A stretch of 64,000 bases of DNA from Oscillatoriales cyanobacterium. GTDB taxonomy: Bacteria > Cyanobacteriota > Cyanobacteriia > Cyanobacteriales > Microcoleaceae. Location of the stretch: assembly GCA_004294385.1 (NCBI GenBank), contig REAP01000032.1:4098-68097 (forward strand), in the 5' to 3' direction. The notes beneath the pieces were generated by a model. It was given only the letters and a program-made list of their open reading frames with translations, had not been told where the DNA came from and made no database searches. This document shows, in pieces, positions 1 to 64,000 of the stretch. The translations under genes were made by a program, and so were the position numbers. Numbering within the stretch: the first letter of the stretch is position 1; each line of letters starts with the position of its first letter.

Positions 1-807
1 GAATTGGGAGCCGTTAAAGATTGGGGCCGCGATAAAAGCCGCAGGCGCACCGTAAGAAGGGGTATAGGGCTTAAAATCTACTATTTTCACATAGTCTTTT
101 CCCTTCGCCTGTCGTGCGGCTTTTACTGCGGATGCTAGGTTACTCTCGTTGTAGGGGCCGTTGGTGAAGTTTGTCGTAAAATCTGTCTCTTTAAAAACCG
201 TGTAGACAACAGTTCCTTCGGGATCGATCAAAAACATATCGTAGTAACCATATTTTTCAACTATATTGCGAAAAATCGGGTGGTAGCGGGCGTGAATCCG
301 GCTGTAAGCGCTGGCGTCGCCTGGATTGTCAAGGAGAAGTTTTTTACCAACGGGGTTGGGGTTAGCAGCGATGTAGTGGTACTGCAAGTAACGAGCCGCG
401 GCTGTTTTTGGTGTATAGGATGCCAGAACCGGCGCACCTTCCTGAGTTTGCGTTAGTTTGGCTATGAATTGTGTCTGGTAGTAAGTATCAATTTTTGCCT
501 CAAAATCCGCTGGTATTGTTGATTGTTCAAGTTGGCGGTAGGCTGTCTTCAACTCCTGCATGGCATCGACAACTGTCAAATCTTCGCTTAGGGTTTCGCT
601 ATGGTTGTGAAGGGTTTCAAAATAATCTTGAATTTGATAAGTTTTGGCAGCCCGAAGGCTAGTTAATTGGTTGAAGACTTTTTCGGTTAGAATAGATTTA
701 CCGGTGCTAGAGCATATATAGGTACTCGCGAACATAGCGCAAAGGCTGACTACCAGCAACATGACTATGAGTTTTGTCTTTATACTTAATTTCTTAAGTA
801 ATTGCAT
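1..807 (-). CDS. N-terminal part of a membrane sensor with a large extracytoplasmic Cache-type domain (probably adenylate/guanylate cyclase or MscS-fused sensor family); runs off the window edge
   Basis: Manual translation from ATG at 807: MQLLKKLSIKTKLIVMLLVVSLCAMFAST...FNQLTSLRAAK...YYDMFLIDPEGTVVYTVFKETDF...PSYGAPAAFIAAPIF, open to base 1. Not in the ORF track because it is truncated. Confidence 0.65.
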   Translation of the reverse strand, partial: MQLLKKLSIKTKLIVMLLVVSLCAMFASTYICSSTGKSILTEKVFNQLTSLRAAKTYQIQDYFETLHNHSETLSEDLTVVDAMQELKTAYRQLEQSTIPADFEAKIDTYYQTQFIAKLTQTQEGAPVLASYTPKTAAARYLQYHYIAANPNPVGKKLLLDNPGDASAYSRIHARYHPIFRNIVEKYGYYDMFLIDPEGTVVYTVFKETDFTTNFTNGPYNESNLASAVKAARQAKGKDYVKIVDFKPYTPSYGAPAAFIAAPIFNGSQF

Positions 808-996
808 AGGAATTTTCCCGATCCTGTTTGCTTTCTTTTTGTGATTATACATCTCGGTAAATTCTACTTTAGTCACTTTGCTACAAGGAGTATTGTTGAT
901 AGTCTTGTACAGCTTATCCATTAATGCTTGAAGATTCAAGCCTCTTTCCAGCATCTCTATAAACTGCCTTAGCTGGATTTTAGCTTTGAAAACTGC

Positions 997-1800
997 TTAC
1001 ACAGGTATTTTAGGCTCATCGTCATTCAATAGCCCCTCACGCAGTTGATGGTACGACTGCTCTAGAGATGACAAATCAATATCTGCACTAGATGTTCCGT
1101 CGTACTCAAAAGGATTGTCAATGTCGTAGATGAGCAACAACAAATACATGAATGACGTAAATAGAAAAGCTGAAATAATCAAATTGGTATAAAACTCGTC
1201 AGTATGCGTTATTAACAAAGCAATGGTTGAGGCAATTATCAGAAGATGCAGCAATTCATAAGCGGATGCCAAAAAGTCGGTATCGCGAATCCTTTGAATT
1301 CGGGCAATCAGAAGACGAATCTTTGCCTGTTCACCTTGAAGGCGAGCCATCAAAGGAGCTTCGCAAAACTTTGATAATGGAACGAGTAATTGATTGAGGA
1401 TTGTAACGGCATTATCAACTCTGATGAATGGCTTATTCTGTTTCAAACAAAGTAGGACTGATTTGAGGATCTCAACTAACCCTTCTGTAAGTAGGGTTGG
1501 GTTATAGTCGGGCTGACGGGCTGCAATGAACAAATTCGTATCTTGAATCGTTTCAACCGCATTCGCAATCTGCGCGGGCATATCTTCACTGGTACGGTAA
1601 TCATTCAGCGTCCCGTTCAGCATAAACGCCAAGATGAACGTTACCGCCGCCAACAGAGAACCTATCTGACTATCGAACTTACCAATTTCCCACTGCATCT
1701 GATGAGCGATCCATTTTGCCAAGCAAAATAGCGCTGTTAGGGGAAGAACTTTGAGTAAGATTCCCCACTTTGACATATCAGTGAGAGTTCGGAAATTCAT
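997..1800 (-). CDS. Conserved membrane protein, bestrophin-like/DUF4239-like topology
   Basis: 267 aa; two N-terminal and two C-terminal hydrophobic helices; FILAFML..TL.DY and IYDIDNPF motifs resemble bestrophin-like channels. Confidence 0.45.
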   Translation of the reverse strand: MNFRTLTDMSKWGILLKVLPLTALFCLAKWIAHQMQWEIGKFDSQIGSLLAAVTFILAFMLNGTLNDYRTSEDMPAQIANAVETIQDTNLFIAARQPDYNPTLLTEGLVEILKSVLLCLKQNKPFIRVDNAVTILNQLLVPLSKFCEAPLMARLQGEQAKIRLLIARIQRIRDTDFLASAYELLHLLIIASTIALLITHTDEFYTNLIISAFLFTSFMYLLLLIYDIDNPFEYDGTSSADIDLSSLEQSYHQLREGLLNDDEPKIPV

Positions 1801-2016
1801 TACATTTATCCTTTACTAAAGATGTGTTTTTGGTGATGAAAGTACATATTCCGTCAGCAGAACGATCGGGAAAGTTAACAATGCCCCGAAGCCAGAACAC
1901 CACAAGAATATGGTTGTTGCTGAAAACTTGGCTCGCAGTTTTTCTACAGTCAGCAGATTGGCGGCAGAAAAGACAGCAGATACAGCACTTTTGGTGGTAT
2001 GTAGGTACTACTTCTT

Positions 2017-2153
2017 GTAGGGACACGGCACTGCCAAGGAGTGTCAACTTAAGGTACAACCGATAGTCCGCCGGGGGTTGAAACCCCCGTCTCAAAGCGA
2101 AAGTCCTCTCAAACAGCTTAAGTTGACACTCCTTGGCACTGCCGTGTCCCTAC
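2017..2153. repeat. Composite palindromic element: 37-bp inverted arms enclosing one AGTCCG-type REP unit
   Basis: 2017-2053 gtagggacacggcactgccaaggagtgtcaacttaag and 2117-2153 are reverse complements with 1 mismatch; the interior 2065-2113 matches the REP consensus seen at 34775. Confidence 0.85.
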
Positions 2154-2268
2154 GGGATATTGATAGTACCTCATAAGCCTGCAATCTGCTGTAGCATGGC
2201 AAACGAGTCACCTTTGAAGTTATCGCTCGCTACCTGCAAATCGCCGAGTCCAATTAAGATTGATCCGC

Positions 2269-2293
2269 TGTGACATTCAGCAGCCAGTTGGTG
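2269..2293 (+). repeat. 25-bp direct repeat, copy 1
   Basis: tgtgacattcagcagccagttggtg, identical to 6489-6513. Confidence 0.9.
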
Positions 2294-2330
2294 TCTGAGT
2301 AGCGTAGGCTGGCGGCATATTCGCCGATCA

Positions 2331-3950
2331 TCAATTAGACAAATACGACTGACGCAAATGCCAGACGATCTCACGCCGCATTTCGCTGAGAATCCGCTGT
2401 CCCCGTTCACAATGTTCTAGCTTGATGTCATCGACATAGAACCGCACCAGCGTGTCTCGCGTGTAATCTCCATTCAGGTCATTGATCCAGATTTTGGGGT
2501 CTTGCCATTCATTGCGTGAACTCTTGAAGTTTTCTCGCAACCATTCGCGAAAGCTTTCTACCAGATCGTCTAATCGCGTTTCTAACCCTTTGGGATTACT
2601 GATTGCCCAAAACAGCTTGTTGACTTTGATCTTCAACAAATCAATCTTCTGTTCCCACTCTTGCTTCAACGTTTGCTGGTCTTCTTGAAATAGGTCAGGG
2701 TCTTTCAACCAGTACTGATACCAACGGCGCATCAGCCCAATCAAACTACTCTCGGATACTGTTCCGGTAGCTTCACTGAGCCAGCGTCTGCGACGGTCAT
2801 GTCGATCGGGCTTTAATTCCAGTCCAATCTTTTGACAAAGTTCCAGATAGTGTGCTTGCACTGTTCGTCGCTCCTTTATATCTAATCCGCCCCTTTCTAA
2901 TTGGGAGATGAGCTCGGCTAGGTGCGCCAAACCCATTTCAATCTCAGCTAGTATAGTATTCACCTCAGACTCAGCTAACAAGCGTTGCCGTCCCGCCTCT
3001 CGCTTCTGTTGCGATTTTATTCCCGGTAAAGAATACCCATAAAACTGGTCAATTAATTCTAACTTCTTGTTAATTTCGCCCATGGTATCGGGGTGCGCCA
3101 GCACGACTTTTTCCATCATGGAGATGGCTAGAGCCGGGGCAACATCTGCTTTGATGGGGATGGAGATCGTGTAGTAGTAATGATTGGTCGGACGGCTGAG
3201 GTTAATAATGTTCTGCCCTTCAAACGTGGCATTGGGAATGTAAATTTGTGAGTGCGTGTCAATGAGATACAGTTCGGTTAATCGCAGCCCAATGTGTTTA
3301 ATCACGCCTCTTCTACCGTTGGCTAGCTCAATCACATCCCCAAAGCGAAACGGTGTATCGATGAGCAAGACCAACCCACTGAAGAAGTTTGCCAGAATAT
3401 CTTTTAGCGCAAACCCCAAGATAAAACTCAATCCTCCGATTGCAACTAACAAACCTTGGATGTCTACACCGAACGCCTGGAGAAACAGCAGTCCAGCCAC
3501 CAAGTAAACAATTAAAGGGAGAAGATTTTGTAGGATGGGAGCGAGAACATCATCCCACATTGCCTCGGAGCCTTCGGCATACTGCCTAAAGGCATAGGTC
3601 ACAACCTCGGCGATAAATTGAACCACCCAAAAGGCGACGACAAGGACAAGAAAAGCGGTCAATCCTCGTTGGAACCAAGTAATGTAAATTGTAGGAGTGG
3701 CAGATAGCGTCAGCAATGCCAGCTTCAAACCGATCGCGAACGCAATGAGTGTCAGCGGCGTTTCTGAGACGTTGAGTGCAACTAACGCCAGGTCGGAGGT
3801 GAATTGACGGAACACCCTCCGCAAAATACCAAACAGTAGGTAGAGAACAATAACGACAACACCAATAATGCCGAAGTTAAGCAAAAATGCACCCCATCCT
3901 GGAGGAGGAAAAATGGCTAACAGAAACGTAGAACTGCTGATCGTCGTCAT
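2331..3950 (-). CDS. Mechanosensitive ion channel family protein (MscS), large cyanobacterial form
   Basis: Several TM helices then LGFALKDILANFFSGLVLLIDTPFRFGDVI...HIGLRLTEL...IYIPN MscS core; long soluble C-terminal insert. Confidence 0.85.
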   Translation of the reverse strand: MTTISSSTFLLAIFPPPGWGAFLLNFGIIGVVVIVLYLLFGILRRVFRQFTSDLALVALNVSETPLTLIAFAIGLKLALLTLSATPTIYITWFQRGLTAFLVLVVAFWVVQFIAEVVTYAFRQYAEGSEAMWDDVLAPILQNLLPLIVYLVAGLLFLQAFGVDIQGLLVAIGGLSFILGFALKDILANFFSGLVLLIDTPFRFGDVIELANGRRGVIKHIGLRLTELYLIDTHSQIYIPNATFEGQNIINLSRPTNHYYYTISIPIKADVAPALAISMMEKVVLAHPDTMGEINKKLELIDQFYGYSLPGIKSQQKREAGRQRLLAESEVNTILAEIEMGLAHLAELISQLERGGLDIKERRTVQAHYLELCQKIGLELKPDRHDRRRRWLSEATGTVSESSLIGLMRRWYQYWLKDPDLFQEDQQTLKQEWEQKIDLLKIKVNKLFWAISNPKGLETRLDDLVESFREWLRENFKSSRNEWQDPKIWINDLNGDYTRDTLVRFYVDDIKLEHCERGQRILSEMRREIVWHLRQSYLSN

Positions 3951-4191
3951 TGGGAAACCGGCTCCATAGATCCGTAAAATATGTAAAAAATGATGCTTGA
4001 CATAGTTTTAGGTATGTGTTAATTAATGAAAGGGATGATCTTTCAAAAATAGAAATATAAAAAAACTAAAACAAGCATTTAGCTGCTGGATTTGCTAGAG
4101 AAAACTTCTCGATCGCCACGAAGCAGAGTTGCTTCACAGCCTATCATAAATTTTTCTGTTTGATATTTGTTTCACCTCTGATGAATGTCTG

Positions 4192-5136
4192 ATGAATGAA
4201 TCCAATAAAACGACGATGGCGATCGCCTCATTACTTGTCGGTGTAGTCGCCATATCTTTTGGCTCTATCTTCATTAGATGGAGTGAAGCTGAACTGAGCC
4301 CCAATGCTACAATATTTAATCGCTTTTGGCTAGGTAGTGTGGTCTTCGGGCTGTGGCAAGGATACAAGGCGATACGTCAGAGACTTTCTGGTGACAAACC
4401 CGTTCAACAGCACTCATACACCAGTCAGGAGATGAAGCTATTGCTGGGTGCTGGGACTTTTTTTGCTGCCACCTTATCCTTTGTAGCTTGGTCGCTGACT
4501 CAAACCAGCATCGCTATCTCGACAATCCTACATAATCTCGCCCCGATATTTACCAGCTTAGGAGCGTGGTTGTTATTTGGTCAAGGCTTTAACCGCCAAT
4601 TTCTGATTGGGATGGTCATCGCCATTGGGGGAGCGATCGCCATTGAAATCGAGCAGATCCAAATCGCCACTGGTGAAGTCACAGGAGGCATAGCAGCCAT
4701 CCTCTCTGCGGTTTTCTTGGGTGCATACCTGCTGGTGATAGAACAACTGAGAACCAAATTTGACCCGATCACAATTCAGTTGTGGGTTTGTGCGATCGCT
4801 ACTTTCTCCATCTTGCCCATACTTGTGTTCACTGGCGATCGGCTTTTTCCTTCTTCAGTGAATGGGTGGCTGTTCGTCATTTTTCTCGCCCTCGTCTGCC
4901 AAGTTTTAGGTCAGGGACTTTTAACATATAGCGTTGCTCGGTTCTCCTCAGTGGTTGTCTCCTTAGTACATTTGTTAGAGCCAGTATTTAGCAGCATTTT
5001 GGCTTGGGCAATATTTGGGGAAAAGTTAAGTTTCTCGAATGGGGTAGGTTTTGTCCTAGTTCTCATCGGTCTATACCTAGCCGTATCTAGCCAAGCTGCT
5101 GTCGATATCCAGCAAAATCGGCTAGAGAGCGGGTAG
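4192..5136 (+). CDS. DMT/EamA family transporter
   Basis: ~10 TM helices in two EamA halves; F.RFWLG, HNLAPIFT, LLEPVFSSILAWAIFGEKL motifs. Confidence 0.85.
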   Translation: MNESNKTTMAIASLLVGVVAISFGSIFIRWSEAELSPNATIFNRFWLGSVVFGLWQGYKAIRQRLSGDKPVQQHSYTSQEMKLLLGAGTFFAATLSFVAWSLTQTSIAISTILHNLAPIFTSLGAWLLFGQGFNRQFLIGMVIAIGGAIAIEIEQIQIATGEVTGGIAAILSAVFLGAYLLVIEQLRTKFDPITIQLWVCAIATFSILPILVFTGDRLFPSSVNGWLFVIFLALVCQVLGQGLLTYSVARFSSVVVSLVHLLEPVFSSILAWAIFGEKLSFSNGVGFVLVLIGLYLAVSSQAAVDIQQNRLESG

Positions 5137-5207
5137 TCACCATTACTGTTTGTTTCAAAGGCAAGCAACTGAACAAGACTTGGCTCAAAAAAAATTAGCA
5201 CAATTAG

Positions 5208-6197
5208 ATGTCAACACATTTGTTAAAAAGTATGACAGCCAAACTGGAATTAGCAGAGCAACCGTTGTCCAGAACACCAACTTGGATCGCAACTGCTTCA
5301 TTATTTGCCAGCCTAATCCCCCTATCTTTAGCACCAATCCTCGTCAAATTGTGCGAACGAGAAATAGGTTCAAATGCCGTAGCATTCCATCGTGGCTGGA
5401 TCGCTACCATCATCTTTGGGTTGTTGAGCGGACTTGAAGCTTTGGGCCGCCAAAAATCTGATAACCAACCCGTAGAACAGAAGCCTTTTACGAGACGAGA
5501 ATTGGGGCTATTGGTAGCATTGGGAACTTTCGGAGCGACCTACTTCCTCCTGTGGTCTTTGGCGCTGACTCAAACCAACGTTGCCAACGTTACGTTATTT
5601 TGTGGTTTGAACCCACTGTTTGTCGGTTTGGGGGGGTGGTTGTTATTAGGTCGGAGCTATAATAGCAGATTCATTATTGGCATGATCATGGCACTGGGGG
5701 GAGCGATCGCTATGGGATTGGATGACGTGCAGTTCGCCACTAACCAAGTACAAGGTAATGCCCTCGCCTTGCTATCGGGGATTTGTTTTGCTGCGTATCT
5801 GATACTGCTAGAACTGCTACGAGAACGATTTACCACGGCAACCTTATTGCTGTGGCGCTGCGCCTTCACGACTATGTTTGCGTTTCCCGTCCTCGCACTC
5901 GCCGAAGAAACATTGTTTCCCCATTCCTGGATGGGGTGGTTTTTCGTAATTTTGCAAGCCATCTTGTGCCAAGTGTTGGGTCAAGGACTTTTGGCTTACA
6001 GCCTCAGCCAACTGTCGTCAGGGTTCGTCGCCGTCACGCTGCTTTTCGAGCCAGTCCTTGCTTCAATCTTCGCTTGGGTAATTTTCTCTGAACGCTTGGG
6101 TTTCCTTGACTTGGTGGCGTTTGTCGTGATTTTATGCGGTATTTATGTAGCTCAATCGAGTCAATCTGCCGTTAAAGAAACCAGCGAGGTAGCGTAA
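5208..6197 (+). CDS. DMT/EamA family transporter, paralogue of the upstream gene
   Basis: Same architecture: AFHRGWI, GLNPLFV, LFEPVLASIFAWVIFSERL. Confidence 0.85.
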   Translation: MSTHLLKSMTAKLELAEQPLSRTPTWIATASLFASLIPLSLAPILVKLCEREIGSNAVAFHRGWIATIIFGLLSGLEALGRQKSDNQPVEQKPFTRRELGLLVALGTFGATYFLLWSLALTQTNVANVTLFCGLNPLFVGLGGWLLLGRSYNSRFIIGMIMALGGAIAMGLDDVQFATNQVQGNALALLSGICFAAYLILLELLRERFTTATLLLWRCAFTTMFAFPVLALAEETLFPHSWMGWFFVILQAILCQVLGQGLLAYSLSQLSSGFVAVTLLFEPVLASIFAWVIFSERLGFLDLVAFVVILCGIYVAQSSQSAVKETSEVA

Positions 6198-6488
6198 TTA
6201 ATGCCTGAGAGTAGGTGGCGCGATGCTCAAGCAAATGCCCTTGCCATAATGTCATCAGTCCGATCGCAACTGGTGTCCGCTCTATCTGTTGCTGTGATGG
6301 TTTCAGTTCAATTGTCATCTTCATTCCTGAAAGTTGAACAAAGAATTTCAATGGCGTTTCGAGTGTCTTGCCCATTGCTTCGATCTGCTGGCAGACTTTT
6401 TGCAACGATTTGAGAGCAATGCCTGAGCGATCGCGCTCTAAAGATGTCATGCCCAAGACCTCTTTGACTGCACGACGGATGAGTCGGA

Positions 6489-6513
6489 TGTGACATTCAG
6501 CAGCCAGTTGGTG
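6489..6513 (+). repeat. 25-bp direct repeat, copy 2
   Basis: Identical to 2269-2293. Confidence 0.9.
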
Positions 6514-6838
6514 CCCTACACAGATGAATATTGCCGGAGCACTGGTGGGCGATCGCGAAATCAGCAATTTTTCCACTAATCCAAACATATCCTCTCGCGG
6601 ACAGGCTGGACTTTTCCAAGTGGAGGCATCCTATGTCGATGGATCGCCTCCTTCGACTACTACGGCATAACCGCAGCTAATTGCCGAAACAACTATTGCC
6701 CCCATGCGTAAGTCGTAACTTCAATGAAACGATTCCAGGTCAATAGCTTTCCTCCCGTGCGATCGCATTTCAGTAATCCCCAGATTTTCTAATAAAGGGC
6801 TCGTCACCCTTTTAGTAGAAAATCAGACAAAAATCTCA

Positions 6839-8737
6839 TCAAACAACTGGCATCAATTTATTTATTTTGCCCCCACCTTCGGGAGACTTATACTTCGAGC
6901 CATCAGGCATAACAGCGCCTTCGAGCAAAGCACCACTCAGGTCAGAAATGCTAACTTGAGCACCTTTTAGATTTGCACCACTTAGGTAGGCACTATTCAG
7001 ATTAGCACCACTCAAACTAGCATTCGTCAAATTGACGCCGCTCATATTTGCGTTACTCAAGTCCGCACAAATTAAATTAGCGTCACTGAGGTTGGCATTA
7101 CTGAGATTAACCTGACTCAAGCGAGCAAAACCTAGCTTGGCATGGCTGAGATTAGCACCCGCAAGTTTAGCTTGACTGAGGTTAGCATTATCTAAATTGG
7201 CATAACTCAAATTAGCATTACTCAAGTCGCTTTCCATCAAATTGGCTTTACTGAGATTGGCATGAGGGAGATTAATATCTATTAACTCTGCACCAATAGC
7301 ATCTACACCTCTAAGAGAAACACCATCTTTATTCAAATCTTGGAGTGCCAGAATTCTAGCATAGCTAACTTTTACGCTGTGCGCTGCATCAACTGTACTC
7401 CAAGCTTGGTAGTGAAATTGCTTTTTGCGATCCGGAGCTTCCTTAATGAATAAAACTAAAGCAACAACGAGACTGATAGCATCAGCAGTCTCCAAAATCT
7501 CTGCAAGCAGAGAATTTTCCTCCGCGTTTACATAAATTATGATGAACAGAACGGCTGAAACAAAAGCAACTAACCAGGCGGGTTGTGTCCAAAAATTATC
7601 AATGAATTTTTCTAAAATTCCTTTGAGAAATTCACCCAATCGCTGAACCAATGATTGACCCTGAAATTGCTGATAACTATCAGTTATTATTGATACTAAA
7701 GGCTTTTTCTGTTGCTCAGTTGGCGGCTGAAGCGCTTGAGATTCATTCAGTAATTGTGTAGGTGATTCTTTTGGCTGATTGGGGGTGACATCTTTTTCAT
7801 CTGCGACAACCTTTGGTGTAGAAACTGCACCTGCGCCTTTTAACATCAAACCAGTAATTGCTCTGTAGGCATCTGTCCACGCCCGCTTTACTTCAGGAGT
7901 CCAATCTTGCTGGAGAGACTGCTCAAAAGCACTCAGCAGTGCTTCTCCAACTGGGCCGTAATATTTGGGAATTACCCCGTAGCCGATGTGTCTGCCTCCC
8001 AAGGCATTTAGAACAGGTTCTAAAGCTTCTGGAGAGCGGAGATTTTCTACTACCAATACCAAAGCATTAAGGAGCTTCTTCTGTTGAATTTTTATATCTA
8101 TATTGGCAAACAGCGGTTTAAATTCAGGATGAGCGATGAATAGATTTTCGTAGAAGCTAGCGGTAAATTCATCAGCACGAGGTTTGATTTTCTCGAAACT
8201 GCTTTCCAGTAACTCTACGGCTAATTTTGGCTCTTTTTCTGGAACTGATTCTAGTTGGTGATTAGCTGGTATAGTCACCTTTTTATCGGGAATTATCTCT
8301 GTTTCTAATTGAACTTTTTCAGGTGTAGAAACTGCACCTGCGCCTTTTAACATCAAAGCAGTAATAGCTCTGTAGGCATCTGTCCACGCCAGCTTTACTT
8401 CGGGAGTCCAATCTTGCTGGAGAGACTGCTCAAAAGCACTCAGCAGTGCTTCTCCAACTGGGCCGTAATATTTGGGAATTACTCCATAAACGATGTGTCT
8501 GCCTCCCAAGGCATTTAGAACCGGCCCTAAAGCTTCTGGAGAGCGGATATTTTCTACTACTAAAACTAGGGAATTTAACAGTTTTTTCTCTTGATTTCCC
8601 ATATCAGTATTGGCAAATAACGGTTTCACTTCTGGGTGAGCTTTAAAAAGATTCTCGTAGAAGCTGGCTGCAAATTCATTAGCGCGAGGTTTAACTTTAT
8701 CGAAACTTTGCTCTAAAAGTTCAACATTTAAAGACAT
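6839..8737 (-). CDS. Tandem double-globin protein with two TM helices and C-terminal pentapeptide repeats
   Basis: Two copies of a flavohaemoglobin-like globin (SFYENLF..HP..KPLF...Q.KKLL..LVLVVEN...LGGRH..YGV...YY.PVGEALL...W..AY), a hydrophobic hairpin (WLVAFVSAVLFIIIYV; ISLVVALVLFI), then many A(N/D)LS.A-type pentapeptides. Confidence 0.85.
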   Translation of the reverse strand: MSLNVELLEQSFDKVKPRANEFAASFYENLFKAHPEVKPLFANTDMGNQEKKLLNSLVLVVENIRSPEALGPVLNALGGRHIVYGVIPKYYGPVGEALLSAFEQSLQQDWTPEVKLAWTDAYRAITALMLKGAGAVSTPEKVQLETEIIPDKKVTIPANHQLESVPEKEPKLAVELLESSFEKIKPRADEFTASFYENLFIAHPEFKPLFANIDIKIQQKKLLNALVLVVENLRSPEALEPVLNALGGRHIGYGVIPKYYGPVGEALLSAFEQSLQQDWTPEVKRAWTDAYRAITGLMLKGAGAVSTPKVVADEKDVTPNQPKESPTQLLNESQALQPPTEQQKKPLVSIITDSYQQFQGQSLVQRLGEFLKGILEKFIDNFWTQPAWLVAFVSAVLFIIIYVNAEENSLLAEILETADAISLVVALVLFIKEAPDRKKQFHYQAWSTVDAAHSVKVSYARILALQDLNKDGVSLRGVDAIGAELIDINLPHANLSKANLMESDLSNANLSYANLDNANLSQAKLAGANLSHAKLGFARLSQVNLSNANLSDANLICADLSNANMSGVNLTNASLSGANLNSAYLSGANLKGAQVSISDLSGALLEGAVMPDGSKYKSPEGGGKINKLMPVV

Positions 8738-8753
8738 AATTTTTCTTTCCTGA

Positions 8754-10061
8754 TTAGTTGGCTAGAATTATATCAGAGTAAGCAAAAGACCAAACTGGAT
8801 ACATTTTGAAAAACTCTTCAAAGGAGATTTTCAAATCTTTATTTTCATCATATTTTTCCATGTATTCATCAACTTCAGTAGAAGGTAATCCCCACTCTAA
8901 CAATAGGATTTTTAGCTCAAATTCATCAATGTAACCACTTCGATCAATATCTATTTGCTCGAAAATTAATCTGCACTTTTCTTCATTGCTAATATTTTTA
9001 CCCTTGGTTAAACATTCAACTTTTAGTGTTTCTGTTTGTAGTCGTTGTTTAACACCCTTAATTTGCCAGATTTTTTTATAAAATTCATCGAAACTAAATT
9101 CATTAGAATCTGTATTTCGAGCAAGAAATGTATTGATAAAAGAATCTGGAACTTGCCACTCGTGCCAAAGAGTTCTCAATTCGACTTTATCTAAACTTCC
9201 AGTTTTATCTGTATCCAATTGAGCAAAAACTGCTGCTGCGATTGTTTGATCGTCAACTTCATCAGAATTGATTGACAAATTATTACTTATCCATAATTCT
9301 CTCGCATCTTCATCAATTAATGTTTGTCTTTGACTTTCTTTCGTCCAACTTATCCATTCTGCTGCGGTAGGATTCATAATTAACTTGTACAAAGCATTAT
9401 ATCCAAGGACAAAAAGGATAAAAAACAAGTTGCCAGAAGCACCTAATACAGAGGGTAATATCAACACACCAGCCGCGAGAATCGAAGCAGAATAAAGATT
9501 ATCTTTGAAGAGTCCAAAAACAGTAAAAACAAAGTAAAACACTCGACACCAAACGTATGTACTTAGAACTAAAAATGTGTTGATTAACCAAAAATTTGAA
9601 TCCGGTTGTAAGAGGAGATTAATGGCACTATAAAGATGTAAGCTGACAAAGAATAGATATCCTGGAATCATTGCACTCTTGGAGCCAAAAACAATCGGTG
9701 TTTGGTAAAAAGATGAGGTGACGTGACCGATGATGGCTGATAGTGCCATGATCGTCGCGGGTATTTCTGGATTACTACTAAAAAATGCAATCACACCAAA
9801 AACAACCTCTATACTTCCAGAAATTACGTGAGTTCTGATTGATAGTTTCCTCTTGGGTAGCATGAGAAATTTTGGGTGTGGCGGGTTCGTGTAATGGTAG
9901 TACAAAACATAAAAATTACTGAGGATTGATGCGCCACAAAGAATTATTTTTTGATAATATTCTGTTTCCTCTCCTGTAAAAGTTGTACTAAAATAAAAGC
10001 AAGCTATGGCATAAATACTGACAGGCAACAGTAGCAATAAGTTTTTGAAATATACTGGCAT
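8754..10061 (-). CDS. Polytopic (~8 TM) membrane protein with C-terminal EF-hand domain
   Basis: About 230 hydrophobic N-terminal residues; EF-hand loops DTDKTGSLDKVE, DIDRSGYIDEFE, DENKDLKISFEE plus one degenerate loop. Confidence 0.8.
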   Translation of the reverse strand: MPVYFKNLLLLLPVSIYAIACFYFSTTFTGEETEYYQKIILCGASILSNFYVLYYHYTNPPHPKFLMLPKRKLSIRTHVISGSIEVVFGVIAFFSSNPEIPATIMALSAIIGHVTSSFYQTPIVFGSKSAMIPGYLFFVSLHLYSAINLLLQPDSNFWLINTFLVLSTYVWCRVFYFVFTVFGLFKDNLYSASILAAGVLILPSVLGASGNLFFILFVLGYNALYKLIMNPTAAEWISWTKESQRQTLIDEDARELWISNNLSINSDEVDDQTIAAAVFAQLDTDKTGSLDKVELRTLWHEWQVPDSFINTFLARNTDSNEFSFDEFYKKIWQIKGVKQRLQTETLKVECLTKGKNISNEEKCRLIFEQIDIDRSGYIDEFELKILLLEWGLPSTEVDEYMEKYDENKDLKISFEEFFKMYPVWSFAYSDIILAN

Positions 10062-10154
10062 ATCTAGTCTCCTTTTTCCTTCTTGATGATTGTTTTGTAC
10101 TACTTGTCTAATGGTGATAGTTGATTGAAATCGCTTGTTTTTTCAAAAAAGCAA

Positions 10155-10478
10155 TTACAAACTCAAATTTTCCAATTCTTGCCACAGGGTAGCCATAAAG
10201 CCCTCTGCATCCTTGATGCCCATTTCTCCTAAAGCTTTCCACTCTTCACTACTGTAGTCTAAATCGAGTCCCATCACGTCTTGAGTCCAATAGGGCAAAT
10301 TAGATGGGTTTTCCATTAGCTCAGAGGTGAGCTTTAAGATTTCTATTCCGGTAGTATTTTTTCTAACCTTTGTCGCTAAGCAAAAGGAGAGCAATTTTGC
10401 CAAATTACTTTCGGGTGGAATGGATATTAGAAATGCCATATTTTGGGCTAGGATAAATTCATTTAATTTCATTGGCAT
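10155..10478 (-). CDS. Small acidic hypothetical protein (107 aa)
   Basis: Co-oriented ORF between two clear genes; plausible helical sequence; no recognisable motif. Confidence 0.65.
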   Translation of the reverse strand: MPMKLNEFILAQNMAFLISIPPESNLAKLLSFCLATKVRKNTTGIEILKLTSELMENPSNLPYWTQDVMGLDLDYSSEEWKALGEMGIKDAEGFMATLWQELENLSL

Positions 10479-10694
10479 TTATTCCTCGTTTTTCGGTATT
10501 CAAGTAAGGCGATCGCGCTACCATTTAGATTGCATCCAGAGAGGGTGATCCTACGCCAATAGGATGGACGAAACTGAGGTTAGCATTTTTGGAGGGACTT
10601 AAGTCAGGTGTTTTTAACAGTTTTTGATGGTGTAGAAGATTCTTTCTATGCACCATCAATAACTGTTAGAGGATATCAAAAAGTTGCACGATAT

Positions 10695-13091
10695 CTATAC
10701 TACTTCCACAAACACACCGCTGCGGGCAAACTCCTCTTCTTCAGGCGTGAAGTAAGGAGCTTTATCCATAATCTCAGGGTCAAAGCGGTATGTTTCTTGA
10801 AGGAATTGTCCGGCGATCGCAGCTTCCTCCAACTCCTGGATGTAATCTTCGGCTAGCGTACAAGCCTCCCTGATGCCTTCCTCTTCCCCTTTCACTAACA
10901 GCTTGTGCAGCGTTGCTCTGACCCCTGCCAACCGCGATGCTGGCTTGAGCAGCCCGTAGAGGCGGTATAGGCGATCGACTGATATGCTCAGATGCTTGAG
11001 TGCTTTGCTGCGTGCCAGTTCCGAGTCCAAACTCGGCCAATAGCGGGTAGTGTAGAATGCTTTCTCATCCTTGTGATACCACTCCTCCGATCGAGCAATG
11101 GACGAGGAGACGGTGTTATGCAGCTTCCAGAAAAATAAGCGCAGAGCAGGGCCATCGACAACTGTAGATAGTTTGGCCTCCATTGACACTTCAAAGTTAT
11201 TGAGCTGCGGGTCGCGTCCCAACAACAGATATTCTACTGGGTACATATCCACCTCTTTGTTCTGCACGACGTACATATTCAGGTGGTGACGGCAGTAAGG
11301 GCAGGGATACATGGTAGCAAAACGCTTAAAAAAGTCTTTGAAGACTGCTACTAAAGCTTTTTGCTCTTGCTGCGGCTTGGTAGACACAATTTCAGCCGTG
11401 GTGTGGAAAAAGCGCCACACCGCAGAGCCAATATAGTAGGGGAAGCTGATACGCATCTGGGAATCCTTGATATCACTCCGCCCCAAATACACATCAATGA
11501 ATGACACATACTGGGAAAGCGCCCCTGACTCGCGCCCAAACTCTTGGCGTTCGCGCCGTTTTTGCACGCCATTGAGGTAGTGGTGCGTCAAACGCCATGC
11601 CTGCTTGAGGGCCAGTTGTTGTTTTGGGCTGCATTTAGAAAAGTTTTGTGCCACATCAGATCCATAGCGGTCAAATTCTCCAATTGCCTTGGTGTCTTCG
11701 TACCACTGAGCCAAAGCTGCTTCGTCAGGAACGGTGTTGCTCTGGATATCGGCAGCAGTGCTGACACTGAAGGCCGCTAGCAGTTTCGGCATGAAATCTT
11801 CATACCAGTAAGCTACTGGCATCATCGCACCCTCTATTTCTGCTTCAGCATCGGAGAGGATAACGCGGTTCCAGCGCTTCAGATAATCTTTGGGATCGCC
11901 TTCTGATTTGGGGGGAGGTGGGGCAAGCTCTGCATTCAGCTCCATCTGTCTCAGGCGGTTGAGTTCGTTGATGGCAAGCACGCCCTCGGCGATGTCGCTA
12001 AAGCTGAAATGCTTTTTCTTCATGGTGATGGCGAACTCGACGCCTGCGGCAAATTTCTCCTTGACAGAGATTGATTTACTGCGTGCCTCCTGCATTGCTT
12101 TAGCTTCTGCCAGCATCTCTGGTGTTTTTTCGATCGTCTTCCAGTTCTTGATGCGATCGGACAGTCGGGCGTACTCTTGTTCGATCGATTCAACGACTGC
12201 ATCTAGCAGGGGATGGCAAGCTGTTTCTACGATACCTAAACCCTTGTACAGTGCGATCGCATTCTGCACAAACTGCACAAAGTCGCTGATTTTGTAGGGC
12301 AGATTTTTCACGCGCAGGTGTGTTTCATGGTTGGCCGAGAAACTCTCGCGGAAGCAGCGGTAGGCGGCTCCTTGGATCAGGCGAAATAAACCGATCTGCA
12401 TTTGCAGGCGGGAGGTGGCGCGTTCTTTTTGCTCTTGTGGGTGTTGCGCGAGTAGTTCTTTGAGTCGCGCCACTTCTGGATCGTCGCTGGGTGTTTCCTG
12501 TGCCGGAGATTCGGTAGTCGATAAACTGGTTGCATCGGTGGCCGCCGCTATTTCTGAAGTGACGGTGGCTGCATTATTTGAATGGGAGCTACTAAAAGAA
12601 ATTGGCGAATCTTGATAGCCGCTAGTTATTTCTGATTCATCTGGAACCAGTTTGATGAATTCTTCAAAGTCAATGGAGCCACCGCCATCACTATCGACCT
12701 CATCGATCATTTCTTTGAGTTCTTGATCCGTCACCCCAAACTGGCTCATGACGCTGTGCATCTCGTTGGCAGTGATGCGACCGCTGCCGTCTTCATCAAA
12801 CACGCTGAATGCCAGCTTGAGACGGCTTTTGCGATCGCCTTGCTGGGACAGTATCAGTGTTTTGAATTCCTCAAAATCGATGCTGCCGGACAAGTCAACG
12901 TCCACTTCTTTAATCATGTCGCGCAGCTCTGTTTCGCTCGAACTTTGCCCCAGCGATCGCATCACTTGCCCCAGTTCTTCTGCTGAGATGGCGCCGCTGC
13001 CGTCTGTATCAAATACTTGGAAAGCTTCCCACAGCTTCGTCACCTCTTCTTCAGTCATCACCTTTTTTTCTAGTGCTACAGTTGCCATCAA
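10695..13091 (-). CDS. Calmodulin-like 4xEF-hand protein fused to a C-terminal ERV/ALR-like (FAD sulfhydryl oxidase) domain
   Basis: N-term EAFQVFDTDGSGAISAEELGQVMRSLGQ...ELRDMIKEVDVDLSGSIDFEEF...FDEDGSGRITANE...DSDGGGSIDFEEF; C-term GSAVWRFFH-x32-PCPYC...FFWKLHNTV matches the ERV/ALR signature. Confidence 0.75.
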   Translation of the reverse strand: MMATVALEKKVMTEEEVTKLWEAFQVFDTDGSGAISAEELGQVMRSLGQSSSETELRDMIKEVDVDLSGSIDFEEFKTLILSQQGDRKSRLKLAFSVFDEDGSGRITANEMHSVMSQFGVTDQELKEMIDEVDSDGGGSIDFEEFIKLVPDESEITSGYQDSPISFSSSHSNNAATVTSEIAAATDATSLSTTESPAQETPSDDPEVARLKELLAQHPQEQKERATSRLQMQIGLFRLIQGAAYRCFRESFSANHETHLRVKNLPYKISDFVQFVQNAIALYKGLGIVETACHPLLDAVVESIEQEYARLSDRIKNWKTIEKTPEMLAEAKAMQEARSKSISVKEKFAAGVEFAITMKKKHFSFSDIAEGVLAINELNRLRQMELNAELAPPPPKSEGDPKDYLKRWNRVILSDAEAEIEGAMMPVAYWYEDFMPKLLAAFSVSTAADIQSNTVPDEAALAQWYEDTKAIGEFDRYGSDVAQNFSKCSPKQQLALKQAWRLTHHYLNGVQKRRERQEFGRESGALSQYVSFIDVYLGRSDIKDSQMRISFPYYIGSAVWRFFHTTAEIVSTKPQQEQKALVAVFKDFFKRFATMYPCPYCRHHLNMYVVQNKEVDMYPVEYLLLGRDPQLNNFEVSMEAKLSTVVDGPALRLFFWKLHNTVSSSIARSEEWYHKDEKAFYTTRYWPSLDSELARSKALKHLSISVDRLYRLYGLLKPASRLAGVRATLHKLLVKGEEEGIREACTLAEDYIQELEEAAIAGQFLQETYRFDPEIMDKAPYFTPEEEEFARSGVFVEVV

Positions 13092-13279
13092 TTAATCCTC
13101 ACCAAGTTTTAAGTACAATAAGGGAGCATTTTGCTCATCATTTATCGTCAACGAAGTAGAGCCATCAATCCGTTATTATTTTCGACCTCATTTGGCTCTG
13201 TACTTAACTAATTAGAGTATACTGAAACTAAGAAACCTAAATATTGATATAAAAGTTTACAAAAAAATAGGAGATATTA

Positions 13280-13324
13280 TTTCCTACTTTTCCTACTTTT
13301 CCTACTTTTCCTACTTTTCCTACT
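13280..13324 (+). repeat. Tandem 9-mer (TTTCCTACT)x5
   Basis: Directly read in the intergenic region upstream of the calmodulin-Erv gene. Confidence 0.9.
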
Positions 13325-13631
13325 TTAAGGAAGCGCAAAATTGGTGTCAACTTAAGGTCAAAAGCATCGATCGCATTCATCAGAATGTAGGTTAATGTAG
13401 CTGCTACGCCCATCGAGACAAAGACCAAAGTTGCAATTGCCAGTTGTTGCAGACAAGCTAGCGATCGCGCTGTATCAGTTGAGGAAAATATATCGCTAAG
13501 GAATGTTTCACACGTCCTAGCTCTTCTGCATTGAATTCTTTTTGTGAAGCGGCAGAAGTTGCTGTGGTTCCATCCTGGGATGTATAGCAACCGCCAAGGT
13601 GGTTAAGGCATTTATGTGATCGTTCCCTGAG

Positions 13632-13692
13632 CCCAACGACTGCGTTTATCCTGAGCGTAGTCGAAGGGCTCAGGATAAACGCAGTCGTTGGG
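13632..13692. repeat. Perfect 25-bp-stem hairpin with loop GTAGTCGAAGG
   Basis: cccaacgactgcgtttatcctgagc / gctcaggataaacgcagtcgttggg; contains the CCTGAGCG.AGTCGAAGG short-repeat core. Confidence 0.85.
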
Positions 13693-13840
13693 TTCAATGA
13701 CTAAAGCGCCTTGGCGCTAAGTTTCTAGTGTTCATGGTTTACTTTAATACACCTTAAACAGGATTTAGATTGTTTTGTAACGTGGAAGTTTCAGACTTTC
13801 AAATCAGGTATGCTGAAAACCGACTAAACAATACCACAAA

Positions 13841-13861
13841 AGCACGGTCTTTGACCGTGCT
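13841..13861 (-). terminator. Probable intrinsic terminator of the nir-nrt operon
   Basis: agcacggtc-ttt-gaccgtgct 9-bp stem followed on the minus strand by a U run, ~160 nt downstream of the nrtD stop. Confidence 0.55.
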
Positions 13862-13881
13862 GAGTATAAATATTAATCTTT

Positions 13882-13936
13882 AGTCGTCTTGAGGCGACTT
13901 GACATTTGAGACAGGGGTTTTAACCGCTGTCGGACT
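13882..13936 (-). repeat. Single AGTCCG-type REP copy
   Basis: Reverse complement AGTCCGACAGCGGTTAAAACCCCTGTCTCAAATGTCAAGTCGCCTCAAGACGACT matches the repeats flanking the transposase. Confidence 0.75.
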
Positions 13937-14021
13937 ATTTAGCAATTAGACATCTGCCATAATTATTGTGGAACAGGCAGGATGCCTGTTCCACCCAGGC
14001 TTTTTGGGAGATGTCTATTAG

Positions 14022-15734
14022 CTATTTGCCAGTTTTAACTTCTAATTTGCCGCCATTGCTGGGGCTAAAAGTTACTTGGAATTCAGCAGTCTTTTCAGCA
14101 CCTGCTGGGGAACCGGCAGGTGTTTGCAAAACTGGTAGGGGAGTTTCTTTGAGGAAGTCTTTAGCTACTTTATTTGTGGGTTCAAACTGCACGATGTCGC
14201 CGTTTTGCTTGACTTTGACCCGATAAGTCAAACTTTCGGTGAAGCTGGGAGTTGTTTTCCAACTTTGGTCAATTTGTGCATATAACTTTTGTCCGATCGC
14301 ATCAAGTTGCGCTTTGTCAGAAATCTCTGAGGTAGCAGCAGTCGGTGCAGTTGTCGTAGCAGCAGTCGGTGCAGTTGTCGCAACAGCAGTCGGTGCGGTT
14401 GTCGCAGCAGCAGTCGGTGCGGTTGTCGCAGCAGCAGTCGGTGCGGTTGTCGCAGCAGCAGTTGGTGCGGTTGTCGCAGCAGCAGTTGGTGCGGTTGTCG
14501 CAGCAGTCGGTGCAGTTGTCACAGCAGTTGGTGCAGTTGTCACAGCAGCAGTCGGTGCAGCCAGAGTGGGAGGAGAACTAATTACCGCAGCCGGCGCAAT
14601 CGGTGCAACTTCTGCTGATTTTTGCTTTTGTTGACTAGCAACAGAAGACATATTGACAGCAGCTAAAACACTCATCGCGAACAACCAAGATACTCCCAAC
14701 ACGCTACCTTTGATGCGCGAGGCTTCAGAAGGTTCCGAAGCGTGAGGCTGAAATGCTGCCGGCGCGACAGTTCTCGGTAATCCCACCGGGACAGATTCGG
14801 ATCTGAAGGCTGATGCAGGTAAGGGTGGGAGGGCGTTGTCAGTTTCTTCGTCGCCATCTGTGTGGGCGTAGCGAGAGAACAAGAACTCTAAAGCAAAGTT
14901 TCGCAGTTCGTAGTATTTTGGATCTTCCATAATCCGCGTGCGGTTGCGGGGACGGCTGAAGGGAATGTGTACATCTTCGCCAATCGAAGCCGCTGGGCCG
15001 TTGGTCATCATCACGATGCGATCGGACAAAAACAAAGCTTCATCAATATCGTGAGTGATCATGATGATCGTAATTTTGTGATCCTGCCAAATTTTGAGCA
15101 ATTCTTCTTGCAACTCTTCCCGCGTAATTGGGTCTAGAGCTCCGAAAGGTTCGTCTAAAATTAACAGTTTGGGGCGAGTTGCTAGGGCACGGGCGATCGC
15201 TACCCGCTGTTTCATCCCCCCGGACAACTGGCCTGGTCTTTTCTCGCAAGCTTCCGTAAGTCCTACCAATTCCAGGTGTTCCTGAACAATTTTGTTGTGT
15301 TCCTCCGCAGACTTTTCGGCGTAAACAGTTTCAACACCGAGGTGGATGTTTTCCGTAGCAGTCAGCCAAGGGAGTAGGGAGTAGTTTTGGAACACTACCA
15401 TGCGATCGGGGCCTGGTTCAGTAATCCGCACGCCTTGGAGTGCTACTTCTCCGTCTGTAGGCCCATTGAATCCGGCGATCATATTGAGTAAAGTGGATTT
15501 GCCACAGCCGGAGTGACCAATCAAGCAAATAAATTCGCCTTCATTAATATCAAGGTTTACACCGTCAAGAATGACCGCCGGCCCTTTAGCGGTTGGGTAG
15601 ACTTTTGATACATCTTTAATAGATAGAAAGGGTGTGGCGGCGCTGGTGGTATCACTGACAGATTTACCTGTTTTTTGGCTATTTAGAGTTTGCATTTTTT
15701 CGGAGTAGGGGTTTGGGGTTTCTGGATTAGGCAT
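14022..15734 (-). CDS. nrtD: Nitrate/nitrite ABC transporter ATP-binding subunit D with a long C-terminal extension (TM helix, PTAAATTA repeats, globular domain)
   Basis: Walker A GHSGCGKS, signature LSGGMKQR, LLILDEPF; last gene of nirA-nrtABC run. Alternative start at 15695 (MQTLNS). Confidence 0.85.
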   Translation of the reverse strand: MPNPETPNPYSEKMQTLNSQKTGKSVSDTTSAATPFLSIKDVSKVYPTAKGPAVILDGVNLDINEGEFICLIGHSGCGKSTLLNMIAGFNGPTDGEVALQGVRITEPGPDRMVVFQNYSLLPWLTATENIHLGVETVYAEKSAEEHNKIVQEHLELVGLTEACEKRPGQLSGGMKQRVAIARALATRPKLLILDEPFGALDPITREELQEELLKIWQDHKITIIMITHDIDEALFLSDRIVMMTNGPAASIGEDVHIPFSRPRNRTRIMEDPKYYELRNFALEFLFSRYAHTDGDEETDNALPPLPASAFRSESVPVGLPRTVAPAAFQPHASEPSEASRIKGSVLGVSWLFAMSVLAAVNMSSVASQQKQKSAEVAPIAPAAVISSPPTLAAPTAAVTTAPTAVTTAPTAATTAPTAAATTAPTAAATTAPTAAATTAPTAAATTAPTAVATTAPTAATTTAPTAATSEISDKAQLDAIGQKLYAQIDQSWKTTPSFTESLTYRVKVKQNGDIVQFEPTNKVAKDFLKETPLPVLQTPAGSPAGAEKTAEFQVTFSPSNGGKLEVKTGK

Positions 15735-15785
15735 AGGAAATGGGATGAAAATAGTGCACGAGTTTTTAGTTCAAGACTTGGAAAT

Positions 15786-15890
15786 GGGGAATTGGGCATC
15801 GGGAATTGAGCATTGGGAATTGGGCATTGGGCATTGGGCATTGGGGCATTTTCTTCCTTCTTCCTTCTTCCTTCTTCCTTCTTCCTTCTT
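15786..15890 (+). repeat. STRR-type heptamer runs (ATTGGG[A/C])n and (TTCTTCC)n
   Basis: Directly read between nrtD and nrtC. Confidence 0.8.
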
Positions 15891-15891
15891 T

Positions 15892-17937
15892 TTATGCTGC
15901 GGGCAGTCTAATTGAACATTGACTGCCGATTTGATCGATTAAGATTTCTTCAATGCGAACGCTGCGTTTGATTTTGACTTTGTGCAGGTAGTCGATCGGG
16001 TCGTCTAGATTAAAGACAGTGCCATCAAATAGCTCGATACTGCGGCGAACGCGAGCGATATCCGGCAAACCCAATTCGCGTACTGCTTGACCAAAAACAT
16101 CTGGTCGCAAAACTCGATCGACCACTTCCACCCAATTTTTCGGGAAAGGAATCAGTCCCCAACGGGCCATTTGCGCCATCACCCACACCATTTCAAGACG
16201 GTCTGGACAATTAGTTTGGTCAACGTAGAATTGGTTGAAGTTGTAGACCATTTCCGGTGCGGCCGACGTACCGTTGTTGTATGGGTCGAGGAAGCCCGGA
16301 CGGATGTCTTTTGGATCGGCACCGATGTATTGTTCTTGGCATATCAATCCTAGGACTTCTTCGCGGTTACGGCGATCGTCACAGTAGTCGCAGGCTTCCA
16401 AAAGGGCTTTGACGAGGGCGAGGTGAGTTTGGGGATATTTCTGGGCCCACTCTTCACTAACACCAAGGACTTTTTCGATGTGACCTGGCAGAATATCCAG
16501 GGAACGGGCCATGACAAAACCTGTACCTTCGTTGACTGCACGGGAGTTCCAGGGATCGCCTGCACAGTAACCGTCAATATTACCTGCTTTTAAATTGGAC
16601 ACCATCTGTGGCGGTGGAATGACTGTCAAGTTCGTATCGAGGTCGGGGTCGATGCCGCCGGCCGCCAGCCAGTAGCGGAACAGCAGGTTGTGCATGGAGG
16701 CGGAGTGTACCATGCCCAAGGTGTGAACTGTGTCGGGGGTGTTGTTGATCGCCTCTTTGAAATCTGCCAGCGTCCGAATTCCTTGATTGTAGAGGTGTTT
16801 GCCGAAAACAATCGAATTGCCATTCCGGGACAAGGTTAAGGCGCTACAGACGGGAAAAGGGGCTTCACCGTCTAGACCGAGTAGCATGGCGATCGGCATT
16901 CCTGCGACCATTTGGGCCGCGTCCAGCCGTCCTTGGGCTACTCCTTTGGCGATCGTTTTCCAGCTAGGTTCCCGGCTGAGGGTGACTTCTTCCAAGCCGT
17001 GGGCTTTGAAGAAGCCTTTTTCTTTGGCTACTACTAACGGGGCGCAGTCAGTGAGGGGGATAAAGCCGATATCCAGGTTGACTTTTTCCAAGCCGTTGCG
17101 AGAGACAATTGGACTTGCTTGTTGCGCTGATTTTTGTTGTGCGGCGCGGCGCTGTTTGACTCGTTTTTGCTGGTTCAGGAAGTAAACCATTTCGTTGCGT
17201 AGGGCGTAGTAACTGGGATGGTTTACTACTTCCATGCGTTTGCGAGGACGGGGAATATTCACTTCGAGAATTTGCCCGATTTGTGCTTCTGGCCCGTTGG
17301 TTAACATCACGATGCGATCGCTCAACAATAAAGCCTCATCAACGTCGTGCGTTACCATCACCCCAGTTACTTTGCTTTCTTCGCAAATTTTCATCAACTG
17401 GTCTTGCAAACCGCCACGAGTTAAAGCATCCAAAGCACCAAAAGGTTCATCTAGCAACAGCAATTTGGGGCGAATGGCGAGGGCACGGGCGATCGCAACT
17501 CTTTGTTTCATCCCCCCAGAAATTTCGCTAGGGCGTTTGTCGGCGGCTTGTCGCAATCCCACTAATGCAATGTGGTGTTCGATAATCAAGTCTCGGTCTT
17601 CTTTAGAGATATCTTTATAGATTTCCTCGACTGCTAGGGCAATATTTTCGCGGACTGTCAGCCAAGGTAGCAGGGAGTAGTTTTGAAACACTACCATGCG
17701 ATCGGGGCCAGGTTCCCGGACTTCGCGCCCTTCTAGAGTAATCCCGCCCTGAGTTGCTTGATCGAGTCCGGCGATGATATTTAACAGTGTCGATTTGCCA
17801 CAGCCGGAGTGTCCGATCAAGGAGATAAATTCTCCCTTTTTAATTTTCAGTTCAATGTTTTTGAGCGCAATATATTGCTCACCATTTGGCAAGTTAAATA
17901 CGCGGTCTACGTGGTCTACTTCTACGAATACTGACAT
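15892..17937 (-). CDS. nrtC: Nitrate/nitrite ABC transporter ATP-binding subunit C with C-terminal NrtA-like regulatory domain
   Basis: GHSGCGKS, ISGGMKQR, LLDEPF; C-terminal GFIPLTDCAPLVVAKEKGFF...SMHNLLFRYWLAAGGIDP domain. Confidence 0.95.
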   Translation of the reverse strand: MSVFVEVDHVDRVFNLPNGEQYIALKNIELKIKKGEFISLIGHSGCGKSTLLNIIAGLDQATQGGITLEGREVREPGPDRMVVFQNYSLLPWLTVRENIALAVEEIYKDISKEDRDLIIEHHIALVGLRQAADKRPSEISGGMKQRVAIARALAIRPKLLLLDEPFGALDALTRGGLQDQLMKICEESKVTGVMVTHDVDEALLLSDRIVMLTNGPEAQIGQILEVNIPRPRKRMEVVNHPSYYALRNEMVYFLNQQKRVKQRRAAQQKSAQQASPIVSRNGLEKVNLDIGFIPLTDCAPLVVAKEKGFFKAHGLEEVTLSREPSWKTIAKGVAQGRLDAAQMVAGMPIAMLLGLDGEAPFPVCSALTLSRNGNSIVFGKHLYNQGIRTLADFKEAINNTPDTVHTLGMVHSASMHNLLFRYWLAAGGIDPDLDTNLTVIPPPQMVSNLKAGNIDGYCAGDPWNSRAVNEGTGFVMARSLDILPGHIEKVLGVSEEWAQKYPQTHLALVKALLEACDYCDDRRNREEVLGLICQEQYIGADPKDIRPGFLDPYNNGTSAAPEMVYNFNQFYVDQTNCPDRLEMVWVMAQMARWGLIPFPKNWVEVVDRVLRPDVFGQAVRELGLPDIARVRRSIELFDGTVFNLDDPIDYLHKVKIKRSVRIEEILIDQIGSQCSIRLPAA

Positions 17938-17985
17938 AGTTTTTTACGGTAGTTTTTACTTAAATTAGTAGATGCTAATTATTTT

Positions 17986-18150
17986 AATTGCGAATTGGGA
18001 ATTGGGAATTGCGAATTGCGAATTGCGAATTGGGAATTGGGAATTGCAAATTGCAAATTGCTAATTTGTTAGTTTTATTACCGATTCCCGATTCCCGATT
18101 CCCGATTACCGATTCCCCATTCCCGATTCCCCATTCCCCATTCCCAAATT
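17986..18150. repeat. Two oppositely oriented heptamer blocks (AATTG[G/C]G and ATTCCC[G/C])
   Basis: 17986-18066 and 18084-18150 form imperfect inverted blocks between nrtC and nrtB. Confidence 0.8.
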
Positions 18151-19020
18151 CTACTTCTGTTCTTCAGGAACAACTTTGGATGCGACGAAACCTACAAGTC
18201 TATCGAGAATCAAACCGACAATTCCGACATAAACCACAGCCAGAATCACCGCGCTGAGTCGAGAACTATTATAAGAATCCCAGATGAAGAAACCGATGCC
18301 GACCCCACCGACCAACATTTCCGCAGCTACAATTGCCAGCCAAGATAAACCGATACCAATTCTTAAGCCTGTGAAGATGTAAGGAACTGAAGAAGGGAGC
18401 AGGATTTTCCAGAAGTATTTTTGGTTGGGAAGGCGCAATACACGGGCGACGTTTCTGTAATCTTGGGGTATTTGTTGAACGCCTACTGTCGTGTTAATTA
18501 GAATCGGCCAAATTGCTGTAATCAAGATTACGAAAAGTGCCGAAACTTCGTTAGCTTTCATCCCCAGCCCTTCAAAGGGATTGAACTGTTGAAAGACTGC
18601 TAGTGCGATCGGTAGCCAAGCCAGTGGCGGGATAGTTCTGAATACTTGAAACAGCGGGTCTAAAGCATCGAACATTAAAGAGTTTGTGCCGATTAATATC
18701 CCCAAACCAATGCCAAGCACTGCTGCTAGAGTAAAGCCGATCGCCACCCGCTGCAAGCTAGCCGCAAGTTGCCAAAACAAGCCTTTGTCGGTGCCACCTC
18801 TGTCAAAGAACGGATTGACAATCAATTCCCAGCTTTCTTGGACAGCTTTGATTGGTCCCGGCAAAGTGGACTCTGGACTGTGGCAGAGGATTTGCCAAAC
18901 TACGAGTAGAACTGTAATTGCTACCAGTGGACGGAGTATTTTTTGGCGATTTTTCTGAAGCTGATTCAGAACGTAATTTACAGGATTTTTGCTTTTAGAA
19001 ACAGAGAGATTAGTTGCCAT
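18151..19020 (-). CDS. nrtB: Nitrate/nitrite ABC transporter permease
   Basis: SLQRVAIGF, FRTIPPLAWLPIAL, IWPILINTTVGVQQIP, FTGLRIGIGLSWLAIVAAEM. Confidence 0.95.
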   Translation of the reverse strand: MATNLSVSKSKNPVNYVLNQLQKNRQKILRPLVAITVLLVVWQILCHSPESTLPGPIKAVQESWELIVNPFFDRGGTDKGLFWQLAASLQRVAIGFTLAAVLGIGLGILIGTNSLMFDALDPLFQVFRTIPPLAWLPIALAVFQQFNPFEGLGMKANEVSALFVILITAIWPILINTTVGVQQIPQDYRNVARVLRLPNQKYFWKILLPSSVPYIFTGLRIGIGLSWLAIVAAEMLVGGVGIGFFIWDSYNSSRLSAVILAVVYVGIVGLILDRLVGFVASKVVPEEQK

Positions 19021-19082
19021 TTGTCTGTTTGGTATGAAAAATTAATAGTGAATAGATCATTACTTTTAGTAGATGCTTCGAC

Positions 19083-19248
19083 GTGCTAATGGTTGACTTT
19101 AATTGATCAACCATTAGCACTTAGTCTGGGTGCATCTCAGTTTTGCAAATATATTAGTAGGGGCGAAGCATGACCGCAGTAAATCTCTGCTTATCACTAA
19201 TAAATTGTCTGCGGTCATGCTTCGCCCTTACAACATTGAGATGCACCC
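19083..19248. repeat. Nested stem-loops between nrtA and nrtB
   Basis: gtgctaatggttga/tcaaccattagcac; gggtgcatctca/tgagatgcaccc enclosing gtaggggcgaagcatgaccgcag/ctgcggtcatgcttcgcccttac (GTAG-type palindrome). Confidence 0.8.
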
Positions 19249-19265
19249 CTTAGTCTCTTACCTGA

Positions 19266-20594
19266 TTATGCCTTTTTGATTGCCAGACCCTTCAAATATT
19301 CTTCGGGCTTATCTGGGTCAAACTTCACGCCATCAAAGAAAGTTTCGACACCGCGAGAAGTGGTAGCCGGAATTTGAGCGGCGGGAACACCAATTGCTGT
19401 CGCTGCTGCTTTCCAAATATCCTCGCGGTTAACTTTATCAACCGTGGCTTTGATGTCGGTAGTTGCCGGTATATAACCCCAGCGAATATTTTCGGTGATG
19501 AACCAAGCATCGTGACTCTTATAAGGATAGGAAGCATTATCTGCCCAGAATTTCATCGCTACTAAACTGGCGGCTTCTGTACGACCAGTACCGTAGTCAA
19601 TTTGTCCTTTCATGCGACCAATAATGTCTGCCATCGGCACTTTCAACCACTTATCTTGAGAGATGATTTGGCACATTTCATCTTTATTTTCTGGCTTGTC
19701 GCACCACTGTTGGGCTTCCAAGACAGCCATAGTAATTGCTTTAGCAGCTTTCGGATTTTTGGCAACCCAATCTGCTCTTAAAGTCAAGGCTTTTTCTGGG
19801 TGGTCTTTCCAAAGTTCTCCGGTTACTAAGGCGGTGTATCCCACCTTTTGAGTAACTAGCTGGGCATTCCAAGGTTCACCTACACAAAAAGCTTCCATGC
19901 TGCCGGATTTCATGTTGGCTACCATTTGGGGTGGCGGTACTGGAATCACGGCAACATCTGTATCTGGATTGATGCCGCCTGCTGCTAACCAATAGCGCAT
20001 CCACAAGTCGTGGGTGCCACCGGGAAAGGTGATCGCAATTTTTTGTTGAGCCAAAGCTGCTTTCAGGGGGGCGCTGTCAGTACCTACTTTTAAATCTAGG
20101 TATTTTTTGCTAATGGAAATTGCCTGGCCGTTAGTATTTAACCGCGCCACAATGTTCATCGGCACTGGCTGATTACCTTTGGTAATAGTGCCTAATGTCA
20201 TCTGGTAAGCCATCGGGGACAAAATGTGAGCTCCGTCAATGCCACCTTTATCGGAACCGAGTTCTAAGTTGTCGCGTGTAACTGGCCAAGATGCTTGCTT
20301 GTTAATTTGTACGTCTTTCATGCCGTACTTGGCAAATAGCCCTTTTTCTTGAGCAATGATTAAGGGTGCTGAGTCAGTCAGGGCGATGAATCCGAGTTTG
20401 ACTGTGGTAACTTCAGGGGCATCGGCGGGGTTGATACTGACCGCAGGTGCCGGAGTGGCAGAGGAAGGGGAAGCGCTAGGAGTAGGACTGCTGCTAGTAT
20501 TGCTGGAACCGGAACTGCAACCGTGGGCTAGGAGAGTACCGGCTGCTGTGGTTCCGGCGGCGATGATGAATTTTCTTCTAGAAAGGTTGCTCAT
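19266..20594 (-). CDS. nrtA: Nitrate/nitrite-binding lipoprotein
   Basis: SRRKF Tat-like leader and LAHGC lipobox; KLGFIALTDSAPLII; GGTHDLWMRYWLAAGGINP; CVGEPWN. Confidence 0.95.
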   Translation of the reverse strand: MSNLSRRKFIIAAGTTAAGTLLAHGCSSGSSNTSSSPTPSASPSSATPAPAVSINPADAPEVTTVKLGFIALTDSAPLIIAQEKGLFAKYGMKDVQINKQASWPVTRDNLELGSDKGGIDGAHILSPMAYQMTLGTITKGNQPVPMNIVARLNTNGQAISISKKYLDLKVGTDSAPLKAALAQQKIAITFPGGTHDLWMRYWLAAGGINPDTDVAVIPVPPPQMVANMKSGSMEAFCVGEPWNAQLVTQKVGYTALVTGELWKDHPEKALTLRADWVAKNPKAAKAITMAVLEAQQWCDKPENKDEMCQIISQDKWLKVPMADIIGRMKGQIDYGTGRTEAASLVAMKFWADNASYPYKSHDAWFITENIRWGYIPATTDIKATVDKVNREDIWKAAATAIGVPAAQIPATTSRGVETFFDGVKFDPDKPEEYLKGLAIKKA

Positions 20595-20641
20595 GTGTCT
20601 TGAATTGTTGGTGTACTTGAGATTATTTGAGATTTGTGTAA

Positions 20642-22516
20642 TTAGGCATCGATCGCAACTTTGCCGATCGCCCGCGCACTACAAGTTAGAATAAACCCTG
20701 ATTCTATATCCTTGAGTGCGTCGAGTTCCCCGTCGTAGGCGATATCGCCTTCTAGGAGTTTCTGCTTGCAAGTGCCGCAGTTTCCCGAACGGCAATCGCT
20801 GTCCAGTTCCACTCCGGCACGTTCGGCAACGTCGAGGATAAACTCATCTTCTCTGCAAGCAACTTCTTTGCCCGATCGCGCGAAAATGACAGTAGATGTC
20901 AGAGGTTTCGCTACCGGAACACTCGCTTCACCGTCGTCAACCGTCAATAGTAATTGTCGGTTGAGCGAAGCCACATCTCCCGGTATTTTGGAAACCGCCC
21001 CGAACTTATCCACCAAAAGTTGAATCAGTATAGGTTTGAGGTCTTCACAGGGAATACTTTTTTGGACGCAAGTACCCAAATGAGCATCTTTGCCGACTGT
21101 ACCTCCCATATAAATATCAACACCTTCGAGAGTCTTCCCATTCTTGCGAACCTTTGTCCCCATGAAACCAATGTCTGCTACTTGAGGTTGGGCGCAAGAA
21201 TTGGGACAACCAGTCCAGTGAATTCTCACTGGTTTAGGTATTGACAATTCAGCCTCTAGTTCCTTAATCATTGCCACAGACCGGCTTTTGGTTTCGATGA
21301 GGGCGAAGTTGCAAAAGTTGGAACCTGTGCAGGACACCAAGGCTCGTGTTAGGGGTGCGGGGTCGATCGAAAAACGCTCTAACAGCGGTTCTTTGAGCAA
21401 TGATTCAATCCGCGATTCAGGAACATTGGGAATAATCACGTTTTCTTCGACAGTCAGTCTGAGTTCACTGCTGCCATAAACGTCGGCGATTCTTGCCAAG
21501 TCGAACAAATCCGCTGCGGAAAGTCGGCCGACGGGAACGTGCAAACCTACATACTTTAATCCTGATTGTTTTTGGTCATAAATGCCGATGTGATCGCGTT
21601 TATCCCAGATAATCTCATCTTTTGCCGCAGCCGTCCGCAAAGCACGGCCTAATTCCTGTTCGACTTCGGCTCGAAATTGTTCGATTCCCAACTCATCAAT
21701 CAGCCACATCAGGCGTGATTTTTGGCGGTTGGCTCTTGGCCCGCGATCGCGATACACAGTTAATATAGCCTTGCACAAATCCACAACATCGTTAGGACTT
21801 GCCCAGACGTTGAGGGGAATTGCAGCTTCGCAGCGTTTTGCCGAGAAGAAACCGCCGACTAAAACATTGAAGCCAATATTGCCATCTGTGTAAGCCGGAA
21901 CAAAAGCGATATCGTTGATTTCAGCGTGAACTGAATTATCGCGACAGCCTGCGATCGCAATATTAAACTTTCTCGGTAAATTGGAAAAAGCTGGATTACC
22001 TTCGCCACAATTGGTAATCATGTCTTGGACTTCGATCGCCAATTCCCGCGTATCGAACAGTTCGTCCGCGTCTAAGCCTGCTACTGGCGAACCTGTAATA
22101 TTTCGCACATTGTCCATACCCGACTGGATGCTAGTTAAGTCAACTTCCTTGAGGCGACGAAAAATATCTGGCAAGTCTTCGATGCGAATGCCACGCAGTT
22201 GCAGATTTTGTCTAGTGGTGATGTCAGAGCTGCCATCATCTCCGTAGCGCTGTACGATTTCTCCCAGAGTTCTGGTTTGATTGCTAGTGATGATGCCGTT
22301 CGGCAAGCGCAGCCGCATCATGAACTTTCCGGGCGTGACTGGCCGAAAGAAGATACCGAGCCATTTGAGGCGGTGCTCGCGGTCTGTTGCGTCCATTGCT
22401 TCCCAGCCAATTTCGGCGAAGTTGTCCAGTTCCGCTTTGACTGCTAACCCGTCTTTTTCGGCTTTGAGTTTTTCAAATTTGTTGAGGCTGGCTTTGGGTT
22501 CTACTGTTTGGGTCAT
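20642..22516 (-). CDS. nirA: Ferredoxin-nitrite reductase with C-terminal 2Fe-2S ferredoxin domain
   Basis: MMRLRLPNG, TTRQNLQLR, LPRKFNIA, CTGSNFC...TGCPNSC siroheme/4Fe-4S ligands; C-terminal CRSGNCGTC...LTC. Confidence 0.95.
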   Translation of the reverse strand: MTQTVEPKASLNKFEKLKAEKDGLAVKAELDNFAEIGWEAMDATDREHRLKWLGIFFRPVTPGKFMMRLRLPNGIITSNQTRTLGEIVQRYGDDGSSDITTRQNLQLRGIRIEDLPDIFRRLKEVDLTSIQSGMDNVRNITGSPVAGLDADELFDTRELAIEVQDMITNCGEGNPAFSNLPRKFNIAIAGCRDNSVHAEINDIAFVPAYTDGNIGFNVLVGGFFSAKRCEAAIPLNVWASPNDVVDLCKAILTVYRDRGPRANRQKSRLMWLIDELGIEQFRAEVEQELGRALRTAAAKDEIIWDKRDHIGIYDQKQSGLKYVGLHVPVGRLSAADLFDLARIADVYGSSELRLTVEENVIIPNVPESRIESLLKEPLLERFSIDPAPLTRALVSCTGSNFCNFALIETKSRSVAMIKELEAELSIPKPVRIHWTGCPNSCAQPQVADIGFMGTKVRKNGKTLEGVDIYMGGTVGKDAHLGTCVQKSIPCEDLKPILIQLLVDKFGAVSKIPGDVASLNRQLLLTVDDGEASVPVAKPLTSTVIFARSGKEVACREDEFILDVAERAGVELDSDCRSGNCGTCKQKLLEGDIAYDGELDALKDIESGFILTCSARAIGKVAIDA

Positions 22517-22582
22517 GGGTTTACCCTCACGGTTGATTTGTTTGGGGAGCTATTGACTTGGGGCATAGATGGGTTTCCGTTA

Positions 22583-22624
22583 ACCTTAGTGACTCTAATG
22601 ATTTAAAACTGTATATCTAGTTAC
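22583..22624 (-). promoter_or_regulatory. NtcA-activated promoter (proximal) for nirA
   Basis: Minus strand GTAactagataTAC-N22-TAaggT, exact GTA-N8-TAC-N22-TAN3T geometry. Confidence 0.85.
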
Positions 22625-22642
22625 TCGATTCGATCAAATCTA

Positions 22643-22657
22643 ATTAGCGATGAGTAT
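22643..22657. promoter_or_regulatory. Possible NtcB (LysR) site AT-N11-AT
   Basis: AT-tagcgatgagt-AT about 32 bp upstream of the proximal NtcA box; short motif with appreciable chance probability. Confidence 0.3.
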
Positions 22658-22852
22658 GCTTACTTAATAGCTGCATTTCGATATCCCTTAGTTTTGACAC
22701 TCTCAGGCCTAAAGACACTGAGATTTTACTGACAGAATTAGACTTCGGGTATCACCTAAATCTAATCTCGCTACGACCGTCAAACGCCGTCTACTTAGTC
22801 ACCAATCGTCAAGATTAGGTTTCTAGCTACTTTTGTTTTTTGCTTATGAACT

Positions 22853-22894
22853 AATGTAAAGCTCTTAACAGTAGATATTCGTAGCTATTTTTAC
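22853..22894 (-). promoter_or_regulatory. NtcA-activated promoter (distal) facing nirA
   Basis: Plus-strand GTAgctattttTAC at 22881-22894; minus-strand TAcatT exactly 22 nt downstream. Confidence 0.7.
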
Positions 22895-23190
22895 AAAATG
22901 TTTCAGCTTATGAGATTTTCGCATATTGCCGATGCCATTTCTGCATAAATAATGGGTCAAAAGGCGTACTGAGTCAAAAAACCCTCATAAATCTTTAGAA
23001 TTAGACAAAATAATTAAATAAAATAATTTTGTGACACCGATCGCGGTCTCTGCTCCCTTGGCATCACACACTTAAAGTGCGTACAATCACGTACTTTATG
23101 TAAATTTATCACGTTCTTTAGCATACAAGCATCACCATCAATTTTGGGAGAACCAGAGAAGATAGATGTGTAGAACTCAATAAACATCTC

Positions 23191-23406
23191 ATGTTATTCA
23201 TTCAACTGATTCCCGGCGCAATTTCAGAAATACTTGCCTCTGTCAGTGATACAGGCACTTTGACCATCGCCGATCGCTATGGTTTAATGGCTGCTATTTT
23301 AGATGAAGCCCTCCAAGAGGAAGACAGAAACTCCCTTAACCGTCTGTTGCGCGCTGTGCTGAGGGGACGAGTCAAGATAGTTAATGAACTTTCGGCAATG
23401 ATCTAA
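23191..23406 (+). CDS. Small conserved-looking cyanobacterial hypothetical protein (71 aa)
   Basis: SEILASVSDTGTLTIADRYGLMAAILD...LLRAVLRGRVKIV; typical of small helical Oscillatoriales proteins. Confidence 0.65.
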   Translation: MLFIQLIPGAISEILASVSDTGTLTIADRYGLMAAILDEALQEEDRNSLNRLLRAVLRGRVKIVNELSAMI

Positions 23407-23609
23407 AGTAGGTTGAAACTTTGGGATGACTGCATAATTACTTAAGTACCTTTGTTCAATATTATACTCATCGTTAGCAAAGCTAGATAAATAAATATTT
23501 TTGGACTTAAACAGTGTTCATATCTTTACCAAAACTTTAAGAAAAGTTCCTACTATTTGTGATTAAATAAAAGTTAATGCAACGAAATTTCGTATTAATT
23601 AAAAAATAA

Positions 23610-24491
23610 ATGAATTCAACTCCTAAAACCCTCATGCGATGGATTTGCTCAGGGGCTATCTTTTGTGCAATGGCTTCCGTCAATCAACCACAAGCAGTCG
23701 CAGCCACCCTATCTAACGGCTGGAATTATGCGATCGACTCCTTCGACGACGGTGTGACAGGCGCTCAAATTGGTGGCGGCGAATTTGAATTTTACGGTAT
23801 CGCCATCAAAGAAACATCCGATACCGCTTTCATCGCGATCAACTCCAATCTAAGTTTAGCAGGATATGCCGATCCATTCGCCCAAAGAGGCAACATCAAC
23901 TACGGCGATTTGTTCTTCAATTTTTCCGGTCAAGATTTTAACACAGCTAACGCAAACGGTAGCTTATTTGGTATTCGGTTTGCAGAAGGAAATGACTCAG
24001 GCGTAGCCACAACAGGCATTTACAGCAACGTCACTGCTAAAAACGTCACCGAAATAAACTCTGGTTTTAGTAACTTAGATAGATATAATACTCGTGTTCA
24101 ATCAGCAGGTGGAACCCCGTCAATGGGTGATTTATCTGCCACAGACCCCTACTTCGAGCAAACAGGAAATGGGACTGTTCTGAACTCAATTGCTACGGGT
24201 ACAAAAGTCGGAGAAATTAGTTTTCTCACACCAGCAGCTTTGAGTGTTCTTGGTCTAAATTTTGGTCAGTTTAAGGCTACAGGTTCTCAAACAATTGGAT
24301 TCAGTTTCAATAAATCCGCCATGCCTTCTGGGAACTATATTGCTAACTTTTTTGCGGAATGTGCTAATGATGCGATCGCGATTAAAAGCTCCTTTACAAA
24401 AGAATCTTCTGAACCCGTACCAGAACCATCTACAATTTTTGGTACTTTAGCCGGACTTAGTATCTTAGCAGCAAAACGCAAATTGAAGTAA
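23610..24491 (+). CDS. PEP-CTERM exosortase-dependent surface protein (XDD3-like)
   Basis: Signal peptide; NGWNYAIDSFDDG...EFYGIAI; C-terminal VPEPSTIFGTLAGLSILAAKRKLK. Confidence 0.85.
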   Translation: MNSTPKTLMRWICSGAIFCAMASVNQPQAVAATLSNGWNYAIDSFDDGVTGAQIGGGEFEFYGIAIKETSDTAFIAINSNLSLAGYADPFAQRGNINYGDLFFNFSGQDFNTANANGSLFGIRFAEGNDSGVATTGIYSNVTAKNVTEINSGFSNLDRYNTRVQSAGGTPSMGDLSATDPYFEQTGNGTVLNSIATGTKVGEISFLTPAALSVLGLNFGQFKATGSQTIGFSFNKSAMPSGNYIANFFAECANDAIAIKSSFTKESSEPVPEPSTIFGTLAGLSILAAKRKLK

Positions 24492-24497
24492 GTACCG

Positions 24498-24683
24498 GAA
24501 TCATATAGAGTCCAAGGCAATGCCGTGTCCCTACCAAAAATAATATTGTAGGGACACAACACTGTTGTGTCCTCATTTCCGGTAAGCACCCCAATCACAT
24601 AGAATCACATAGAGTCCAAGGCAATGCCGTTTCCCTACCGAAAATAATATTGTAGGGACACAACACTGTTGTGTCCTCATTTC
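24498..24683 (+). repeat. 82-bp direct duplication built of GTAGGGACAC-type palindromes
   Basis: 24498-24579 and 24602-24683 are near identical. Confidence 0.85.
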
Positions 24684-26654
24684 TTAATCCTCTAGGCTGA
24701 AATCCGCAGCATTAATCAGGCTAGCAGTCACCCCATTTAGAGAAGCTAAAATCTCTCCGGTTGTTGATAAACGGATGAAAGTTGAAGTATTTTCTTGGGT
24801 AATTAACAATCGTGAAAAATTTAGTCCGCTACCCAAGACTAACAAGTCTTGTCCGACTTCAAAGTCAGTAATAATATCAATGTCGGAATTGATAGATAAT
24901 AAAAAGCGATCTCTCCCCAAACCTCCAATCAAACAATCATTTCCCAAGCTGCCAGATAGAGTATCATTGCCCTTGCCACCATAGAGAGTGTCATTCCCTT
25001 CACCGCCAATGAGACTATCAGAACCCCGATCGCCCATCAAAACATCATCACCATTACCTCCAAGCAAAGTATCATTGCCCTTGCCACCATAGAGACTGTC
25101 ATCCCTTTGGCTACCATCGAGATAATCATTTCCTAAATCGCCGTACATCCGATCGCTGCCATCAAAGCCGATGATGGTATCATTTCCCTCTTTACCGCTG
25201 ATGGTATCGTTGCTGCGATTTCCTGCCAGGAAATCGTCACCATCAGTACCGATAATTGGTGTTGGCATAACTGCTTCTGTACTCGTGCTGGGTTTAGCAA
25301 GCCAAATATCATTACCGCCTGCATTGGGACCTCCCAAAGAGCCCTTAGTGTCTCCAATCAAATAGACATTGCCAGCGCGATCGAGTTCTAAGTTAAACGT
25401 CTCGCCAGATTCCTCAGTTCCGAATTGCCGGAACCACAACCGATCGCCATTACTGTCATACTTAGTTGCCCAAATATCTGTACTGCCTGTATAGGGGCCT
25501 GCCAAAGCATCCTTGGTTTTTCCCGTCAGGTAGAGATTGCCAGCACTATCTACTACTAAGTCTGAGGGAGAATCATTTTCACGACTGCCGAATTGCTGGA
25601 GCCACAATCGATCGCCATTGCTGTCGTACTTAGCTGCCCAAATATCTAGATTGCCTGCATTAGGACTTCCCAAATCACCCTTGGTTGCTCCCGTCAGGTA
25701 GAGATTGTCAGCACTATCCACTACTAACTCTGAGGGATAATCATCTTCACGACTCCCAAATTGCTGGACCCACAATCGCTCGCCATTGCTGTCGTACTTA
25801 GCCGTCCAAATATCTAGATTGCTGGCATTGGTGTCTGCCAAAGCTCCCATCAAGTAGAGATTGTTAGCGCTATCGAGTGCTAAGTCTGAGAGCCATTGTA
25901 CTGCCGTCCCGAATTGCTGGAACCACAACTGATTGCCATTGCTGTCGTACTTAGTCGCCCAAGTGTTAGTACCATCAACCACTGGCGGTAGACTGAGGTT
26001 TAAATATCTATTAAAGTTTTTCCCCACCACGTAGAGATTGCCGCTGCTGTCCACCTTAATGCCATAGGGGTATGTTCCTGCTATGCCAATGGGGAATTTG
26101 TCGTCGCTGCCAGACTCGACTTTCTTCAACCACAACTGGTTGCCACTGCCGTCATACTTAGCGATCCAAGTCCTTCTGAGGCCTTGGACTCTAGGTGCAC
26201 TAGGTGAAAATTCTGTTCCCGTCAGGTAGACATTGCCAGCATTATCCACTGCTATGCCGGATGGATACTCATCATATTCTGTAAAGTTGAACTCCTCGAG
26301 CCACAACTGGTTGCCGGTGCTGTCATACTTAGCTACCCAAGCGTCCTTTTGCTCAAGAAACATGGTAGTATTGGTTCTTCCTGCGAGGTAGACATTGCCC
26401 GCACTATCTACTGTCGCTCTCGCTCCGCTCAAAGATCGATTCGTTAATTGCTTGACCGACCACAACTGATTGCCACCGGCATCATATTTGGTTATCCAGC
26501 TATTGCTAGTTGGATTTGTGCGACCAAAAAGGCCGTAGACCTCTCCTATCAGATAGAGATTGCCTGCACTGTCAAATACTATGTCTCGGAGGCTATCCCC
26601 ACCGGGTGTGCCGAATTGTTTGAGCCATTCAAAGTTAGATGTTAATTGTGTCAT
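24684..26654 (-). CDS. SBBP beta-propeller repeat protein with RTX Ca-binding repeats
   Basis: Repeated VDSAGNLYLTG...DIWAAKYDSNGD.LW.QQFG units; GGxGxDxLxG nonapeptides at the C-terminus. Confidence 0.85.
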   Translation of the reverse strand: MTQLTSNFEWLKQFGTPGGDSLRDIVFDSAGNLYLIGEVYGLFGRTNPTSNSWITKYDAGGNQLWSVKQLTNRSLSGARATVDSAGNVYLAGRTNTTMFLEQKDAWVAKYDSTGNQLWLEEFNFTEYDEYPSGIAVDNAGNVYLTGTEFSPSAPRVQGLRRTWIAKYDGSGNQLWLKKVESGSDDKFPIGIAGTYPYGIKVDSSGNLYVVGKNFNRYLNLSLPPVVDGTNTWATKYDSNGNQLWFQQFGTAVQWLSDLALDSANNLYLMGALADTNASNLDIWTAKYDSNGERLWVQQFGSREDDYPSELVVDSADNLYLTGATKGDLGSPNAGNLDIWAAKYDSNGDRLWLQQFGSRENDSPSDLVVDSAGNLYLTGKTKDALAGPYTGSTDIWATKYDSNGDRLWFRQFGTEESGETFNLELDRAGNVYLIGDTKGSLGGPNAGGNDIWLAKPSTSTEAVMPTPIIGTDGDDFLAGNRSNDTISGKEGNDTIIGFDGSDRMYGDLGNDYLDGSQRDDSLYGGKGNDTLLGGNGDDVLMGDRGSDSLIGGEGNDTLYGGKGNDTLSGSLGNDCLIGGLGRDRFLLSINSDIDIITDFEVGQDLLVLGSGLNFSRLLITQENTSTFIRLSTTGEILASLNGVTASLINAADFSLED

Positions 26655-26702
26655 AGTTGGTGTAGTTTCAGAGATTTTACTGGTGCAACAGCTTGCCAGA
26701 CA

Positions 26703-29700
26703 TTAGATTGAGCCAAAGGTTGCGACACCGATCGCACTTGCCGTCACACCATTCAGAGAAGCTAAAATTTCACCAGTTGCTGACAAGCGGATTAATGTTG
26801 AACTATTTTCTTGAGTAATTGAAAGTTGGGAGAAAGTCAGCCCGCTACCCAAAACTAACAAGTCTTTACCAACTTCAAAGTCAGTAATAGTATCAATACC
26901 GGAATTGGTGGAAAGCAAGAAATTATCATTGCCATTACCTCCTGTTAAACTATCACTTCCCAAACCACCATTCAGCAAATCATCACCCTTACCTCCCAGT
27001 AGAATATCATTGCCATCGCCGCCATTCAAAATGTCAGCACCCCGGCCGCCAAACAAGGCATCATCACCACTACCTCCGAGCAAAGTATCGCTACCTTTGC
27101 CACCGAAAAGACTATCATTCCCCGCGCCACCATCCAGAGAATCATTACCCTTCATTGCCATCAACACATTATTCCCGCTGTCGCCCGTGAGGATATCGTC
27201 GCCATCTGTGCCGAGAATTTGATTCGGAGAATTGCTGCCCAAATCTGTATCGCCACTGACAACAGGAGTCGCGATCGCAACAGGTAATGTGACGGCTTGA
27301 ATTTTGCTATCTAAAGCAGCACCAGTATTGTCAGTAACTACCTGAGAAATTGTCTTATTGCCCGTACCAACTGCTTTGAAGTCTTGAGTAGTTGCGCCCA
27401 AAGATACTTTTTGGATACGAGCAACTGATTGAGGAATTGATGTTTCTGTTGAGTTGGATACAGCGCTATCAATCAGTTGATTTGCTGTTGCCATTACTAC
27501 TGCGGCTTGCGAGGTGATTTGGGTAATTTTTTGACTGTCTAAAGTAGAGTCAATCTGCTTGATTTTAGTGGCTGCTTGCTGAATTATTGGTTCTAAAACT
27601 GCTGCATTGCTCAGGTTTAAAACAGTACCAGATTGCATTGGAGTCGTAATTGAACTAACAACAGCTTTGACAATCTCGTTAGTAGCTGCACTGGAAGCAC
27701 CGTCAATCAAAGCGCTAGTTTGAGTGATGAAATTTTGGACTTTCACCATTTCCGTGAAGACTTCGACACCACCAGGTAAATTGTTGTTGATAGCGAAGAT
27801 GGGGTCTAAGCTTGTCAAGTCAACGTCAGCGGGAATCGCCAGAGCAGATTTGACCAAAGATTGGGCTGTTTCTGGTGCAACTCCTTTGTCGATTAAATCT
27901 GCTACTAAACTGGTTAAGAGGGTGACAACACTGGCATCAGCAGGTGCTGTGACGGGTGTTTCTAGTGGCAAACCAGTTGCGGTATCAGTGCCTCCAAAAG
28001 CAACTATATTGCCTTCTGATGGGTCGATTTCTCCGTTTTTGTTGGTATCGAAAGTCTCGAAGGGAATATCGAGCTTATATCCACCGTTGGAGTCAGTAGT
28101 AGTGGATGGTTCGCTGGCATCGAGGACACCGTTTTTGTTGGCATCTAAGAATACTTTTGCCCCGGCAATGTAACCGTCGATGACCTTGCCATCTCCTCTT
28201 TTTACTACGTGGATTACCTGGCTGGCACTGGCACCATAAGGGTCGGTTGCTGTTAACTTTGCGTAGAAATCTTGCCAGTTACTTGGGATAGTTCCGGTGA
28301 ACTTGATGTTGTTTGTGGCAGAGTTAAACGACAATCCTAGCCAACGGCTGTTCGGATTGCTTTGTAATGAAGTGCCGTCATACCGGGTTAGTGTGTAGGT
28401 GAGTAGGTCGCCATCGGGGTCGGTGTAGACGTTGGGAACGTCTACATTGAGAGCAGTGTACGTACCGCCCAGGTTAATCTGCTGTTGGGGCGGGCGATTG
28501 CCAATAATGCCTTGACCCAAAGCCAGCACATCGACGCGCTTGAAGTTTAAGCCGGTATGGTTAACATTGTCATTTTCGTTGTCGCCGTCTTTGATAGTGA
28601 CACCGGTTGATTTCAAAAAATTACCGAACTCGGTTGGTGTTAGTCGGCGGCCTAATTTTTGCTGTGCTAACTGTTGGGCTAACACTGCAATACCGCCAAT
28701 GTGGGCTGTAGCTTGACTGCTACCGTGATAGGTGCTTAAACCGCCATTTTCATTGGCACCTGTGATTGGTGCCCCCGGAGCAAAAATTGTGGTTAATGTT
28801 CCGTTACGCTGAGAAAATGGAGCAATCTGATCGGCAGCAGTGGTATTAGCGGTCGCAGGTCCAAAATAATCTGTATAAAAGTAAGGCTCAGGAACAATTT
28901 TGGAGTTATATACCGCGCTGACCGATAGCGAATTCGGATCGGCGGAAGGGTAGTTTACACCTGGATTATTCTGATTTTCGTAGTAACGGTTGCCTGATGA
29001 AGAGACAACAATTATATTCTTCGCCGCCAATTCTGCCAGTTCATCTCCAATACCGTAGAGTGAAGTAGGACTGGTAAAATTTTGACCGCTGCCGAAGGCC
29101 ATATTAACGCTGGCAATGTTGTAAGCATCTGCATTCTGCAATACCCACTGCAAAGCTTGTTCAACATACGGAAACTTATTAATTTGGTCTCCTGCATTAG
29201 CTGGATTATCCTTTCTGATTTTGAGGTCGATAATTTTCACCCCTGGTGCCATTCCCGTATAGGTTTGGTCTTGGGAGGCAATAATGCTGGCAATGTTCGA
29301 GCCGTGTCCGTCTGTGTCGCTAGCATCTGCGTCGCCTTCAGCAAAATCGTAGTTATAAACGATGCGATCGCTGATGCCGTTTGAGTCGCTGTCAGGGCCA
29401 AAGAATGGGTGGTTTCGGTCGATGCCAGTATCTAATATCGCTACAGAAAAACCGCGGCCGTCGATACCGGAAAAACCGGGTGCGGCGCGGAATTTGTCGA
29501 GATTTATCTGCGAACTGGATACACTGGCAGGAACAATATTATATGGGTCATTTCCGCCGTCAAAACCATAGGAATATGATGCATCCAACAAATTAGTAGC
29601 GATCGGCGAACTGGATATATTAGTCTGGACGCTTCTGACAAGATTGTTGATGCCAGTAATCGGAGTAAAACGCGGTGTGGTGAGGAAATTGTTGGCGACG

Positions 29701-32700
29701 AAATTGTTATTGATGTTGCCAGAAGAGTTTCCAGTAGTTCCAGTCGTTGAAATGGGCTGCGAAGTTGTAGCTGTGGAGGCAGGGCCTTCATATCCTGTGG
29801 TTGTGATACCGGCAAGGCGAGGTAAAGCAGACAAGTTTAAAGTGTATGGAGTCTCCGCACTATTAACTGAAGAAACTCGAATGCTGTAAGTGCCGTGTTC
29901 CACAATCCGGTTGATTGACTTTGAAGTAGTACCGGAATTTTGGGCTGTTGTGATGACATTTTGATTGCTGTCAAGCAATTCAAGATTAACATCTTCATTC
30001 ACGCCATCGACTGACAAATTGAAGTCATTATTAGCACCTAAAGTGAATTTGTAGTAATCAGAATTATTACTACTCACTGCATCAGTATAGTTTCTGAGGT
30101 TAGAAGTTGCATTGATTTTGAGGGATGTACTTGGAGTGTTTCCAGCTAAGTCTTTTGCTGGGGAATTGTTGCTGACAGCGATATCATTTGCATTTAACCC
30201 GGAGTATTTGCTATCTGTACTAACAGCAGGGGCAGTAACAATTGTGTAAGCTTTATTGCCGTCAACAATGTTGTCGTTAACACCTGTCACTGTTACTGTT
30301 TGGGTTGAATTCCAGTTGCCAGAATTGAAAGTCAGCGCTGGGGGAGAAACTATTCCTTCTGCTGTATTGGAACTGCTTAAATCTATTTTGACATCGGCTG
30401 TAGGTTGGGTGTTGAGTTTGATATTAAATGTGGCTTTTCCTCCAGCTTCTGTCGTGATTAATCCACTTGTAGGATTAACAGTAATACCAGGTGTTGGTGT
30501 TGGAGTGGGGGTTGGAGTGGGGGCTGGAGGTATGGGTATGGGTATGGGTGTTGGAGTTGGAGGTGTGGGGGTTACAGGTGTTGGAGTTGGAGGTGTGGGG
30601 GTTACAGGTGTTGGGGTTGGAGGTGTTGGAGTTGGAGGTGTGGGGGTTACAGGTGTGGGGGTTACAGGTGTTGGGGTTGGAGGTGTTGGTGTTGGAGGTG
30701 TTGGGGTTGGAGGTGTTGGGGTTGGAGGTGTTGGTGTTGGAGGTGTTGGGGTTGGAGGTGTTGGTGTTGGAGGTGTTGGTGTTGGAGGTGTTGGTGTTGG
30801 AGGTGTTGGGGTTGGAGGTGTTGGAGTTGGAGGTGTTGGAGTTGGGGTGGGAGGTGTTGGAGTTGGGGCAGTGTCGTTATCAGTAATGGCGACATTAACA
30901 GGTGAAATTGTGATGCTGTTATATTTAACATCGGTACTGGTGGCTGTATGGGCGATCGCACCTGCATGACTTCCTTCAACTAAACTATCATCAACCGCTT
31001 TCACCGCTACCGTTTGACCGACGTTCCAATTAGTCGCGGTAAAAGTAAGTGCAGTAATTGGTTGAATTTGAGTACCTGTAGCCAAGTTAATCGTCACAGG
31101 CGCTGTCGGTTGAGTATTCAACTGAATGCTGTAACTGCCATTTGCACCGCCTTCCGTTGCAGTCGCAGTAGTCGGGTTAATAGAAACGCCTGCGGTGTCG
31201 TTATCAACGATGGCGACATTAACAGGGGAAATTGTGATGCCGTTATATTTAACATCGTTACTGGTGGCTGTATGGGCGATCGCACCAGTATGATTTCCTT
31301 CAACTAAATTGTCGTCAACCGCTTTCACCGCAATAGTTTGAGCGACATTCCAATTAATAGCGGTAAAAGTAAGTGCAGTAATTGGTTGAATTTGATTGCC
31401 TGTAGCCAAGTTAATTGTAACAGGCGCTGTTGGTTGGGTATTTAACCGAACACTGTAACTGCCATTTGCACCGCCTTCCGTTGCATTCGTAGTATTCGGA
31501 TTAATAGAAACGCCTGCGGTGTCGTTATCAGTAATGGCGACGCTCACAGGCGAAATGGTGAGGTTGCTGTTATAATTAACATCGCTACTGGTAGCTGTAT
31601 GGGCGATCGCACCTGTATGATTTCCTTCAACTAAATTGTCATCAACAGCAGCAACTGTCACAGTTTGAGGGGTATTCCAATTAGTCGCGGTGAAAGTAAG
31701 TGCCGTAATTGGTTGAATTTGAGTACCTGTAGCTAAATTAATAGTAACAGGTGCTTTCGGTTGAGTATTTAACTGAACAGTGTAACTTCCTGTTGCACCG
31801 CCTTCCGTTGCAGTGGTGCTAGTAGGAGTAATGCTAACGCCTGCGGTGTCGTTATCGGTAATGGCGACATTAACAGGCAAAATCGTGATGCCGTTATAAT
31901 TAACATCGGTACTGGTGGAAGAATGCCCGATCGCACCTGTATGATTTCCTTCGACTAAATTGTCGTTAACAGCAGCAACCGTAACCGTTTGAGTGGCATT
32001 CCAATTATTTGGGGTAAAAGTAAGTGCAGTAATTGGTTGAATCTGAGTACCTGTAGCCAAATTAATCGTCACAGGTGCTGTAGGCTGAGTATTTAATTTA
32101 ACACTGTAACTTCCATTTGCACCGCCTTCCCTGGCACTTGTGTTAGTAGGAGTAATGCTGACGCCTGCGCTGTCGTTATCGGTAATCTTAGTATTGACGG
32201 TGTTGCCAGCAGTGCCATTAACCGTAAAACTGACACTCGCCCCGTTATACTTAGCATCGGTACTTATGGCTGTATGGGCGATCGGGCCATTGTGTGGCGA
32301 AGTTTCATCTACGATATCATCAACTGCACTGACTATCACCGTTTGCGGTACAAACCAGTTAGTTGGAGTGAAAGAAAGACCTGCAATTGATTGAATTTGA
32401 GTACCGGTGTTGAGTGCGATCGCCACATTTGCAGTAGGCTGATTAGTCAACACCACTGTATAAGTATCCGTCGTCCCACTTTCTGCCACATTAGTGCTGC
32501 CGCCCGACTCAACAATCTTTACCTGTGGCCCGCCAGGAATGATTTTAGTAATAAAAGCATCAGCAACACCTCCCCCATTTGCCGCTTGTAAAGGAGTTGC
32601 TGTTGGGAAATTAGTAGAAGCAGTACCTCCCGCCACATAAACTGCACCAGAAGTATCCACCGCAATACCACTACCGAAGTCGTTACCGCTGCCACCAAGA

Positions 32701-34565
32701 TAAGTAGAATCAACTAAGCCAGAACCCAACGCATTGATTTTCGTAATAAAAGCATCTTGCCCGCCACCGCTGACACTTTGAATCGCATTCTTAGTCGGAA
32801 AATTAGTCGAAGTAGTGTTTCCCGTCACATAAGCATTACCCGCACTGTCTACAGTAATGCGATCGCCATTCTCCTCTCCACTACCGCCCAAATAAGTTGA
32901 ATAAGCCAAAGAGTTATTAGCACTTATCTTGGTGACAAAAGCATCTTTAGCACCACCTCCATTAGCTGCTTGAATCGGACTAACTGTAGGAAAATCAGTT
33001 GAAGAGGTATATCCCACAACATAGGCATTTCCAGAACTATCTACAGCGATATCATTACCTTTATCTTCACCGCTGCCACCTAAATAAGTGGAATAAGTAA
33101 GTGCGCCATCAACGTTAAATCTACTGACAAAAGCTTCAACACCGCCTGGAAGTGTATCATTAGCTGAGTTCAGTGGGAAGTTAGTCGAATTGGTATTTCC
33201 AGTCACCCAGACATTACCAGAATTGTCTAGTGCAATGCCTTTAGCATCATCGATACCAGAACCGCCTAAATAGGTAGAGTAAACTAAAGCACTGCCAGTT
33301 GGATTAACTTTAGCAAGAAACCCATCCATTCCTTCTCCGTATGTAGGCTGGAAGGCATTGGCAGTGGTGGGGAAACCGCCGAACGTCGGCCCGACAACAT
33401 AAGCATTACCGTTATTGTCTACTTTAATGCCGTTGCCGAGGCTACTCCCGCTAGCGCCGAAAAAAGTACCACCACCGGAAATAGCGCTACCACCTAAAAA
33501 AGTAGAATAAATTAACGAATTCCCAGTAGCGTTGAGTTTAGTTACAGCAGCACTCGTAATATTTGTTGTAGGTTTCAAAGAACCGGCTGTAGTTGGATAA
33601 CCCGGATTGACTGGTCCGGTTAAATAAGCATTTCCTTGACTGTCTACGGCAATGTCGAAACCTTCATCATTGTTAGGGCCGCCAATATATGTAGAGTAAA
33701 CTAAGGCAGTTCCTTCGGGGTTAATTTTGGTAACTAATATGTCACTTATTCCACCTACTAGCGTGGTTTGGTACGCACCGGGAGTAGTAGGAAAATTGTT
33801 AGAATGCGTAGTTCCAATAATGTAAGCCGCACCTGTGCTATCTACGGCGATGCGGTTGGCATTCTCATTGTCGCTGCCGCCTAGGTAAGTGGAGTAAGCT
33901 AAAACCGGGTCAATAACTAGGGGTTTAGTGGGGTCAAAATATCCCAAACTGAAACCTACTTGACCGTTTCCTAATAAATTGTAAGCTGCGGGAACATTCA
34001 CCCGCTGTCCGTTGATGTCTTGATAAACTATCGGTGCGTTATCAATTAATTCGCCTAGCGGTGTCTCTAGTATCAGTGCTCCGTCGTCACGCAACCGGAT
34101 GTTGTTAACACCACTATAGTTCATCTTAATTTGACTCGGATCGGCAAAAGGTGCAACAAAAAACTCGCTTTTAAGTTGTCCTTCAGTGCCTTTGAAAACG
34201 CGGTCAATTCCTTGATAGACGTTTTGATAAACAACGCCGTTAAAAGTAGGAACGTCAGTGTGCCATTGACTGGAATCTTCGCCTAAAATAAAGTTAGCAA
34301 ATCCCGGCAATTTTTCCAGCCCGGAAATTTTGGGATTTGGGTTGCTGTTGGCTAAGCTGCTGCGGACAATTGAAGAAGTTGTGGCTTGGTTCCCCGGTTC
34401 ATTTGGTTTTTGGAAAGCGGTAAAGGTGATTTCGTTGGGAGTGAAATAGATACTGTGACCGGCACCTTTGACCTGGAATTTCACATTAGGGTCTGTTTGT
34501 CCAGCATTTGCAATAAAACTTAAGGGAATTTGACCGTAAGATGTTTGTTGATTTGGAGAATTCAT
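26703..34565 (-). CDS. Giant secreted multidomain protein: SBBP propellers, Calx-beta/cadherin-like repeats, PT linker, PPC-like domain, S8 protease, Ig/cadherin domain, RTX tail
   Basis: YSTYLGGSG.D.G..IAVD repeats; five TAGVSI.PT...EGG..GSY..QLNTQP repeats; (PTPPT)n; S8 motifs VAILDTGID, DGHGSNIA, HGSSQATAH; GGxGxD repeats. Confidence 0.85.
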   Translation of the reverse strand: MNSPNQQTSYGQIPLSFIANAGQTDPNVKFQVKGAGHSIYFTPNEITFTAFQKPNEPGNQATTSSIVRSSLANSNPNPKISGLEKLPGFANFILGEDSSQWHTDVPTFNGVVYQNVYQGIDRVFKGTEGQLKSEFFVAPFADPSQIKMNYSGVNNIRLRDDGALILETPLGELIDNAPIVYQDINGQRVNVPAAYNLLGNGQVGFSLGYFDPTKPLVIDPVLAYSTYLGGSDNENANRIAVDSTGAAYIIGTTHSNNFPTTPGAYQTTLVGGISDILVTKINPEGTALVYSTYIGGPNNDEGFDIAVDSQGNAYLTGPVNPGYPTTAGSLKPTTNITSAAVTKLNATGNSLIYSTFLGGSAISGGGTFFGASGSSLGNGIKVDNNGNAYVVGPTFGGFPTTANAFQPTYGEGMDGFLAKVNPTGSALVYSTYLGGSGIDDAKGIALDNSGNVWVTGNTNSTNFPLNSANDTLPGGVEAFVSRFNVDGALTYSTYLGGSGEDKGNDIAVDSSGNAYVVGYTSSTDFPTVSPIQAANGGGAKDAFVTKISANNSLAYSTYLGGSGEENGDRITVDSAGNAYVTGNTTSTNFPTKNAIQSVSGGGQDAFITKINALGSGLVDSTYLGGSGNDFGSGIAVDTSGAVYVAGGTASTNFPTATPLQAANGGGVADAFITKIIPGGPQVKIVESGGSTNVAESGTTDTYTVVLTNQPTANVAIALNTGTQIQSIAGLSFTPTNWFVPQTVIVSAVDDIVDETSPHNGPIAHTAISTDAKYNGASVSFTVNGTAGNTVNTKITDNDSAGVSITPTNTSAREGGANGSYSVKLNTQPTAPVTINLATGTQIQPITALTFTPNNWNATQTVTVAAVNDNLVEGNHTGAIGHSSTSTDVNYNGITILPVNVAITDNDTAGVSITPTSTTATEGGATGSYTVQLNTQPKAPVTINLATGTQIQPITALTFTATNWNTPQTVTVAAVDDNLVEGNHTGAIAHTATSSDVNYNSNLTISPVSVAITDNDTAGVSINPNTTNATEGGANGSYSVRLNTQPTAPVTINLATGNQIQPITALTFTAINWNVAQTIAVKAVDDNLVEGNHTGAIAHTATSNDVKYNGITISPVNVAIVDNDTAGVSINPTTATATEGGANGSYSIQLNTQPTAPVTINLATGTQIQPITALTFTATNWNVGQTVAVKAVDDSLVEGSHAGAIAHTATSTDVKYNSITISPVNVAITDNDTAPTPTPPTPTPTPPTPTPPTPTPPTPTPPTPTPPTPTPPTPTPPTPTPPTPTPPTPTPPTPTPPTPTPVTPTPVTPTPPTPTPPTPTPVTPTPPTPTPVTPTPPTPTPIPIPIPPAPTPTPTPTPTPGITVNPTSGLITTEAGGKATFNIKLNTQPTADVKIDLSSSNTAEGIVSPPALTFNSGNWNSTQTVTVTGVNDNIVDGNKAYTIVTAPAVSTDSKYSGLNANDIAVSNNSPAKDLAGNTPSTSLKINATSNLRNYTDAVSSNNSDYYKFTLGANNDFNLSVDGVNEDVNLELLDSNQNVITTAQNSGTTSKSINRIVEHGTYSIRVSSVNSAETPYTLNLSALPRLAGITTTGYEGPASTATTSQPISTTGTTGNSSGNINNNFVANNFLTTPRFTPITGINNLVRSVQTNISSSPIATNLLDASYSYGFDGGNDPYNIVPASVSSSQINLDKFRAAPGFSGIDGRGFSVAILDTGIDRNHPFFGPDSDSNGISDRIVYNYDFAEGDADASDTDGHGSNIASIIASQDQTYTGMAPGVKIIDLKIRKDNPANAGDQINKFPYVEQALQWVLQNADAYNIASVNMAFGSGQNFTSPTSLYGIGDELAELAAKNIIVVSSSGNRYYENQNNPGVNYPSADPNSLSVSAVYNSKIVPEPYFYTDYFGPATANTTAADQIAPFSQRNGTLTTIFAPGAPITGANENGGLSTYHGSSQATAHIGGIAVLAQQLAQQKLGRRLTPTEFGNFLKSTGVTIKDGDNENDNVNHTGLNFKRVDVLALGQGIIGNRPPQQQINLGGTYTALNVDVPNVYTDPDGDLLTYTLTRYDGTSLQSNPNSRWLGLSFNSATNNIKFTGTIPSNWQDFYAKLTATDPYGASASQVIHVVKRGDGKVIDGYIAGAKVFLDANKNGVLDASEPSTTTDSNGGYKLDIPFETFDTNKNGEIDPSEGNIVAFGGTDTATGLPLETPVTAPADASVVTLLTSLVADLIDKGVAPETAQSLVKSALAIPADVDLTSLDPIFAINNNLPGGVEVFTEMVKVQNFITQTSALIDGASSAATNEIVKAVVSSITTPMQSGTVLNLSNAAVLEPIIQQAATKIKQIDSTLDSQKITQITSQAAVVMATANQLIDSAVSNSTETSIPQSVARIQKVSLGATTQDFKAVGTGNKTISQVVTDNTGAALDSKIQAVTLPVAIATPVVSGDTDLGSNSPNQILGTDGDDILTGDSGNNVLMAMKGNDSLDGGAGNDSLFGGKGSDTLLGGSGDDALFGGRGADILNGGDGNDILLGGKGDDLLNGGLGSDSLTGGNGNDNFLLSTNSGIDTITDFEVGKDLLVLGSGLTFSQLSITQENSSTLIRLSATGEILASLNGVTASAIGVATFGSI

Positions 34566-34774
34566 AGTTGGTATCCCTGGGTTGATGCTATGTCAGTAAT
34601 TATACGGGAGTACCAGGGATGCTGTATTGTAAATTCTTGCGAAAAAATTGTGAAAAATACAATTTTCTTGCGAAATTACTCGGATTTTTGTGAACAATTG
34701 TAACAATGGTTTTGGGTGCGATCGGTAAGTGCGACATTTTGAGGGTTCGCCAGGGGTTAAAACACCTGTTTCAG

Positions 34775-35280
34775 AGTCCAACCGGGGTTGAAAACCCCTG
34801 TCTCATAGCGAAAGTCCTCTCAAAGAGGACTGGGATCGACGATGATTTAATTGGATTTCCCAGTCGGTTTCAACGGACTTGCGCTCTCTAATGCGAAGAC
34901 TTTTGAATGCGAAAGATTTTGGGTAAGTCCGAGAGTCCGCCAAGGGTTAAAAACCCCTGTCTCATAGCGAAAGTCCTCTCAAAGAGGACTGGGATTGACA
35001 ATAATTTAATTGGATTTTTCAGTCGGTTTCAACGGACTTGCGCTCTCTCGACGGGGAATTGATTCCCCGGCGGATTTGTGGGTGAATCGGAAAATTCTTG
35101 AATGCCAAAAACTTTCGGTAAGTCCGAGAGTCCAACCGGGGTTAAAAACCCCTGTCTCATAGCGAAAGTCCTCTGAAAGAGGACTGGGATTGATGATGAT
35201 TTAATTGGATTTGTCAGTCGGTTTCAACCGACTTTTGCTATGAGACGGGGAATTGATTCCCCGGCGGACTTGTGGGTGAA
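34775..35280. repeat. Tandem array of REPIN-like units downstream of the transposase
   Basis: Units start at 34775, 34934 and 35129: AGTCC..C.GGGTT.AAAACCCCTGTCTCATAGCGAAAGTCCTCTCAAAGAGGACTG, a conserved ~30-nt spacer, then an inverted REP. Confidence 0.9.
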
Positions 35281-35327
35281 TCCGCAAACTCCGGCGGGCT
35301 TGTGGGTGAATGCGAGAGTTCGATCTG

Positions 35328-35780
35328 TTAATTCTTTGGCCCCTTCGGATACCAGCGGGTTGGGCGATCGTCTCGATCGGTGATTTGCTCTAAATGCGAA
35401 TTTACAGTGTTTTGTAAATGATGTTGCTTTTGATTGATCACATAAGCGACTGCTTGTTCTAGTTGTGTTTGTCCTAAAGAGAATACTCCATATCCTTCTT
35501 GCCAGCCAAATCTATTGGGATTTTGCAAGGTTTGATTGAAATAATAGCTGCTGCTACCTTTAATATTTTTCACAAATTCAGCGATCGATTGTGTCGGAGG
35601 AATGGAAACTATTAAATGGATGTGATTTTCTGTGCCACCGATCGCATGGACGATGCAATTGAGGGTATCAGCTTTGCCGATAATATAATTGTAAAGTTCT
35701 GTTTCTCTTTGTGGATGTATCAGAGGTTGTCTCTCTTTTGTTGCCCAAACTAAATGATAGTACAGCCGCCACATTGCCAT
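35328..35780 (-). mobile_element. tnpA: IS200/IS605-family HUH (Y1) transposase, REP-associated
   Basis: LYYHLVWATKER, NHIHLIV (HUH), FVKNIKGSSS, WQEGYGVFS, AYVINQKQHH (catalytic Tyr); no tnpB nearby. Confidence 0.9.
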
Positions 35781-35870
35781 AATATGTTTCCCAATCTTTA
35801 TGTAATTTTTTTATTATTTTGCGATTTTCTAGCCATGTTATTTTACCATATCGATAGCTCGTTGGATAAT

Positions 35871-36134
35871 TTAATTGGATTTTTCAGTCAGTTTCAACTG
35901 ACTTTCGCTCTCTCGACGGGGAATTAATTCCCCGGCGGACTTGTGGGTGAACGCAAAGACTTTGAATGCGAAAGATTTTGGGTAAGTCCGAGAGTCCGCC
36001 AAGGGTTAAAAACCCCTGTCTCATAGCGCAAGTCCTCTCAAAGAGGACTGGGATTGATTGTAATTTAATTGGATTTACCAGTCGGTTTCAACCGACTTCA
36101 GCTTTGAGGCAGGGGTTTAAACCCCTGCCGGACT
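35871..36134. repeat. REPIN-like units upstream of the transposase
   Basis: Half unit at 35871-35950 and a full unit at 35993-36134, same consensus as 34775-35280. Confidence 0.9.
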
Positions 36135-36174
36135 GCCGGACTGCCGAACCACCAGACTACGGGTGTTACCTTTA

Positions 36175-37071
36175 TTAAAGTGAATCGCGATATTTCTTAG
36201 GAGTCACACCAACGATTTTGCAGAAAGTCTTGCTAAAGTGACTTTGGTCGTGAAACCCGACTTGCTCCGAGATATAGGTTATTGATAAATCTGGCTTTTT
36301 CAACAATTGTTTGGCTTTTTCTATTCGGCACTGGGTGACGTATTGATGGGGCGTGACTCCAGTTGATTGTTTGAACAAACGACTGAAATAATAAGGACTC
36401 ATCTGCACTAAGTTAGCCAGTTCAGCTATGTGCAATTCTCGGTTTAGGTGGTCATTTATGTAGTTAATAACTATCTGTAATTTGCTAGGGTCAAGACCCC
36501 CTTCAAAATCTCGCAGATGCGGTTTTTGTGCACAATAGCGGTGCAGTATGTGCATTGAAAGCGCATTTTTCAGTGTATCGACATAGAGAGTACCATTTAA
36601 TCCACCGGATTCGAGTTCGGTTTTGAGGGCCCAGGCTATGCCGAAAATTAAAGGATCGCAGATTTGCCATTGCGGTATAATCTCAATGAGGTTTGAATTG
36701 GTTGATTCGCCAACTGTATTGTCGAAGTCGGTGGGTTCAAGTGCGATCGCCATAAATTCAGGTGCTTCGACTACACCTGACTGGAAATCAGTACCAGCAG
36801 CACCGATGAATATCTCTCCGCTTTGCCACGGTTCGCTACCGTAGTGTTTGCCGTTCAGTATTCCTGTTACTGTTGCTGAATTGAGTATCAGCCCAATGCT
36901 GTGCTGTTGGAAACAGTGTTCGGGAGATTCGTTTGGTGACTGACGGTGATATTCGACATGAATTCCCTCCCACTTTGCGCCGTGACTCGACAGGATTGCG
37001 GGACGTGGGAAAAGCGATTTCATCGCGTCTGTCTGGGCAAAATCAAGAATTAGCTGTTTCTCTGAGGGCAT
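36175..37071 (-). CDS. AraC-family transcriptional regulator
   Basis: HIAELANLVQMSPYYFSRLFKQSTGVTPHQY...ITYISEQVGFHDQSHFSKTF; probable true start MPSEKQ at 37071 (ORF-track start lies within a heptamer repeat). Confidence 0.9.
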   Translation of the reverse strand: MPSEKQLILDFAQTDAMKSLFPRPAILSSHGAKWEGIHVEYHRQSPNESPEHCFQQHSIGLILNSATVTGILNGKHYGSEPWQSGEIFIGAAGTDFQSGVVEAPEFMAIALEPTDFDNTVGESTNSNLIEIIPQWQICDPLIFGIAWALKTELESGGLNGTLYVDTLKNALSMHILHRYCAQKPHLRDFEGGLDPSKLQIVINYINDHLNRELHIAELANLVQMSPYYFSRLFKQSTGVTPHQYVTQCRIEKAKQLLKKPDLSITYISEQVGFHDQSHFSKTFCKIVGVTPKKYRDSL

Positions 37072-37134
37072 AGGGCATAGGGCATAGGGCATAGGGCATA
37101 GGGCATAGGGCATAGGGCATAGGGCATAGGGCAT
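37066..37134 (+). repeat. STRR heptamer (GGGCATA)n overlapping the AraC start
   Basis: About 10 tandem copies read directly. Confidence 0.9.
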
Positions 37135-37298
37135 ACCTCACAATGCTTGATAACCCCTATATATCGTTTCCGGTTGCATGATATTGTTCCAACCGGAATT
37201 GATATTACGCATTGTAAAGGTGTTGCAAAGTTTGGAGATTCTTCGCTGTATTTAGAATGACATAGTTATGTTGTCAATGCGTCATGGACTATGGTAAA

Positions 37299-39953
37299 TT
37301 AGCGCGAGATAAAATGTGCCCAAACATTGCCATCCGGCCCCGCAACTTGATTGATATAATTGTAGGGATACATCAACTTTCTACCCTCAGTATCCCTGTA
37401 ACCAGTGAGTGCATCTCCCCAAGGATCTTGCGCGATATAACCCTGGGAATTGTAGCCAATTAAGGTGATAATATGACCAGCCGCCGTAAAATCTCCGGCT
37501 AAAACTATTGGTCGCCGATTCAACAATTCCGATCGCACATCAGCCCATTTCCGAGTCGTACTAAAACTCGTCTTGAACCCGTAAGCCTTAATCAGCGCCG
37601 TAAGTACATTATGATCCGTTTGTGAACCCTGACCCGCATAGTCAAAACACCACTGTAATAATTCATCCTCCAACTGTCCGCCCCACTTAGAACGAATGCC
37701 ATAGTAATAAAACACCATTGCGATCGCAGTTACATTGCAAGTAGACCAATCAAAACGGGGATTGTCACGCTGCGAAAAATAGGGCACATTCAATTCCACA
37801 TTATTTGGAACAGGATCGAAAACTTTATCACCCCGCTTAAACTGAACAGAAGTAGGAACAACAAAACCTGTATTGCCAAAATTCGGAAGTTCTTCAGTTA
37901 AAGAAACCTTCAGATGACTGCCTTCCAAACCGTAGCTTTCCATACCATAAACTCGACCCAAAGGCAGTGTAACTCTTTCTGTTGCACTCAATTTATTAGC
38001 ATCAACTGGTTGTTTTTTGAACACAGTTGGTTGTAGCATTGTTATCGTCAAAGCATCCGGGTCAAAAGTAACTTCTTTCCCTAACTTTTTGATTTGAACG
38101 TGCCGCCAATAGATAAATCCAACATTACCAAAATCGGGAATAGATTCAGCCAGAGTTACCCGGAAATGACCCGAAATGCAAGCATAGCCAGTAATCGCAT
38201 AGGTACTACCTAAAATCAAGTCAGCAACCTGATTTGCTGGGAGTTTAGGTGAATCTTGAGGTGCGCCTTTAATCTGAGTAGTTTGAGTTACTAAAAGTTG
38301 AGCGCTGACGTTTGTATTCGGCACATCAGCTAGGTCAAATTTCAGGATTTTTGTACCTTTTGCCAACTGAACATCGGACTCGTAAAAATAGCCAAAAGTG
38401 CCGATCGGCGTAATTGCCGCATCCAAAACCACCTTGAGATGGCCGTCAATAAATCCGTACTTGTTAACAATCAAAGTTTGACCTGCTTTGACCAGAACTT
38501 TTTGCTGATTGTCTAGTCGGGAAGAGTCCACAGGAGCTACTTTAAATAAAGTATCAGAAACTATCTTTAAAGTCAAATCTTTGCCGACAGTTAAGGGGTC
38601 AGAACTTACGGTAATATAAATGATTTGACTGCCAGTAACATTGCCTTTGCTATCAGTGGCTCGCAGTCGCAGCCAACGAGCTCCAGGCGTGCTAAATCCT
38701 TTGGCTAAATTTACTTGCCAAGTGCCTGCTGTTTGGTTTAGTGTCACCTTTAGTGGCAGCTTATCCTCAGCTATGACTTCAACTTTGACTGCTTCTTGTT
38801 TGTCAAAAGTACCAGAAAGTGCGATCGCCTGATTCAGCAACACTTCCGTCGGACCTTGATAAGTTAAATTTGGTGCCGGATTGAAAGATTTGCCGCCGCG
38901 GGCAAATTGTACAAAATCGGGAAAAATAAAACCGGTATTACCAAAGGGCGGTAAATTTTCAGTAAGGGAGACTTTAATGTGGCCTTGTTCGATGGAGAAT
39001 CCGCTAATTCCGTAAATTATTCCCGCTGGTAAAGTAATTTTTTCCTGTGGTTGCAGAGTCGCTGCATCTACCGGCCGCTTTTTGAAAGCAGTAGTTTTGA
39101 CAACAGTCATGGTGACAGCATTTTTGTCAAAGGGAATTCCTCTCCCATCTTGCAAAATTTGGACGTGCTGCGAGTACAGAAAGCCGGAGTTTCCTAAATT
39201 GGGAATTGCGCGATCGAAGGTGACTCGAAAATGATTTTCTACGCAAGCATAGCCGAGGATATTGAAGGTTTCTCCCTGGCTCAAATCTACTTTTTGATTT
39301 GGGGCTAAAATAGCAGAATCAGCGGGGCTGAGCTTCAATTTGCTTTTCTTGACAACCCACAGTAACTGCATTCCGGGTGGTGGTGTGGGTAAGTCAGTGC
39401 GATCGAATCTGAGAACTTTTGCGCCTTTGGTTAGCAAAACGTGTTCTTCGTAGAAATAGCCAGATTGTCCAAGGGGAGCAATGGGATTTTTGAGGTTTAC
39501 TTTCAGGTGTCTATCGTCTAATTCATAATCAGTGATCAGATAGGTTTGACCTGCAATTGTGTCAGCTTTTTGTTGGTCATTGAGACTAGCTGCTGCCACT
39601 GTTCCCGCTTTAAATTTGGTATTTTGGAGAACAACTAACATCAACAATGGATCGGAGGAATTAGTCGCCGGATTGACTTTGATATTAACTGTTTGTTCGC
39701 CGATAACTTTGCCTGTTTTATCAGTGGCTTTCACTTGCAATGTGCGAGTTCCAGCGTTATTAAATCCTTTTTCTAAACTGATACTCCAACTCCCTGTAGA
39801 TGGATGAATTTCGACATTTAGGACTGTGGTTCCTTCCGTTGCTGAAATCGCAGCAACTTGATTTTTGTCAAAAATTCCAACTAGGGCTGTGGCTCGATTT
39901 GCCTCAATTTCTTGAGGGCCTAAGTATGTCAAAATACTGGTACTGTTTGTCAT
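37299..39953 (-). CDS. C39-like cysteine peptidase with duplicated N-terminal modules
   Basis: C-terminal NVPYFSQRDN...TCNVTAIAM...GHIITLIGY...QDPWG; two Ig-like segments each followed by three T.FK..P......L...QK repeats. Confidence 0.8.
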   Translation of the reverse strand: MTNSTSILTYLGPQEIEANRATALVGIFDKNQVAAISATEGTTVLNVEIHPSTGSWSISLEKGFNNAGTRTLQVKATDKTGKVIGEQTVNIKVNPATNSSDPLLMLVVLQNTKFKAGTVAAASLNDQQKADTIAGQTYLITDYELDDRHLKVNLKNPIAPLGQSGYFYEEHVLLTKGAKVLRFDRTDLPTPPPGMQLLWVVKKSKLKLSPADSAILAPNQKVDLSQGETFNILGYACVENHFRVTFDRAIPNLGNSGFLYSQHVQILQDGRGIPFDKNAVTMTVVKTTAFKKRPVDAATLQPQEKITLPAGIIYGISGFSIEQGHIKVSLTENLPPFGNTGFIFPDFVQFARGGKSFNPAPNLTYQGPTEVLLNQAIALSGTFDKQEAVKVEVIAEDKLPLKVTLNQTAGTWQVNLAKGFSTPGARWLRLRATDSKGNVTGSQIIYITVSSDPLTVGKDLTLKIVSDTLFKVAPVDSSRLDNQQKVLVKAGQTLIVNKYGFIDGHLKVVLDAAITPIGTFGYFYESDVQLAKGTKILKFDLADVPNTNVSAQLLVTQTTQIKGAPQDSPKLPANQVADLILGSTYAITGYACISGHFRVTLAESIPDFGNVGFIYWRHVQIKKLGKEVTFDPDALTITMLQPTVFKKQPVDANKLSATERVTLPLGRVYGMESYGLEGSHLKVSLTEELPNFGNTGFVVPTSVQFKRGDKVFDPVPNNVELNVPYFSQRDNPRFDWSTCNVTAIAMVFYYYGIRSKWGGQLEDELLQWCFDYAGQGSQTDHNVLTALIKAYGFKTSFSTTRKWADVRSELLNRRPIVLAGDFTAAGHIITLIGYNSQGYIAQDPWGDALTGYRDTEGRKLMYPYNYINQVAGPDGNVWAHFISR

Positions 39954-40092
39954 TTCAATCTCCTTGAGGGATGTTTGCAGTTACATCTGGCTTTAAAACT
40001 TGCACAAATACTCTGGGTAATATTAATTCGGATGCTACCGAAATTGATATAACTTCTAATTTTATCAATACAAATGCGCGATCGCAAATAAA

Positions 40093-40121
40093 ACCGCCCC
40101 TAGATTCAGTCTAAGGGCGGT
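40093..40121 (-). terminator. Probable intrinsic terminator after bcp
   Basis: accgcccctaga/tctaagggcggt stem with a minus-strand U run. Confidence 0.5.
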
Positions 40122-40143
40122 AAGTGGTTTTGAGTGCGATCGG

Positions 40144-40584
40144 CTAAACTATGGTGACAAGAATATCTTGAGCGTGAGAGTCAACCTTCATAGTTTCCCC
40201 TTCATAAACTTGAATGATTTTGCCGGTACCGTCGATGACGAAGGTGACGCGCTTGGCATAATCACCTTTCTCGACATCGTAGGCTTTGGTAATCGCGCCA
40301 TCGACATCTGCTAATAACTGGAAAGGCAAATCGTACTTCTCTGTGAACTTTTGGTGTGATGCTTCGTTGTCGCGGCTGACACCGAGAACTACAATATCTT
40401 TACCCTTGTATTCTTCATGGGCTGCTTTGAAGCTTTGGGCTTGTCTGGTGCAGCCGGGAGTGTCGTCTTTGGGGTAGAAGTACAAGATGACGGTTTTACC
40501 CGCGAATTCGGAGAGGGAGACGGTTTTGCCATTCGTGTCTTTGGCGGTAAATTGAGGTGCCGCGCATCCAACTGGTAAAGTCAT
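40144..40584 (-). CDS. bcp: Peroxiredoxin, BCP/PrxQ type (single active-site Cys)
   Basis: LYFYPKDDTPGCTRQAQSF; RVTFVIDGTGKI. Confidence 0.9.
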   Translation of the reverse strand: MTLPVGCAAPQFTAKDTNGKTVSLSEFAGKTVILYFYPKDDTPGCTRQAQSFKAAHEEYKGKDIVVLGVSRDNEASHQKFTEKYDLPFQLLADVDGAITKAYDVEKGDYAKRVTFVIDGTGKIIQVYEGETMKVDSHAQDILVTIV

Positions 40585-40763
40585 AGTTTGTTTCCCTTGT
40601 TTGGTTTTTCTGGCAATTCCTCAACTTATTTTACTTGGTTATGTGCATTTGTAATAGGCTTTTGTTGAAAATCGCGATCGCCTCTAAGATAAATTCCGGT
40701 TGCACCGGAATAATATAGAGGATACGGCAGTGCCCATTGGTGTCAAATTAAGGTTCATTCCAC

Positions 40764-40882
40764 AGTCCGACAGGGGTTTAAACCCCTGCCTCAAAGCTAA
40801 AGTCCTCTCAAGAGGACGGCAGGAGTTCTTCAGTCCTCTTTGAGAGGACTTTAGCTATTAGACAGGGAATTCATTCCCAGGG
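40764..40882. repeat. REPIN-like unit overlapping the catalase 3' end
   Basis: AGTCCGACAGGGGTTTAAACCCCTG...AGTCCTCTCAAGAGGAC followed by an inverted copy containing the catalase stop codon. Confidence 0.85.
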
Positions 40883-42331
40883 ATCGATCGCAATTCCTAA
40901 ACCTTGTGCCACTTGGCGGCCATAATTCGGATCGGCGCGGAAGAAATGGCACAGTTGGCGCATCTGAATCTCCGGTTTTGCTGCACCCAAACTTTCGACA
41001 ATATTAGCGACAAGCCGCTGCTGTGCATCGGGTTTCATCAAGCGATAGAGGTCTCCTGCTTGAGTGTAATCGTCATTGCCTTTACGGTGATCGTAGCGAT
41101 CGACTTTGACATTTCCTAAGTCCCAAGCTGGGTCAGCATAGACACAGTTTTGCTTCGGCGTATCCTCGTGGCTGTTGGGTTCGTAGTTCGGCCCGCTACC
41201 ACCGTTGTTACCCAATGCCATTGCGCCATCCCGCTGGTAGTGCATCACCGGACATTTTGGTTGATTAACCGGCAATTGCTGATAGTTTGCACCGAGACGA
41301 TAGCGTTGAGCATCTGCATAGGACATGATGCGAGATTGCAGCACTTTATCTGGAGAGAAGCTAATTCCTGGAACCACATTAGAAGGAGAAAATGCCGCCT
41401 GTTCGACTTCCGCAAAAAAGTTTTGTGGATTGCGGTTGAGTTCGAGAATTCCCACATTAATTAAGGGAAACTCTGAGTGCTTCCACACTTTTGTCAAGTC
41501 AAAGGGGTTTTCGCGATATTCTGCGGCCTGGGCTTCGGTCATTACTTGAATGCAAAACCGCCACTTGGGATAATTACCTTGTTCTATTGTTTCAAACAAG
41601 TCGCGAGTCGAATGATCGGGGTCTTCGCCTTTAATCCGCATCGCTTCTTCGGCGGTAAAATTTTCAATACCTTGCATAGTTTTGAAGTGGAATTTGCACC
41701 AAACTCGTTCTCCTTGATCATTGATTAGGCTGAATGTATGGCTGCCAAAACCGTCCATGTGGCGGTGGTTTTTCGGCGTACCGCGATCGGAAAACAAAAT
41801 TGTCACCTGATGCAGAGATTCTGGACTTAAAGACCAGAAATCCCACTTAGCGTTAGGATCTTTGAGATGGGTTTGGGGATGGCGCTTTTGGGTGTGGATA
41901 AAATCAGGGAATTTAATCGGATCGCGAATGAAGAAAACAGGGGTATTGTTACCAACTAAATCCCAGTTACCTTCTTCGGTGTAGAATTTGAGCGAAAAGC
42001 CTCTGGGGTCACGTTCGGCATCTGCTGAACCTTGTTCGCCGCCTACGGTAGAGAAGCGGAGAAGAACCTGAGTTTGTTTACCAATTTCTGAAAATAACTG
42101 AGCTTTACTATAGCGAGTAATGTCATGGGTGATGGTCAAGGTGCCAAATGCAGCGGCTCCTTTAGCATGGACAACGCGCTCTGGAATGCGTTCTCGGTTG
42201 AAGTGAGCCAGCTTTTCCATCAGGTGAAAATCCTGCATGAGAATAGGCCCGCGTTCACCCGCTGTCAGGGAGTTCTGGTTATCTGCAACGGGAATCCCGT
42301 CCGCCGTTGTCAATGTTTTGTGTTCTGTCAT
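40871..42331 (-). CDS. Monofunctional small-subunit heme catalase
   Basis: [54 protein letters not shown]. Confidence 0.95.
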
Positions 42332-42519
42332 GGTTGGTAAATCGATTGCTGTATCCTCAGTGTTCCATAGGTTTCTGGGAGGGGGGTCTATCTGTGGAGG
42401 TAATTCTCAGATGTGCGATCGGATGTTAGATTATAAGTGTGTTTTCAAAATTTGCTGAGTCAATTAAAACTAATAACCTGTCCTAAAATAGAAGAGACAT
42501 CCTATATTAATTCCCTACC

Positions 42520-42837
42520 ATGTCGATCGCCGTCATTAAAGAACATATCGAAATCACCCCAGGAATTTGTGGGGGAAAACCCCGTATCGCCGGACATCGC
42601 ATCCGAGTTCAGGATATAGTTGTTTGGCACGAACAAATGGGAATGTCACCAGACGAAATTCTGTATCACTATCCGAGTATTACTTTATCTGATATCTATG
42701 CAGCTTTAGCCTATTATCACGATCGTCGAGATGAAATTCGCTCTGCAATCGAAGCAGATGCAGAATTTGCGCGCCAATTGAAAGCTCAAACCCCATCGCT
42801 ATTGCAACAAAAATTAAAAAATCGTCAACATGGCTAA
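42520..42837 (+). CDS. DUF433-family antitoxin
   Basis: IEITPGICGGKPRIAGHRIRVQDI...YPSITLSDIYAALAYY. Confidence 0.9.
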   Translation: MSIAVIKEHIEITPGICGGKPRIAGHRIRVQDIVVWHEQMGMSPDEILYHYPSITLSDIYAALAYYHDRRDEIRSAIEADAEFARQLKAQTPSLLQQKLKNRQHG

Positions 42838-43162
42838 GATAAAATTTCATCTTGACGAAAATATAACTCTTGCCATAGGGAATGGATTGCGAAGACGTGG
42901 AATTGATGTCACCACAACTCCAGAACAAGGAATGATCGGGCAATCCGACGAACAACAATTAGCATTTTCCCTGTCTCAAGAGCGAGTAATTTTTACCCAA
43001 GATACGGATTTTTTAAGATTGCATCATGCAGGTTTGTCTCATGCGGGTATTGTTTACTGTCCGCAAACCAGTAAATCGATTGGGGAAATTTTGCAAGGAT
43101 TAGTATTAATTTGGGAGGTACTGAATGCTGAAGAAATGAACAATCATTTGGAGTATTTGTAA
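42830..43162 (+). CDS. DUF5615 PIN-like toxin
   Basis: FHLDENI...SDEQQL...RVIFTQDTDF...HAGIV; overlaps the upstream antitoxin by 8 nt. Confidence 0.9.
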   Translation: MAKIKFHLDENITLAIGNGLRRRGIDVTTTPEQGMIGQSDEQQLAFSLSQERVIFTQDTDFLRLHHAGLSHAGIVYCPQTSKSIGEILQGLVLIWEVLNAEEMNNHLEYL

Positions 43163-43313
43163 AAATAGGCGATCGGCACGTCGAGCCTGAGTATTAATCT
43201 TACCGCAGTTAAGAGGACTTATGAAAAGAAACTCGGTTTTTACGATAAATCAGAGATTTGGCAGCGAGGCATCGCAGAAACCGGGTTTCTAGCCTCCGGT
43301 GCATAAATCGCAA

Positions 43314-44681
43314 TTAATTTTTACAACAACTTATAACATATTCTCGAACAACAAGAGATAAATCAAACAAGACTTTCTCTCCTTCTATTCTTTTGAGTAA
43401 ATAACGTTGACGCAACGATCGCAACCCATTCATTAAGTCCATTGATGACAGAGATAAACTTTGGCTTAAATCTTCCCTTGACACAGGTAAGTCAAATTTA
43501 CTTAATTGTAAAAGAATCTCTTGCTCTGTGGGTGATAGCCGTTTGAATAATTCAGTCAACCGAGATTTAATATCTTTAGTGACTATTAAACTATCTTCTT
43601 TTAAAAAATCAGCAACTTTGCCACCAAAAATACTTTTAATTAAACTGGCAATATCTTTTAAATCAACGAAATTTCCTCCGTACATATCGCTAAACTCCGC
43701 CCAGGCTTCATCATCTTTTAAACCCCATTTTTTCAAGATTTCTGTATGGTCTAATCCTTGTAAATCTAAGCACTTAATAGGATATAAATCCTCATCCAGG
43801 CTAATCATTTCTTGACATTGTTCCTGACTTATTAAAATGAAGCTACTTTGATGTTCTATATTTGTCATCATTTTCAATAAATTTTGGAAATTTTTAGATT
43901 CCGTTTTGAACTCTCCTGCCAATTCTCCCTTAATAAATAATTCTTGGAAATCATCAAGGATGATTAAACATCTTTGTTGACGCAAAAGATTGAAAAATTG
44001 AGTTAACTTATTATCGGTTTGAATAAGCTCATCATTAACACCGATTAAAATTTCATTAATAATGGCATCTAAAGATTGAGATAGTTTGAGATTTTTCCAG
44101 ATTACTACCTCAAAATGTTGTAAATTTAGGTCAACAAACTGTTTGACTAGGGTGGTTTTGCCAATTCCACTTAATCCTAAAACTGAGACTAGATGAAGAT
44201 TTTGGTCGATTAACCAGTGGGAGAGGGTTTGAAGTTCGAGAGTGCGATCGTAAAAGCTGGTGATTTTAGGGGCTAGGGTTAAATCGTGATACAGAGATTT
44301 AGATTGATTCTTAGTTATATTCTCTTGATTGTCTTTGTTTGTATTATATAAAATTTGTGGATTAAAATTAAAGTTGTGATTACTACCATTTACATGACAA
44401 ATATTTCGATTTTGAGATGATTGAATATGTAATCTGTGGAAAGTAGAGCGAAAATTATGCTTATTAATATCTTCACCTAACTGTTTAGATAAAATTTGCC
44501 ATAGCTGACGCCCAACATTTCTAACACGACTTTCGCTACGCTTACAATCATCAGCAATTTCATCATAGGTCTTTCCCTGGTAAACCCCTGTAACTACAGC
44601 CTTTTGAACATCATCTAGGTGTTTTCCTGTCTTGGTGAATACCAACTGATCCGCACATTGTAAAACCTCTGTAACATTCAT
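43314..44681 (-). CDS. STAND-class (NB-ARC-like) ATPase with N-terminal HTH
   Basis: N-term KHLDDVQKAVV...KTYDEIA; FYDRTLEL; Walker A GLSGIGKT; Walker B LIILDD; C-terminal winged helix; no WD40/TPR tail. Confidence 0.8.
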   Translation of the reverse strand: MNVTEVLQCADQLVFTKTGKHLDDVQKAVVTGVYQGKTYDEIADDCKRSESRVRNVGRQLWQILSKQLGEDINKHNFRSTFHRLHIQSSQNRNICHVNGSNHNFNFNPQILYNTNKDNQENITKNQSKSLYHDLTLAPKITSFYDRTLELQTLSHWLIDQNLHLVSVLGLSGIGKTTLVKQFVDLNLQHFEVVIWKNLKLSQSLDAIINEILIGVNDELIQTDNKLTQFFNLLRQQRCLIILDDFQELFIKGELAGEFKTESKNFQNLLKMMTNIEHQSSFILISQEQCQEMISLDEDLYPIKCLDLQGLDHTEILKKWGLKDDEAWAEFSDMYGGNFVDLKDIASLIKSIFGGKVADFLKEDSLIVTKDIKSRLTELFKRLSPTEQEILLQLSKFDLPVSREDLSQSLSLSSMDLMNGLRSLRQRYLLKRIEGEKVLFDLSLVVREYVISCCKN

Positions 44682-44866
44682 AAAATGTATCCACAGTAAA
44701 TTTTTGACTATTATAGTATATTTTAAGACATTACATTAATTTTTGTTAAAATTGGTTTAATTTTGGAAAAAAACACAAGATAAAATAAGATATTTTAAGC
44801 TTGTGTTCGCTTGATAAACTATGTATAGTGAATTCTATGATTTTGTTTTAAACAAGGCACTTCAAT

Positions 44867-45229
44867 ATGTCAATGCCCCAAGAAATGACTGATGCTAATC
44901 TTAGATCTATTCCATCCGGTCTATCTGGCATTTATGCAATATACCATAATTTTGATGGAGAAATTGATACTGCTTATGTAGGAAGAGCCAAAGGGACACC
45001 CGGAAGTTGTATTAAGACCAGACTTCAAAAACATTTTAGTGGTCAAGATAAGCAGCGCATTGGAAGTGTGATATCCACCAGCCAAAAGGAAAAGGAGTTT
45101 TTCTTTTCTTATGAAGTGATTGAAACCTATGAAGAATTGAAGAGAATTGAAAAATCAGAAATTGTGAATATCCTACCAGCGGGGAACGTCCAACGCAATT
45201 TCAAGATTGAAGATTTAGGTATAGAGTGA
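44867..45229 (+). CDS. GIY-YIG nuclease family protein
   Basis: SGIYAIY...AYVGRA...KTRLQKH...EKSEI...LPAGN contains the GIY, YIG, Arg, His, Glu and Asn elements. Confidence 0.75.
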   Translation: MSMPQEMTDANLRSIPSGLSGIYAIYHNFDGEIDTAYVGRAKGTPGSCIKTRLQKHFSGQDKQRIGSVISTSQKEKEFFFSYEVIETYEELKRIEKSEIVNILPAGNVQRNFKIEDLGIE

Positions 45230-45304
45230 ATTATAAATATTTTTAAAATTCATCTCGATCAGACAGAGTTAAACACAAGTTAGTGACAAGAGAGGTAAAA
45301 GTTT

Positions 45305-45976
45305 ATGAGTGATGATCAAAGTGTTAAGTATGCAGTGGACTTGGTGATGTGTATTGATGGCACAGGTTCAATGGGTCATTTAATTGAAGAAGTGAAGTCA
45401 GCCGCTCTCAAGTTTTACGAGCAGCTAGAAGCTAAGATGAAAGAAAAAAGTAAAAAAATCGATCAACTGAGAGCTAGGGTAATTGTATTTCGGGATTATT
45501 GGGCAGATTCACCCGATAAGGTGATGCAATGTTCCGAGTTTTTTGATTTGCGATCGCAGTCTTCAGATTTTGCTAATTTCGTTTCTCCAATTAAAGCTGA
45601 CGGTGGTGGCGATGAACCGGAAAATGGCTTAGAAGCGGTTGGGTTAGCACTTAAGTCAAAGTGGGAAAAAGGAGACTTTAGTAAACAACGATATGTAATA
45701 ATTGTTTACACCGATGCTAGCGCTCATAGTTTAGGCAAAAGCCCTAAGCCCAGTCATTATCCTAATGATATACCAAAAAGCTTTGATGATTTGACTGATT
45801 ATTGGCACGATATACCAACATCAGCCAAGCGTTTATTACTGTTTGCACCTGATGCTGAACCCTGGACAATGATGAGTAGTTGGGAAAATACGATTCATTA
45901 TGTTTCGGAAGCAGGTAATGGATTAGAAGAACTAGAAATAGATCAAATTTTAGAAGCGATATCGGGGAGCATATAA
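45305..45976 (+). CDS. vWA domain protein
   Basis: MIDAS-like DLVMCIDGTGSMG; GGGDEPENGLEA; IIVYTDA. Confidence 0.85.
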   Translation: MSDDQSVKYAVDLVMCIDGTGSMGHLIEEVKSAALKFYEQLEAKMKEKSKKIDQLRARVIVFRDYWADSPDKVMQCSEFFDLRSQSSDFANFVSPIKADGGGDEPENGLEAVGLALKSKWEKGDFSKQRYVIIVYTDASAHSLGKSPKPSHYPNDIPKSFDDLTDYWHDIPTSAKRLLLFAPDAEPWTMMSSWENTIHYVSEAGNGLEELEIDQILEAISGSI

Positions 45977-46075
45977 GCAGGTTTGTTAATGAGCTATCTA
46001 AGTTAACTTAATTACTAAAATATGTATTAAGTTAACTTTTTAAATCACCTACAATTTCCAATAAAAAATTCAATT

Positions 46076-47866
46076 ATGGCTATGACTAAATTTAATTTAG
46101 TAGTAAATATAGAAGTTGCTGAAGACAAAGGCGAAGATGCCAACCTAGCTGAAGATTTTGGACAAACTTTCTTGATGGGCGTCTTTGACGGATTAGGAGG
46201 CCGATCGGCTGGTTACGGTGGTAAAACGGGGGGACGTATTGCTTCAGAAGAATCATCTCACATCAGCAAAACATTCTTCAAACAATGGCACGGTGAAATA
46301 AAGCCAGAAAATGTCATTCAATTGCAACAGCAAATTTGCCGATCGCTGAAAATTAAAGCAGATATCAATATGCCGAAAACTTCATCTCGGCTAAAAGGTT
46401 CTTTAGTCGAACATAAACTTTGTACAACGATCGCCCTGGCTAGCATTCCCAAGCAAAAAGGACAAGAAAGAATTTTTGAAGCTAACTTGGCTTGGATGGG
46501 AGATTCACGAATTTATTTTCTCAGTCCAACTAAAGGTTTACAACAACTTACTAAAGATGACTTAGTAACTTCCAAAGATGCCTTAGAAATGCTGAGACAA
46601 GATCCACCCATGTCTCAATATTTAACTGCCGATATAAATCCGACATGGCAAATTCATTTTCAGCATTATGAAATTGAAGGATCGGGCTGTTTTTTAGCTT
46701 GTACTGATGGCTGCTTTCAGTATTTTTCTGCTCCTTGGGAATTTGAAAAATTGTTGCTAGAGATGCTCTCTAAGTCAGAAGGGGATACAATGGATAAAAA
46801 TACTTGGCAACAATTAATTAAACAAAGATACACAGAGATTAAGCAAGATGATGTTTCTTTAATTCTCTATCCAGTAGGATTTAATGGAATAAAGCACTTA
46901 AAGAGTTCTTATCAAGAACGTTTGCAGTATCTCCAAGAAAACTTTATGGCTCCTACAGCTAATAGTCGCTATGAGGATGTACAAACTCTGTGGGAAAAGT
47001 ATAAAATTGATTATGAATATTATTTCCAATTTATTCAAGATATTCAGCCAATAGCTACTCCTAAACTATCCGTGTCAGAAGATTATCCCTCCAGTTCAAA
47101 CACTTCTGCCACTTCTAGTTTGAGTACACAAGAACTTAATCAAGTCTTTAAACAGAAAGCAGCAGCCAAGGCTGAAGAAATTCAAACTTTGTTGGAGCAG
47201 GCTTACTGTTATTATGAAAATAATCGCTTAAAAGAAGCTCAAAATTTGTGCATTCAAGTTTTGAATATTGAGGTTCATTACAGTGAAGCTAAATATCTTT
47301 TAGGATTGATTTACACTAAATCAGCTCTTACCGAAAGCAATTATAACAGAGGAGAGTTATTCAAAAAGGCAGGTTCCTACTTCGAGGAACTTGTTTTAAA
47401 CAAGTCGGCTGTGGAAAAACTTATAGCTGTCGAAAAAATTGTGGAATCATACCGAATTCTAGGTTTTATTTACTATTCTTTAAATAGCCCAAACAAGTCT
47501 GTTCATTATTATCAAATATTTTTTAAGAGTGAGGGTTCAGACAAATTAGACAACTGGCAGGAAGACTTGAACTTTTTTGTGATCTCTCTGAGGAATTCCA
47601 CAGGCAATAAATGCGAATCGGCTAATTCAGCCATACAATTTTGTCACCGTCTAGTTCATAATACTAAACTCTTACCTTATGGTAGAAATACTGTAATTTA
47701 CTACTTTATGGCACAACTACAAGAAATAGAAGGAGAATTAAATGCAGCCTTGAATAGTCTTCAAACAGTCTTGGGAAACTATTTGCAACTGGATTATAAA
47801 ATGCACCAAGAAGCGCAACAAATGTATCATAAAATTATGAATAAGTTAAACGGCAGGAGATATTAA
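46076..47866 (+). CDS. PP2C-family Ser/Thr phosphatase with C-terminal TPR-like repeats
   Basis: GVFDGLGG, LCTTIALA, WMGDSRIY, LACTDG, QDDVSLI; C-terminal helical repeats (AKYLLGLIY, YRILGFIYY, IYYFMAQL). Confidence 0.8.
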   Translation: MAMTKFNLVVNIEVAEDKGEDANLAEDFGQTFLMGVFDGLGGRSAGYGGKTGGRIASEESSHISKTFFKQWHGEIKPENVIQLQQQICRSLKIKADINMPKTSSRLKGSLVEHKLCTTIALASIPKQKGQERIFEANLAWMGDSRIYFLSPTKGLQQLTKDDLVTSKDALEMLRQDPPMSQYLTADINPTWQIHFQHYEIEGSGCFLACTDGCFQYFSAPWEFEKLLLEMLSKSEGDTMDKNTWQQLIKQRYTEIKQDDVSLILYPVGFNGIKHLKSSYQERLQYLQENFMAPTANSRYEDVQTLWEKYKIDYEYYFQFIQDIQPIATPKLSVSEDYPSSSNTSATSSLSTQELNQVFKQKAAAKAEEIQTLLEQAYCYYENNRLKEAQNLCIQVLNIEVHYSEAKYLLGLIYTKSALTESNYNRGELFKKAGSYFEELVLNKSAVEKLIAVEKIVESYRILGFIYYSLNSPNKSVHYYQIFFKSEGSDKLDNWQEDLNFFVISLRNSTGNKCESANSAIQFCHRLVHNTKLLPYGRNTVIYYFMAQLQEIEGELNAALNSLQTVLGNYLQLDYKMHQEAQQMYHKIMNKLNGRRY

Positions 47867-47872
47867 TAATCG

Positions 47873-48868
47873 ATGTCTTACAAAAAAGGTGATGTTATTG
47901 CGGAAAAGTATGTAGTAACCCGTGATTTTGATAGTGCTAACGGTGGTCAATGTCAATGGGGTTTTGCTGTGTACAATGGAAACGAATATTTTGTCAAAAA
48001 ATTTCTCAGTCCAGTTTATCCAGGCGAAGATGCACCAGGAAGTGAAAAAGGAAAACAAAAGCGGCGCGATCAGTGTGATGAATTTGCTAGAAAACAGCTA
48101 ACTATTCAAACAGCACTATCCGCTTGTGGTGCAGGCGGCTCAGTAGTAGTGATGGTGGACTTTTTTAAATATGGTGACGATTATGGTAAACATTTCTTCA
48201 AAGTCTGCCAAAAAGTCGATACCAGTTCCTTATCAAACGAAATACATACACTAAAGCCAGAAGAGCGTTTATTTGTCATGCTAACAGCAGCAGGCGCACT
48301 GAAAATTTTACACTCAAATGGGATTGTCCATCTTGACTTGAAACCAGATAATGTGCTGATTCAAAAATGGGAAGGAAGGCAAGTTGCTAAAATTATTGAT
48401 TTTGATAGTAGTATTCTTGAAGGAGAATCGATCGCGGCAGAATTTTTAGTCGGCGATCCGGTATATTATTCCCCAGAATTTGCCAAACATATTGCTACAG
48501 CAGGAAAGACACCCGCGCCCACTAAAAAATCTGATATTTTTTCCCTGGGTTTGATTTTCAGTCAATATTGGACAGGTACTCGTCCGGTTTTATCAGAAAA
48601 GTATACTTATGCTCACGAAGCTATTCTGGATCGAAAAAAACTGGAATTACCATCGATTAAAAATACAACTAAATTGCGCGGTACTCTCATTGAAAATCCA
48701 CTAGATACCGAAGTGCGTAAACTAATAGGAGAGATGTTAGCTTTAAACCATGAAGAAAGACCTGATATTAATCAAGTCCATCAAAAAATTAAATATTTTT
48801 ATAATAATGGCGCTCCACCTAAAGATGGTAGAAATAAGCTAATTATCAATCTGAAGCCCAAATTATGA
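47873..48868 (+). CDS. Ser/Thr protein kinase (atypical Gly loop, DFD motif)
   Basis: YFVKKF, HLDLKPDNVL, IIDFD, GDPVYYSPE, KSDIFSLG, ERPD. Confidence 0.85.
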   Translation: MSYKKGDVIAEKYVVTRDFDSANGGQCQWGFAVYNGNEYFVKKFLSPVYPGEDAPGSEKGKQKRRDQCDEFARKQLTIQTALSACGAGGSVVVMVDFFKYGDDYGKHFFKVCQKVDTSSLSNEIHTLKPEERLFVMLTAAGALKILHSNGIVHLDLKPDNVLIQKWEGRQVAKIIDFDSSILEGESIAAEFLVGDPVYYSPEFAKHIATAGKTPAPTKKSDIFSLGLIFSQYWTGTRPVLSEKYTYAHEAILDRKKLELPSIKNTTKLRGTLIENPLDTEVRKLIGEMLALNHEERPDINQVHQKIKYFYNNGAPPKDGRNKLIINLKPKL

Positions 48869-48881
48869 AATTTTTGATGTT

Positions 48882-49460
48882 ATGAAAAAAACTTACCAGT
48901 GTAAAGGTTGTGGGAATGAAGTTGTTTCACTGATGAAGCCTTCAGAGTGTGAGGTTTGTACAGGACGAGAATGGACGAGATTAGCTACGAGTAAACCGAT
49001 TAATTCAGGAGATGAAACTGTGGCTATTGATAAAGATATATTTTCTTCGTTTAAATTTCGATCGACCATTGAGGGGTATTGCCGAGATATTGGCTGGAAT
49101 CTTTCTAGTATTGACAATAGAATAGCGACAATTAAGTTTAATATGGACTCTGGCAATACGCAAACTTTATTCATTGTCAAGTACGATTCGACCTTGGAGT
49201 TTTCTTGCCCGAGTGGTTTAAAATTCGACGATGAAGATGATATACCCCATCGTTTATCTACGTTACTTCTCACGCAAAATGCTACTTATAAACTGGGGTT
49301 TTGGGGGATAGAAACTATCAGTGGCAAACAAACTTTTTCAATTATTCATAACGCAGAGATGAGTTTAATAGATGTCAGTTATTTTCGTAGGGTAGTCACT
49401 CAGTTAGTAGAAGAATGTGATAAATTTGAACAGACCATAGAAGAATTAATCAACAGCTAA
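48882..49460 (+). CDS. Zn-ribbon plus YbjN/type III chaperone-like domain protein
   Basis: CKGC-x12-CEVC; C-terminal alpha/beta pattern with LLLTQN...LGFWGI. Confidence 0.55.
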   Translation: MKKTYQCKGCGNEVVSLMKPSECEVCTGREWTRLATSKPINSGDETVAIDKDIFSSFKFRSTIEGYCRDIGWNLSSIDNRIATIKFNMDSGNTQTLFIVKYDSTLEFSCPSGLKFDDEDDIPHRLSTLLLTQNATYKLGFWGIETISGKQTFSIIHNAEMSLIDVSYFRRVVTQLVEECDKFEQTIEELINS

Positions 49461-49638
49461 TAGTTAGAAAACCTAGGAATTGCTTTTTTGGATGTGGGTG
49501 TTGAAGGTAGAACGATCGCCCATCCCCAACACCCATAACTTCAACCGCTCAGTTGTGGGTTGATTTTTCATAACTCTACTTTGCTGACTCTAAATCTGTA
49601 ACAATTAAAAATATAGTACCTGTTCAAAAGTTCTCTCA

Positions 49639-50049
49639 ATGACTTTTATCCCATCGGAAGCGTTTAAATCTATTAGTTATCCCAGCCGCACTGTCAAAAG
49701 AGCCGATCGCGCGATCCGGTGCAGCCCATTTCAATTACACTTCTTCCAGACCATCCGCGATAACAGCGTTTTCCTAACTGCGATCGCCTCAAATTCCGGT
49801 GTCGAACGCGGCTACACCCGATCGCCCGTAGCCGAACTAGCAGCCGAAAACTCCCTGCTGTGGCTGATCCAAGTCGGTGTACTGCGCCGGGAAGTAGATG
49901 GACAAGGGATTACCGACAGTTTTCGCCTCACGCCCCTGGGCCGCCAACTCGTGGAAAAATGGGAACAGGAAGGAGATAAAGTGCCGGATGCTTCAATGTG
50001 CGATCGCCTGGGAAATGCCTTGAGTCGCGGGTTGGGACTGTTTCTTTAA
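49639..50049 (+). CDS. Npun_F0494-family conserved cyanobacterial protein
   Basis: RAIRCSPF...LLWLIQVGVLRREVDGQGITDSFRLTPLGRQL. Confidence 0.8.
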   Translation: MTFIPSEAFKSISYPSRTVKRADRAIRCSPFQLHFFQTIRDNSVFLTAIASNSGVERGYTRSPVAELAAENSLLWLIQVGVLRREVDGQGITDSFRLTPLGRQLVEKWEQEGDKVPDASMCDRLGNALSRGLGLFL

Positions 50050-50069
50050 GCGTTTATTGCTTGTCCGAT

Positions 50070-50237
50070 AGTCCGACAGGGAATGAATTCCCTGTCTCAT
50101 AGCGAAAGTCGGTTAAAACCGACTGCAAGTCTAAATTCAACTTGATGTTGAGTTTCGCATTTCACGTTAGTCAACCTCCTCAGTCCTCTTTCAGAGGACT
50201 TGCGCTATGAGACAGGGATTTCAATCCCTGTCGGACT
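50070..50237. repeat. Dispersed full REPIN-like unit
   Basis: AGTCCGACAGGGAATGAATTCCCTGTCTCATAGCGAAAGTCGG... and an inverted copy ending ...CCCTGTCGGACT. Confidence 0.9.
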
Positions 50238-50634
50238 CGCCGTCAAACGAGTTAGACCCCGATCGCACCATAGCATTTTTTGACGCACCGGGCGATCGCA
50301 TCCCCGTTCCACCTTTCGCCGAATCCTTGAATCTGACTGTTGGTGAAATGTTCAGTTGGCTGACTGAGTAGCGCAACCTCGATTTATGGATTTTTTAACC
50401 ACAGAGGGCGCAGAGGGCACAGAGGTAGAGAAGAGAGAGTTCTCTACGGATTTGGTTGGATCGAATGTGTGTGCGATCGCCTATACTGGAATATCTGGTT
50501 ATCCGCCCTTCAAGGACGAGAGAGGACTAAATTCCTCACTACAAACTTAATTATGATTATTTAACTCGACTACTTATCAACTCTCAACTAACCGCTAACT
50601 ACTAACAACTAACTACAGAAAACGTTTCACAAAA

Positions 50635-53600
50635 ATGGAAGCAAAATCTTACAAAGACAGCGTAAATCTGCCCCAAACCAAGTTTGAAATGCGCGCCAAC
50701 GCGGTCAAACGGGAACCGGAATTGCAACAATTTTGGGCTGACGAACACATCTACGATCGCCTTTCGGAAAATAATCCGGGCGACTTGTTCATCCTCCACG
50801 ACGGCCCACCCTACGCCAATGGCCAACTCCACATCGGCCACGCCCTGAACAAAATCCTCAAAGATTTTATCAACCGCTATCAAATACTGTGTGGCAAAAA
50901 AGTTCGCTATGTCCCCGGCTGGGATTGTCACGGATTGCCGATCGAACTTAAAGTCTTACAAAATCTAAAATCCGCAGAAAGACTCAATCTTACTCCGATC
51001 GAACTCCGTCGCAAAGCCGCCGCCTTCGCCCAAGAAACTGTCGAACAACAACGCGCTTCCTTCAAAACCTACGGCGTTTGGGGCGACTGGGAACATCCGT
51101 ATTTAACCCTAAAGCCGGAATATGAAGCAGCCCAAATCGGTGTATTCGGTCAAATGGTGCTCAAAGGCTACATCTACCGTGGCTTTAAACCTGTTCACTG
51201 GAGTCCGAGTTCCAAAACCGCCCTCGCCGAAGCTGAATTGGAATATCCCGAAGGCCACACTTCGCGCAGCATCTACGTTGGCTTCCATGTCAGAAAGTTG
51301 TCGAAAACTTTGCAATCGAAGCTCAAGCGCTATATGCCCAGCCTCTGGGCAGCGATTTGGACGACTACTCCTTGGACGATTCCGGCTAACTTGGCGATCG
51401 CCGTTAATCCCGAACTGGATTATGCGGTGGTGGAACCGCCGGCAAATTCTAATATCGCCCAACAATTCATGTTAGTGGCTGTCGATGCGGTCGATCGACT
51501 ATCGGCAACTTTTAACACTAAATTAAAAATCCTGGCTACCTTCAAAGGCAAAGAATTAGAAGGCTGCATCTACAAACATCCATTGTTCGATCGCGAAAGT
51601 CCGATAGTTGCCGGCGGCGATTACATTACCGCTGATTCCGGGACGGGATTGGTACACACCGCACCGGGCCACGGACAAGAAGATTTTATCGTCGGAAAAC
51701 GCTGCGGTTTGCCTGTTTTAACTCCCGTAGATGAAAATGGAAACTTCACCGCAGAAGCAGGAGTATTCGCAGGTTTAAATGTCCTCGGAAACGGCAATGG
51801 CGCAGTGATTGATGCCCTTGCAGAAGCAAATTGTTTGATTAAAGAGGAAAGTTACGCTCACTCTTATCCTTACGATTGGCGCACCAAAAAGCCGACTATT
51901 TTTCGGGCGACGGAACAGTGGTTTGCGTCGGTGGAAGGGTTCCGCGATGAAGCATTAAAAGCCATTTCTAGTGTTAATTGGATTCCCGCGCAAGGGGAAA
52001 ATCGGATTACTGCAATGGTAGGCGATCGCTCGGATTGGTGCATCTCCCGTCAACGGACTTGGGGTGTTCCCATTCCCGTATTCTACGACGAAGAAACTAA
52101 CGAACCGTTGCTAAATGCCGAAACCATCGCCCACGTACAAGCAATTATTGCTGACAAAGGTTCCGATGCTTGGTGGGAAATGTCGATCGCCGAATTACTG
52201 CCGGAATCTTATCGCAATAACGGCCGCACTTACCGCAAGGGAACCGACACGATGGATGTCTGGTTTGACTCTGGTTCTTCCTGGGCCGCAGTCGCTAAAG
52301 GGCGATCGGAATTGAACTATCCTGCTGATATGTATTTGGAAGGTTCAGACCAACATCGCGGCTGGTTTCAATCCAGCTTACTTACGAGTGTAGCAACTAA
52401 CGGTGTCGCTCCTTATAAAACAGTTTTGACTCACGGTTTTGTGCTGGATGAAAAAGGCCGCAAGATGAGCAAATCTGAAGGAAATGTCGTCGATCCAGCA
52501 TTGGTAATTAAGGAATATGGAGCCGATGTTTTGCGGTTGTGGGTGTCTTCGGTAGACTATTCGGCAGATGTGCCTTTAGGTAAAAACATTCTCAAACAGC
52601 AGTCGGATGTTTACCGCAAAATTCGCAATACAGCTAAGTTTTTGTTGGGGAATTTGCACGATTTCGATCCCGCTAAAGATGCAGTGGCTTACGAGAATTT
52701 GCCGGAACTCGATCGCTATATGTTGCACAGAATGGGCGAAGTTTTTGCGGAAGTTAAAGATGCTTTTGATAACTTCCAATTTTCCCGATTTTTCCAAACT
52801 GTTCAAAATTTCTGTACGGTGGACTTGTCGAATTTTTACTTGGATATTGCCAAGGATCGACTGTACATCAGCGCTACGGATGCTCACCGTCGCCGGAGTT
52901 GTCAGACGGTGATTGCGATCGCAGTGGAGAATTTGGCAAAGGCGATCGCACCTGTTTTGTGTCACATGGCTGAGGATATTTGGCAATACATTCCCTATCC
53001 AACATCGCACAAATCAGTGTTTGAATCTGGTTGGGTGGAATTGGATGCGAAATGGCACAATCCTGAATTGGCGACTCGTTGGCAATATTTGCGGCAAGTG
53101 CGCGGGGAAGTTAACAAGGTTTTGGAAAAAGCTCGGATGGAGAAGGCGATCGGTTCTTCGTTGGCGGCTAAGGTTTTATTGTATGTTCCTGATGTTGAGA
53201 AAAGAGCACAATTGCAAGCTTTGAATCCTAGCAGCGAGGGATTGATGGATTATGTGCGATCGCAAAATTCAATCATTGAATTAGCAGCAGCGGAAAAAGC
53301 CAAAGCAATACAAGATCAACAGGAAGAAAAAGCGGCAAATGTTGCTAAGGTCTTGACAGGAACGACAATTCATGTTGAGGAGGAAACGATCACAAAGGGC
53401 GATCGACCTTCTGAAGTCATCGAATATTCTGCCGTTGAAACACCGATTCCAGATGCACAACCAGCATTCGATTTCGATAAAGTCGCTCAGTTTGTGGCGA
53501 ATTTACCTACCTACGCGGGCAATTTCTTCACAGAATACCAAAAACCTTTGGTAACACTTGGGTTAATCACCTCAGTGTTGGTAACGGCGAGAATAACCGC

Positions 53601-54231
53601 CGGGATGTTGGATACGATGAATCAGATTCCTCTCTTGGGAGGAGTTGTGGAAATCGTCGGTATCCTATTCACAATGTGGTTTGCTGTCCGTTATCTATTG
53701 TTTGCGGACAACCGTCAAGAACTTGCAGAGAAAATCAGTCTGCTGACAGCAGATGTAGTTGGTAAAACTACGGCGATTGGAGTAGGTGAAAAAGATGCGA
53801 TCGCACTGGACACCCTAGTCGAATCAAAGATTATCGAAACACCTGAAGTTCCGAAAATCGTACTGGAAAAACCAGTCGAACCAGTAAATGTCACAATTCC
53901 AGCAATCCCGAAAACTGAAGTAATTACAGTTGTACCAAAAGCAAAACCTGCTGCGACAAAACCTGCAATTTCCGATTCTGCAACAGTCAGCAACTGTGTA
54001 GACGAACTGCGGTACTTGTTTATCACTTCGGAAGTGGAACTAATAGAGTCGAATGTAGTTCTGCAAGAATTACCGTATAGTTTCCAGTCTCCAGAGTTGG
54101 GAATTGGTGTTGTCAAAGCAAATGGCGAAAAGTGCGATCGATGCTGGAACTACTCTACTCACGTCGGAGAGTCGATCGAACATCCGCTAATTTGTGAACG
54201 CTGCGTTAGTGCAGTAGATGGACAATTTTAA
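50635..54231 (+). CDS. ileS: Isoleucyl-tRNA synthetase with inserted CAAD (CURT1-like) membrane domain
   Basis: [38 protein letters not shown]-terminal CDRCW...CERC Zn finger; ~250-aa insert with a hydrophobic hairpin near the C-terminus. Confidence 0.97.
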
Positions 54232-54292
54232 CCTATGCTTAGGCTGATAACGCACCCTACATTTAGATGTAATGTGCGTTAAATGAAGTTTT

Positions 54293-54354
54293 GTAGGGGC
54301 GGGTTCGCCGAGATATTTGAGAAGTATCGACAAATTATATAAACCCGCCCCCAC
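54293..54354. repeat. GTAG-type palindromic repeat
   Basis: gtaggggcgggtt ... aacccgcccccac. Confidence 0.75.
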
Positions 54355-54422
54355 CACACAAACAGCCCTTTATTGATGATACTGGTATAATATCGTTTCC
54401 GATAATCGGAGTCAGAAAATCA

Positions 54423-55022
54423 ATGGCTTACAGCGATTTCAAATTAAGTAATGTCAGTAAAATCTTTGAATTAACAATTACCGAGTCTTCCCAACTCTTA
54501 GCAGATGTTCCAGAAATAGAAGCCAGCGAATTATTAACAACTATCCTCAAAGAAAATATTGATCTAGCTGTTTCAATTAATACCGAAAAAGCTCGTTCCG
54601 AAATGATTATAGCACCAATCTTACTAGAAATTAGACGCAAATTAAATTATCATATAAGTTTATTTTCTGGAGTCGAGTTTAATGTCGATCCAGCTAAAGG
54701 ACTCAATGGATTTTGTGATTTTTTGATGAGCAATTCTCAGGAACAGTTGTTTATTTCCAGTCCTATATTAACAATTGTAGAAGCAAAAAATGATAATTTA
54801 AAAGCAGGATTAGGTCAGTGTATCGCTGAAATGGTAGCAGCACAATTGTTTAACCAACAAGAAGGAAATGAAATCTCGATTATTTACGGCGCTGTGACAA
54901 CTGGTACGGTTTGGCAATTTCTCAAACTCGAAAATAAGGTAGTTTCGATAGATTTAAGCGAGTATTTTATCCGAGATATTCAGAAAATTATCGGAATTTT
55001 AATCAAAGCCATGAAGGGCTAA
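54423..55022 (+). CDS. Conserved cyanobacterial restriction-endonuclease-like (PD-(D/E)xK) protein
   Basis: [26 protein letters not shown]...[22 protein letters not shown]. Confidence 0.65.
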
Positions 55023-55086
55023 GGTAGGACTAATATCAAGTCCGCATTGTTTTGATGATATTAGTCCGAATTCAGAAATCTAGAGG

Positions 55087-55890
55087 CTAAACATCCTCTG
55101 GATCGATCCCCATCTCCCGTAGCTTAGCAGCTAGCCGATCGGCCCGCAGCTTTTCCTGCTCAGCCCGCAGCTTTTCTTGCTCAGCCCGCAGCTTTTCCTC
55201 CTCAGCCCGCAGCTTTTCTTGCTCAGCTCGCTCATCACCTGTTAGCAGCAGATTGCCCTCACTATCCCACCAACGCAGCCAGGGCAAGGTTTGATTACCT
55301 TCGGGCCCGATCCAAATGCCCAATTCTACACCCATCGGACCGATCGAATAATGACCACGCTGATTGGCTGCAACCAGTTGATAGTGATTGGCGATTAGTT
55401 CATAAACTTCGACGGAGGCTTTCTCCACCTCGTAAATTGCATAGAAGGGAATCCGAATCGCCTGCTCATAAACCCAAAACTTACCAGTTTTGGTTCCCTC
55501 AACTGCTGAGGGTGGTGTCGAATCGCGCTCTTCTGACCCATTTCCTGACACAAACTCGATCGCAATCAATGGCGCGACAAATTCTTTCCACAACACATAA
55601 GAGCGCCGCCCGACTCCATCCAATAACGGCGGTACATTCGGCACATAAAACCAGTCTGGTGCTTCTGCACCTTTTTCCGGTGGGTCAGTCAAGCGCCAAT
55701 AAATCCCACAATCTTGACCAATCGCGTATTGTCCATCCGGGTGTAGTCGATCGAGGATAGGACGAATCGAACTGGTGAGGAGCAAACTTTGGGGATGTTC
55801 TTGGAAATTTTTCACAAATGTACCATCTGACTCCGGTAACTGCGTATGATCTGGTAATGATAAAAGAAGCGGTGATTCGGCGATCGTCAT
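55087..55890 (-). CDS. Uma2-family endonuclease with C-terminal AEQEKLR heptad repeats
   Basis: AEAPDWFYVP, IAIEFVS, KFWVYEQ; four 21-bp repeats near the 3' end. Confidence 0.9.
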   Translation of the reverse strand: MTIAESPLLLSLPDHTQLPESDGTFVKNFQEHPQSLLLTSSIRPILDRLHPDGQYAIGQDCGIYWRLTDPPEKGAEAPDWFYVPNVPPLLDGVGRRSYVLWKEFVAPLIAIEFVSGNGSEERDSTPPSAVEGTKTGKFWVYEQAIRIPFYAIYEVEKASVEVYELIANHYQLVAANQRGHYSIGPMGVELGIWIGPEGNQTLPWLRWWDSEGNLLLTGDERAEQEKLRAEEEKLRAEQEKLRAEQEKLRADRLAAKLREMGIDPEDV

Positions 55891-56402
55891 GGCGATATCT
55901 CCAACTTTAGATAACCTAATATTTTATTTTAAGGCCTAATTCCCGAAGGTTGACGATCGCCATAATATAACTTTTTGGTAACGAGATTGAGAAATTAGTT
56001 TGTCTGTCATCTGTAGGGTGCATCGCCATCAAAAATTATCAAAAAGATAGACAATCTCAAAGCGACGCACCTTTCAAAATCTCAGGTTACTAAATGATGT
56101 GACGCAGGAAATCGCTACAGACGAGGTTGAGGGCGATGTAGTCGTAGGCAAGGTTTTTTCGATTTTCGCGATCGACATTTAGCTGTATTGCCTGTTCTAG
56201 GTGTTGTTCTGCTTGGGTTTATAACTCCTACTGCATTAGCCTTAAACTTTTTAATTGACTTTCTTTGCACCAAATGTTAATGTCGATTATAGTTTTTAGT
56301 AAAAATCCAAATTATACGGTGAGATTTTCTAGCCTTCCCAGCAGATGATAAATAGTGACGCACTTACGGTATGTTGTATTGTAAGTAGCACAAAATGTTT
56401 TT

Positions 56403-57386
56403 ATGAAAATTTTAGTCACAGGCGCAGCAGGCTTTATCGGCTACCATTTAGCCCAAAAATTATTGTCTCAAGGCAAACAGGTTTACGGTATAGACAACTT
56501 AAATGACTATTATGATGTCAATCTCAAAAAAGCGCGTTTAGCTCAACTCCAGCCGCATTCAGAATTTACTTTTGAGCAGTTAGATTTGAGCGATCGCACT
56601 TTAGTATCCCAACTCTTCCAAAATCACCAATTTGACCGCGTTGTCCACCTTGCAGCCCAAGCTGGTGTGCGCTATTCTCTGGAAAATCCCCACGCTTACG
56701 CAGACAGCAACCTGATGGGATTTTTGAATATCTTAGAAGGTTGTCGTCACAGCAAAATCGAGCATTTAGTCTTTGCTTCTTCCAGTTCCGTTTATGGTAC
56801 TAACACCAAAATTCCCTTTGCTGTTAGTGATAATGTCGATCATCCAATCTCCCTTTACGCCGCCACCAAAAAAGCTAACGAATTGATGGCTCATTCCTAT
56901 AGCCATTTGTACAATCTGCCAATCACCGGATTACGCTTTTTTACAGTATATGGCGCTTGGGGACGACCGGATATGGCGTATTTCAAGTTTGTCAAGGCGA
57001 TCGCAGAAAATAAACCCATTGACGTTTACAACTTCGGTAAGATGCAGCGCGACTTCACTTATATTGATGATGTCATTGAAGGAGTTATGCGAGTCATGGA
57101 AAAGCCTCCTCAATCCAATTCAGAAACATCAAGCACCGTTCCCTATAAGATTTACAATATTGGCAATAATTCCCCTGTGGAATTGTTGACTTTTATTGAA
57201 GTTGTTGAAGCGGCTATGGGCAAAAAAGCGGTTAAGAATTTGTTGCCGATGCAGCCCGGTGATGTACCTTCTACTTATGCAGATGTAGATGATTTGATGG
57301 CGGATGTAGGGTTTAAACCTAGTACAACTATTGAGGAAGGAATTAGTCAGTTTGTGAAGTGGTATCGAGAATATTATCTAGCATAG
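56403..57386 (+). CDS. NAD-dependent epimerase (UDP-glucuronate 4-epimerase type)
   Basis: [50 protein letters not shown]. Confidence 0.92.
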
Positions 57387-57612
57387 GGAATTGGGAATTG
57401 GGAATTGGGAATTGGGAATTGGGAATTGGGAATTGGGAATTGGGCATTGGGAATTGGGCATTGGGCATTGGGCATTGGACATTGGGCATTGGGCATTGGG
57501 AACTCGCGCTCTACCCAACGTACTTCATTTATTTGAGAAACGCCATAGCCTATTACCAATTACCAATTACCAATTACCCATTACCAATTACCCATTACCC
57601 ATTACCCATTAC
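57385..57612. repeat. STRR heptamer blocks (ATTGGG[A/C])n and (ATTACC[A/C])n between convergent genes
   Basis: Directly read. Confidence 0.85.
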
Positions 57613-57643
57613 CTCATTTTTATGACGAAGGATATATCCCTCT

Positions 57644-59470
57644 TTATGCCTTCGCCTCAACCCAAATTGTTAGTCCTTCAACTCTCAAACCCTTGCCACG
57701 AGTGCCGCAATATTGACCGTTAGAACCAGTTGGAGTATCACCGACATTTTGGATATGAGCTGTGTAAAGTACGTTGTATTTATCAGCATCAACTCCCGTC
57801 AGCCGCGCCGCAAATCCCTCAATCCGCTTAGCTTTACCTCGGAAACCAGCTAAGTCTCCTTCTTCGATCCAAGCAGTATCGCCAACACTTTCAACGTGAG
57901 CCATATACTGCAATTTGAGACCGGCAATCGGAGGCTCTATTTTCATCTGAAATCCTTCGACGCGACGGCCTTGACCCTTGCTACCAGCATATTCTCGATC
58001 GCTAAAAGTGCGATCGCCAATTCCTTGAATATGCGCCAACACTTTTAACCCCACAGGCTGGGCTGGTTGAGCTTTTGCGGAAGGAACAACCCAAACGTTG
58101 ATACCTTCGACTCTCAAAGCTTTGCCACGAGTGCCACAATAGTCGCCGTTTGAGACAACCTTTGTGTCACCAACATTTTGAATGTGAGCAGTGTAAAATA
58201 CGTCGTATTTACTAGCTTCAGCACCGCTCAATCGCACGGCAAATCCTTCAATTCGTTTGCCTTTACCCCGGAAACCTGCTAATTCCTGTTCGCTAACCCA
58301 AGGAGTGTCGCCCACACTTTCAACGTGAGCCATATATTCGACTTTTAAGCCGGGAATTGCAGGCTCTAAATTAACTTGAAATCCTTCGACGCGCCGCCCT
58401 TGAGCCTTTGTACCGGCGTATTCTTGAGAACCAAAAGTGCGATCGCCAATGCCTTGAATGTGCACCAAAACTTTCAATCCCAAAGTCCCTTCTACTGGCG
58501 CTGGTTTCGCTGCCGTTGGTGGGCCAAAAACAATGTTTCCAGAGCCTTTACTCTGGAGGGATTGAGGCATTTCCATGCTGGGAACAATAATTACCTCGTG
58601 CATCGGGGCTGAAGGTGCTGGTGATTCCAAAATCTTGATTTCGGGCACAACTACAACTTGTTTCGGGGCGACATTTCCCGACGGGATCAGGATGATTTCT
58701 GGTGAGGGTTCAACAACTGCTGGGGGTAGGGGTGCGATTGTGGCTGCTACTGGCACTTGAAAGGCTCTTGGCATCTCAGCAACGATCAATTTGCCTCTGG
58801 AAATGGCAACGGCTATTTGTTTGCCAAAGGCCGCGCTGACGGTTTCTTCGAGGATGACCCACTGTTCGTCATTTAATTGATCTTGTTGTTCTACGAGGGC
58901 GAGGACAGCCGCCACTGGGTGTTTGCCACTGACTAAGGATTCTGCATCTGAGTGCAGTTGAGTCGGGGTTGATTCGGAAATGGCGCGGTACAGTTCACGG
59001 GCTCTACCATGCACTGATTGTAATGGCCCAAAGTCGCTTTGTTCGCGGTGGGCGATCGCCAATACTCGATCGAGCACTTTTAAGGCTTGGGAGCGAATTT
59101 CTCCTTTGCCTTCAGAAGCTGCGATTGTCTGGATTAAGTTTTGAATTTCTTTGAGGGATGTAACTTCTCCGGGCGTGATGGCGGAGTTGCTGAGTTCGAG
59201 GGCTTGTTTTTGGACAACGGAAAAATTGCGGCTGTAACTCACTATTTCTTGCAGCAAGCTTTCCGACGGAGGAAGGCCGGAGTCTTGGAGTTGTTTGGCT
59301 GCTTCTGCGAGTCGATCGGCTAAATTAGGATAAGTTTCCGATAGTCCAGCTATTTGTTGTAGCAAATCTTTATGAGTTGGTTCCATAGTCTGTCGTAAAT
59401 ATTTAACTTGCTTATTGTAGACGTTCATTGCCCTTGAGAGTGCCACAGATCCGAGACCTTCTGCATTCAA
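57644..59470 (-). CDS. Helical N-terminal domain, Pro-rich linker and two ChW (clostridial hydrophobic W)-like modules
   Basis: Repeated HIQ..GD / [12 protein letters not shown] / YCGTRGK.LRVEG; start uncertain (TTG 59470 or a downstream ATG). Confidence 0.7.
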
Positions 59471-59682
59471 CCTTCAACAGAACCGAGATTTTCCTGATTT
59501 CCCTGCCCTCGCTGGCGTGTGATCTGCGTCACCTACAAACCAGTCGCTAGTCACAGTCTCCAAGTCTGGTCGTCACTGAATGACCACAACAATGTCACAC
59601 AAACCAAGTTATAGCCGTCACCGTCAATTCCATATAAATTTTTCATACTAAAGGTGTACAAGTTTTAAAATCCACAAGTGTT

Positions 59683-59916
59683 ATGGTACTGATTCGCGAT
59701 GTTGTCCAACAAGCTATGACAATAGGCTATCTAACTATTGAATCTGAAAATTTATTGCGCCGGATGTTAACGACCACGACTTACGAATTAGAAGACTTAA
59801 ATGCTTTTATGACTTTGCAGTTAGCCGCTATGTCTGGCTTGGTAAAACAAGAGTCTCGTGAATTGAGAGAGTATCAATACTGTGCGGAAGTCGTCTCTGA
59901 CCCTGCCAATTATTGA
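59683..59916 (+). CDS. Small cyanobacterial hypothetical protein
   Basis: LIRDVVQQAMTIGYLTIESE...LEDLNAFMTLQLAAMSGLVKQES. Confidence 0.75.
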   Translation: MVLIRDVVQQAMTIGYLTIESENLLRRMLTTTTYELEDLNAFMTLQLAAMSGLVKQESRELREYQYCAEVVSDPANY

Positions 59917-59963
59917 TCGATCGGCTTTACACACATTCAAATTTAGTCAGGAATATTAAAATC

Positions 59964-60197
59964 ATGTTGATTCGTGACGTGGTAAAACAAGCTATTGCGG
60001 CTGGATATCTGAGCCTGGAAGCGGAAAATCAAATTCAGCAGACGTTCTCCTCAGCGCAGTGCGAATTGGAAGATTTGAATGCTGTTATGAGCTTGCAGTT
60101 GGCGGCAATGGCGGGCCGTGTGAAGCAACAGTCTCTGGAATCGATCAACTTAAAGCCAGGACACGGCACTGCCGTGTCCCTACAATTATCGCGGTAG
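59964..60197 (+). CDS. Tandem paralogue of 59683-59916
   Basis: MLIRDVVKQAIAAGYLSLEAE...LEDLNAVMSLQLAAMAGRVKQQS; ATG at 59964 chosen by alignment. Confidence 0.75.
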   Translation: MLIRDVVKQAIAAGYLSLEAENQIQQTFSSAQCELEDLNAVMSLQLAAMAGRVKQQSLESINLKPGHGTAVSLQLSR

Positions 60198-60267
60198 GGA
60201 AGTGGTACTGCCTTGTCCTCTAGATCATTCCGGTTTTACCGGAATTGAGATCAGCCCCTATCTGTAC

Positions 60268-60486
60268 TTAGTCGATCGAGATTGACTGAGGCCCGTTACT
60301 CTTACCATTGCTGGTTTCGCTGGCGGGAGGGGTGTAGGAAGTTGAACCCGTTTGCTCATCAATCCAGCTTTTAACTGGGTCTTCCTGAAGGTTAAGCCGA
60401 AGCAGACCAGACACAAATCCGCCCGTAAATGCGATCGGCTGTTCAAGCAATTCTTTGACCACCGGGATTAGTTCGTCGAGGAACAT
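60268..60486 (-). CDS. Small conserved cyanobacterial hypothetical protein
   Basis: MFLDEL.P...L.EQPIAFTGGFVSGLLRLNL.EDPVKSW. Confidence 0.75.
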   Translation of the reverse strand: MFLDELIPVVKELLEQPIAFTGGFVSGLLRLNLQEDPVKSWIDEQTGSTSYTPPASETSNGKSNGPQSISID

Positions 60487-60800
60487 TCAAAATTCTCCTT
60501 ATACTGCTAGCCTTATATGTTAACTGTTTTTGGCTCTACGGGGTGGTCGAACCTTTGAGCGGCTGGCATTTTTGTCAAGAATACATTAGCGAAGCCCTCG
60601 TAGAGGATCCCTGAATACTCAAAGATTTCAGGAGTTTATTGATGCCCTCTCCCATCAACAGAGAATGAAACAGCCCTGCGTTGAGGGGGGGGTGCGGAAT
60701 GTGGGTTGAAACCGCCGATCGACCTCAAAAATTTGAGATAAGTTATAAGTTATGGGTCAGATCCGGTTTTATTCTCTCGATCGCCCTTAACTTGCACCTT

Positions 60801-63611
60801 ATGCTCTGCAATTTTTTAAATAACCTATTATTCACCGGAAACTATATTCCTCACGGCCACTGTTACCTGTGGCCGCGAGAATTAGTCGGACTCCACATAG
60901 TCTCAGACTCGGTGATTTCTCTCGCCTATTACTCAATACCTGTATCACTGCTATATGTAGTCTTTCAACGAAAAGACTTGCCCTTTCGTAACATTTTTTG
61001 GCTGTTCGGAGCCTTTATTCTCTCCTGTGGCACTACTCATGTGATGGCAGTTTGGACGCTTTGGCATCCTGTTTATTGGCTTTCTGGCGGATTGAAACTA
61101 ATCACCGCATTGATTTCTGCTTACACCGCTTTCGTATTAATTCCTTTAATTCCTCAAGCATTAGTTCTGGCGACTCCCACTCAATTAGGGATGATTAATC
61201 AAATACTGCAAACAGAAATCGCCGAACGTCGAGAAAGTGACGCTCGCTATCAAACTTTAACCGAAATTTCACCAGTCGGAATATTTTATACTGATGCTTT
61301 TGGAAACTGTTTGTATGTCAACGAACGTTGGTGTCAAATTGCTGGAATGACCTCTGAAGAAGCCTTCGGACAAGGGTGGGCACAAAGCATTCATCCCGAC
61401 GACCGTCAGCACGTTTTTGTTGAATGGTATCGCGCCACAGAGGATAAATTGCCGTTTAAATCTGAGTACCGTTTTAAACATATTAATAACGGTCAGGTGA
61501 GGTGGGTATTTGGTCAAGCTGTAGTCCAAATTGGCAAAAATGGCGAGATTAAAGGTTATGTTGGTACTATTACTGATATTACAGAACGCAAGCAAGTAGA
61601 AGAGGAAAATCGACTTCTGAATGAAAGTCTAGAGCGTCGAGTTGCTGAGCGGACTGCTCAAATCGAAATTTCCAACCAAAAATTGCAAATAGAAATAGCC
61701 TACCGAGAACAAATAGCGACAAATTTATTAGAATTAACGCAACTGCAAAATGCCATTCTTAACAGTGCTAATTACACAATTATTTCTACTGAAACCGATG
61801 GTACAATTAAAACATTTAATCTGGCAGCCCAGCAACTTTTAGGATATTCACTAGAAGAAGTAGTCGGGAAAGTCACACCAGCAATAATTCACGATCCTCT
61901 GGAAATCGTTAAAAGAGCGGAAGTTCTTTCTCAAGCATTGGAAGTAAAAATAAACCCTGGAATTGAAGTTTTTATGGCCTTGCCCTGCCGGGGAATAGCT
62001 GATGAAAATGAATGGACTTACATTCGCAAAGATGGTTCCCGTTTCCCGGTACTGCTGTCGGTGACAGCCTTATTTGACAGCAGTGGAAATATTACTGGTT
62101 TTTTGGGCATTGGTCAGGATATTCGCGATCGCAAACAAGCTGAAAAAGAGCTGCGCGACCTCAATATTGCCATGCAAAATGCGGTAGAAGGCATTTCACG
62201 GCTAGATATTGAGGGACGCTACCTGAAAGTTAACCGAGCTTACGCTCATAAATGCGGTTACGAACCAGAAGAAATGATCGGCATGGAATGGCAGATCACC
62301 GTCCATCCTGACGATGTTGAAATGTTGATATTTGCTTATCAGGAAATGCTAACTTCGGGAAAAGTAGAAGTTGAAGCTAGAGGTGTGCGGCAAAATGGCT
62401 CTTTTTTTTACAAGCAAGTAACCATGGTAACAGCTTGCGATAAAAAAGGGATCTTTAACGGACATCACTGTTTTATGAAAGATATCACCGAGCGCAAACT
62501 AACGGAAAGAGCTTTGCAGGAAAGTGAATCCAAGTACAGACAAATAGTTGAATTAGCAGAAGAAGGTATTTGGGTAATTGACAGCAATGCCCGCACTACT
62601 TACGTCAACCACGCAATGGCGCGAATGCTCGGCTATGAAGAATTAGAAATGTTCGGGAGATCGCTTTTTGATTTCATGGATGAACAGGCCAAAAAGTTAG
62701 CCAACGATCATATGGAGCGGCGCAAGCAAGGAATTGCTGAAAGACACGAGTTTAGACTAAAAAATAAAGATGGTAAAGATGTTTGGACTTATATGTCTAC
62801 CAGTGCAGTCATGGATGAAAAAGGTAATCTGCTGTCATGTTGCGCCTTGGTTTATAATATCACAGACCGCAAGGAATCAGAGCAACAAATGCTACAACTT
62901 ACTGCTGACTTGAAGCGTTCTAATCAGGAATTGGAACAATTTGCTTATGTAGCTTCCCACGATTTGCAAGAACCTCTCAGAGCTGTTACCAGTTACACTC
63001 AATTGTTAGCCCAGCGCTATCAAGGCAATTTGGATACTAAAGCCGATAAATATATTAATCATATTGTTGATGGTGCTTCCAGAATGCAACAATTAATTAA
63101 CGACTTGTTAGCTTATTCGCGATTGGGAACGAGGGCTCAGAAATTTGAAATAGCCGACTGCTACGCTGCGGTGGATCAAAGTTTGTGCAATTTGCAAATT
63201 GCGATCGCCGAAAGGAAAGCTGTCATTACTTGCGACTTAATGCCAACAGTGATGGCAGATGAATTGCAACTGGTGCAACTATTCCAAAACTTGATCGGCA
63301 ATGCCATCAAATTCTGCTGCCAAGATGTGCCCATAATTCACATCTCTGCTATTATACAAGATAATGAATGGCTGTTCAGTGTCCGTGATAACGGTATTGG
63401 CATCGCCTCAGAGTATGCCGATCGCATTTTTATCATTTTTCAACGCCTGCACTCCCGTCGAGAATACTTAGGCACTGGTATAGGTTTGGCGATGTGCAAG
63501 CGAATTGTAGAACGCCACGGCGGACGGATCTGGGTTGAATCTCTATCGGGAGAAGGAGCGACTTTTTACTTTACTATTCCGATCATTAACAGTTGCACCA
63601 TCAAAATTTGA
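60801..63611 (+). CDS. Sensor histidine kinase with ethylene-receptor-like TM domain and four PAS domains
   Basis: PHGHCYLW...SDSVISLAYYSIP...FILSCGTTH; four PAS/PAC blocks; ASHDLQEPL; NLIGNAIKF; DNGIG; GTGIGL. Probable start ATG 60801. Confidence 0.88.
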   Translation: MLCNFLNNLLFTGNYIPHGHCYLWPRELVGLHIVSDSVISLAYYSIPVSLLYVVFQRKDLPFRNIFWLFGAFILSCGTTHVMAVWTLWHPVYWLSGGLKLITALISAYTAFVLIPLIPQALVLATPTQLGMINQILQTEIAERRESDARYQTLTEISPVGIFYTDAFGNCLYVNERWCQIAGMTSEEAFGQGWAQSIHPDDRQHVFVEWYRATEDKLPFKSEYRFKHINNGQVRWVFGQAVVQIGKNGEIKGYVGTITDITERKQVEEENRLLNESLERRVAERTAQIEISNQKLQIEIAYREQIATNLLELTQLQNAILNSANYTIISTETDGTIKTFNLAAQQLLGYSLEEVVGKVTPAIIHDPLEIVKRAEVLSQALEVKINPGIEVFMALPCRGIADENEWTYIRKDGSRFPVLLSVTALFDSSGNITGFLGIGQDIRDRKQAEKELRDLNIAMQNAVEGISRLDIEGRYLKVNRAYAHKCGYEPEEMIGMEWQITVHPDDVEMLIFAYQEMLTSGKVEVEARGVRQNGSFFYKQVTMVTACDKKGIFNGHHCFMKDITERKLTERALQESESKYRQIVELAEEGIWVIDSNARTTYVNHAMARMLGYEELEMFGRSLFDFMDEQAKKLANDHMERRKQGIAERHEFRLKNKDGKDVWTYMSTSAVMDEKGNLLSCCALVYNITDRKESEQQMLQLTADLKRSNQELEQFAYVASHDLQEPLRAVTSYTQLLAQRYQGNLDTKADKYINHIVDGASRMQQLINDLLAYSRLGTRAQKFEIADCYAAVDQSLCNLQIAIAERKAVITCDLMPTVMADELQLVQLFQNLIGNAIKFCCQDVPIIHISAIIQDNEWLFSVRDNGIGIASEYADRIFIIFQRLHSRREYLGTGIGLAMCKRIVERHGGRIWVESLSGEGATFYFTIPIINSCTIKI

Positions 63612-63647
63612 ATATTTTGGTTATATAATCACAAGGATACGCCCATT

Positions 63648-64000
63648 ATGAGTGCTCAAACTCAAGTTAAACCAATAGAAATTTTGTTGGTTGAAGACTC
63701 TCCCAGCGATGCTGACTTGGCAATGGAAGCCCTCAGCCACGGTAAGATTTTGAATAACTTGAACTTTGTGGAGGATGGAGTCGAAGCAATCAAGTTTTTA
63801 CGAAAGCAAGCGCCCTATATCAAAGTACCGCGTCCCGACTTAATTTTACTCGATTTGAACTTGCCGAAAAAAAGCGGTGTAGAAGTGCTCCAAGAAATTA
63901 AGACAGACCCAAATTTAAAACTAATTCCAGTATTGATTCTCACCACTTCGTCAGCCCAAGAGGATATTATCAAGTCCTACTCGCTGCACGCCAACTGTTA
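63648..64000 (+). CDS. Stand-alone response regulator (Rcp1-like), truncated by the window edge
   Basis: Manual translation MSAQTQVKPIEILLVEDSPSD...PRPDLILLDLNLPKKSGVEVL...IPVLILTTS...YSLHANC. Confidence 0.9.
   Translation, partial: MSAQTQVKPIEILLVEDSPSDADLAMEALSHGKILNNLNFVEDGVEAIKFLRKQAPYIKVPRPDLILLDLNLPKKSGVEVLQEIKTDPNLKLIPVLILTTSSAQEDIIKSYSLHANC

What the first reader, a model, noticed from the sequence alone, without database searches (positions are those of the whole stretch)
6839..13091. Candidate new system: Ca2+/globin/thiol-oxidase four-gene cluster
Four co-oriented genes with short gaps (217, 93 and 16 nt) encode, in order: calmodulin-like domain plus ERV/ALR-like oxidase; a 107-aa unknown; a ~8-TM His-bearing protein with EF-hands; and a double globin with TM hairpin and pentapeptide repeats. 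Two independent Ca2+ sensors, two heme O2/NO-binding domains and a putative O2-consuming, H2O2-producing disulfide generator in one unit match no characterised bacterial pathway I know of. The cluster lies directly downstream of the nitrite-reduction operon. Hypothesis: a membrane-anchored Ca2+-gated redox/O2-NO sensing or oxidative-burst module, conceptually analogous to EF-hand-regulated eukaryotic oxidases.
Basis: partly seen in the sequence, partly recalled or inferred. Interest (0 to 1): 0.9.

Follow-up and report, generated by a model that had tools for sequence, protein, structure and literature searches.

The report
Calcium-linked globin gene island, not operon
The four genes are real, but they are one cyanobacterium's local mix from a widespread, undescribed gene island in which a conserved small-protein-plus-membrane-globin pair sits among varying calcium-switched enzymes such as NADPH oxidase and NO synthase.

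Summary
They are not a conserved four-gene unit. No genome among the 185,579 species representatives scanned was found to hold all four together.

- **EF-hand/Erv protein (EFErv):** a highly conserved stand-alone gene. It lies within 10 kb of the globin gene in about 6 of 79 genomes, in different orders.
- **8-TM EF-hand gene (TMEF):** low-GC and sporadic. It looks horizontally acquired and sits in the p107|globin slot.
- **Conserved unit:** p107 plus the globin/TM-hairpin/pentapeptide protein (globPRP), adjacent in 68 of 80 genomes.

This pair sits in a variable island rich in EF-hand proteins, 12.7-fold denser than control flanks. I found at least 11 EF-hand architectures there, including NOX5, NO synthase, arginase, urea transporter and His-phosphatase, plus MscS and bestrophin channels. 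In the reverse test, about 22 of 27 cyanobacterial NOX5 genes lie within 10 kb of p107, most just upstream of it.

So the Ca2+/oxidase/globin idea survives at island level, but the four-gene system does not. The function is inferred: a Ca2+-triggered ROS/NO module with a membrane-tethered, flavohaemoglobin-like globin.

The parts
10695..13091 (-). EFErv: cytoplasmic calmodulin-like 4-EF-hand domain, then a low-complexity linker (about aa 150-205), a conserved unknown helical region (aa 205-556) and an Erv1/ALR-type FAD thiol-oxidase domain with CPYC (aa 597-600, nt 11292-11303). The likely true start is the ATG at 13088.
   Evidence: Pfam EF-hand_1 E 1e-28 and Evr1_Alr E 3e-10, above cut-off. 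PDB Erv1/Erv2/ALR matches cover W..H and YPCxxC. CPYC, W559, H563 and 'FFWKLHNTVSSSI' are invariant in more than 100 homologues. 588 homologues; the 120 listed are cyanobacterial by name at 72-98% identity. The middle region has no PDB sequence match.
10615..10668 (-). Long imperfect hairpin 25 nt after the EFErv stop codon; a candidate 3' end or terminator element of EFErv.
   Evidence: The intergenic fold has z = -3.9 against shuffles. The segment stays attached to EFErv in Tychonema BBK16, where the downstream gene differs; the alignment runs to window 10624. No U-tract, so terminator function is inferred.
13322..13350 (-). Sigma-70-like promoter match (TTGACA-17-TAAAGT) upstream of EFErv.
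   Evidence: Best match in the region, 10 of 12. This is a consensus match only.
10155..10478 (-). p107: a 105-107 aa all-helical acidic protein of a cyanobacteria-only orphan family; the conserved upstream partner of globPRP.
   Evidence: 173 homologues; all named ones are cyanobacterial 'hypothetical protein', none with Pfam. 25 invariant residues including C31, W62 and W78. AF2 gives six helices, pLDDT 72. No PDB fold match, best E 3.9. Immediately upstream of globPRP in 68 of 80 genomes. RNA contigs of relatives join it to globPRP.
8754..10061 (-). TMEF: an 8-TM domain with conserved histidines (PPHPKF, RxHxxSGxxE, HxxSxxxQTPIVFG) and C-terminal EF-hands. It is a low-GC gene inserted in the p107|globPRP slot.
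   Evidence: AF2 model pLDDT 84.5. The TM-domain family has 282 representatives, 47 of 58 with EF-hands and 17 of 58 with cNMP-binding domains. GC3 is 0.29; nucleotide identity of 86-91% to Nostocales is at least as high as amino-acid identity of 85-88%. Absent in L080, internally deleted in L151. Elsewhere it sits in unrelated contexts.
6839..8737 (-). globPRP: two 3/3 globin domains (aa 1-135 and 172-305; proximal His81 and His250, TyrB10, GlnE7), a linker, a TM hairpin (aa about 382-432, nt 7442-7594), the highly conserved juxtamembrane motif KEAPDRKKQFHYQAW, a pentapeptide-repeat domain (aa about 465-615) and an invariant C-terminal PVV.
   Evidence: Pfam. Closest PDB globins are M. infernorum HGbI at E 3e-22, flavohaemoglobins, VHb and the syNOS globin at E 1e-7. 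Conservation was read over 62 full-length homologues. 135 relatives were found in genome contigs.
13342..13515 (-). Remnant (pseudogene fragment) of the island gene His_Phos_1 + TM + EF-hand (677 aa in relatives).
   Evidence: tblastn 49% identity over q455-519. The gene is full-length at the same place in L080; the window carries two deletions relative to L080. The full gene is present near globPRP in 32 of 80 genomes.
6358..6696 (-). Remnant of a 464-aa island gene of unknown function. By eye it has a GATase1-like 'CLGHQ' motif (my reading of the sequence, not tested).
   Evidence: tblastn 59% identity over q146-258. Full-length in 8 globPRP loci. No Pfam or NCBIfam match.
1..3950 (-). Further island genes in the window: adenylate cyclase (dCache-HAMP-cyclase, 1-834, runs off the window), a bestrophin-like protein (997-1800) and an MscS-family channel (2331-3950). 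In other Microcoleus genomes the first two directly follow globPRP.
   Evidence: tblastn 90% and 80% identity to the recurrent neighbours. Pfam. Neighbour frequencies.
13841..13861 (-). Terminator-like hairpin after nrtD. It separates the nirA-nrtABCD operon from the island.
   Evidence: 9-bp stem with 6 GC pairs and a T-rich tail.

Best explanation
**What is shown.** The four ORFs are the local, partly decayed version of a variable gene island found across cyanobacteria.
- **Core.** The island's constant core is the two-gene unit p107 plus globPRP, a double globin tethered to the membrane by a TM hairpin and ending in a pentapeptide-repeat domain.
- **EF-hand genes around the core.** Different lineages carry different EF-hand-fused proteins, almost always on the same strand: NOX5 NADPH oxidase, NO synthase, arginase, urea transporter, His-phosphatase, PLP-decarboxylase, MFS and DUF924.
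- **Other recurrent genes.** The island also holds ion channels (MscS, bestrophin, cNMP-gated MscS) and an adenylate cyclase.
- **This window.** The place just upstream of p107 is taken by NOX5 in most cyanobacterial NOX5 genomes found. Here it is taken by EFErv, which is otherwise a stand-alone, strongly conserved Ca2+-EF-hand/Erv-type flavin thiol oxidase with its own promoter-like site and 3' hairpin. The p107|globPRP intergenic slot has captured TMEF, a horizontally moving 8-TM EF-hand protein. Two other island genes survive only as fragments.

**What is inferred (mechanism).**
1. A cytoplasmic Ca2+ rise switches on the EF-hand flavoenzymes. These reduce O2 or make NO: NOX5 gives superoxide, NOS gives NO, and EFErv carries out thiol oxidation with H2O2 or a haem protein as electron sink.
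2. The membrane-tethered globins have HisF8, TyrB10 and GlnE7, like flavohaemoglobin and the syNOS globin. They bind O2/NO and either dioxygenate NO or sense these gases and signal through the pentapeptide domain, together with p107.
3. EFErv may act as the Ca2+-gated reductase of the globin haem. From my own knowledge, mitochondrial Erv1/ALR reduces cytochrome c.
For: **Core pair.**
- p107 lies directly upstream of globPRP in 68 of 80 genomes, from Pseudanabaena to Nostocales.
- Metatranscriptome contigs of relatives from two studies join window 10154 to 8743 or 8738, so p107 and globPRP lie on one RNA contig.

**EF-hand enrichment.**
- ORFs with at least 2 EF loops number 5.19 per 100 kb in globPRP flanks against 0.41 per 100 kb in EFErv flanks, each about 1.23 Mb. 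That is 52 of 80 loci against 11 of 79.
- 76 of 78 of these ORFs are on the globPRP strand.
- 28 of 45 dereplicated lineages have at least one.

**Architectures near globPRP (Pfam).** His_Phos_1+TM+EF (32 loci), NOX5 (15), UT+EF (11-13), arginase+EF, NOS+EF, decarboxylase+EF, MFS+EF, DUF924+EF.

**Reverse test and NOX5 identity.**
- About 22 of 27 cyanobacterial NOX5 loci carry p107 within 10 kb, most of them 60-220 nt downstream. None of 6 proteobacterial loci does.
- The Cylindrospermum copy is the orthologue of crystallised csNOX5, 5o0x at E 8e-165.

**Erv and haem residues.**
- The Erv active-site residues are invariant.
- The haem-pocket residues are conserved.
- The globins resemble flavohaemoglobin and syNOS globins. 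The syNOS globin is a Ca2+-context NO dioxygenase (PMC12922734, PMC6104048).

**Window versus relatives.**
- Comparisons with L080, L151 and L160 show the TMEF insertion, its deletion in a relative, and the gene remnants.
- Composition and nucleotide-versus-amino-acid identity point to horizontal acquisition of TMEF.
- An EF-hand NOS lies immediately upstream of EFErv in Plectonema radiosum.
Against: - No experiment or transcript data exist for this organism. Only DNA runs hold the window itself.
- The RNA evidence comes from assembled contigs of relatives, and these can contain DNA.
- Many globPRP loci are Microcoleus strains, so the counts are not phylogenetically independent. 17 of 45 lineages show no EF-hand gene within 10 kb, and some of those contigs are short.
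- The NOX5 reverse scan relied on peptide patterns from one query and may miss divergent copies.
- Haem, FAD and Ca2+ binding are inferred from sequence only.
- EFErv lacks the second (shuttle) CxxC and the CX16C structural disulfide of classical Erv/ALR enzymes.
- No reductase-globin contact has been shown.
- p107 and the pentapeptide domain have no assignable activity.
- EFErv is unlinked to globPRP in more than 90% of genomes, so any EFErv-globin partnership cannot be obligatory.
Confidence: 0.6

Rival explanations
1. The four genes form one dedicated, co-inherited and co-transcribed system, a membrane-anchored Ca2+-gated redox/O2-NO sensing or oxidative-burst module made of exactly these four parts.
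For: The genes are co-oriented with short gaps, 16 nt between TMEF and globPRP. All four are intact. The domain themes fit together. The nearest relatives keep EFErv-p107-globPRP (L080) or EFErv...p107-TMEF'-globPRP (L151).
Against: - None of the 170 related loci from the three scans of 185,579 species genomes has all four genes.
- EFErv is alone in more than 90% of its genomes.
- TMEF is absent from L080 and internally deleted in L151. Elsewhere it sits in unrelated contexts.
- GC3 ranges from 0.29 to 0.56 across the four genes.
- A strong hairpin and 216 nt separate EFErv from p107.
- Relatives' RNA contigs of EFErv run into unrelated sequence after its stop codon.
Confidence: 0.07
2. There is no functional link. 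The region is a recombination or insertion hot spot, or a block inherited by descent, where unrelated accessory genes, many of them EF-hand genes of foreign origin, pile up next to p107-globPRP. The adjacency says nothing about function.
For: - The window shows insertion, deletion and pseudogene remnants.
- TMEF shows signs of horizontal transfer.
- Published work proposes that cyanobacterial NOX5 came from a eukaryote by HGT (PMC9421330).
- Island content varies even among Microcoleus strains.
Against: - 76 of 78 EF-hand ORFs are co-oriented with globPRP.
- The NOX5-to-p107 spacing is tight and recurs across orders.
- The enrichment is specific to EF-hand and ion-channel genes rather than to mobile-element genes.
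- No defence-system or other curated-family match turned up for the four window proteins.
- EFErv lies next to the pair in two different arrangements in distant lineages, L080 and the window against L114.
Confidence: 0.2
3. globPRP is not an NO/O2-handling enzyme or sensor downstream of Ca2+. It is the upstream element: a haem-gated membrane protein, with the TM hairpin oligomerising into a pore or controlling one, that generates or shapes the Ca2+ signal read by the surrounding EF-hand proteins.
For: - It is the one constant gene among variable Ca2+-responsive ones.
- The best-conserved stretch is TM2 plus the juxtamembrane motif.
- The loop between the TM helices is acidic (NAEENSLLAEILETAD).
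- Channels (MscS, bestrophin) recur beside it.
Against: There is no similarity to any channel family. No oligomer model could be made. This is pure inference from architecture.
Confidence: 0.1

Closest known systems
syNOS, the globin-containing Ca2+-activated nitric oxide synthase of Synechococcus PCC 7335 (PMC6104048, PMC12922734; PDB 9q05)
   Same: It combines a flavohaemoglobin-type globin with a Ca2+-switched flavoenzyme that makes a radical gas. Its globin acts as an NO dioxygenase. The globPRP globins match the syNOS globin at E 1e-7. EF-hand NOS genes lie next to globPRP in two genomes.
   Different: In syNOS everything is one soluble polypeptide and Ca2+ acts through a C2 domain. Here the globin is a separate membrane-tethered protein with a pentapeptide domain and a partner, p107. 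The Ca2+ sensors are EF-hands on separate proteins, and the window has no NOS.
Flavohaemoglobin (Hmp) and single-domain bacterial globins (Vitreoscilla VHb, Methylacidiphilum HGbI)
   Same: Same 3/3 globin lineage with HisF8, TyrB10 and GlnE7. Best PDB hits are 3ubc/3s1i at E 3e-22, plus 1cqx and 1vhb. NCBIfam 'NO-inducible flavohemoprotein' matches at E 7e-40 but below its cut-off.
   Different: There is no fused FNR-like reductase. The globin is duplicated, membrane-anchored and fused to pentapeptide repeats. Any reductase would be a separate, possibly Ca2+-gated, protein.
csNOX5, the EF-hand NADPH oxidase of Cylindrospermum stagnale (PDB 5o0t/5o0x; PMC7317449)
   Same: It is an EF-hand-regulated, O2-reducing flavoenzyme. 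Its orthologues occupy the position just upstream of p107-globPRP that EFErv occupies in the window.
   Different: EFErv has no ferric-reductase TM domain or FNR-like domain. It is soluble and uses an Erv-type FAD/CxxC site. The window holds no NOX5.
Erv1/ALR/Erv2 and viral cytoplasmic Erv-type sulfhydryl oxidases (PF04777)
   Same: It has the YPCxxC active site and the W..H and HNxV FAD-contact motifs, and the Pfam score is above cut-off. Like the poxvirus and ASFV enzymes, it would act in the cytoplasm (own knowledge).
   Different: It is 798 aa long, with an N-terminal calmodulin-like domain and a 350-aa unknown domain. A roughly 30-aa insertion separates the CxxC helix from the HNxV helix. 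It has no shuttle CxxC and no CX16C disulfide.
Globin-coupled sensors (HemAT, EcDosC and similar)
   Same: An N-terminal globin is joined to a different C-terminal domain, so a haem-ligand-controlled output is plausible.
   Different: The globin here is of the flavohaemoglobin/single-domain type, not the sensor/protoglobin type; no Protoglobin Pfam hit appeared. The output is a pentapeptide-repeat domain with no known catalytic or signalling activity.
Catalogue of bacterial calmodulin-like EF-hand fusions (Schaffer, Iyer, Burroughs and Aravind 2020, PMC7016017)
   Same: It lists EF-hand fusions to a '7TM' domain in cyanobacteria and actinobacteria, which fits the taxa I found for TMEF, and to NADPH oxidase and NOS. 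It proposes Ca2+-dependent membrane and redox signalling.
   Different: It works at the level of domain architecture only. Its text holds no mention of globin, pentapeptide, bestrophin or Erv, and it does not describe p107 or this gene neighbourhood.

Membership tests
Conserved gene cluster or operon of the four genes (the claim itself) | The same genes are adjacent and co-oriented in several distant genomes | tested here: not met
   None of 170 related loci has all four. EFErv lies within 10 kb of p107-globPRP in about 6 of 79 genomes, in different orders. TMEF is full-length beside globin sequence only in the window and in L160.
Conserved gene pair p107-globPRP | Adjacent and co-oriented across distant genomes, and found on one transcript | tested here: met
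   68 of 80 genomes. RNA contigs of relatives from two metatranscriptome studies bridge the two genes. Transcription in this organism was not tested.
Erv1/ALR sulfhydryl oxidase (PF04777) | Profile match above the curated threshold | tested here: met
   40.8 bits against 27.6, covering profile positions 2-56 of 93. PDB Erv1/Erv2/ALR hits at E 0.003-0.5.
Erv1/ALR sulfhydryl oxidase (PF04777) | Redox-active CxxC next to the flavin, plus the W/H and HNxVN flavin-contact motifs | tested here: met
   C597-P-Y-C600, W559, H563 and 'WKLHNTV' are invariant in more than 100 homologues. The last Asn of HNxVN is replaced by Ser.
Erv1/ALR sulfhydryl oxidase (PF04777) | Second 'shuttle' disulfide (CxxC or CxC on a flexible arm) and, in ALR/Erv1, the CX16C structural disulfide | tested here: not met
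   The only other conserved cysteines are single: C292, C487 and C744.
Erv1/ALR sulfhydryl oxidase (PF04777) | Bound FAD and thiol:O2 or thiol:cytochrome oxidoreductase activity | not testable with these tools
   This needs purified protein.
Calmodulin-like EF-hand Ca2+ sensor | Canonical 12-residue loops in paired helix-loop-helix motifs | tested here: met
   EFErv has 4 EF-hand_1 stretches, 3 of which match PROSITE PS00018. TMEF has 2 canonical loops and a calcineurin-B/calmodulin-like fold in the model. Ca2+ binding itself was not tested.
3/3 globin, flavohaemoglobin / single-domain lineage | Proximal HisF8, distal TyrB10 and GlnE7, and a profile match | tested here: met
   Pfam Globin at 119 bits against 22. 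H81 and H250 and the FY motif are invariant; Q49 is at least 90% conserved. Haem binding was not tested.
Flavohaemoglobin (Hmp) | Globin fused to an FNR-like FAD/NAD(P)H reductase domain | tested here: not met
   No such domain is in globPRP. The NCBIfam Hmp model scores 137 bits against a cut-off of 432.
Globin-coupled sensor | Sensor-type (protoglobin-related) globin plus a recognised signalling output domain | tested here: not met
   No Protoglobin match. The output is a pentapeptide-repeat domain.
Pentapeptide-repeat protein (PF00805) | Tandem A(D/N)LXX repeats that form a right-handed beta-helix | tested here: met
   118 bits against 20.2. PDB matches to pentapeptide structures down to E 2e-39. 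The fold of this copy was not modelled.
NOX5-type EF-hand NADPH oxidase | Ferric-reductase TM domain with two haems, plus an FAD/NADPH dehydrogenase domain | tested here: not met
   None of the four window proteins has these domains, and tblastn with NOX5 finds only the EF-hands. True NOX5 is present at the equivalent place in relatives.
Known anti-phage defence systems (PADLOC) | Any component matches a defence-system model | tested here: not met
   No hits for the four proteins or for the 464-aa neighbour.

The most novel reading that the evidence does not exclude
p107-globPRP is the conserved core of a previously undescribed cyanobacterial Ca2+-dependent ROS/NO signalling island. The island gives bacterial NOX5, and cyanobacterial EF-hand NOS and EF-hand Erv enzymes, their first physiological context. 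The membrane-tethered globin would work as a 'split', Ca2+-gated flavohaemoglobin or haem sensor. It would be reduced or triggered by the neighbouring EF-hand flavoenzymes, with a pentapeptide-repeat domain and p107 as a new kind of output.
Probability: 0.35. Interest if true: 0.8.

Novelty: new variant of a known kind. Interest (0 to 1): 0.62.

Why it matters
Ca2+ signalling in cyanobacteria is well documented physiologically, but few of its molecular components are known (own knowledge).

Cyanobacterial NOX5 is the structural model for the NADPH oxidase catalytic core. None of the NOX papers I read gives its role in the cyanobacterium (PMC7317449, PMC9421330).

A conserved partner pair next to most cyanobacterial NOX5 genes found, surrounded by at least 11 kinds of EF-hand enzymes and channels, turns both questions into testable ones:
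- delete or express p107-globPRP;
- measure Ca2+-evoked superoxide, NO and nitrate;
- test the EF-hand flavoenzymes as reductases of the globin.

The work also points to a widespread Ca2+-regulated Erv-type thiol oxidase acting in a bacterial cytoplasm, and to an uncharacterised 8-TM histidine-rich domain that is regulated by EF-hands or cNMP in several phyla.

For annotation, the lesson is that a tidy-looking four-gene "operon" can be a mosaic of a core pair, a stand-alone gene and a recent insertion.

Tried and rejected
**Searches that led nowhere.**
- The Foldseek PDB search with the p107 model found nothing (best E 3.9).
- The Foldseek search with the TMEF model hit only the EF-hand half, so the 8-TM domain stays unassigned. 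I had no structure jobs left to fold the TM domain alone, EFErv, or any complex.
- The EFErv middle region (aa 205-556) has no PDB sequence match even at E 10. It has no Pfam match at E 1. I could not test whether it is the 'Tic110-like' domain mentioned in PMC7016017.
- NCBIfam gave no family above cut-off for any of the four proteins. PADLOC gave none.
- Rfam found nothing in 6000-14200.
- Literature searches for EF-hand + sulfhydryl oxidase + cyanobacteria, and for globin + pentapeptide + cyanobacteria, returned nothing relevant.
- No sequencing run holds RNA of this organism. Only DNA metagenomes hold the window at 97-98% of sampled words, so co-transcription here is untested.

**Ideas considered and rejected.**
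- TMEF as a paralogue of the TM part of the His-phosphatase-EF protein: hhalign aligns only the EF-hands.
- TMEF as a dedicated partner of globPRP: its homologues sit in unrelated contexts.
- A functional tie to the nirA-nrt operon: that adjacency was seen only in the window and in L080.
- A conserved operon around EFErv: its neighbours are lineage-specific.

Full report

Yes. The window has four intact minus-strand ORFs at 10695-13091 (798 aa), 10155-10478 (107 aa), 8754-10061 (435 aa) and 6839-8737 (632 aa). The gaps are 216, 93 and 16 nt.

Pfam confirms the stated domains:
- four EF-hands plus Evr1_Alr in the first ORF (40.8 bits against a 27.6 cut-off);
- nothing in the second;
- a C-terminal EF-hand pair in the third;
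- two Globin domains plus Pentapeptide repeats in the fourth.

I call these genes EFErv, p107, TMEF and globPRP. The upstream genes are nirA (with a fused ferredoxin domain), nrtA, nrtB, nrtC and nrtD, so "downstream of the nitrite-reduction operon" is correct. A terminator-like hairpin follows nrtD at 13861-13841, and a promoter-like site lies at 13350-13322. EF-hand loops occur nowhere else in the 64 kb.

**2. The individual proteins**

*EFErv.*
- It has 588 homologues. The 120 listed are cyanobacterial by name (Nostocales and Oscillatoriales) and 72-98% identical over the full length.
- PDB sequence searches align aa 553-611 with Erv1, Erv2 and ALR across the W..H helix and YPCxxC.
- In an alignment of more than 100 homologues, C597-P-Y-C600, W559, H563 and 'FFWKLHNTVSSSI' are invariant. 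There is no second CxxC. Only single conserved cysteines remain (C292, C487, C744).
- The 350-aa region between the EF-hands and the Erv domain is as conserved as the rest, but has no Pfam or PDB match.
- I saw no signal peptide or TM segment in the sequence, so I take it to be cytoplasmic (my reading of the sequence, not a prediction tool).

*p107.*
- It belongs to a cyanobacteria-only orphan family of 173 proteins, mostly 105 aa, with no Pfam and 25 invariant residues.
- AlphaFold2 gives a six-helix model with pLDDT 72. The model has no fold match in the PDB.

*TMEF.*
- The model has eight TM helices and a calcineurin-B/calmodulin-like C-terminal half, pLDDT 84.5.
- The TM domain defines a family of 282 representative clusters. 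Of 58 members scanned, 47 carry EF-hands and 17 carry cNMP-binding domains.
- Invariant residues include PHPKF, H78, G82, E85, Q120, VFG126 and R173.
- Members occur in Nostocaceae, Chamaesiphon, Chloroflexota, Streptomyces, Archangium and a eukaryote.
- This is probably the 'EF-hand + 7TM' architecture listed by Schaffer et al. 2020 for cyanobacteria and actinobacteria (PMC7016017).

*globPRP.*
- The globins are closest to Methylacidiphilum HGbI (E 3e-22), flavohaemoglobins, VHb and the globin of syNOS (E 1e-7).
- In 62 full-length homologues the proximal His (H81, H250) and Phe-Tyr B9/B10 are invariant, and Gln E7 is at least 90% conserved.
- The best-conserved stretch of the whole protein is TM2 plus 'KEAPDRKKQFHYQAW'. 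The C-terminal PVV is invariant.
- The two globin domains of the window are 84% identical. Judging from match lengths, relatives carry one, two or three.

**3. Synteny: the decisive test**

I fetched ±10 kb around relatives of EFErv (79 loci), globPRP (80 loci) and TMEF (11 loci) from one genome per species. I then located all window genes in those loci by tblastn.

- No locus has all four genes.
- EFErv has p107-globPRP within 10 kb in about 6 of 79 loci, with different layouts:
  - EFErv-p107-globin-globPRP in Microcoleus sp. herbarium14 (L080);
  - EFErv-HisPhosEF-NOX5-p107-TMEF remnant-globPRP in Tychonema BBK16 (L151);
  - p107-globPRP-EFErv in an uncultured Nostocales-like genome (L114);
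  - 5-8 kb apart in two others.
- In complete genomes the two genes are megabases apart (coordinates).
- EFErv's own neighbours are lineage-specific.
- By contrast, p107 sits directly upstream of globPRP in 68 of 80 loci, from Pseudanabaena and Limnothrix to Nostocales.
- Full-length TMEF exists in only 8 species genomes, and 7 of them have no p107 or globin gene within 10 kb. Further homologues on metagenome contigs sit in unrelated contexts.

**4. How the window arrangement arose**

- Against L080, the window matches at 96.8% through EFErv and p107 and at 92% through globPRP. The 1410 bp in between (TMEF) is replaced in L080 by 637 bp holding a third globin.
- Tychonema BBK16 has TMEF with an internal deletion of about 900 bp.
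- Anabaena lutea and an uncultured genome keep only its last 45-60 codons in front of globPRP.
- Anabaena azotica shares TMEF plus the first 210 nt of the globin gene at 90% nucleotide identity.
- TMEF has GC3 of 0.29, against 0.43-0.56 for neighbouring genes. Its nucleotide identity to Nostocales copies (86-91%) is at least as high as its amino-acid identity (85-88%). For p107 the figures are 76-78% and 75-81%. This pattern fits recent horizontal acquisition by recombination at this slot.
- The window also holds fragments of two other recurrent neighbours: a His-phosphatase/TM/EF-hand gene at 13342-13515 and a 464-aa unknown at 6358-6696. Further downstream lie an MscS channel, a bestrophin-like protein and an adenylate cyclase, the last two of which directly follow globPRP in other Microcoleus genomes.
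- The EFErv-p107 spacer folds into a long hairpin at 10668-10615 (z = -3.9). That hairpin stays with EFErv in Tychonema, where the next gene is different.

**5. What surrounds the p107-globPRP pair elsewhere**

I clustered the neighbour ORFs and scanned them against Pfam. Table 1 lists the recurrent genes, nearly all on the globPRP strand.

Table 1. Recurrent neighbours of p107-globPRP.

| Neighbour | Loci |
|---|---|
| His_Phos_1 + TM + EF-hand | 32 |
| EF-hand NOX5 | 15, plus 2 partial |
| Urea transporter + EF-hand | 11-13 |
| dCache-HAMP adenylate cyclase | 11 |
| MscS + cNMP-binding | 10 |
| Bestrophin_2 | 8 |
| Bestrophin-like | 8 |
| Other MscS forms | 6-7 |
| EF-hand + arginase | 4 (2 of them among the 80 globPRP loci) |
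| EF-hand + NO synthase | 2 genomes, 0.45 and 2 kb downstream of globPRP |
| PLP-decarboxylase + EF-hand | Scytonema |
| MFS + EF-hand | Dolichospermum |
| DUF924 + EF-hand | Pseudanabaena, Limnothrix |

Counting the window's EFErv and TMEF, that makes at least 11 EF-hand architectures.

The enrichment is strong:
- ORFs with two or more PROSITE EF loops number 64 in 1.23 Mb of globPRP flanks, against 5 in 1.23 Mb of EFErv flanks. That is 5.19 against 0.41 per 100 kb, or 52 of 80 loci against 11 of 79 with at least one EF-loop ORF.
- 76 of 78 of these ORFs are co-oriented with globPRP.
- After collapsing to 45 lineage labels, 28 keep at least one EF-hand neighbour.

The reverse test agrees:
- Of 27 cyanobacterial NOX5 loci, about 22 have p107 within 10 kb, mostly 60-220 nt downstream and followed by globPRP. 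None of six proteobacterial NOX5-like loci does.
- The Cylindrospermum copy is the orthologue of the crystallised csNOX5 (5o0x at E 8e-165, 5o0t at E 2e-113).
- An EF-hand NOS also lies immediately upstream of EFErv in Plectonema radiosum.

**6. Transcription**

No RNA data exist for the organism itself. In ice and biocrust metatranscriptomes, contigs of 82-99% similar relatives cover EFErv, p107 and globPRP but not TMEF. Contigs from two studies join 10154 directly to 8743 or 8738, so p107 and globPRP lie on one RNA contig. EFErv contigs run into unrelated sequence just after its stop codon. Assembled contigs can include DNA, so this evidence is supportive rather than conclusive.

**7. Most likely working**

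*Shown.* The core pair, the EF-hand-rich co-oriented neighbourhood, the intact catalytic and haem residues, and the mosaic origin of the window's arrangement.

*Inferred.*
1. A Ca2+ rise activates EF-hand flavoenzymes that reduce O2 or make NO (NOX5, NOS), or that oxidise thiols (EFErv).
2. The membrane-tethered globins have the TyrB10/GlnE7 pocket typical of NO-dioxygenating globins, and the related syNOS globin is an NO dioxygenase in a Ca2+-activated enzyme (PMC12922734, PMC6104048). They would handle or sense O2/NO, with the pentapeptide domain and p107 as partners or output.
3. From my own knowledge, mitochondrial Erv1/ALR pass electrons to cytochrome c. EFErv could therefore act as a Ca2+-gated reductase of the ferric globin. 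NOX5 or NOS reductase domains could play that part in other genomes.

I give this overall reading 0.6. The evolutionary part is much firmer than the biochemical part.

**8. Known or new**

- The single architectures EF-hand-NOX5, EF-hand-NOS and EF-hand-7TM are catalogued (PMC7016017, PMC7317449).
- Published work proposes that cyanobacterial NOX5 is a transfer from eukaryotes (PMC9421330).
- In the library I searched, no paper describes p107, the globin-pentapeptide protein, the EF-hand-Erv protein or this neighbourhood.
- None of the four proteins reaches an NCBIfam cut-off.

I therefore file it as a new variant of known kinds (globin-coupled or flavohaemoglobin-like systems, EF-hand-regulated oxidases), not as the discrete four-gene system proposed.

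**9. Verdict**

It stays well above ordinary because of the NOX5-p107-globPRP link and the breadth of EF-hand enzymes gathered around one conserved globin pair.

Noticed in passing
window 14334-14560 (inside nrtD, 14022-15734, minus strand): A 24-nt tandem repeat, 9.7 copies at 91% match, encodes a Thr/Ala/Pro-rich 'TTAPTAA(A)' repeat. It lies in a C-terminal extension of about 290 aa on the nitrate-transporter ATPase NrtD, which makes the protein 570 aa long.
   Followed up: partly
window 20642-22516 (minus strand): The ferredoxin-nitrite reductase NirA (NCBIfam E 5e-271 over aa 2-510) carries a fused C-terminal plant-type 2Fe-2S ferredoxin domain (aa 549-622).
   Followed up: no
window 13280-13326: A perfect 9-nt tandem repeat (TTTCCTACT, 5.2 copies) lies between the His-phosphatase remnant and EFErv and overlaps the promoter-like site by a few bases. 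On the minus strand it reads as (KVG)n inside a spurious ORF.
   Followed up: no
window 15787-15890: Two adjoining heptanucleotide arrays (GGGCATT x9, TTCTTCC x5.7) fill the nrtC-nrtD intergenic spacer.
   Followed up: no
L031:2818-7440 and 8292-10655 (Plectonema radiosum NIES-515): A 1548-aa-type EF-hand nitric oxide synthase (NOS oxygenase + flavodoxin + FAD + NAD domains in its L082 counterpart) lies about 850 nt upstream of the EFErv orthologue on the same strand.
   Followed up: partly
L094:1892-5166, L135:1171-4473, also L183 and L202: An EF-hand + arginase-family gene is directly followed by a urea-transporter + EF-hand gene, near p107-globPRP. This looks like a Ca2+-switched arginine-to-urea route and may connect to the EF-hand NOS, which also uses arginine.
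   Followed up: partly
window 6839-8737 and loci L080, L133, L144-L158: The number of globin domains in globPRP varies among genomes, judging from match and ORF lengths: one at about 470 aa, two at about 640 aa, a separate extra 142-aa globin in L080 and L133, and one ORF of 846 aa. The window's two copies are 84% identical, which suggests recent duplication or gene conversion.
   Followed up: partly
window 10695-13091 compared with L001, L014, L017-L026: The window's EFErv is closer to some Nostocales copies (88% amino-acid and 85% nucleotide identity to strain HT-58-2) than to most Microcoleus copies (72-82%). Its GC3 of 0.56 is the highest in the region. This points to paralogy or lateral exchange of EFErv itself.
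   Followed up: no
window 23610-34565: Three genes: an XDD3 exosortase-dependent surface protein (23610-24491), an SBBP beta-propeller/RTX-repeat Ca2+-binding protein (24684-26654) and a 2620-aa ORF (26703-34565). I did not examine them further.
   Followed up: no
window 10500-10515 (minus strand, upstream of p107): A HIP1 palindrome (GCGATCGC), the highly iterated cyanobacterial octamer, lies about 25-30 nt upstream of the p107 start.
   Followed up: no

What the first reader, a model, noticed from the sequence alone, without database searches (positions are those of the whole stretch)
10695..13091. Eukaryote-style calmodulin fused to an ERV/ALR sulfhydryl-oxidase domain in a bacterium
The N-terminal ~140 aa closely track calmodulin (ELG.VMRSLGQ...EL.DMI.EVD.D.SG.IDFEEF). 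The C-terminus has G-x3-W-x3-H, then YPCPYC, then HN, which is the FAD-binding and redox signature of Erv1/ALR/QSOX and poxvirus E10R. That family is known mainly from eukaryotes and large DNA viruses. No signal peptide is evident, implying a cytoplasmic disulfide-forming enzyme under Ca2+ control. The gene also looks more GC-rich than its downstream neighbours, hinting at separate origin.
Basis: partly seen in the sequence, partly recalled or inferred. Interest (0 to 1): 0.85.

Follow-up and report, generated by a model that had tools for sequence, protein, structure and literature searches.

The report
Calmodulin-like domain fused to Erv thiol oxidase
A filamentous cyanobacterium encodes a conserved, unstudied 798-residue protein that joins a four-site calcium sensor very like calmodulin to an Erv/ALR-type flavin thiol-oxidase core, so it may convert calcium signals into disulfide or peroxide chemistry inside a bacterial cell.

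Summary
Window 10695-13091 (-) is one 798-aa ORF. Residues 12-150 are 49% identical to human calmodulin and carry four canonical EF-hand loops. Residues 546-700 match Pfam Erv1/Alr above the curated cut-off and contain G-x3-W-x3-H, YPCPYC and WKLHN. A family profile finds only solved Erv1/ALR/Erv2/viral Erv structures in the PDB.

The gene is not a one-off. Relatives occur in 283 bacterial species genomes; the 80 closest are Nostocales and Oscillatoriales at 70-96% identity, with dN/dS of 0.07-0.17. Nostoc punctiforme has one. Databases name it automatically ("EF-hand domain-containing protein", "thiol oxidase", wrongly "histidine kinase"). I found no paper on it.

The roughly 590-aa non-EF module also occurs in Rhodobacterales, in a few protists and in giant viruses. 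The protist forms start like N-myristoylated proteins.

There is no signal peptide, no membrane segment and no conserved gene neighbour. The GC argument for foreign origin fails, because the AT-rich outlier is the downstream neighbour.

Best reading, by inference: a cytoplasmic, Ca2+-gated, FAD-dependent sulfhydryl oxidase. The Foldseek fold test against the PDB was inconclusive. I class it as an uncharacterised variant of a known enzyme kind.

The parts
10695..13091 (-). Whole ORF, 798 aa plus stop. The probable true start is ATG at 13088-13086.
13096..13103 (-). Shine-Dalgarno-like GGTGAGGA, 8 nt upstream of the ATG.
   Evidence: read directly from the sequence
13322..13350 (-). Sigma-70-like promoter match (TTGACA-17-TAAAGT). 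With the terminator-like hairpin at 13841-13861 after nrtD, it suggests the gene is transcribed on its own. This is only a consensus match.
   Evidence: A metatranscriptome contig reaches 13186, upstream of the start codon.
12642..13058 (-). Calmodulin-like domain, residues 12-150, made of two EF-hand pairs.
12975..13010 (-). EF-hand loop 1, DTDGSGAISAEE.
   Evidence: Loop positions 1, 3 and 12 are invariant in 121 sequences.
12867..12902 (-). EF-hand loop 2, DVDLSGSIDFEE.
12762..12797 (-). EF-hand loop 3, DEDGSGRITANE.
12660..12695 (-). EF-hand loop 4, DSDGGGSIDFEE.
12483..12635 (-). Variable Ser/Thr/Ala-rich linker, residues 153-203, predicted disordered.
   Evidence: pLDDT below 50; unconserved
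12009..12428 (-). First conserved domain of the module, residues 222-361: helices plus a small beta-sheet. No known family. It contains the near-invariant F236, L238, A243, Y244, R245 and G241.
11919..12008 (-). Candidate regulatory helix, residues 362-391 (FSFSDIAEGVLAINELNRLRQMEL). It is highly conserved but placed with low confidence. The E-L-x-R-L-R motif is found only in members that carry the N-terminal EF-hand-type domain.
   Evidence: The regulatory role is inferred.
11457..11918 (-). Second conserved helical domain, residues 392-545. No known family and no detectable similarity to the Erv core, so it is not a QSOX-type pseudo-Erv by sequence.
10992..11456 (-). Erv/ALR sulfhydryl-oxidase core, residues 546-700. 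Predicted helices: a1 551-570, a2 574-594, a3 598-608, a4 647-664, a5 688-697.
11403..11417 (-). W559-x3-H563 in helix a1, the position of the Erv flavin-contact residues. Invariant in the 58-sequence family alignment.
11292..11309 (-). YPCPYC. C597-x-x-C600 is the putative redox-active disulfide, at the start of helix a3.
   Evidence: 100% conserved in 121 close homologues. CPYC is present in nearly all distant members.
11154..11267 (-). Family-specific insertion of about 38 residues between Erv helices a3 and a4 (residues 609-646). It explains why Pfam aligns only profile positions 2-56.
11115..11129 (-). W655-K-L-H658-N659 in helix a4, the Erv 'HN' flavin-contact motif. W, K, H and N are invariant in the family.
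10698..10991 (-). C-terminal helical hairpin domain, residues 701-798. No known family.

Best explanation
The gene encodes a soluble cytoplasmic enzyme. A calmodulin-like Ca2+ sensor is tethered by a disordered linker to a large all-helical catalytic module, whose heart is an Erv/ALR-type FAD-binding bundle with a CPYC redox-active disulfide.

Proposed mechanism:
1. At resting Ca2+ the module is held inactive or inaccessible.
2. A cytosolic Ca2+ transient loads the four EF-hands.
3. The sensor then clamps an intramolecular amphipathic helix. The best candidate is residues 362-391 (...GVLAINELNRLRQMEL), and the logic is that of CDPK or NOX5.
4. This exposes or activates the CPYC/FAD site.
5. 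The site oxidises a dithiol substrate (a protein, or a small thiol) to a disulfide and passes the electrons through FAD to O2, giving H2O2, or to another acceptor.

Shown here: domain identities, conservation of the Ca2+ ligands and of the Erv catalytic and flavin-contact residues, absence of export signals, strong purifying selection, and stand-alone gene organisation.

Inferred: FAD binding, oxidase activity, Ca2+ dependence, the identity of the regulatory helix, the substrate and the electron acceptor.
For: - EF-hands: four loops with every Ca2+-ligand position conserved in 121 sequences; 49% identity to calmodulin.
- Erv core: PF04777 scores above the gathering threshold.
- PDB profile search: the family profile of residues 540-705 puts only Erv-family structures on top: AtErv1 2hj3 4.4e-7, yeast Erv1 6e-6, mimivirus R596 3e-4, ALR 1e-3, Erv2 5e-3, ASFV pB119L 0.035.
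- Catalytic residues: W559, H563, E567, W655, K656, H658 and N659 are invariant, and C597/C600 are at least 90% conserved, across bacteria, eukaryotes and virus-like members.
- Structure model: pTM 0.88 for residues 205-798, with helices in Erv order and CxxC at the N-terminus of a3.
- Location: no TM segment or signal peptide.
- Selection and spread: dN/dS 0.07-0.17; 283 species genomes.
- Candidate regulatory helix: the ELxRLR helix sits in a low-confidence loop. It is present in 18 of 18 distant members with a detectable EF domain and in 120 of 120 close homologues, but is absent from 35 of 40 members without one.
- Expression: near-identical fragments occur in freshwater metatranscriptomes.
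- Precedent: Ca2+-sensor fusions to redox enzymes in cyanobacteria are documented for NADPH oxidase and NO synthase (PMC7016017).
Against: - No biochemical data exist.
- Foldseek of the 594-residue model found no significant PDB match and no Erv structure in the top 50, so the fold is supported only by sequence homology and helix topology.
- The family lacks a second, 'shuttle' cysteine pair and the CX16C structural disulfide of ALR/Erv1.
- A thiol oxidase in a reducing, thioredoxin-rich cytoplasm would be futile or harmful unless it is tightly gated.
- The motif/EF-domain co-occurrence comes from one clade. It may therefore be a single historical event rather than independent support.
- Metatranscriptome contigs can contain DNA.
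Confidence: 0.6

Rival explanations
1. Ca2+-binding scaffold or redox sensor. The Erv-like core no longer turns over as an oxidase. Its CPYC acts as a redox-sensitive switch or as a structural element, and the protein buffers or relays Ca2+ without generating disulfides.
For: - No shuttle disulfide and no ALR-type structural disulfide.
- A 38-residue insertion within the Erv core.
- No Foldseek match to solved Erv enzymes.
- Large extra domains of unknown function.
Against: Every residue class that contacts FAD in Erv enzymes, and both active-site cysteines, are invariant or nearly so from cyanobacteria to giant-virus-like proteins at 20-25% overall identity. That pattern is typical of retained catalysis. 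Viral Erv enzymes without shuttle cysteines are known to be active (established knowledge for ASFV pB119L and vaccinia E10R).
Confidence: 0.17
2. Same enzyme, but working as a dehydrogenase rather than an H2O2-forming oxidase. Electrons from substrate thiols go to a cellular acceptor (a cytochrome c-type protein, a quinone or another flavoprotein partner) bound by the unknown helical domains.
For: Erv1/ALR prefer cytochrome c to O2 in vivo (established knowledge; PMC2064786 is listed). The conserved flanking domains (residues 222-545 and 701-798) are unexplained and could be docking surfaces.
Against: There is no conserved gene neighbour to suggest a partner. Soluble c-type cytochromes of cyanobacteria are lumenal or periplasmic, whereas this protein has no export signal.
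Confidence: 0.15
3. Exported oxidative-folding catalyst of the periplasm or thylakoid lumen, secreted by a non-classical route.
For: Disulfide formation in bacteria normally occurs outside the cytoplasm (established knowledge).
Against: There is no signal peptide, Tat motif or membrane segment. Calmodulin-type EF-hands would be permanently saturated at extracytoplasmic Ca2+ levels. Eukaryotic homologues start with MGxxxS/A/C-type N-termini, typical of cytosolic N-myristoylated proteins.
Confidence: 0.04
4. Recent foreign insertion from a eukaryote or a virus, or an assembly contaminant, with no function in the host, as hinted by the GC difference.
For: The gene's GC (0.507) exceeds the window mean (0.44). 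Relatives exist in protists and giant viruses.
Against: - nrtC and other flanking genes have the same GC and GC3.
- The 80 closest of 283 species hits are all Nostocales or Oscillatoriales at 70-96% identity.
- dN/dS is 0.07-0.17.
- The gene is embedded in typical cyanobacterial DNA next to nirA-nrtABCD.
- An ancient inter-domain transfer is likely, but its direction is unresolved.
Confidence: 0.03

Closest known systems
Erv1 / ALR / Erv2 FAD-linked sulfhydryl oxidases (Pfam PF04777; PDB 2hj3, 4e0h, 1oqc, 1jr8)
   Same: - Same core signature: G-x3-W-x3-H in helix 1, YPCxxC at the start of helix 3, and W..HN in helix 4.
- These are the best and only significant PDB sequence matches.
- The Pfam match is above the curated threshold.
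   Different: - Those enzymes are 100-200 aa homodimeric proteins of the mitochondrial intermembrane space or the ER, with a shuttle disulfide (N-terminal CxxC or C-terminal CxC). ALR/Erv1 also have a CX16C structural disulfide.
- Here the core is buried in an 800-aa cytoplasmic protein and has a 38-aa insertion.
- It has no second conserved cysteine pair, two unknown flanking domains and a Ca2+ sensor.
Giant-virus Erv proteins: mimivirus R596 (PDB 3gwn/3td7), ASFV pB119L (3gwl), and the uncharacterised Yasminevirus A0A5K0UAY3
   Same: - These are cytoplasmic Erv enzymes that lack eukaryote-type shuttle arms.
- R596 likewise carries an extra non-Erv domain.
- Yasminevirus A0A5K0UAY3 matches the whole 590-aa module structurally (Foldseek E=7.8e-20, TMq 0.57).
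- A giant-virus MAG contig encodes residues 220-689 at 24% identity.
   Different: - The viral forms have no EF-hands and carry long low-complexity inserts.
- R596 and pB119L share only the core.
- The function of the Yasminevirus-type protein is unknown, and it is mis-named 'histidine kinase'.
Calmodulin, and the calmodulin-like regulatory domains of CDPKs and NOX5/DUOX
   Same: - Four canonical EF-hands in two pairs, 49% identical to calmodulin.
- As in CDPK and NOX5, the sensor is covalently fused to the enzyme it presumably controls.
- Cyanobacterial calmodulin-like domains fused to NADPH oxidase and NO synthase are on record (PMC7016017; PMC3591440).
   Different: - It is not a free-standing calmodulin.
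- The output domain is a thiol oxidase, a fusion not mentioned in that survey's main text.
- Intramolecular activation is only inferred.
QSOX (quiescin sulfhydryl oxidase: Trx + pseudo-Erv + Erv)
   Same: A multidomain Erv enzyme in which an N-terminal accessory domain on a flexible linker cooperates with the Erv core, and in which a helical domain precedes the Erv domain.
   Different: - There is no thioredoxin domain.
- The preceding helical domains show no profile similarity to the Erv core (hhalign probability 0.2 or less).
- QSOX is secreted or Golgi-located, whereas this protein has no export signal.
Known cyanobacterial Ca2+-binding proteins CSE and CcbP
   Same: Ca2+-binding proteins largely restricted to filamentous cyanobacteria. 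CSE is an EF-hand protein (PMC13578307).
   Different: CSE is a small two-EF-hand protein without an enzyme domain, and CcbP is not a canonical EF-hand protein. That 2026 paper states that only these two have been analysed in Nostoc.

Membership tests
Erv1/ALR sulfhydryl oxidase family (PF04777) | Significant match to the family profile, above the curated threshold | tested here: met
   40.8 bits for the whole protein and 46.4 bits (E=5e-12) for residues 542-699, against a cut-off of 27.6. The family profile hits solved Erv1/ALR/Erv2/R596 structures at 4e-7 to 5e-3.
Erv1/ALR sulfhydryl oxidase family (PF04777) | Redox-active CxxC next to the flavin, at the N-terminus of helix 3 | tested here: met
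   YPC597PYC600 lies directly before predicted helix 598-608. It is 100% conserved in 121 close homologues and at least 90% conserved in the 58-sequence wide alignment.
Erv1/ALR sulfhydryl oxidase family (PF04777) | Flavin-contact signature residues (W-x3-H in helix 1; H-N in helix 4) | tested here: met
   W559, H563, H658 and N659 are invariant in alignment A1. They align with the corresponding residues of AtErv1 and yeast Erv1.
Erv1/ALR sulfhydryl oxidase family (PF04777) | Four-helix bundle plus a fifth helix (the Erv fold) | tested here: inconclusive
   The AlphaFold models (pLDDT about 90-98 in the core) give five helices in Erv order, with a 38-aa insertion between a3 and a4. Foldseek of the 594-aa model returned no PDB hit with E below 1e-3 and no Erv entry in the top 50.
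Erv1/ALR sulfhydryl oxidase family (PF04777) | Bound FAD and thiol:O2 (or thiol:cytochrome c) oxidoreductase activity | not testable with these tools
   Requires purified protein.
Erv1/Erv2/QSOX subtypes | A second 'shuttle' disulfide on a flexible arm or a Trx domain; CX16C structural disulfide (ALR/Erv1) | tested here: not met
   The only other conserved cysteines are the single residues C292, C487 and C744, and only within cyanobacteria. There is no second Cys pair family-wide and no Cys after the HN motif. There is no Trx domain. It is therefore a member of the Erv superfamily but of none of these subtypes.
Calmodulin / calmodulin-like EF-hand domains | Four canonical 12-residue EF loops in two pairs, with acidic ligands at positions 1, 3, 5 and 12 | tested here: met
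   The loops are at residues 28-39, 64-75, 99-110 and 133-144. Positions 1 and 12 are invariant or nearly so in 121 sequences. Pfam finds 4 EF-hand_1 stretches.
Calmodulin / calmodulin-like EF-hand domains | High full-length similarity to calmodulin | tested here: met
   49% identity over 142 aa, E=5e-47. All top PDB sequence and structure hits are calmodulins.
Calmodulin proper | A free-standing protein of about 149 aa that acts in trans on many targets | tested here: not met
   The domain is the N-terminus of a 798-aa polypeptide in all 120 listed homologues. It is a calmodulin-like domain, not a calmodulin.
Calmodulin / calmodulin-like EF-hand domains | Ca2+ binding and a Ca2+-induced conformational change | not testable with these tools
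   Requires ITC, 45Ca overlay or NMR.
Histidine kinase (a name attached to several database records of this family) | HisKA/DHp and HATPase_c domains | tested here: not met
   Neither domain appears in the Pfam scans at E up to 0.1 or up to 10. The name is an annotation error that has been propagated, even to Yasminevirus.

The most novel reading that the evidence does not exclude
This could be the founding bacterial example of a Ca2+-gated cytoplasmic disulfide and H2O2 generator. It would turn Ca2+ transients (for example at light-to-dark shifts or other stresses in filamentous cyanobacteria) directly into thiol oxidation of thioredoxin-controlled targets, using NOX5/CDPK-style logic built on an Erv core.

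It would also belong to a so far unrecognised 'large Erv' family of about 590 aa. That family is shared by cyanobacteria, Rhodobacterales, a few protists (with N-termini that look N-myristoylated) and giant viruses, and its two extra domains are new folds.
Probability: 0.35. Interest if true: 0.8.

Novelty: new variant of a known kind. Interest (0 to 1): 0.6.

Why it matters
Erv/ALR oxidases are textbook eukaryotic and large-DNA-virus enzymes. Bacteria are thought to make disulfides outside the cytoplasm, with DsbA/DsbB or VKOR.

A conserved cytoplasmic Erv enzyme in multicellular cyanobacteria, wired to a sensor as calmodulin-like as any bacterial protein, would give two things:
- a direct molecular link between Ca2+ signalling and thiol redox control in a phototroph;
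- a concrete effector for cyanobacterial Ca2+ transients. So far only CSE and CcbP have been studied as Ca2+-binding proteins in Nostoc (PMC13578307).

The patchy distribution across bacteria, protists and giant viruses also bears on two open questions: where calmodulin-like domains came from (PMC7016017 argues for a cyanobacterial or actinobacterial origin), and where viral Erv genes came from.

In practice, a Ca2+-switchable cytoplasmic sulfhydryl oxidase could be useful for controlled disulfide formation in bacterial expression hosts, where Erv1p is already used for that purpose (PMC2946281).

Tried and rejected
1. Foldseek of the full-length model against the PDB returned only calmodulins in the top 50, so it said nothing about the C-terminus.
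2. Foldseek of the 205-798 model against the PDB gave no hit with E below 1e-3 and no Erv entry listed. I do not read this as refutation. The query is a large all-helical protein with an inserted Erv core, and sequence-profile evidence for Erv is strong. The fold test nevertheless remains open.
3. QSOX-like internal duplication (a pseudo-Erv domain before the Erv domain): hhalign of residues 222-362, 392-545 and 700-798 against the Erv region gave probabilities of 0.2 or less. Rejected at the sequence level.
4. Conserved operon partner. Neighbours differ in Oscillatoria PCC 7112, in Tolypothrix and in the window. tblastn of the window's neighbours against 86 related loci found the EF-hand membrane protein in none of them, and found nrtC/nrtD only as weak ABC-ATPase matches (29-41% identity) in two loci. 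Rejected.
5. The downstream EF-hand membrane protein as a recent duplicate of the sensor domain: only 31% identity over one EF pair. Rejected.
6. GC content as a sign of recent transfer. Rejected.
7. Weak Pfam matches for the unknown domains at E up to 10: only a chance-level Baculo_ME53 hit at 0.11.
8. Literature. Eight searches (combinations of Erv1, sulfhydryl oxidase, EF-hand, calmodulin-like, cyanobacteria and Nostoc, plus the accessions B2IWJ9, ACC81453, WP_012409444 and K9VSB3) found no study of this protein. One paper notes in passing that PF04777 occurs in Nostocales and Oscillatoriophycideae (PMC10598087).
9. Direction of inter-domain transfer. A midpoint-rooted NJ tree places the EF-hand-bearing bacterial clade inside a grade of protist-like and virus-like sequences. 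The tree has no support values and most leaves are unlabelled metagenomic proteins, so I draw no conclusion.
Full report
**1. What is in the sequence**

Window 10695..13091 (minus strand) is a single 798-codon ORF. The listed start is TTG at 13091. An ATG follows immediately at 13088, 8 nt downstream of GGTGAGGA, and many homologues are 797 aa long, so the ATG is the likely start.

A terminator-like hairpin follows the upstream nrtD gene, and a sigma-70-like match lies at 13322-13350. Neighbours are not conserved in other genomes. The gene therefore looks like an independent unit.

The surroundings are typical of a cyanobacterium. nirA-nrtA-nrtB-nrtC-nrtD lies at 14022-22516 on the same strand. 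The DNA is found 100% in microbial-mat metagenomes.

**2. N-terminal domain**

- Pfam finds four EF-hands between residues 19 and 150 (EF-hand_7 E=4.5e-30).
- The domain is 49% identical (71% similar) to human calmodulin over 142 residues, E=5e-47.
- Every top hit in the PDB, by sequence and by structure, is a calmodulin.
- The four 12-residue loops (DTDGSGAISAEE, DVDLSGSIDFEE, DEDGSGRITANE, DSDGGGSIDFEE) have Asp at position 1, Asp or Asn at 3, and Glu at 12 in essentially all of 121 sequences. All four sites look competent for Ca2+.
- A 50-residue Ser/Thr/Ala-rich linker (153-203) is unconserved and predicted disordered.

**3. Erv core**

- Residues 546-700 match Pfam PF04777 (Erv1/Alr) at 46.4 bits, E=5e-12, against a cut-off of 27.6. 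The whole protein scores 40.8 bits.
- I built a profile from 16 diverse family members for residues 540-705 and searched it against all PDB sequences. The only significant hits were Arabidopsis Erv1 (4.4e-7), yeast Erv1, mimivirus R596, rat and human ALR, and yeast Erv2, with ASFV pB119L just below. Unrelated proteins start at E=0.2.
- In a 58-sequence alignment reaching down to about 20% identity, W559, H563, E567, W655, K656, H658 and N659 are invariant, and Y595-P-C-P-Y-C600 is at least 90% conserved.
- The AlphaFold models are confident: pLDDT 78.9 and pTM 0.76 for the full length, and pLDDT 86.5 and pTM 0.88 for residues 205-798. They place helices at 551-570, 574-594, 598-608, 647-664 and 688-697. 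This is the Erv order, with CxxC at the N-terminus of the third helix.
- A family-specific insertion of about 38 residues lies between helices 3 and 4. It explains why Pfam aligns only the first 56 profile positions.

**4.

Foldseek of the full-length model was swamped by calmodulins. Foldseek of the 205-798 model against the PDB gave nothing below E=1e-3 and no Erv entry in the list. I report this as inconclusive, not as refutation. The query is a 594-residue all-helical protein, the core carries an insertion, and I could not obtain coordinates to superpose the core alone. Homology to Erv rests on sequence and profile evidence plus helix topology.

**5. The rest of the protein**

Residues 222-361, 392-545 and 701-798 are conserved and confidently folded. 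They match no Pfam family, even at E up to 10, and no PDB structure. By hhalign they are not diverged copies of the Erv domain, so the QSOX-type pseudo-Erv idea is not supported.

The BFVD search gave one strong match: a 1140-aa Yasminevirus protein, wrongly named 'histidine kinase'. It covers the whole module (E=7.8e-20, TMq 0.57).

**6. Distribution**

- A search with the full protein listed 120 proteins of 72-98% identity, all from Nostocales and Oscillatoriales.
- A scan of one genome per species found relatives in 283 species. The best 80 are all filamentous cyanobacteria, and they include a 96%-identical copy in a bin labelled Tychonema sp. BBK16.
- Nostoc punctiforme ATCC 29133 has an orthologue, ACC81453.1 / B2IWJ9.
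- An exhaustive search of 50%-identity representatives with residues 200-798 found only 231 clusters, so the family is small.
- Those clusters include:
  (a) EF-hand-bearing forms of 750-790 aa in other bacteria, for example Ruegeria arenilitoris and a Pseudomonadota MAG, one of them on a 4.9-Mb bacterial contig;
  (b) eukaryotic forms: Chlorokybus atmophyticus (862 aa, EF-hands, 55% identity), the choanoflagellate Didymoeca costata and the thraustochytrid Hondaea fermentalgiana. The 620-670-aa forms start MGN/MGC/MGS/MGT/MGA..., which resembles N-myristoylation signals;
  (c) AT-rich forms of 730-1480 aa with low-complexity inserts. One lies on a gene-dense 198-kb contig next to an actin gene. 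Giant-virus contigs in IMG/VR also carry the module.
- A rough NJ tree groups all the EF-hand forms in one clade, nested among the protist-like and virus-like sequences. The tree is not robust enough to infer the direction of transfer.

**7. Selection and expression**

- Pairwise dN/dS against nine cyanobacterial orthologues is 0.07-0.17.
- Two freshwater metatranscriptomes contain low-depth contigs, 97-100% identical, that tile parts of the gene and about 95 nt upstream of the start. This is compatible with transcription, but DNA carry-over cannot be excluded.

**8. GC**

The gene has GC 0.507 and GC3 0.564, against 0.44 for the window. nrtC (0.502/0.534) and several other genes are similar. 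The deviant genes are the downstream ones, 8754-10061 (0.342/0.287) and 6839-8737 (GC3 0.335). Given the vertical distribution as well, the hint of separate origin is not supported for any recent time scale.

**9. How it probably works**

Shown:
- an intact four-site Ca2+ sensor;
- an intact Erv catalytic signature;
- no export signal or membrane segment;
- strong constraint on both domains.

Inferred: a cytoplasmic FAD-dependent thiol oxidase whose activity depends on Ca2+.

A specific, testable proposal concerns residues 362-391 (FSFSDIAEGVLAINELNRLRQMEL). This segment is almost invariant among cyanobacteria, yet both models place it with pLDDT below 55. Its E-[LMI]-x-[RK]-[LMQ]-[RSH] motif is present in 18 of 18 distant members with a detectable EF domain and in 120 of 120 close homologues. 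It is absent from 35 of 40 members without such a domain. Of the five exceptions, one is a truncated fragment, three are members of the same clade with a degenerate N-terminal domain, and one is a probable chance match.

That is the behaviour expected of an intramolecular target or autoinhibitory helix, as in CDPKs and NOX5. Because all motif-bearing sequences form one clade, however, the association may reflect a single ancestry event.

The substrate and the electron acceptor are unknown. There is no shuttle disulfide, so substrates must reach CPYC directly or through a partner.

From my own recollection, not tested here: Anabaena shows cytosolic Ca2+ transients at light-to-dark transitions (Torrecilla et al. 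2004). That makes oxidation of thioredoxin-regulated targets an attractive candidate role.

**10. Comparison with what is known**

It works like a sensor-fused redox enzyme (NOX5, DUOX, CDPK logic). By sequence criteria it is a member of the Erv/ALR superfamily, but it belongs to none of the described subtypes (Erv1/ALR, Erv2, QSOX, poxvirus E10R).

A survey of bacterial calmodulin-like domains lists cyanobacterial fusions to 7TM, Tic110-like, NADPH oxidase and NO synthase domains. It does not mention Erv in its text (PMC7016017).

A 2023 paper notes, from Pfam's taxonomic table, that PF04777 occurs in Nostocales, Oscillatoriophycideae, Rhizobiales and Rhodobacterales (PMC10598087).

A 2026 paper states that only CSE and CcbP have been analysed as Ca2+-binding proteins in Nostoc (PMC13578307).

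Databases name the protein automatically as 'EF-hand domain-containing protein', 'thiol oxidase', 'ERV1/ALR-related protein' or, wrongly, 'histidine kinase'.

**11. Verdict**

The domain-level interpretation is right. The functional reading is plausible but untested. The GC argument is wrong, and the Foldseek fold test is inconclusive.

The gene is one member of an already sequenced but unstudied family. I rate it a new variant of a known kind (the Erv oxidases), with interest 0.6. A redox or Ca2+-signalling specialist would find it notable, and it is directly testable in Nostoc punctiforme.

Noticed in passing
window 8754-10061 (-): A 435-aa protein with a hydrophobic multi-pass N-terminal half and two EF-hand pairs in the C-terminal half.

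It is very AT-rich (GC 0.342, GC3 0.287). It is absent from the flanks of all 86 related loci and is only 31% identical to the target's sensor domain.

It resembles the '7TM + calmodulin-like EF-hand' architecture reported for cyanobacteria (PMC7016017). This is a second Ca2+-sensor gene within 3 kb, and possibly recently acquired.
   Followed up: partly
window 6839-8737 (-): A 632-aa fusion of globin domains (two stretches, E=2e-34) with pentapeptide repeats (E=1e-34). GC3 is low (0.335).
   Followed up: no
window 14022-15734 (-), repeat at 14334-14560: An NrtD-like ABC ATPase with an unusual C-terminal extension of about 300 aa. The extension contains a 24-bp tandem repeat (9.7 copies, 91% matches) that encodes (A/T)TAPTAA units, followed by a small C-terminal domain.
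   Followed up: no
window 26703-34565 (-) and 24684-26654 (-): A 2620-aa protein with DUF7948, SBBP beta-propeller repeats, a subtilase S8 domain, a PPC domain and RTX Ca2+-binding repeats. Next to it is a 656-aa SBBP + RTX protein. GC skew is strong (0.50) at 30-31 kb.
   Followed up: no
window 43001-49000: A stretch of about 6 kb with markedly low GC (0.33-0.38, against 0.44 for the window). I did not examine it.
   Followed up: no
proteins P0133, P0136, P0137, P0138, P0141, P0142, P0143, P0145 (eukaryote-type homologues): The 620-670-aa homologues without EF-hands begin MGN/MGC/MGG/MGS/MGT/MGA. These N-termini resemble N-myristoylation (plus palmitoylation) signals and suggest membrane-anchored cytosolic Erv proteins in protists. 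Named sources are Didymoeca costata and Hondaea fermentalgiana.
   Followed up: partly
locus L084 (ENA contig_28379, 198 kb), gene at 6001-10449: A 1482-aa AT-rich homologue of the Erv module. It lies in a gene-dense region next to an actin gene and many ORFs without Pfam hits, which suggests a giant virus. This fits the Yasminevirus structural match and the GVMAG hit.
   Followed up: partly
database records of the family (e.g. P0003, P0004, P0013, P0108, P0351; Yasminevirus A0A5K0UAY3): Several NCBI records call these proteins 'histidine kinase' or 'signal transduction protein'. No HisKA or HATPase domain is present. The error has been propagated across cyanobacteria and into a giant-virus genome.
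   Followed up: yes
locus L074 (Tychonema sp. BBK16 BIN6), gene at 6001-8394: The closest genome copy (96% identity) sits in a bin labelled Tychonema, whereas another Tychonema (LEGE 06208) is only 78% identical. The gene order around it differs from the window. The bin label, or the taxonomy of the window organism, deserves a check.
   Followed up: no
window 13280-13326 and 15787-15890: Short intergenic tandem repeats: TTTCCTACT x5.2, GGGCATT x9 and TTCTTCC x5.7.
   Followed up: no

Follow-up and report, generated by a model that had tools for sequence, protein, structure and literature searches.

A strain-variable Microcoleus hotspot carries a probable variant of TerY-P-like phosphorylation modules

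Results

A low-GC insert with six protein-coding genes

The window analysed here is a 64,000-nt stretch of an Oscillatoriales cyanobacterium contig (REAP01000032.1, positions 4,098 to 68,097). Five co-oriented open reading frames (ORFs) lie on its + strand, separated by gaps of 75, 99, 6 and 13 nt, in AT-rich DNA inserted between housekeeping genes, all as the preliminary description had reported. GC content is 31–40% over the region of the five ORFs, and 0.31–0.40 across 43500–49500 as a whole vs. 0.42–0.52 in the flanks. A divergent HTH-STAND NTPase gene (43314–44681), overlooked in that description, is part of the same insert. The features of the locus are:

42520..43162, + strand: left hotspot flank, a DUF433 + DUF5615/PIN-like pair (Pfam DUF433 3e-24, DUF5615 4e-16, PIN_10 8e-5)
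43211..49555, no strand: low-GC insert (hotspot cargo) of 6.35 kb, bounded by comparison with empty sites in related genomes
43314..44681, − strand: HTH-STAND NTPase, 455 aa (Pfam NB-ARC 3.8e-10, NACHT 2.5e-6, Sigma70_r4_2 3.9e-4)
44773..44806, + strand: imperfect palindrome of 34 nt (ACACAAG...CTTGTGT) in the divergent intergenic region, a candidate operator
44867..45229, + strand: probable GIY-YIG nuclease, 120 aa, a lineage-specific add-on (Pfam GIY-YIG E 1.9e-4)
45305..45976, + strand: stand-alone vWA protein of the integrin-beta-like MIDAS type, 223 aa (PF25106 VWA_4, E 2.5e-10)
46076..47866, + strand: PP2C phosphatase of 596 aa (~residues 1–265), followed by a helical C-terminal tail that is weakly TPR-like (PP2C_2 E 8e-6; Stp1-type 6.6e-9)
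47873..48868, + strand: Ser/Thr protein kinase with intact catalytic motifs, 331 aa (Pkinase E 7e-27)
48882..49460, + strand: Zn-ribbon adaptor, 192 aa, with a YbjN/T3SS-chaperone-like domain as fusion partner (AF2 pLDDT 84.8; Foldseek)
49639..50049, + strand: right hotspot flank, an Npun_F0494-family gene followed by IleRS (NCBIfam NF045586, 6e-51)

The insert occupies a strain-variable site

The borders of the insert were placed by comparison with related Microcoleus/Tychonema genomes. In blastn alignments to loci L187, L165 and L203, homology stops at ~43210 and restarts at ~49556–49563, with 28–35 nt between these points in the empty sites. The PIN-like and Npun_F0494 genes of L187 and L165 are accordingly 28–35 nt apart where the window has 6345 bases more, which confirms the insertion. 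The DUF433 + DUF5615/PIN-like pair, likely a toxin-antitoxin system, is kept at the left edge of empty and filled sites alike. Neither a target-site duplication nor terminal inverted repeats mark the island borders, and no integrase, tRNA or Rfam match was recovered there; we assume that cargo is exchanged here via flanking homologous recombination. A scan for promoters and terminators found sites no more numerous than in shuffled sequence.

A survey of 74 related genomes, anchored on the Npun_F0494-family gene, recovered eight empty sites, 12 with an MmeI restriction-modification (RM) system, 10 with HicAB and a TPR-trypsin protein, five with the cassette of the window and four with a STAND and a GTPase gene, together with other ATPase pairs in many genomes. 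Because relatives are either empty at this position or carry MmeI RM, HicAB plus protease, or the same STAND gene with other cargo, the site is classed as a strain-variable defence hotspot, and its variability supports the earlier view of the genes as accessory DNA in a defence setting.

A four-gene core is shared across phyla

The preliminary calls for the vWA, PP2C, kinase and Zn-ribbon/YbjN-like proteins are all solid. In the vWA protein, the MIDAS-type residues D18/T20/S22 and G100-G-G-D-E-P-E106 are (near-)invariant among 16 sequences, and integrin beta ranks first among the PDB matches. The metal-binding motifs of the phosphatase (E20-D21, D38GxGG, GDSR, D211G, and D258D259) are all invariant in 64 homologues, as are K42, H153xDxKPxN160, D176FD, P201E, and R296 of the kinase in 60 homologues; an insert in the kinase is also conserved (P47, P50, G56, S57, C68, F71). 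The kinase ends shortly past its catalytic domain (Pfam match to residue 305), with neither a C-terminal Zn ribbon nor an OB extension. The TPR tail proposed for the phosphatase fared less well: a helical tail is present, but its identity as TPR is weakly supported (a single TPR_2 match at E 0.004; PDB matches at E 0.4), and the long form is limited to a cyanobacterial subclade (550–618 aa vs. 340–360 aa elsewhere). No obvious effector besides the kinase is encoded at the vWA-PP2C-kinase locus.

The AF2 model of the protein encoded downstream of the kinase places a ribbon at residues 1–35, a disordered linker at 36–53 and an alpha/beta domain at 52–191. The C-terminal ~140 residues adopt the YbjN/T3SS class-I chaperone fold (alpha-beta-beta-beta-alpha-beta-beta-alpha) in this model, with T3SS class-I chaperones (VecA, SchA, ExsC) and E. 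coli YbjN (6vu7) as best Foldseek matches (probability 1.00, E 1.8e-4 to 4e-4, target-normalised TM 0.6–0.75). Stand-alone paralogues of ~146 aa (53–60% identical), one of them named ‘YbjN domain-containing’ in UniRef, begin exactly at residue 47 of the 192-aa protein and adjoin NB-ARC and kinase-TPR genes in Laspinema. Unlike in YbjN and the chaperones, the domain here follows a Zn ribbon in the same protein, its gene belongs to a kinase operon, and no secretion system is encoded in the vicinity.

This protein had been taken for an extra partner, and is better described as the fourth conserved component of the core. An N-terminal Cys4 ribbon is present in the ORF downstream of the kinase in 39 of 64 loci, compared with 13 of 655 control ORFs, and is fused to the kinase in two further loci. 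The Cys4 ribbon start of the fourth protein is constant, while its variable C-terminal domain is lineage-specific: YbjN-like, 3-keto-disaccharide-hydrolase-like, PPC, Ig-like arrays followed by DUF4407, or coiled-coil/hydrophobic segments. Zn-ribbon-bearing Hsp70 and Clp_N proteins are also encoded just downstream at some loci.

The family is rare: 259 relatives were recovered from 185,579 species genomes, ~0.14% of species. The order vWA-PP2C-kinase is kept in ~64 of 80 loci, from Cyanobacteria, Bacteroidota, Actinomycetota, Pseudomonadota, Spirochaetota, Chloroflexota, Bacillota, Verrucomicrobiota, and Nitrospirota, and the pairwise identities of the three proteins correlate (Spearman 0.62–0.78). 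The vWA gene is the best conserved of the core (53% mean identity across non-cyanobacterial loci) and is tandemly duplicated in some loci. Judged from sequence comparison, the vWA, PP2C, kinase and Zn-ribbon proteins form a conserved, co-evolving core in at least eight phyla. Core copies are found on plasmids of Calothrix and Herpetosiphon, and the Limnohabitans vWA is 62–64% identical to copies from Verrucomicrobiota, Bacteroidota, and Chloroflexota, compared with 51–52% to those of other Proteobacteria; the core thus appears to move between phyla as a unit by horizontal transfer. IMG/VR contains just two distant vWA proteins (26–28% identity), and the triad is present on a single scaffold labelled ‘UNVERIFIED Bacteriophage sp.’; these matches were not counted as evidence of a phage origin.

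The preliminary description had proposed a look at neighbourhoods. Synteny of the triad is indeed conserved across phyla, but defence-island enrichment outside Microcoleus is modest: the flanks in other phyla are heterogeneous, with mostly housekeeping genes, and by raw count few of 132 flanking proteins match defence models (dCTPase, HerA, GajB, PDC-S03/S05/S70, TIR, CHAT). Such flanks, and the lack of a clearly encoded toxin, would fit ordinary Ser/Thr signalling in stress, envelope or developmental processes of a multicellular cyanobacterium, placed in a variable region by chance and with no part in phage defence. Operons of the vWA/kinase/PP2C(/FHA) type tied to stress are known, including a Deinococcus DNA-damage operon (preprint 10.64898/2026.01.23.701218), and the position of yegL-pphC-yegI in E. 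coli K-12 is fixed. We nevertheless regard ordinary signalling as unlikely in view of the patchy occurrence, cross-phylum similarity, plasmid copies and foreign GC of the genes, their presence in some sister species and absence from others at a site otherwise taken by RM, TA, and NTPase cassettes, and the hypervariable C-terminal domain of the fourth component, which is typical of conflict systems.

The probable GIY-YIG gene and the HTH-STAND gene lie beside the core

The first of the five ORFs had been called a GIY-YIG nuclease. Its motifs are intact (G21-I-Y23, Y37-V-G39, R52xxxH56, E95/E98, and N107 are invariant) and its predicted secondary-structure order agrees with the beta-beta-alpha-beta-alpha core, but the score is borderline, just under the Pfam cut-off (22.1 vs. 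22.6 bits, with seven of nine family members matching at E ≤ 0.01), and the fold was not recovered: no nuclease fold was matched by the AF2 model (pLDDT 72), for which Foldseek returned nothing under E 0.39, nor did a profile search of the PDB turn up a nuclease.

The family comprises only eight clusters in 5.8e9 proteins and is confined to Microcoleus-type cassettes (L001–L005 and L010; L156, L164, L200, and L215 in the hotspot scan). More than 90% of triad loci lack it, among them the closest cassettes outside Microcoleus (L007–L009), in which the STAND, triad and ribbon-protein genes are retained. Since the vWA leader is conserved with such GIY-less cassettes, the gene was probably inserted later, between the STAND gene and this leader. 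GIY-YIG homologues without the triad lie beside a STAND fragment and small hydrophobic, possibly membrane, proteins, or beside a TPR protein, and because the gene recurs in this way, the effector role that had been suggested for it, as one dedicated to the triad, is unlikely. From these distributions, it appears to be a recent, Microcoleus-only insertion that travels with the STAND gene and not with the triad.

The five genes were previously treated as a single unit, but nested modules with a lineage-specific GIY-YIG insertion describe them better. One integrated five- or six-gene system, in which a GIY-YIG effector is curbed by the PP2C and kinase until phage is sensed via the vWA or the TPR part, would account for the co-orientation and close spacing of the genes, for the conservation of the whole block (81–92% identity) in several Microcoleus genomes, and for the intact GIY-YIG motifs, the combination of nuclease and NTPase being common in defence systems. 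The absence of the nuclease gene from most triad loci, its apparent later insertion, its triad-less homologues and the occurrence elsewhere of the triad without an adjacent nuclease gene make such a system decidedly improbable.

The HTH-STAND NTPase consists of an N-terminal sigma70-r4-like HTH, an NB-ARC/NACHT-type P-loop and a C-terminal wHTH-like region, with no sensor repeats; its best PDB match is the plant CNL Sr35 (E 0.005), and PADLOC gave weak PDC-S27 matches only (3.5e-5). Avs-like STAND proteins are tripartite (N-terminal effector, STAND, C-terminal repeat sensor), whereas this protein has neither repeats nor an effector domain. The gene is found next to the triad only in L001–L010, within one cyanobacterial subclade, and with a GTPase or other cargo in L167, L216, L221, L227, L157, L213, and L193. 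Its sequence is a mosaic that breaks near codon 160, and the family of its N-terminal domain comprises 1398 cluster representatives. A proposed covariation of this domain with cargo type was dropped, because the N-terminus of the triad-linked STAND of Argonema is no closer to that of the window than are GTPase-linked STANDs; the pattern is one of mosaic recombination. The intergenic region with the palindrome has 90% mean identity over seven loci. The palindrome, a candidate operator, has a single match in the window, against 0.01 expected, and its pattern is limited to GIY-type Microcoleus cassettes.

The core resembles TerY-P in architecture

Anantharaman, Iyer and Aravind reportedly described the TerY-phosphorylation triad (TerY-P) in 2012, and anti-phage activity of a TerY-P variant is said to have been found by Costa et al. 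in 2024. TerY-P triads protect E. coli and P. aeruginosa against phage (PMC11090510, which cites Gao 2020; PMC10889362). According to PMC11090510, the kinase is fused at its C-terminus to a Zn ribbon, termed TerY-C, whereas the version of Gao 2020 has an OB fold in this position. The likeness to TerY-P noted in the preliminary description is supported at the level of architecture: both have a stand-alone vWA, a PP2C and a eukaryote-type Ser/Thr kinase encoded by adjacent, co-oriented genes of one operon, a mobile and patchy occurrence, a Zn ribbon at the kinase end and, in some loci, tandem vWA paralogues (cf. TerY1-3). The separate Zn-ribbon partner brings the architecture nearer to TerY-P, whose kinases carry a fused ribbon.

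The differences lie in the proteins themselves. In contrast to TerY-P, the ribbon is not fused to the kinase but belongs to a fourth protein of its own, encoded by the next gene and variable at the C-terminus, and the vWA (PF25106, D-x-T-x-S / GGGDEPE) is of the Pfam VWA_4 type with integrin beta as PDB match, not of the TerY (COG4245/YegL) type, as had already been stated. Sequences were compared with two TerY-type triads, the ter-operon triad and E. coli YegL-PphC-YegI, to which all three proteins are akin at superfamily level only; the Gao 2020 version of TerY-P was compared by its description in PMC11090510. An hhalign comparison of the vWA profile with TerY1, TerY3, and YegL gave probabilities of 14%, 0.4%, and 8%; tblastn with the vWA recovered no IncHI2 TerY; and BLASTP of the kinase against YegI and of the PP2C against PphC was not significant. 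The TerY_C domain is absent from 10 kinases of the family, the ribbon of the fourth protein has no sequence similarity to that of TerY-C or YegI, and no Enterobacterales or Pseudomonas are found among the best 80 of the 259 relatives.

PADLOC gave no match for the vWA, PP2C, and ribbon proteins of the window or of three other family members, and no system-level match was obtained at the locus with PADLOC, PHROGs, or NCBIfam. The absence of a reported system had been proposed as support for novelty. We rejected it as such because a positive control, the ter-operon TerY-P triad of an Enterobacter plasmid, was equally missed, which renders the negative result uninformative. That the locus is a plain member of TerY-P as described by Anantharaman 2012 and Gao 2020, overlooked by PADLOC models, would agree with this blind spot, the same three enzymatic/binding activities, a gene order as in the ter-operon triad, the ribbon position and the tandem vWA genes, but is highly improbable given the vWA, kinase and PP2C comparisons, the missing TerY_C and the taxonomy of the best relatives. 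Instead, the locus is probably a variant of the TerY-P-like kind, and apparently an undescribed one.

E. coli K-12 yegL-pphC-yegI, with the Hsp70-family yegD, shares the vWA, PP2C and kinase genes and the Hsp70-family neighbour: in some Bacteroidales loci of the family, the triad is followed by a gene for an Hsp70 that bears a Zn-ribbon insert. YegI has 648 aa vs. 331 aa for the kinase here, and the E. coli cluster has a fixed chromosomal position in K-12. Kaur, Burroughs, Iyer and Aravind (2020) described NTPase-centred conflict systems in multicellular bacteria, among them an actinobacterial GAP1-N2 theme of kinase(+Zn ribbon)/PP2C/stand-alone vWA with a beta-rich domain. These systems, which are enriched in filamentous cyanobacteria, share with the locus STAND/GTPase hubs and swappable effector/sensor cargo. 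The island differs in having no MoxR, VMAP, GAP1, or DO-GTPase, and its hub is a short HTH-STAND without sensor repeats, which is not described in Kaur et al. 2020. Specifically, Pfam scans of the six island proteins found neither the MoxR AAA+ ATPase nor the VMAP protein that a vWA-MoxR/VMAP system would have beside the vWA.

Discussion

We favour, with moderate confidence, the reading that the locus is strain-variable Microcoleus defence-hotspot cargo made up of three nested modules, with a four-gene Ser/Thr phosphorylation switch as the core; its role in defence is suggested by genomic context. The first module would be this switch, encoded in the order vWA, PP2C, kinase, Zn-ribbon adaptor. 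In the resting cell, the PP2C would remove basal kinase activity. The earlier model of a toxic kinase kept in check by the phosphatase would be compatible with the intact catalytic residues of both enzymes. The vWA MIDAS and/or the variable domain of the ribbon protein (here YbjN-like) may bind a ligand of infection, either an unfolded phage protein or a peptide that is acidic or phosphorylated, and its capture would shift the balance to the kinase, so that phage or host targets become phosphorylated and phage growth is blocked, the same action as is thought for three-gene TerY-P. The Zn ribbon could dock the variable module on the kinase/vWA complex, replacing the kinase-fused ribbon or OB fold of TerY-P. 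The second module would be the divergently transcribed HTH-STAND NTPase, a separate hub that most likely senses or regulates, for example with its N-terminal HTH acting on the conserved palindrome. The third would be the probable GIY-YIG nuclease, a small protein whose gene was inserted recently and is associated with the STAND gene, not with the triad.

A bolder, two-part reading is offered tentatively: an undescribed, phylum-spanning four-component immune module might be combined with an HTH-STAND ‘socket’ for exchangeable defence cassettes. The Zn-ribbon protein might then be a ‘plug’ with a C-terminal sensor or effector domain that is exchanged from one lineage to another, and the Microcoleus/Tychonema HTH-STAND a constant hub at one hotspot whose cargo (the four-gene module, a GTPase/Gly-zipper set, small membrane peptides, or GIY-YIG sets) might be exchanged via recombination inside the STAND gene.

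To our knowledge, TerY-P is a validated defence system for which no mechanism is known. Under the favoured reading of a TerY-P-like phosphorylation switch, a second lineage with the same logic would offer natural experiments on TerY-P, and a separate Zn-ribbon protein with interchangeable sensor- or effector-like domains would give clues to the sensing part, the docking part and the kinase as effector. The locus also illustrates the exchange of defence cargo at one hotspot in Microcoleus, a bloom- and mat-forming, toxin-producing genus whose phage-host biology is poorly known, and a STAND gene with internal breakpoints and alternative cargo would be a useful handle for finding more cyanobacterial systems. 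Metatranscriptome contigs cover the GIY-YIG and vWA genes at ~94–95% identity, which weakly suggests expression.

A low-GC insert of three nested modules

Five co-oriented open reading frames (ORFs), separated by intergenic gaps of 75, 99, 6, and 13 nt, lie in AT-rich DNA with a GC content of 0.31–0.40 across ~43500–49500, versus 0.42–0.52 in the DNA on both sides. The preliminary description, which read these genes as a candidate defence operon, gave their coordinates and gaps exactly and their base composition correctly; that observation is confirmed, and its interpretation is partly supported. A sixth, divergent gene within the same low-GC block was absent from that account. The ORF calls are:

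43314–44681, minus strand: HTH-STAND NTPase gene (455 aa), whose product combines a STAND NTPase of the NB-ARC/NACHT type with a sigma70-region-4-like HTH at the N terminus
44867–45229, plus strand: probable GIY-YIG gene
45305–45976, plus strand: vWA gene
46076–47866, plus strand: PP2C gene
47873–48868, plus strand: kinase gene
48882–49460, plus strand: Zn-ribbon/YbjN-like gene

The locus comprises three nested modules: a core (the vWA–PP2C–kinase triad plus the Zn-ribbon protein gene), the STAND gene, and the GIY-YIG gene. The core is probably a defence module with a TerY-P-like design, set in a modular, STAND-linked hotspot, and its proteins form a distinct and apparently undescribed lineage.

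The insert occupies a defence hotspot

A survey anchored on the right-flank Npun_F0494-family gene (NF045586) recovered 78 related loci, nearly all from Microcoleus/Tychonema species genomes. Eight of these are empty sites, in which the left-flank DUF433/PIN-like pair abuts Npun_F0494. Homology of the window to two empty sites compared directly (L187 and L165) stops at ~43210 and restarts at ~49556–49563, two points that lie 28–35 nt apart where the site is empty. This gives an insert of ~6345 bp (~43211–49555), in agreement with the earlier proposal of an insertion between housekeeping genes. Searches of its borders detected no terminal repeat or target duplication and no integrase, tRNA, or Rfam element. 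The site is a recombination-driven defence hotspot, whose occupancy was tallied across 74 genomes, and, among the arguments from context, this setting speaks most strongly for a conflict function of the cassette.

Table. Content of the hotspot (genomes out of 74)
MmeI-family type IIL restriction-modification enzyme: 12
HicAB with a TPR-trypsin protease: 10
Cassette as in the window: 5
STAND gene of the window accompanied by a GTPase, a Gly-rich protein of 90 aa, and a multi-Cys protein of 145 aa: 4
STAND plus a small Gly-rich peptide: 2
STAND plus other content: 2
Other, often a P-loop ATPase with a 236-aa partner: 26

The closest genome copies come from Microcoleus sp. LEGE 07076 and M. anatoxicus, and two microbial-mat metagenome runs contain 99–100% of the words sampled from the window DNA. 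The hotspot is bounded on the left, at 42520–43162, by a conserved pair of overlapping genes, DUF433 and DUF5615/PIN-like, which probably encode a toxin-antitoxin system.

The vWA–PP2C–kinase triad spans phyla and is mobile

A vWA profile scan of 185,579 species genomes returned 187 relatives, a number that a second query raised to 259; the best 80 were analysed. Among these 80 loci, ~64 carry vWA, PP2C, and kinase together, usually in that order and in a few actinobacterial loci as PP2C-kinase-vWA, and the phyla represented are Cyanobacteria, Bacteroidota, Actinomycetota, Pseudomonadota, Spirochaetota, Chloroflexota, Bacillota, Verrucomicrobiota, and Nitrospirota. The three genes correlate with one another in pairwise identity (Spearman 0.62–0.78); the vWA is the most conserved, with 53% mean identity across non-cyanobacterial loci, and its similarity crosses phyla, the Limnohabitans copy being nearest to those of Verrucomicrobiota, Bacteroidota, and Chloroflexota. 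The family is also plasmid-borne in Calothrix and Herpetosiphon. The core gene set moves as a unit. It was not found in IMG/VR phage contigs. One human faecal virome scaffold (L237; MT836186.1, ‘UNVERIFIED: Bacteriophage sp.’) carries PP2C-kinase-vWA with a 47% identical vWA; as IMG/VR is otherwise without the family, this scaffold may be a mis-assigned bacterial contig.

The vWA and kinase assignments of the preliminary description hold (Pfam VWA_4 PF25106, 2.5e-10, and Pkinase, 7e-27). Among PDB sequences, the vWA is closest to integrin beta I-like domains; it retains D18-x-T-x-S22 and GGGDEPE and is MIDAS-competent. Two tandem vWA paralogues precede PP2C in six loci (L005, L006, L010, L066, L156, and L164), and the single vWA of the window apparently arose by deletion or recombination between two such copies. 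The PP2C-TPR assignment stands for the phosphatase domain (PP2C_2, 8e-6) but less so for the long C-terminal tail, which is restricted to a cyanobacterial subclade and is weakly TPR-like, with one weak Pfam TPR_2 repeat. Catalytic motifs are invariant across homologues in the PP2C (E20-D21, D38-G-x-G-G, G142-D-S-R, D211-G, and D258-D259; n = 64) and in the kinase (K42, H153-x-D-x-K-P-x-N160, D176-F-D, P201-E, and R296; n = 60), and both enzymes should therefore be active, as predicted from sequence. Conservation in the kinase extends to an insert that separates strand 3 from helix C (P47, P50, G56, S57, C68, and F71). NCBIfam and PHROGs searches of the island proteins yielded nothing beyond generic kinase and PP2C similarity.

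A Zn ribbon with variable partners is the fourth component

A Cys4 ribbon starts the gene after the kinase in 39 of the 64 triad loci (from the best 80 of 259 relatives) and is fused to the kinase in two more; as a control, ribbon-type patterns occur in 13 of 655 other ORFs of the same loci. Non-cyanobacterial ribbons fit the RanBP2-type pattern W-x-C-x2-C-x3-N-x6-C-x2-C, with weak Zn_ribbon_RanBP Pfam support (0.004–0.047). The part following the ribbon varies by lineage: it is YbjN-like in the window, 3-keto-disaccharide-hydrolase-like in Trichodesmium, a coiled coil, hydrophobic stretch, and PPC domain in Iningainema, and Ig-like arrays followed by a DUF4407 membrane protein in Bacteroidota, with no recognisable domain in Limnohabitans and Arthrobacter. 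Further Zn-ribbon proteins lie just downstream in Bacteroidales (Hsp70 with a ribbon insert) and Nostoc (four Clp_N repeats and a C-terminal ribbon).

Among the best 80 of 259 relatives, the window-type ribbon/YbjN protein occurs only in cyanobacteria, and the window copy matched no Pfam family. The Zn-ribbon/YbjN-like call is upheld by structure prediction: an AF2 model (pLDDT 84.8) comprises a three-stranded ribbon (residues 1–35), a disordered linker, and an alpha/beta domain, whose best PDB neighbours are T3SS class-I chaperones (VecA, SchA, SycT, and ExsC) and E. coli YbjN. Stand-alone paralogues of ~146 aa (53–60% identical) start exactly at residue 47, which means that the ribbon joined a protein that already existed. 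A 56% identical stand-alone paralogue in Laspinema palackyanum (L085, 6001–6441) is divergent from genes for NB-ARC (632 aa), kinase-TPR (577 aa), DUF1822/TRADD-N, and NACHT proteins; the YbjN-like domain may be a recurrent part of cyanobacterial NTPase/kinase conflict loci.

The core resembles TerY-P in architecture but not in sequence

TerY-P is defined by three proteins, namely a TerY-like vWA, a PP2C, and a kinase that carries a fused Zn ribbon, and in the system validated by Gao 2020 an OB fold replaces the ribbon (PMC11090510). In P. aeruginosa, a TerY-P variant confers protection from Autographiviridae, and the culture does not collapse (PMC10889362). The core shares the combination of vWA, PP2C, kinase, and Zn ribbon, so the TerY-P resemblance noted earlier stands for architecture. 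Two reference triads were compared: a ter-linked set from an Enterobacter plasmid (TerY1, TerX, TerY2, TerY3 with TerY_C, PP2C, and kinase) and yegL-pphC-yegI of E. coli K-12, adjacent to the Hsp70-family gene yegD (L236, 2147674–2153128). The core departs from the TerY-P definition in both testable features, one at the sequence and one at the architecture level. Compared by hhalign with TerY1, TerY3, and YegL, the vWA profile gave probabilities of 14%, 0.4%, and 8%, none of them a match, as expected from the earlier view that this vWA is not of the TerY type. BLASTP gave no significant match of the kinase to YegI or of the PP2C to PphC, the ribbon did not match TerY-C, and TerY_C is absent from every family kinase tested.

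PADLOC returned no match for the vWA, PP2C, or ribbon proteins, an outcome earlier proposed as a sign of novelty; because the ter-linked control triad was likewise missed, this result is uninformative. Like the yegL-pphC-yegI triad with its yegD, Bacteroidales members (L053, L056, and L062) have an Hsp70, here with a Zn-ribbon insert and two genes after the kinase; this association is a parallel between two triads without significant mutual sequence similarity. Kaur et al. 2020 described an actinobacterial trio of kinase (with Zn ribbon), PP2C, and stand-alone vWA beside GAP1-N2 GTPase systems, but neither the vWA/PP2C/kinase family of the window nor the HTH-STAND hub. Full-text literature searches found no paper on the core family.

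GIY-YIG is a late addition at a STAND hub

The GIY-YIG nuclease call has some Pfam similarity behind it (E = 1.9e-4), but the score falls just under threshold (22.1 versus 22.6 bits). Among the best 80 of 259 relatives, the gene occurs only in Microcoleus-type cassettes. GIY-less cassettes (Argonema, Phormidium, and Cronbergia), in which STAND directly faces vWA, share the leader of ~60 nt that precedes vWA, so the insertion of GIY-YIG, together with an upstream region of its own, came later. Its relatives form eight clusters in 5.8 billion proteins and adjoin a STAND N-terminal fragment and small hydrophobic (possibly membrane) proteins, or a TPR protein; no triad was found beside them. The vWA leader and these triad-less relatives mark GIY-YIG as a late insertion, contrary to the earlier reading of the five genes as one unit.

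A conserved imperfect palindrome of 34 nt (44773–44806; ACACAAGATAAAATAAGATATTTTAAGCTTGTGT), ~60 nt upstream of the GIY-YIG start, is confined to GIY-type Microcoleus cassettes, and the intergenic region holding it is 90% conserved, above much of the coding sequence. The sole, limited evidence of expression comes from metatranscriptome contigs, which cover GIY-YIG and vWA at ~94–95% identity.

The STAND gene lies beside the triad in only the ten closest loci (best 80 of 259 relatives). Its C-terminal ~290 residues are 95–100% identical to a GTPase-linked copy, versus 33–56% for the N-terminal ~160, and a recombination breakpoint therefore lies inside the gene; breakpoints fall near codon 160. 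At the same hotspot in sister genomes, this ~455-aa STAND gene faces differing divergent cargo (L157, L167, L193, L213, L216, L221, and L227), for example the GTPase, 90-aa Gly-rich, and 145-aa multi-Cys set, a small Gly-rich peptide, or a 464-aa unknown protein. The N-terminal domain family has 1398 cluster representatives, most full-length proteins being 445–490 aa. One protein, P0244 (541 aa), consists of six tandem copies of this HTH-like domain. Such repetition is uncommon among simple DNA-binding domains and may indicate a protein-protein adaptor role.

Proposed mechanism

In the mechanism we infer, PP2C would reset basal phosphorylation. Once the MIDAS site of the vWA, the YbjN-like chaperone domain, or both had captured a ligand, the balance would tip to the kinase, which would then act on phage or host targets; the ribbon would dock the variable module. 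STAND would sense or regulate separately, possibly by way of its HTH and the conserved palindrome, and GIY-YIG would be an add-on linked to STAND.

Other features of the window

The isoleucyl-tRNA synthetase (50635–54231, 1198 aa) contains an insertion, with two hydrophobic helices, that precedes its C-terminal Cys motif and appears to resemble the CAAD membrane-anchor insertion reported for cyanobacterial aminoacyl-tRNA synthetases. A very large ORF (2620 aa) occupies 26703–34565 on the minus strand.
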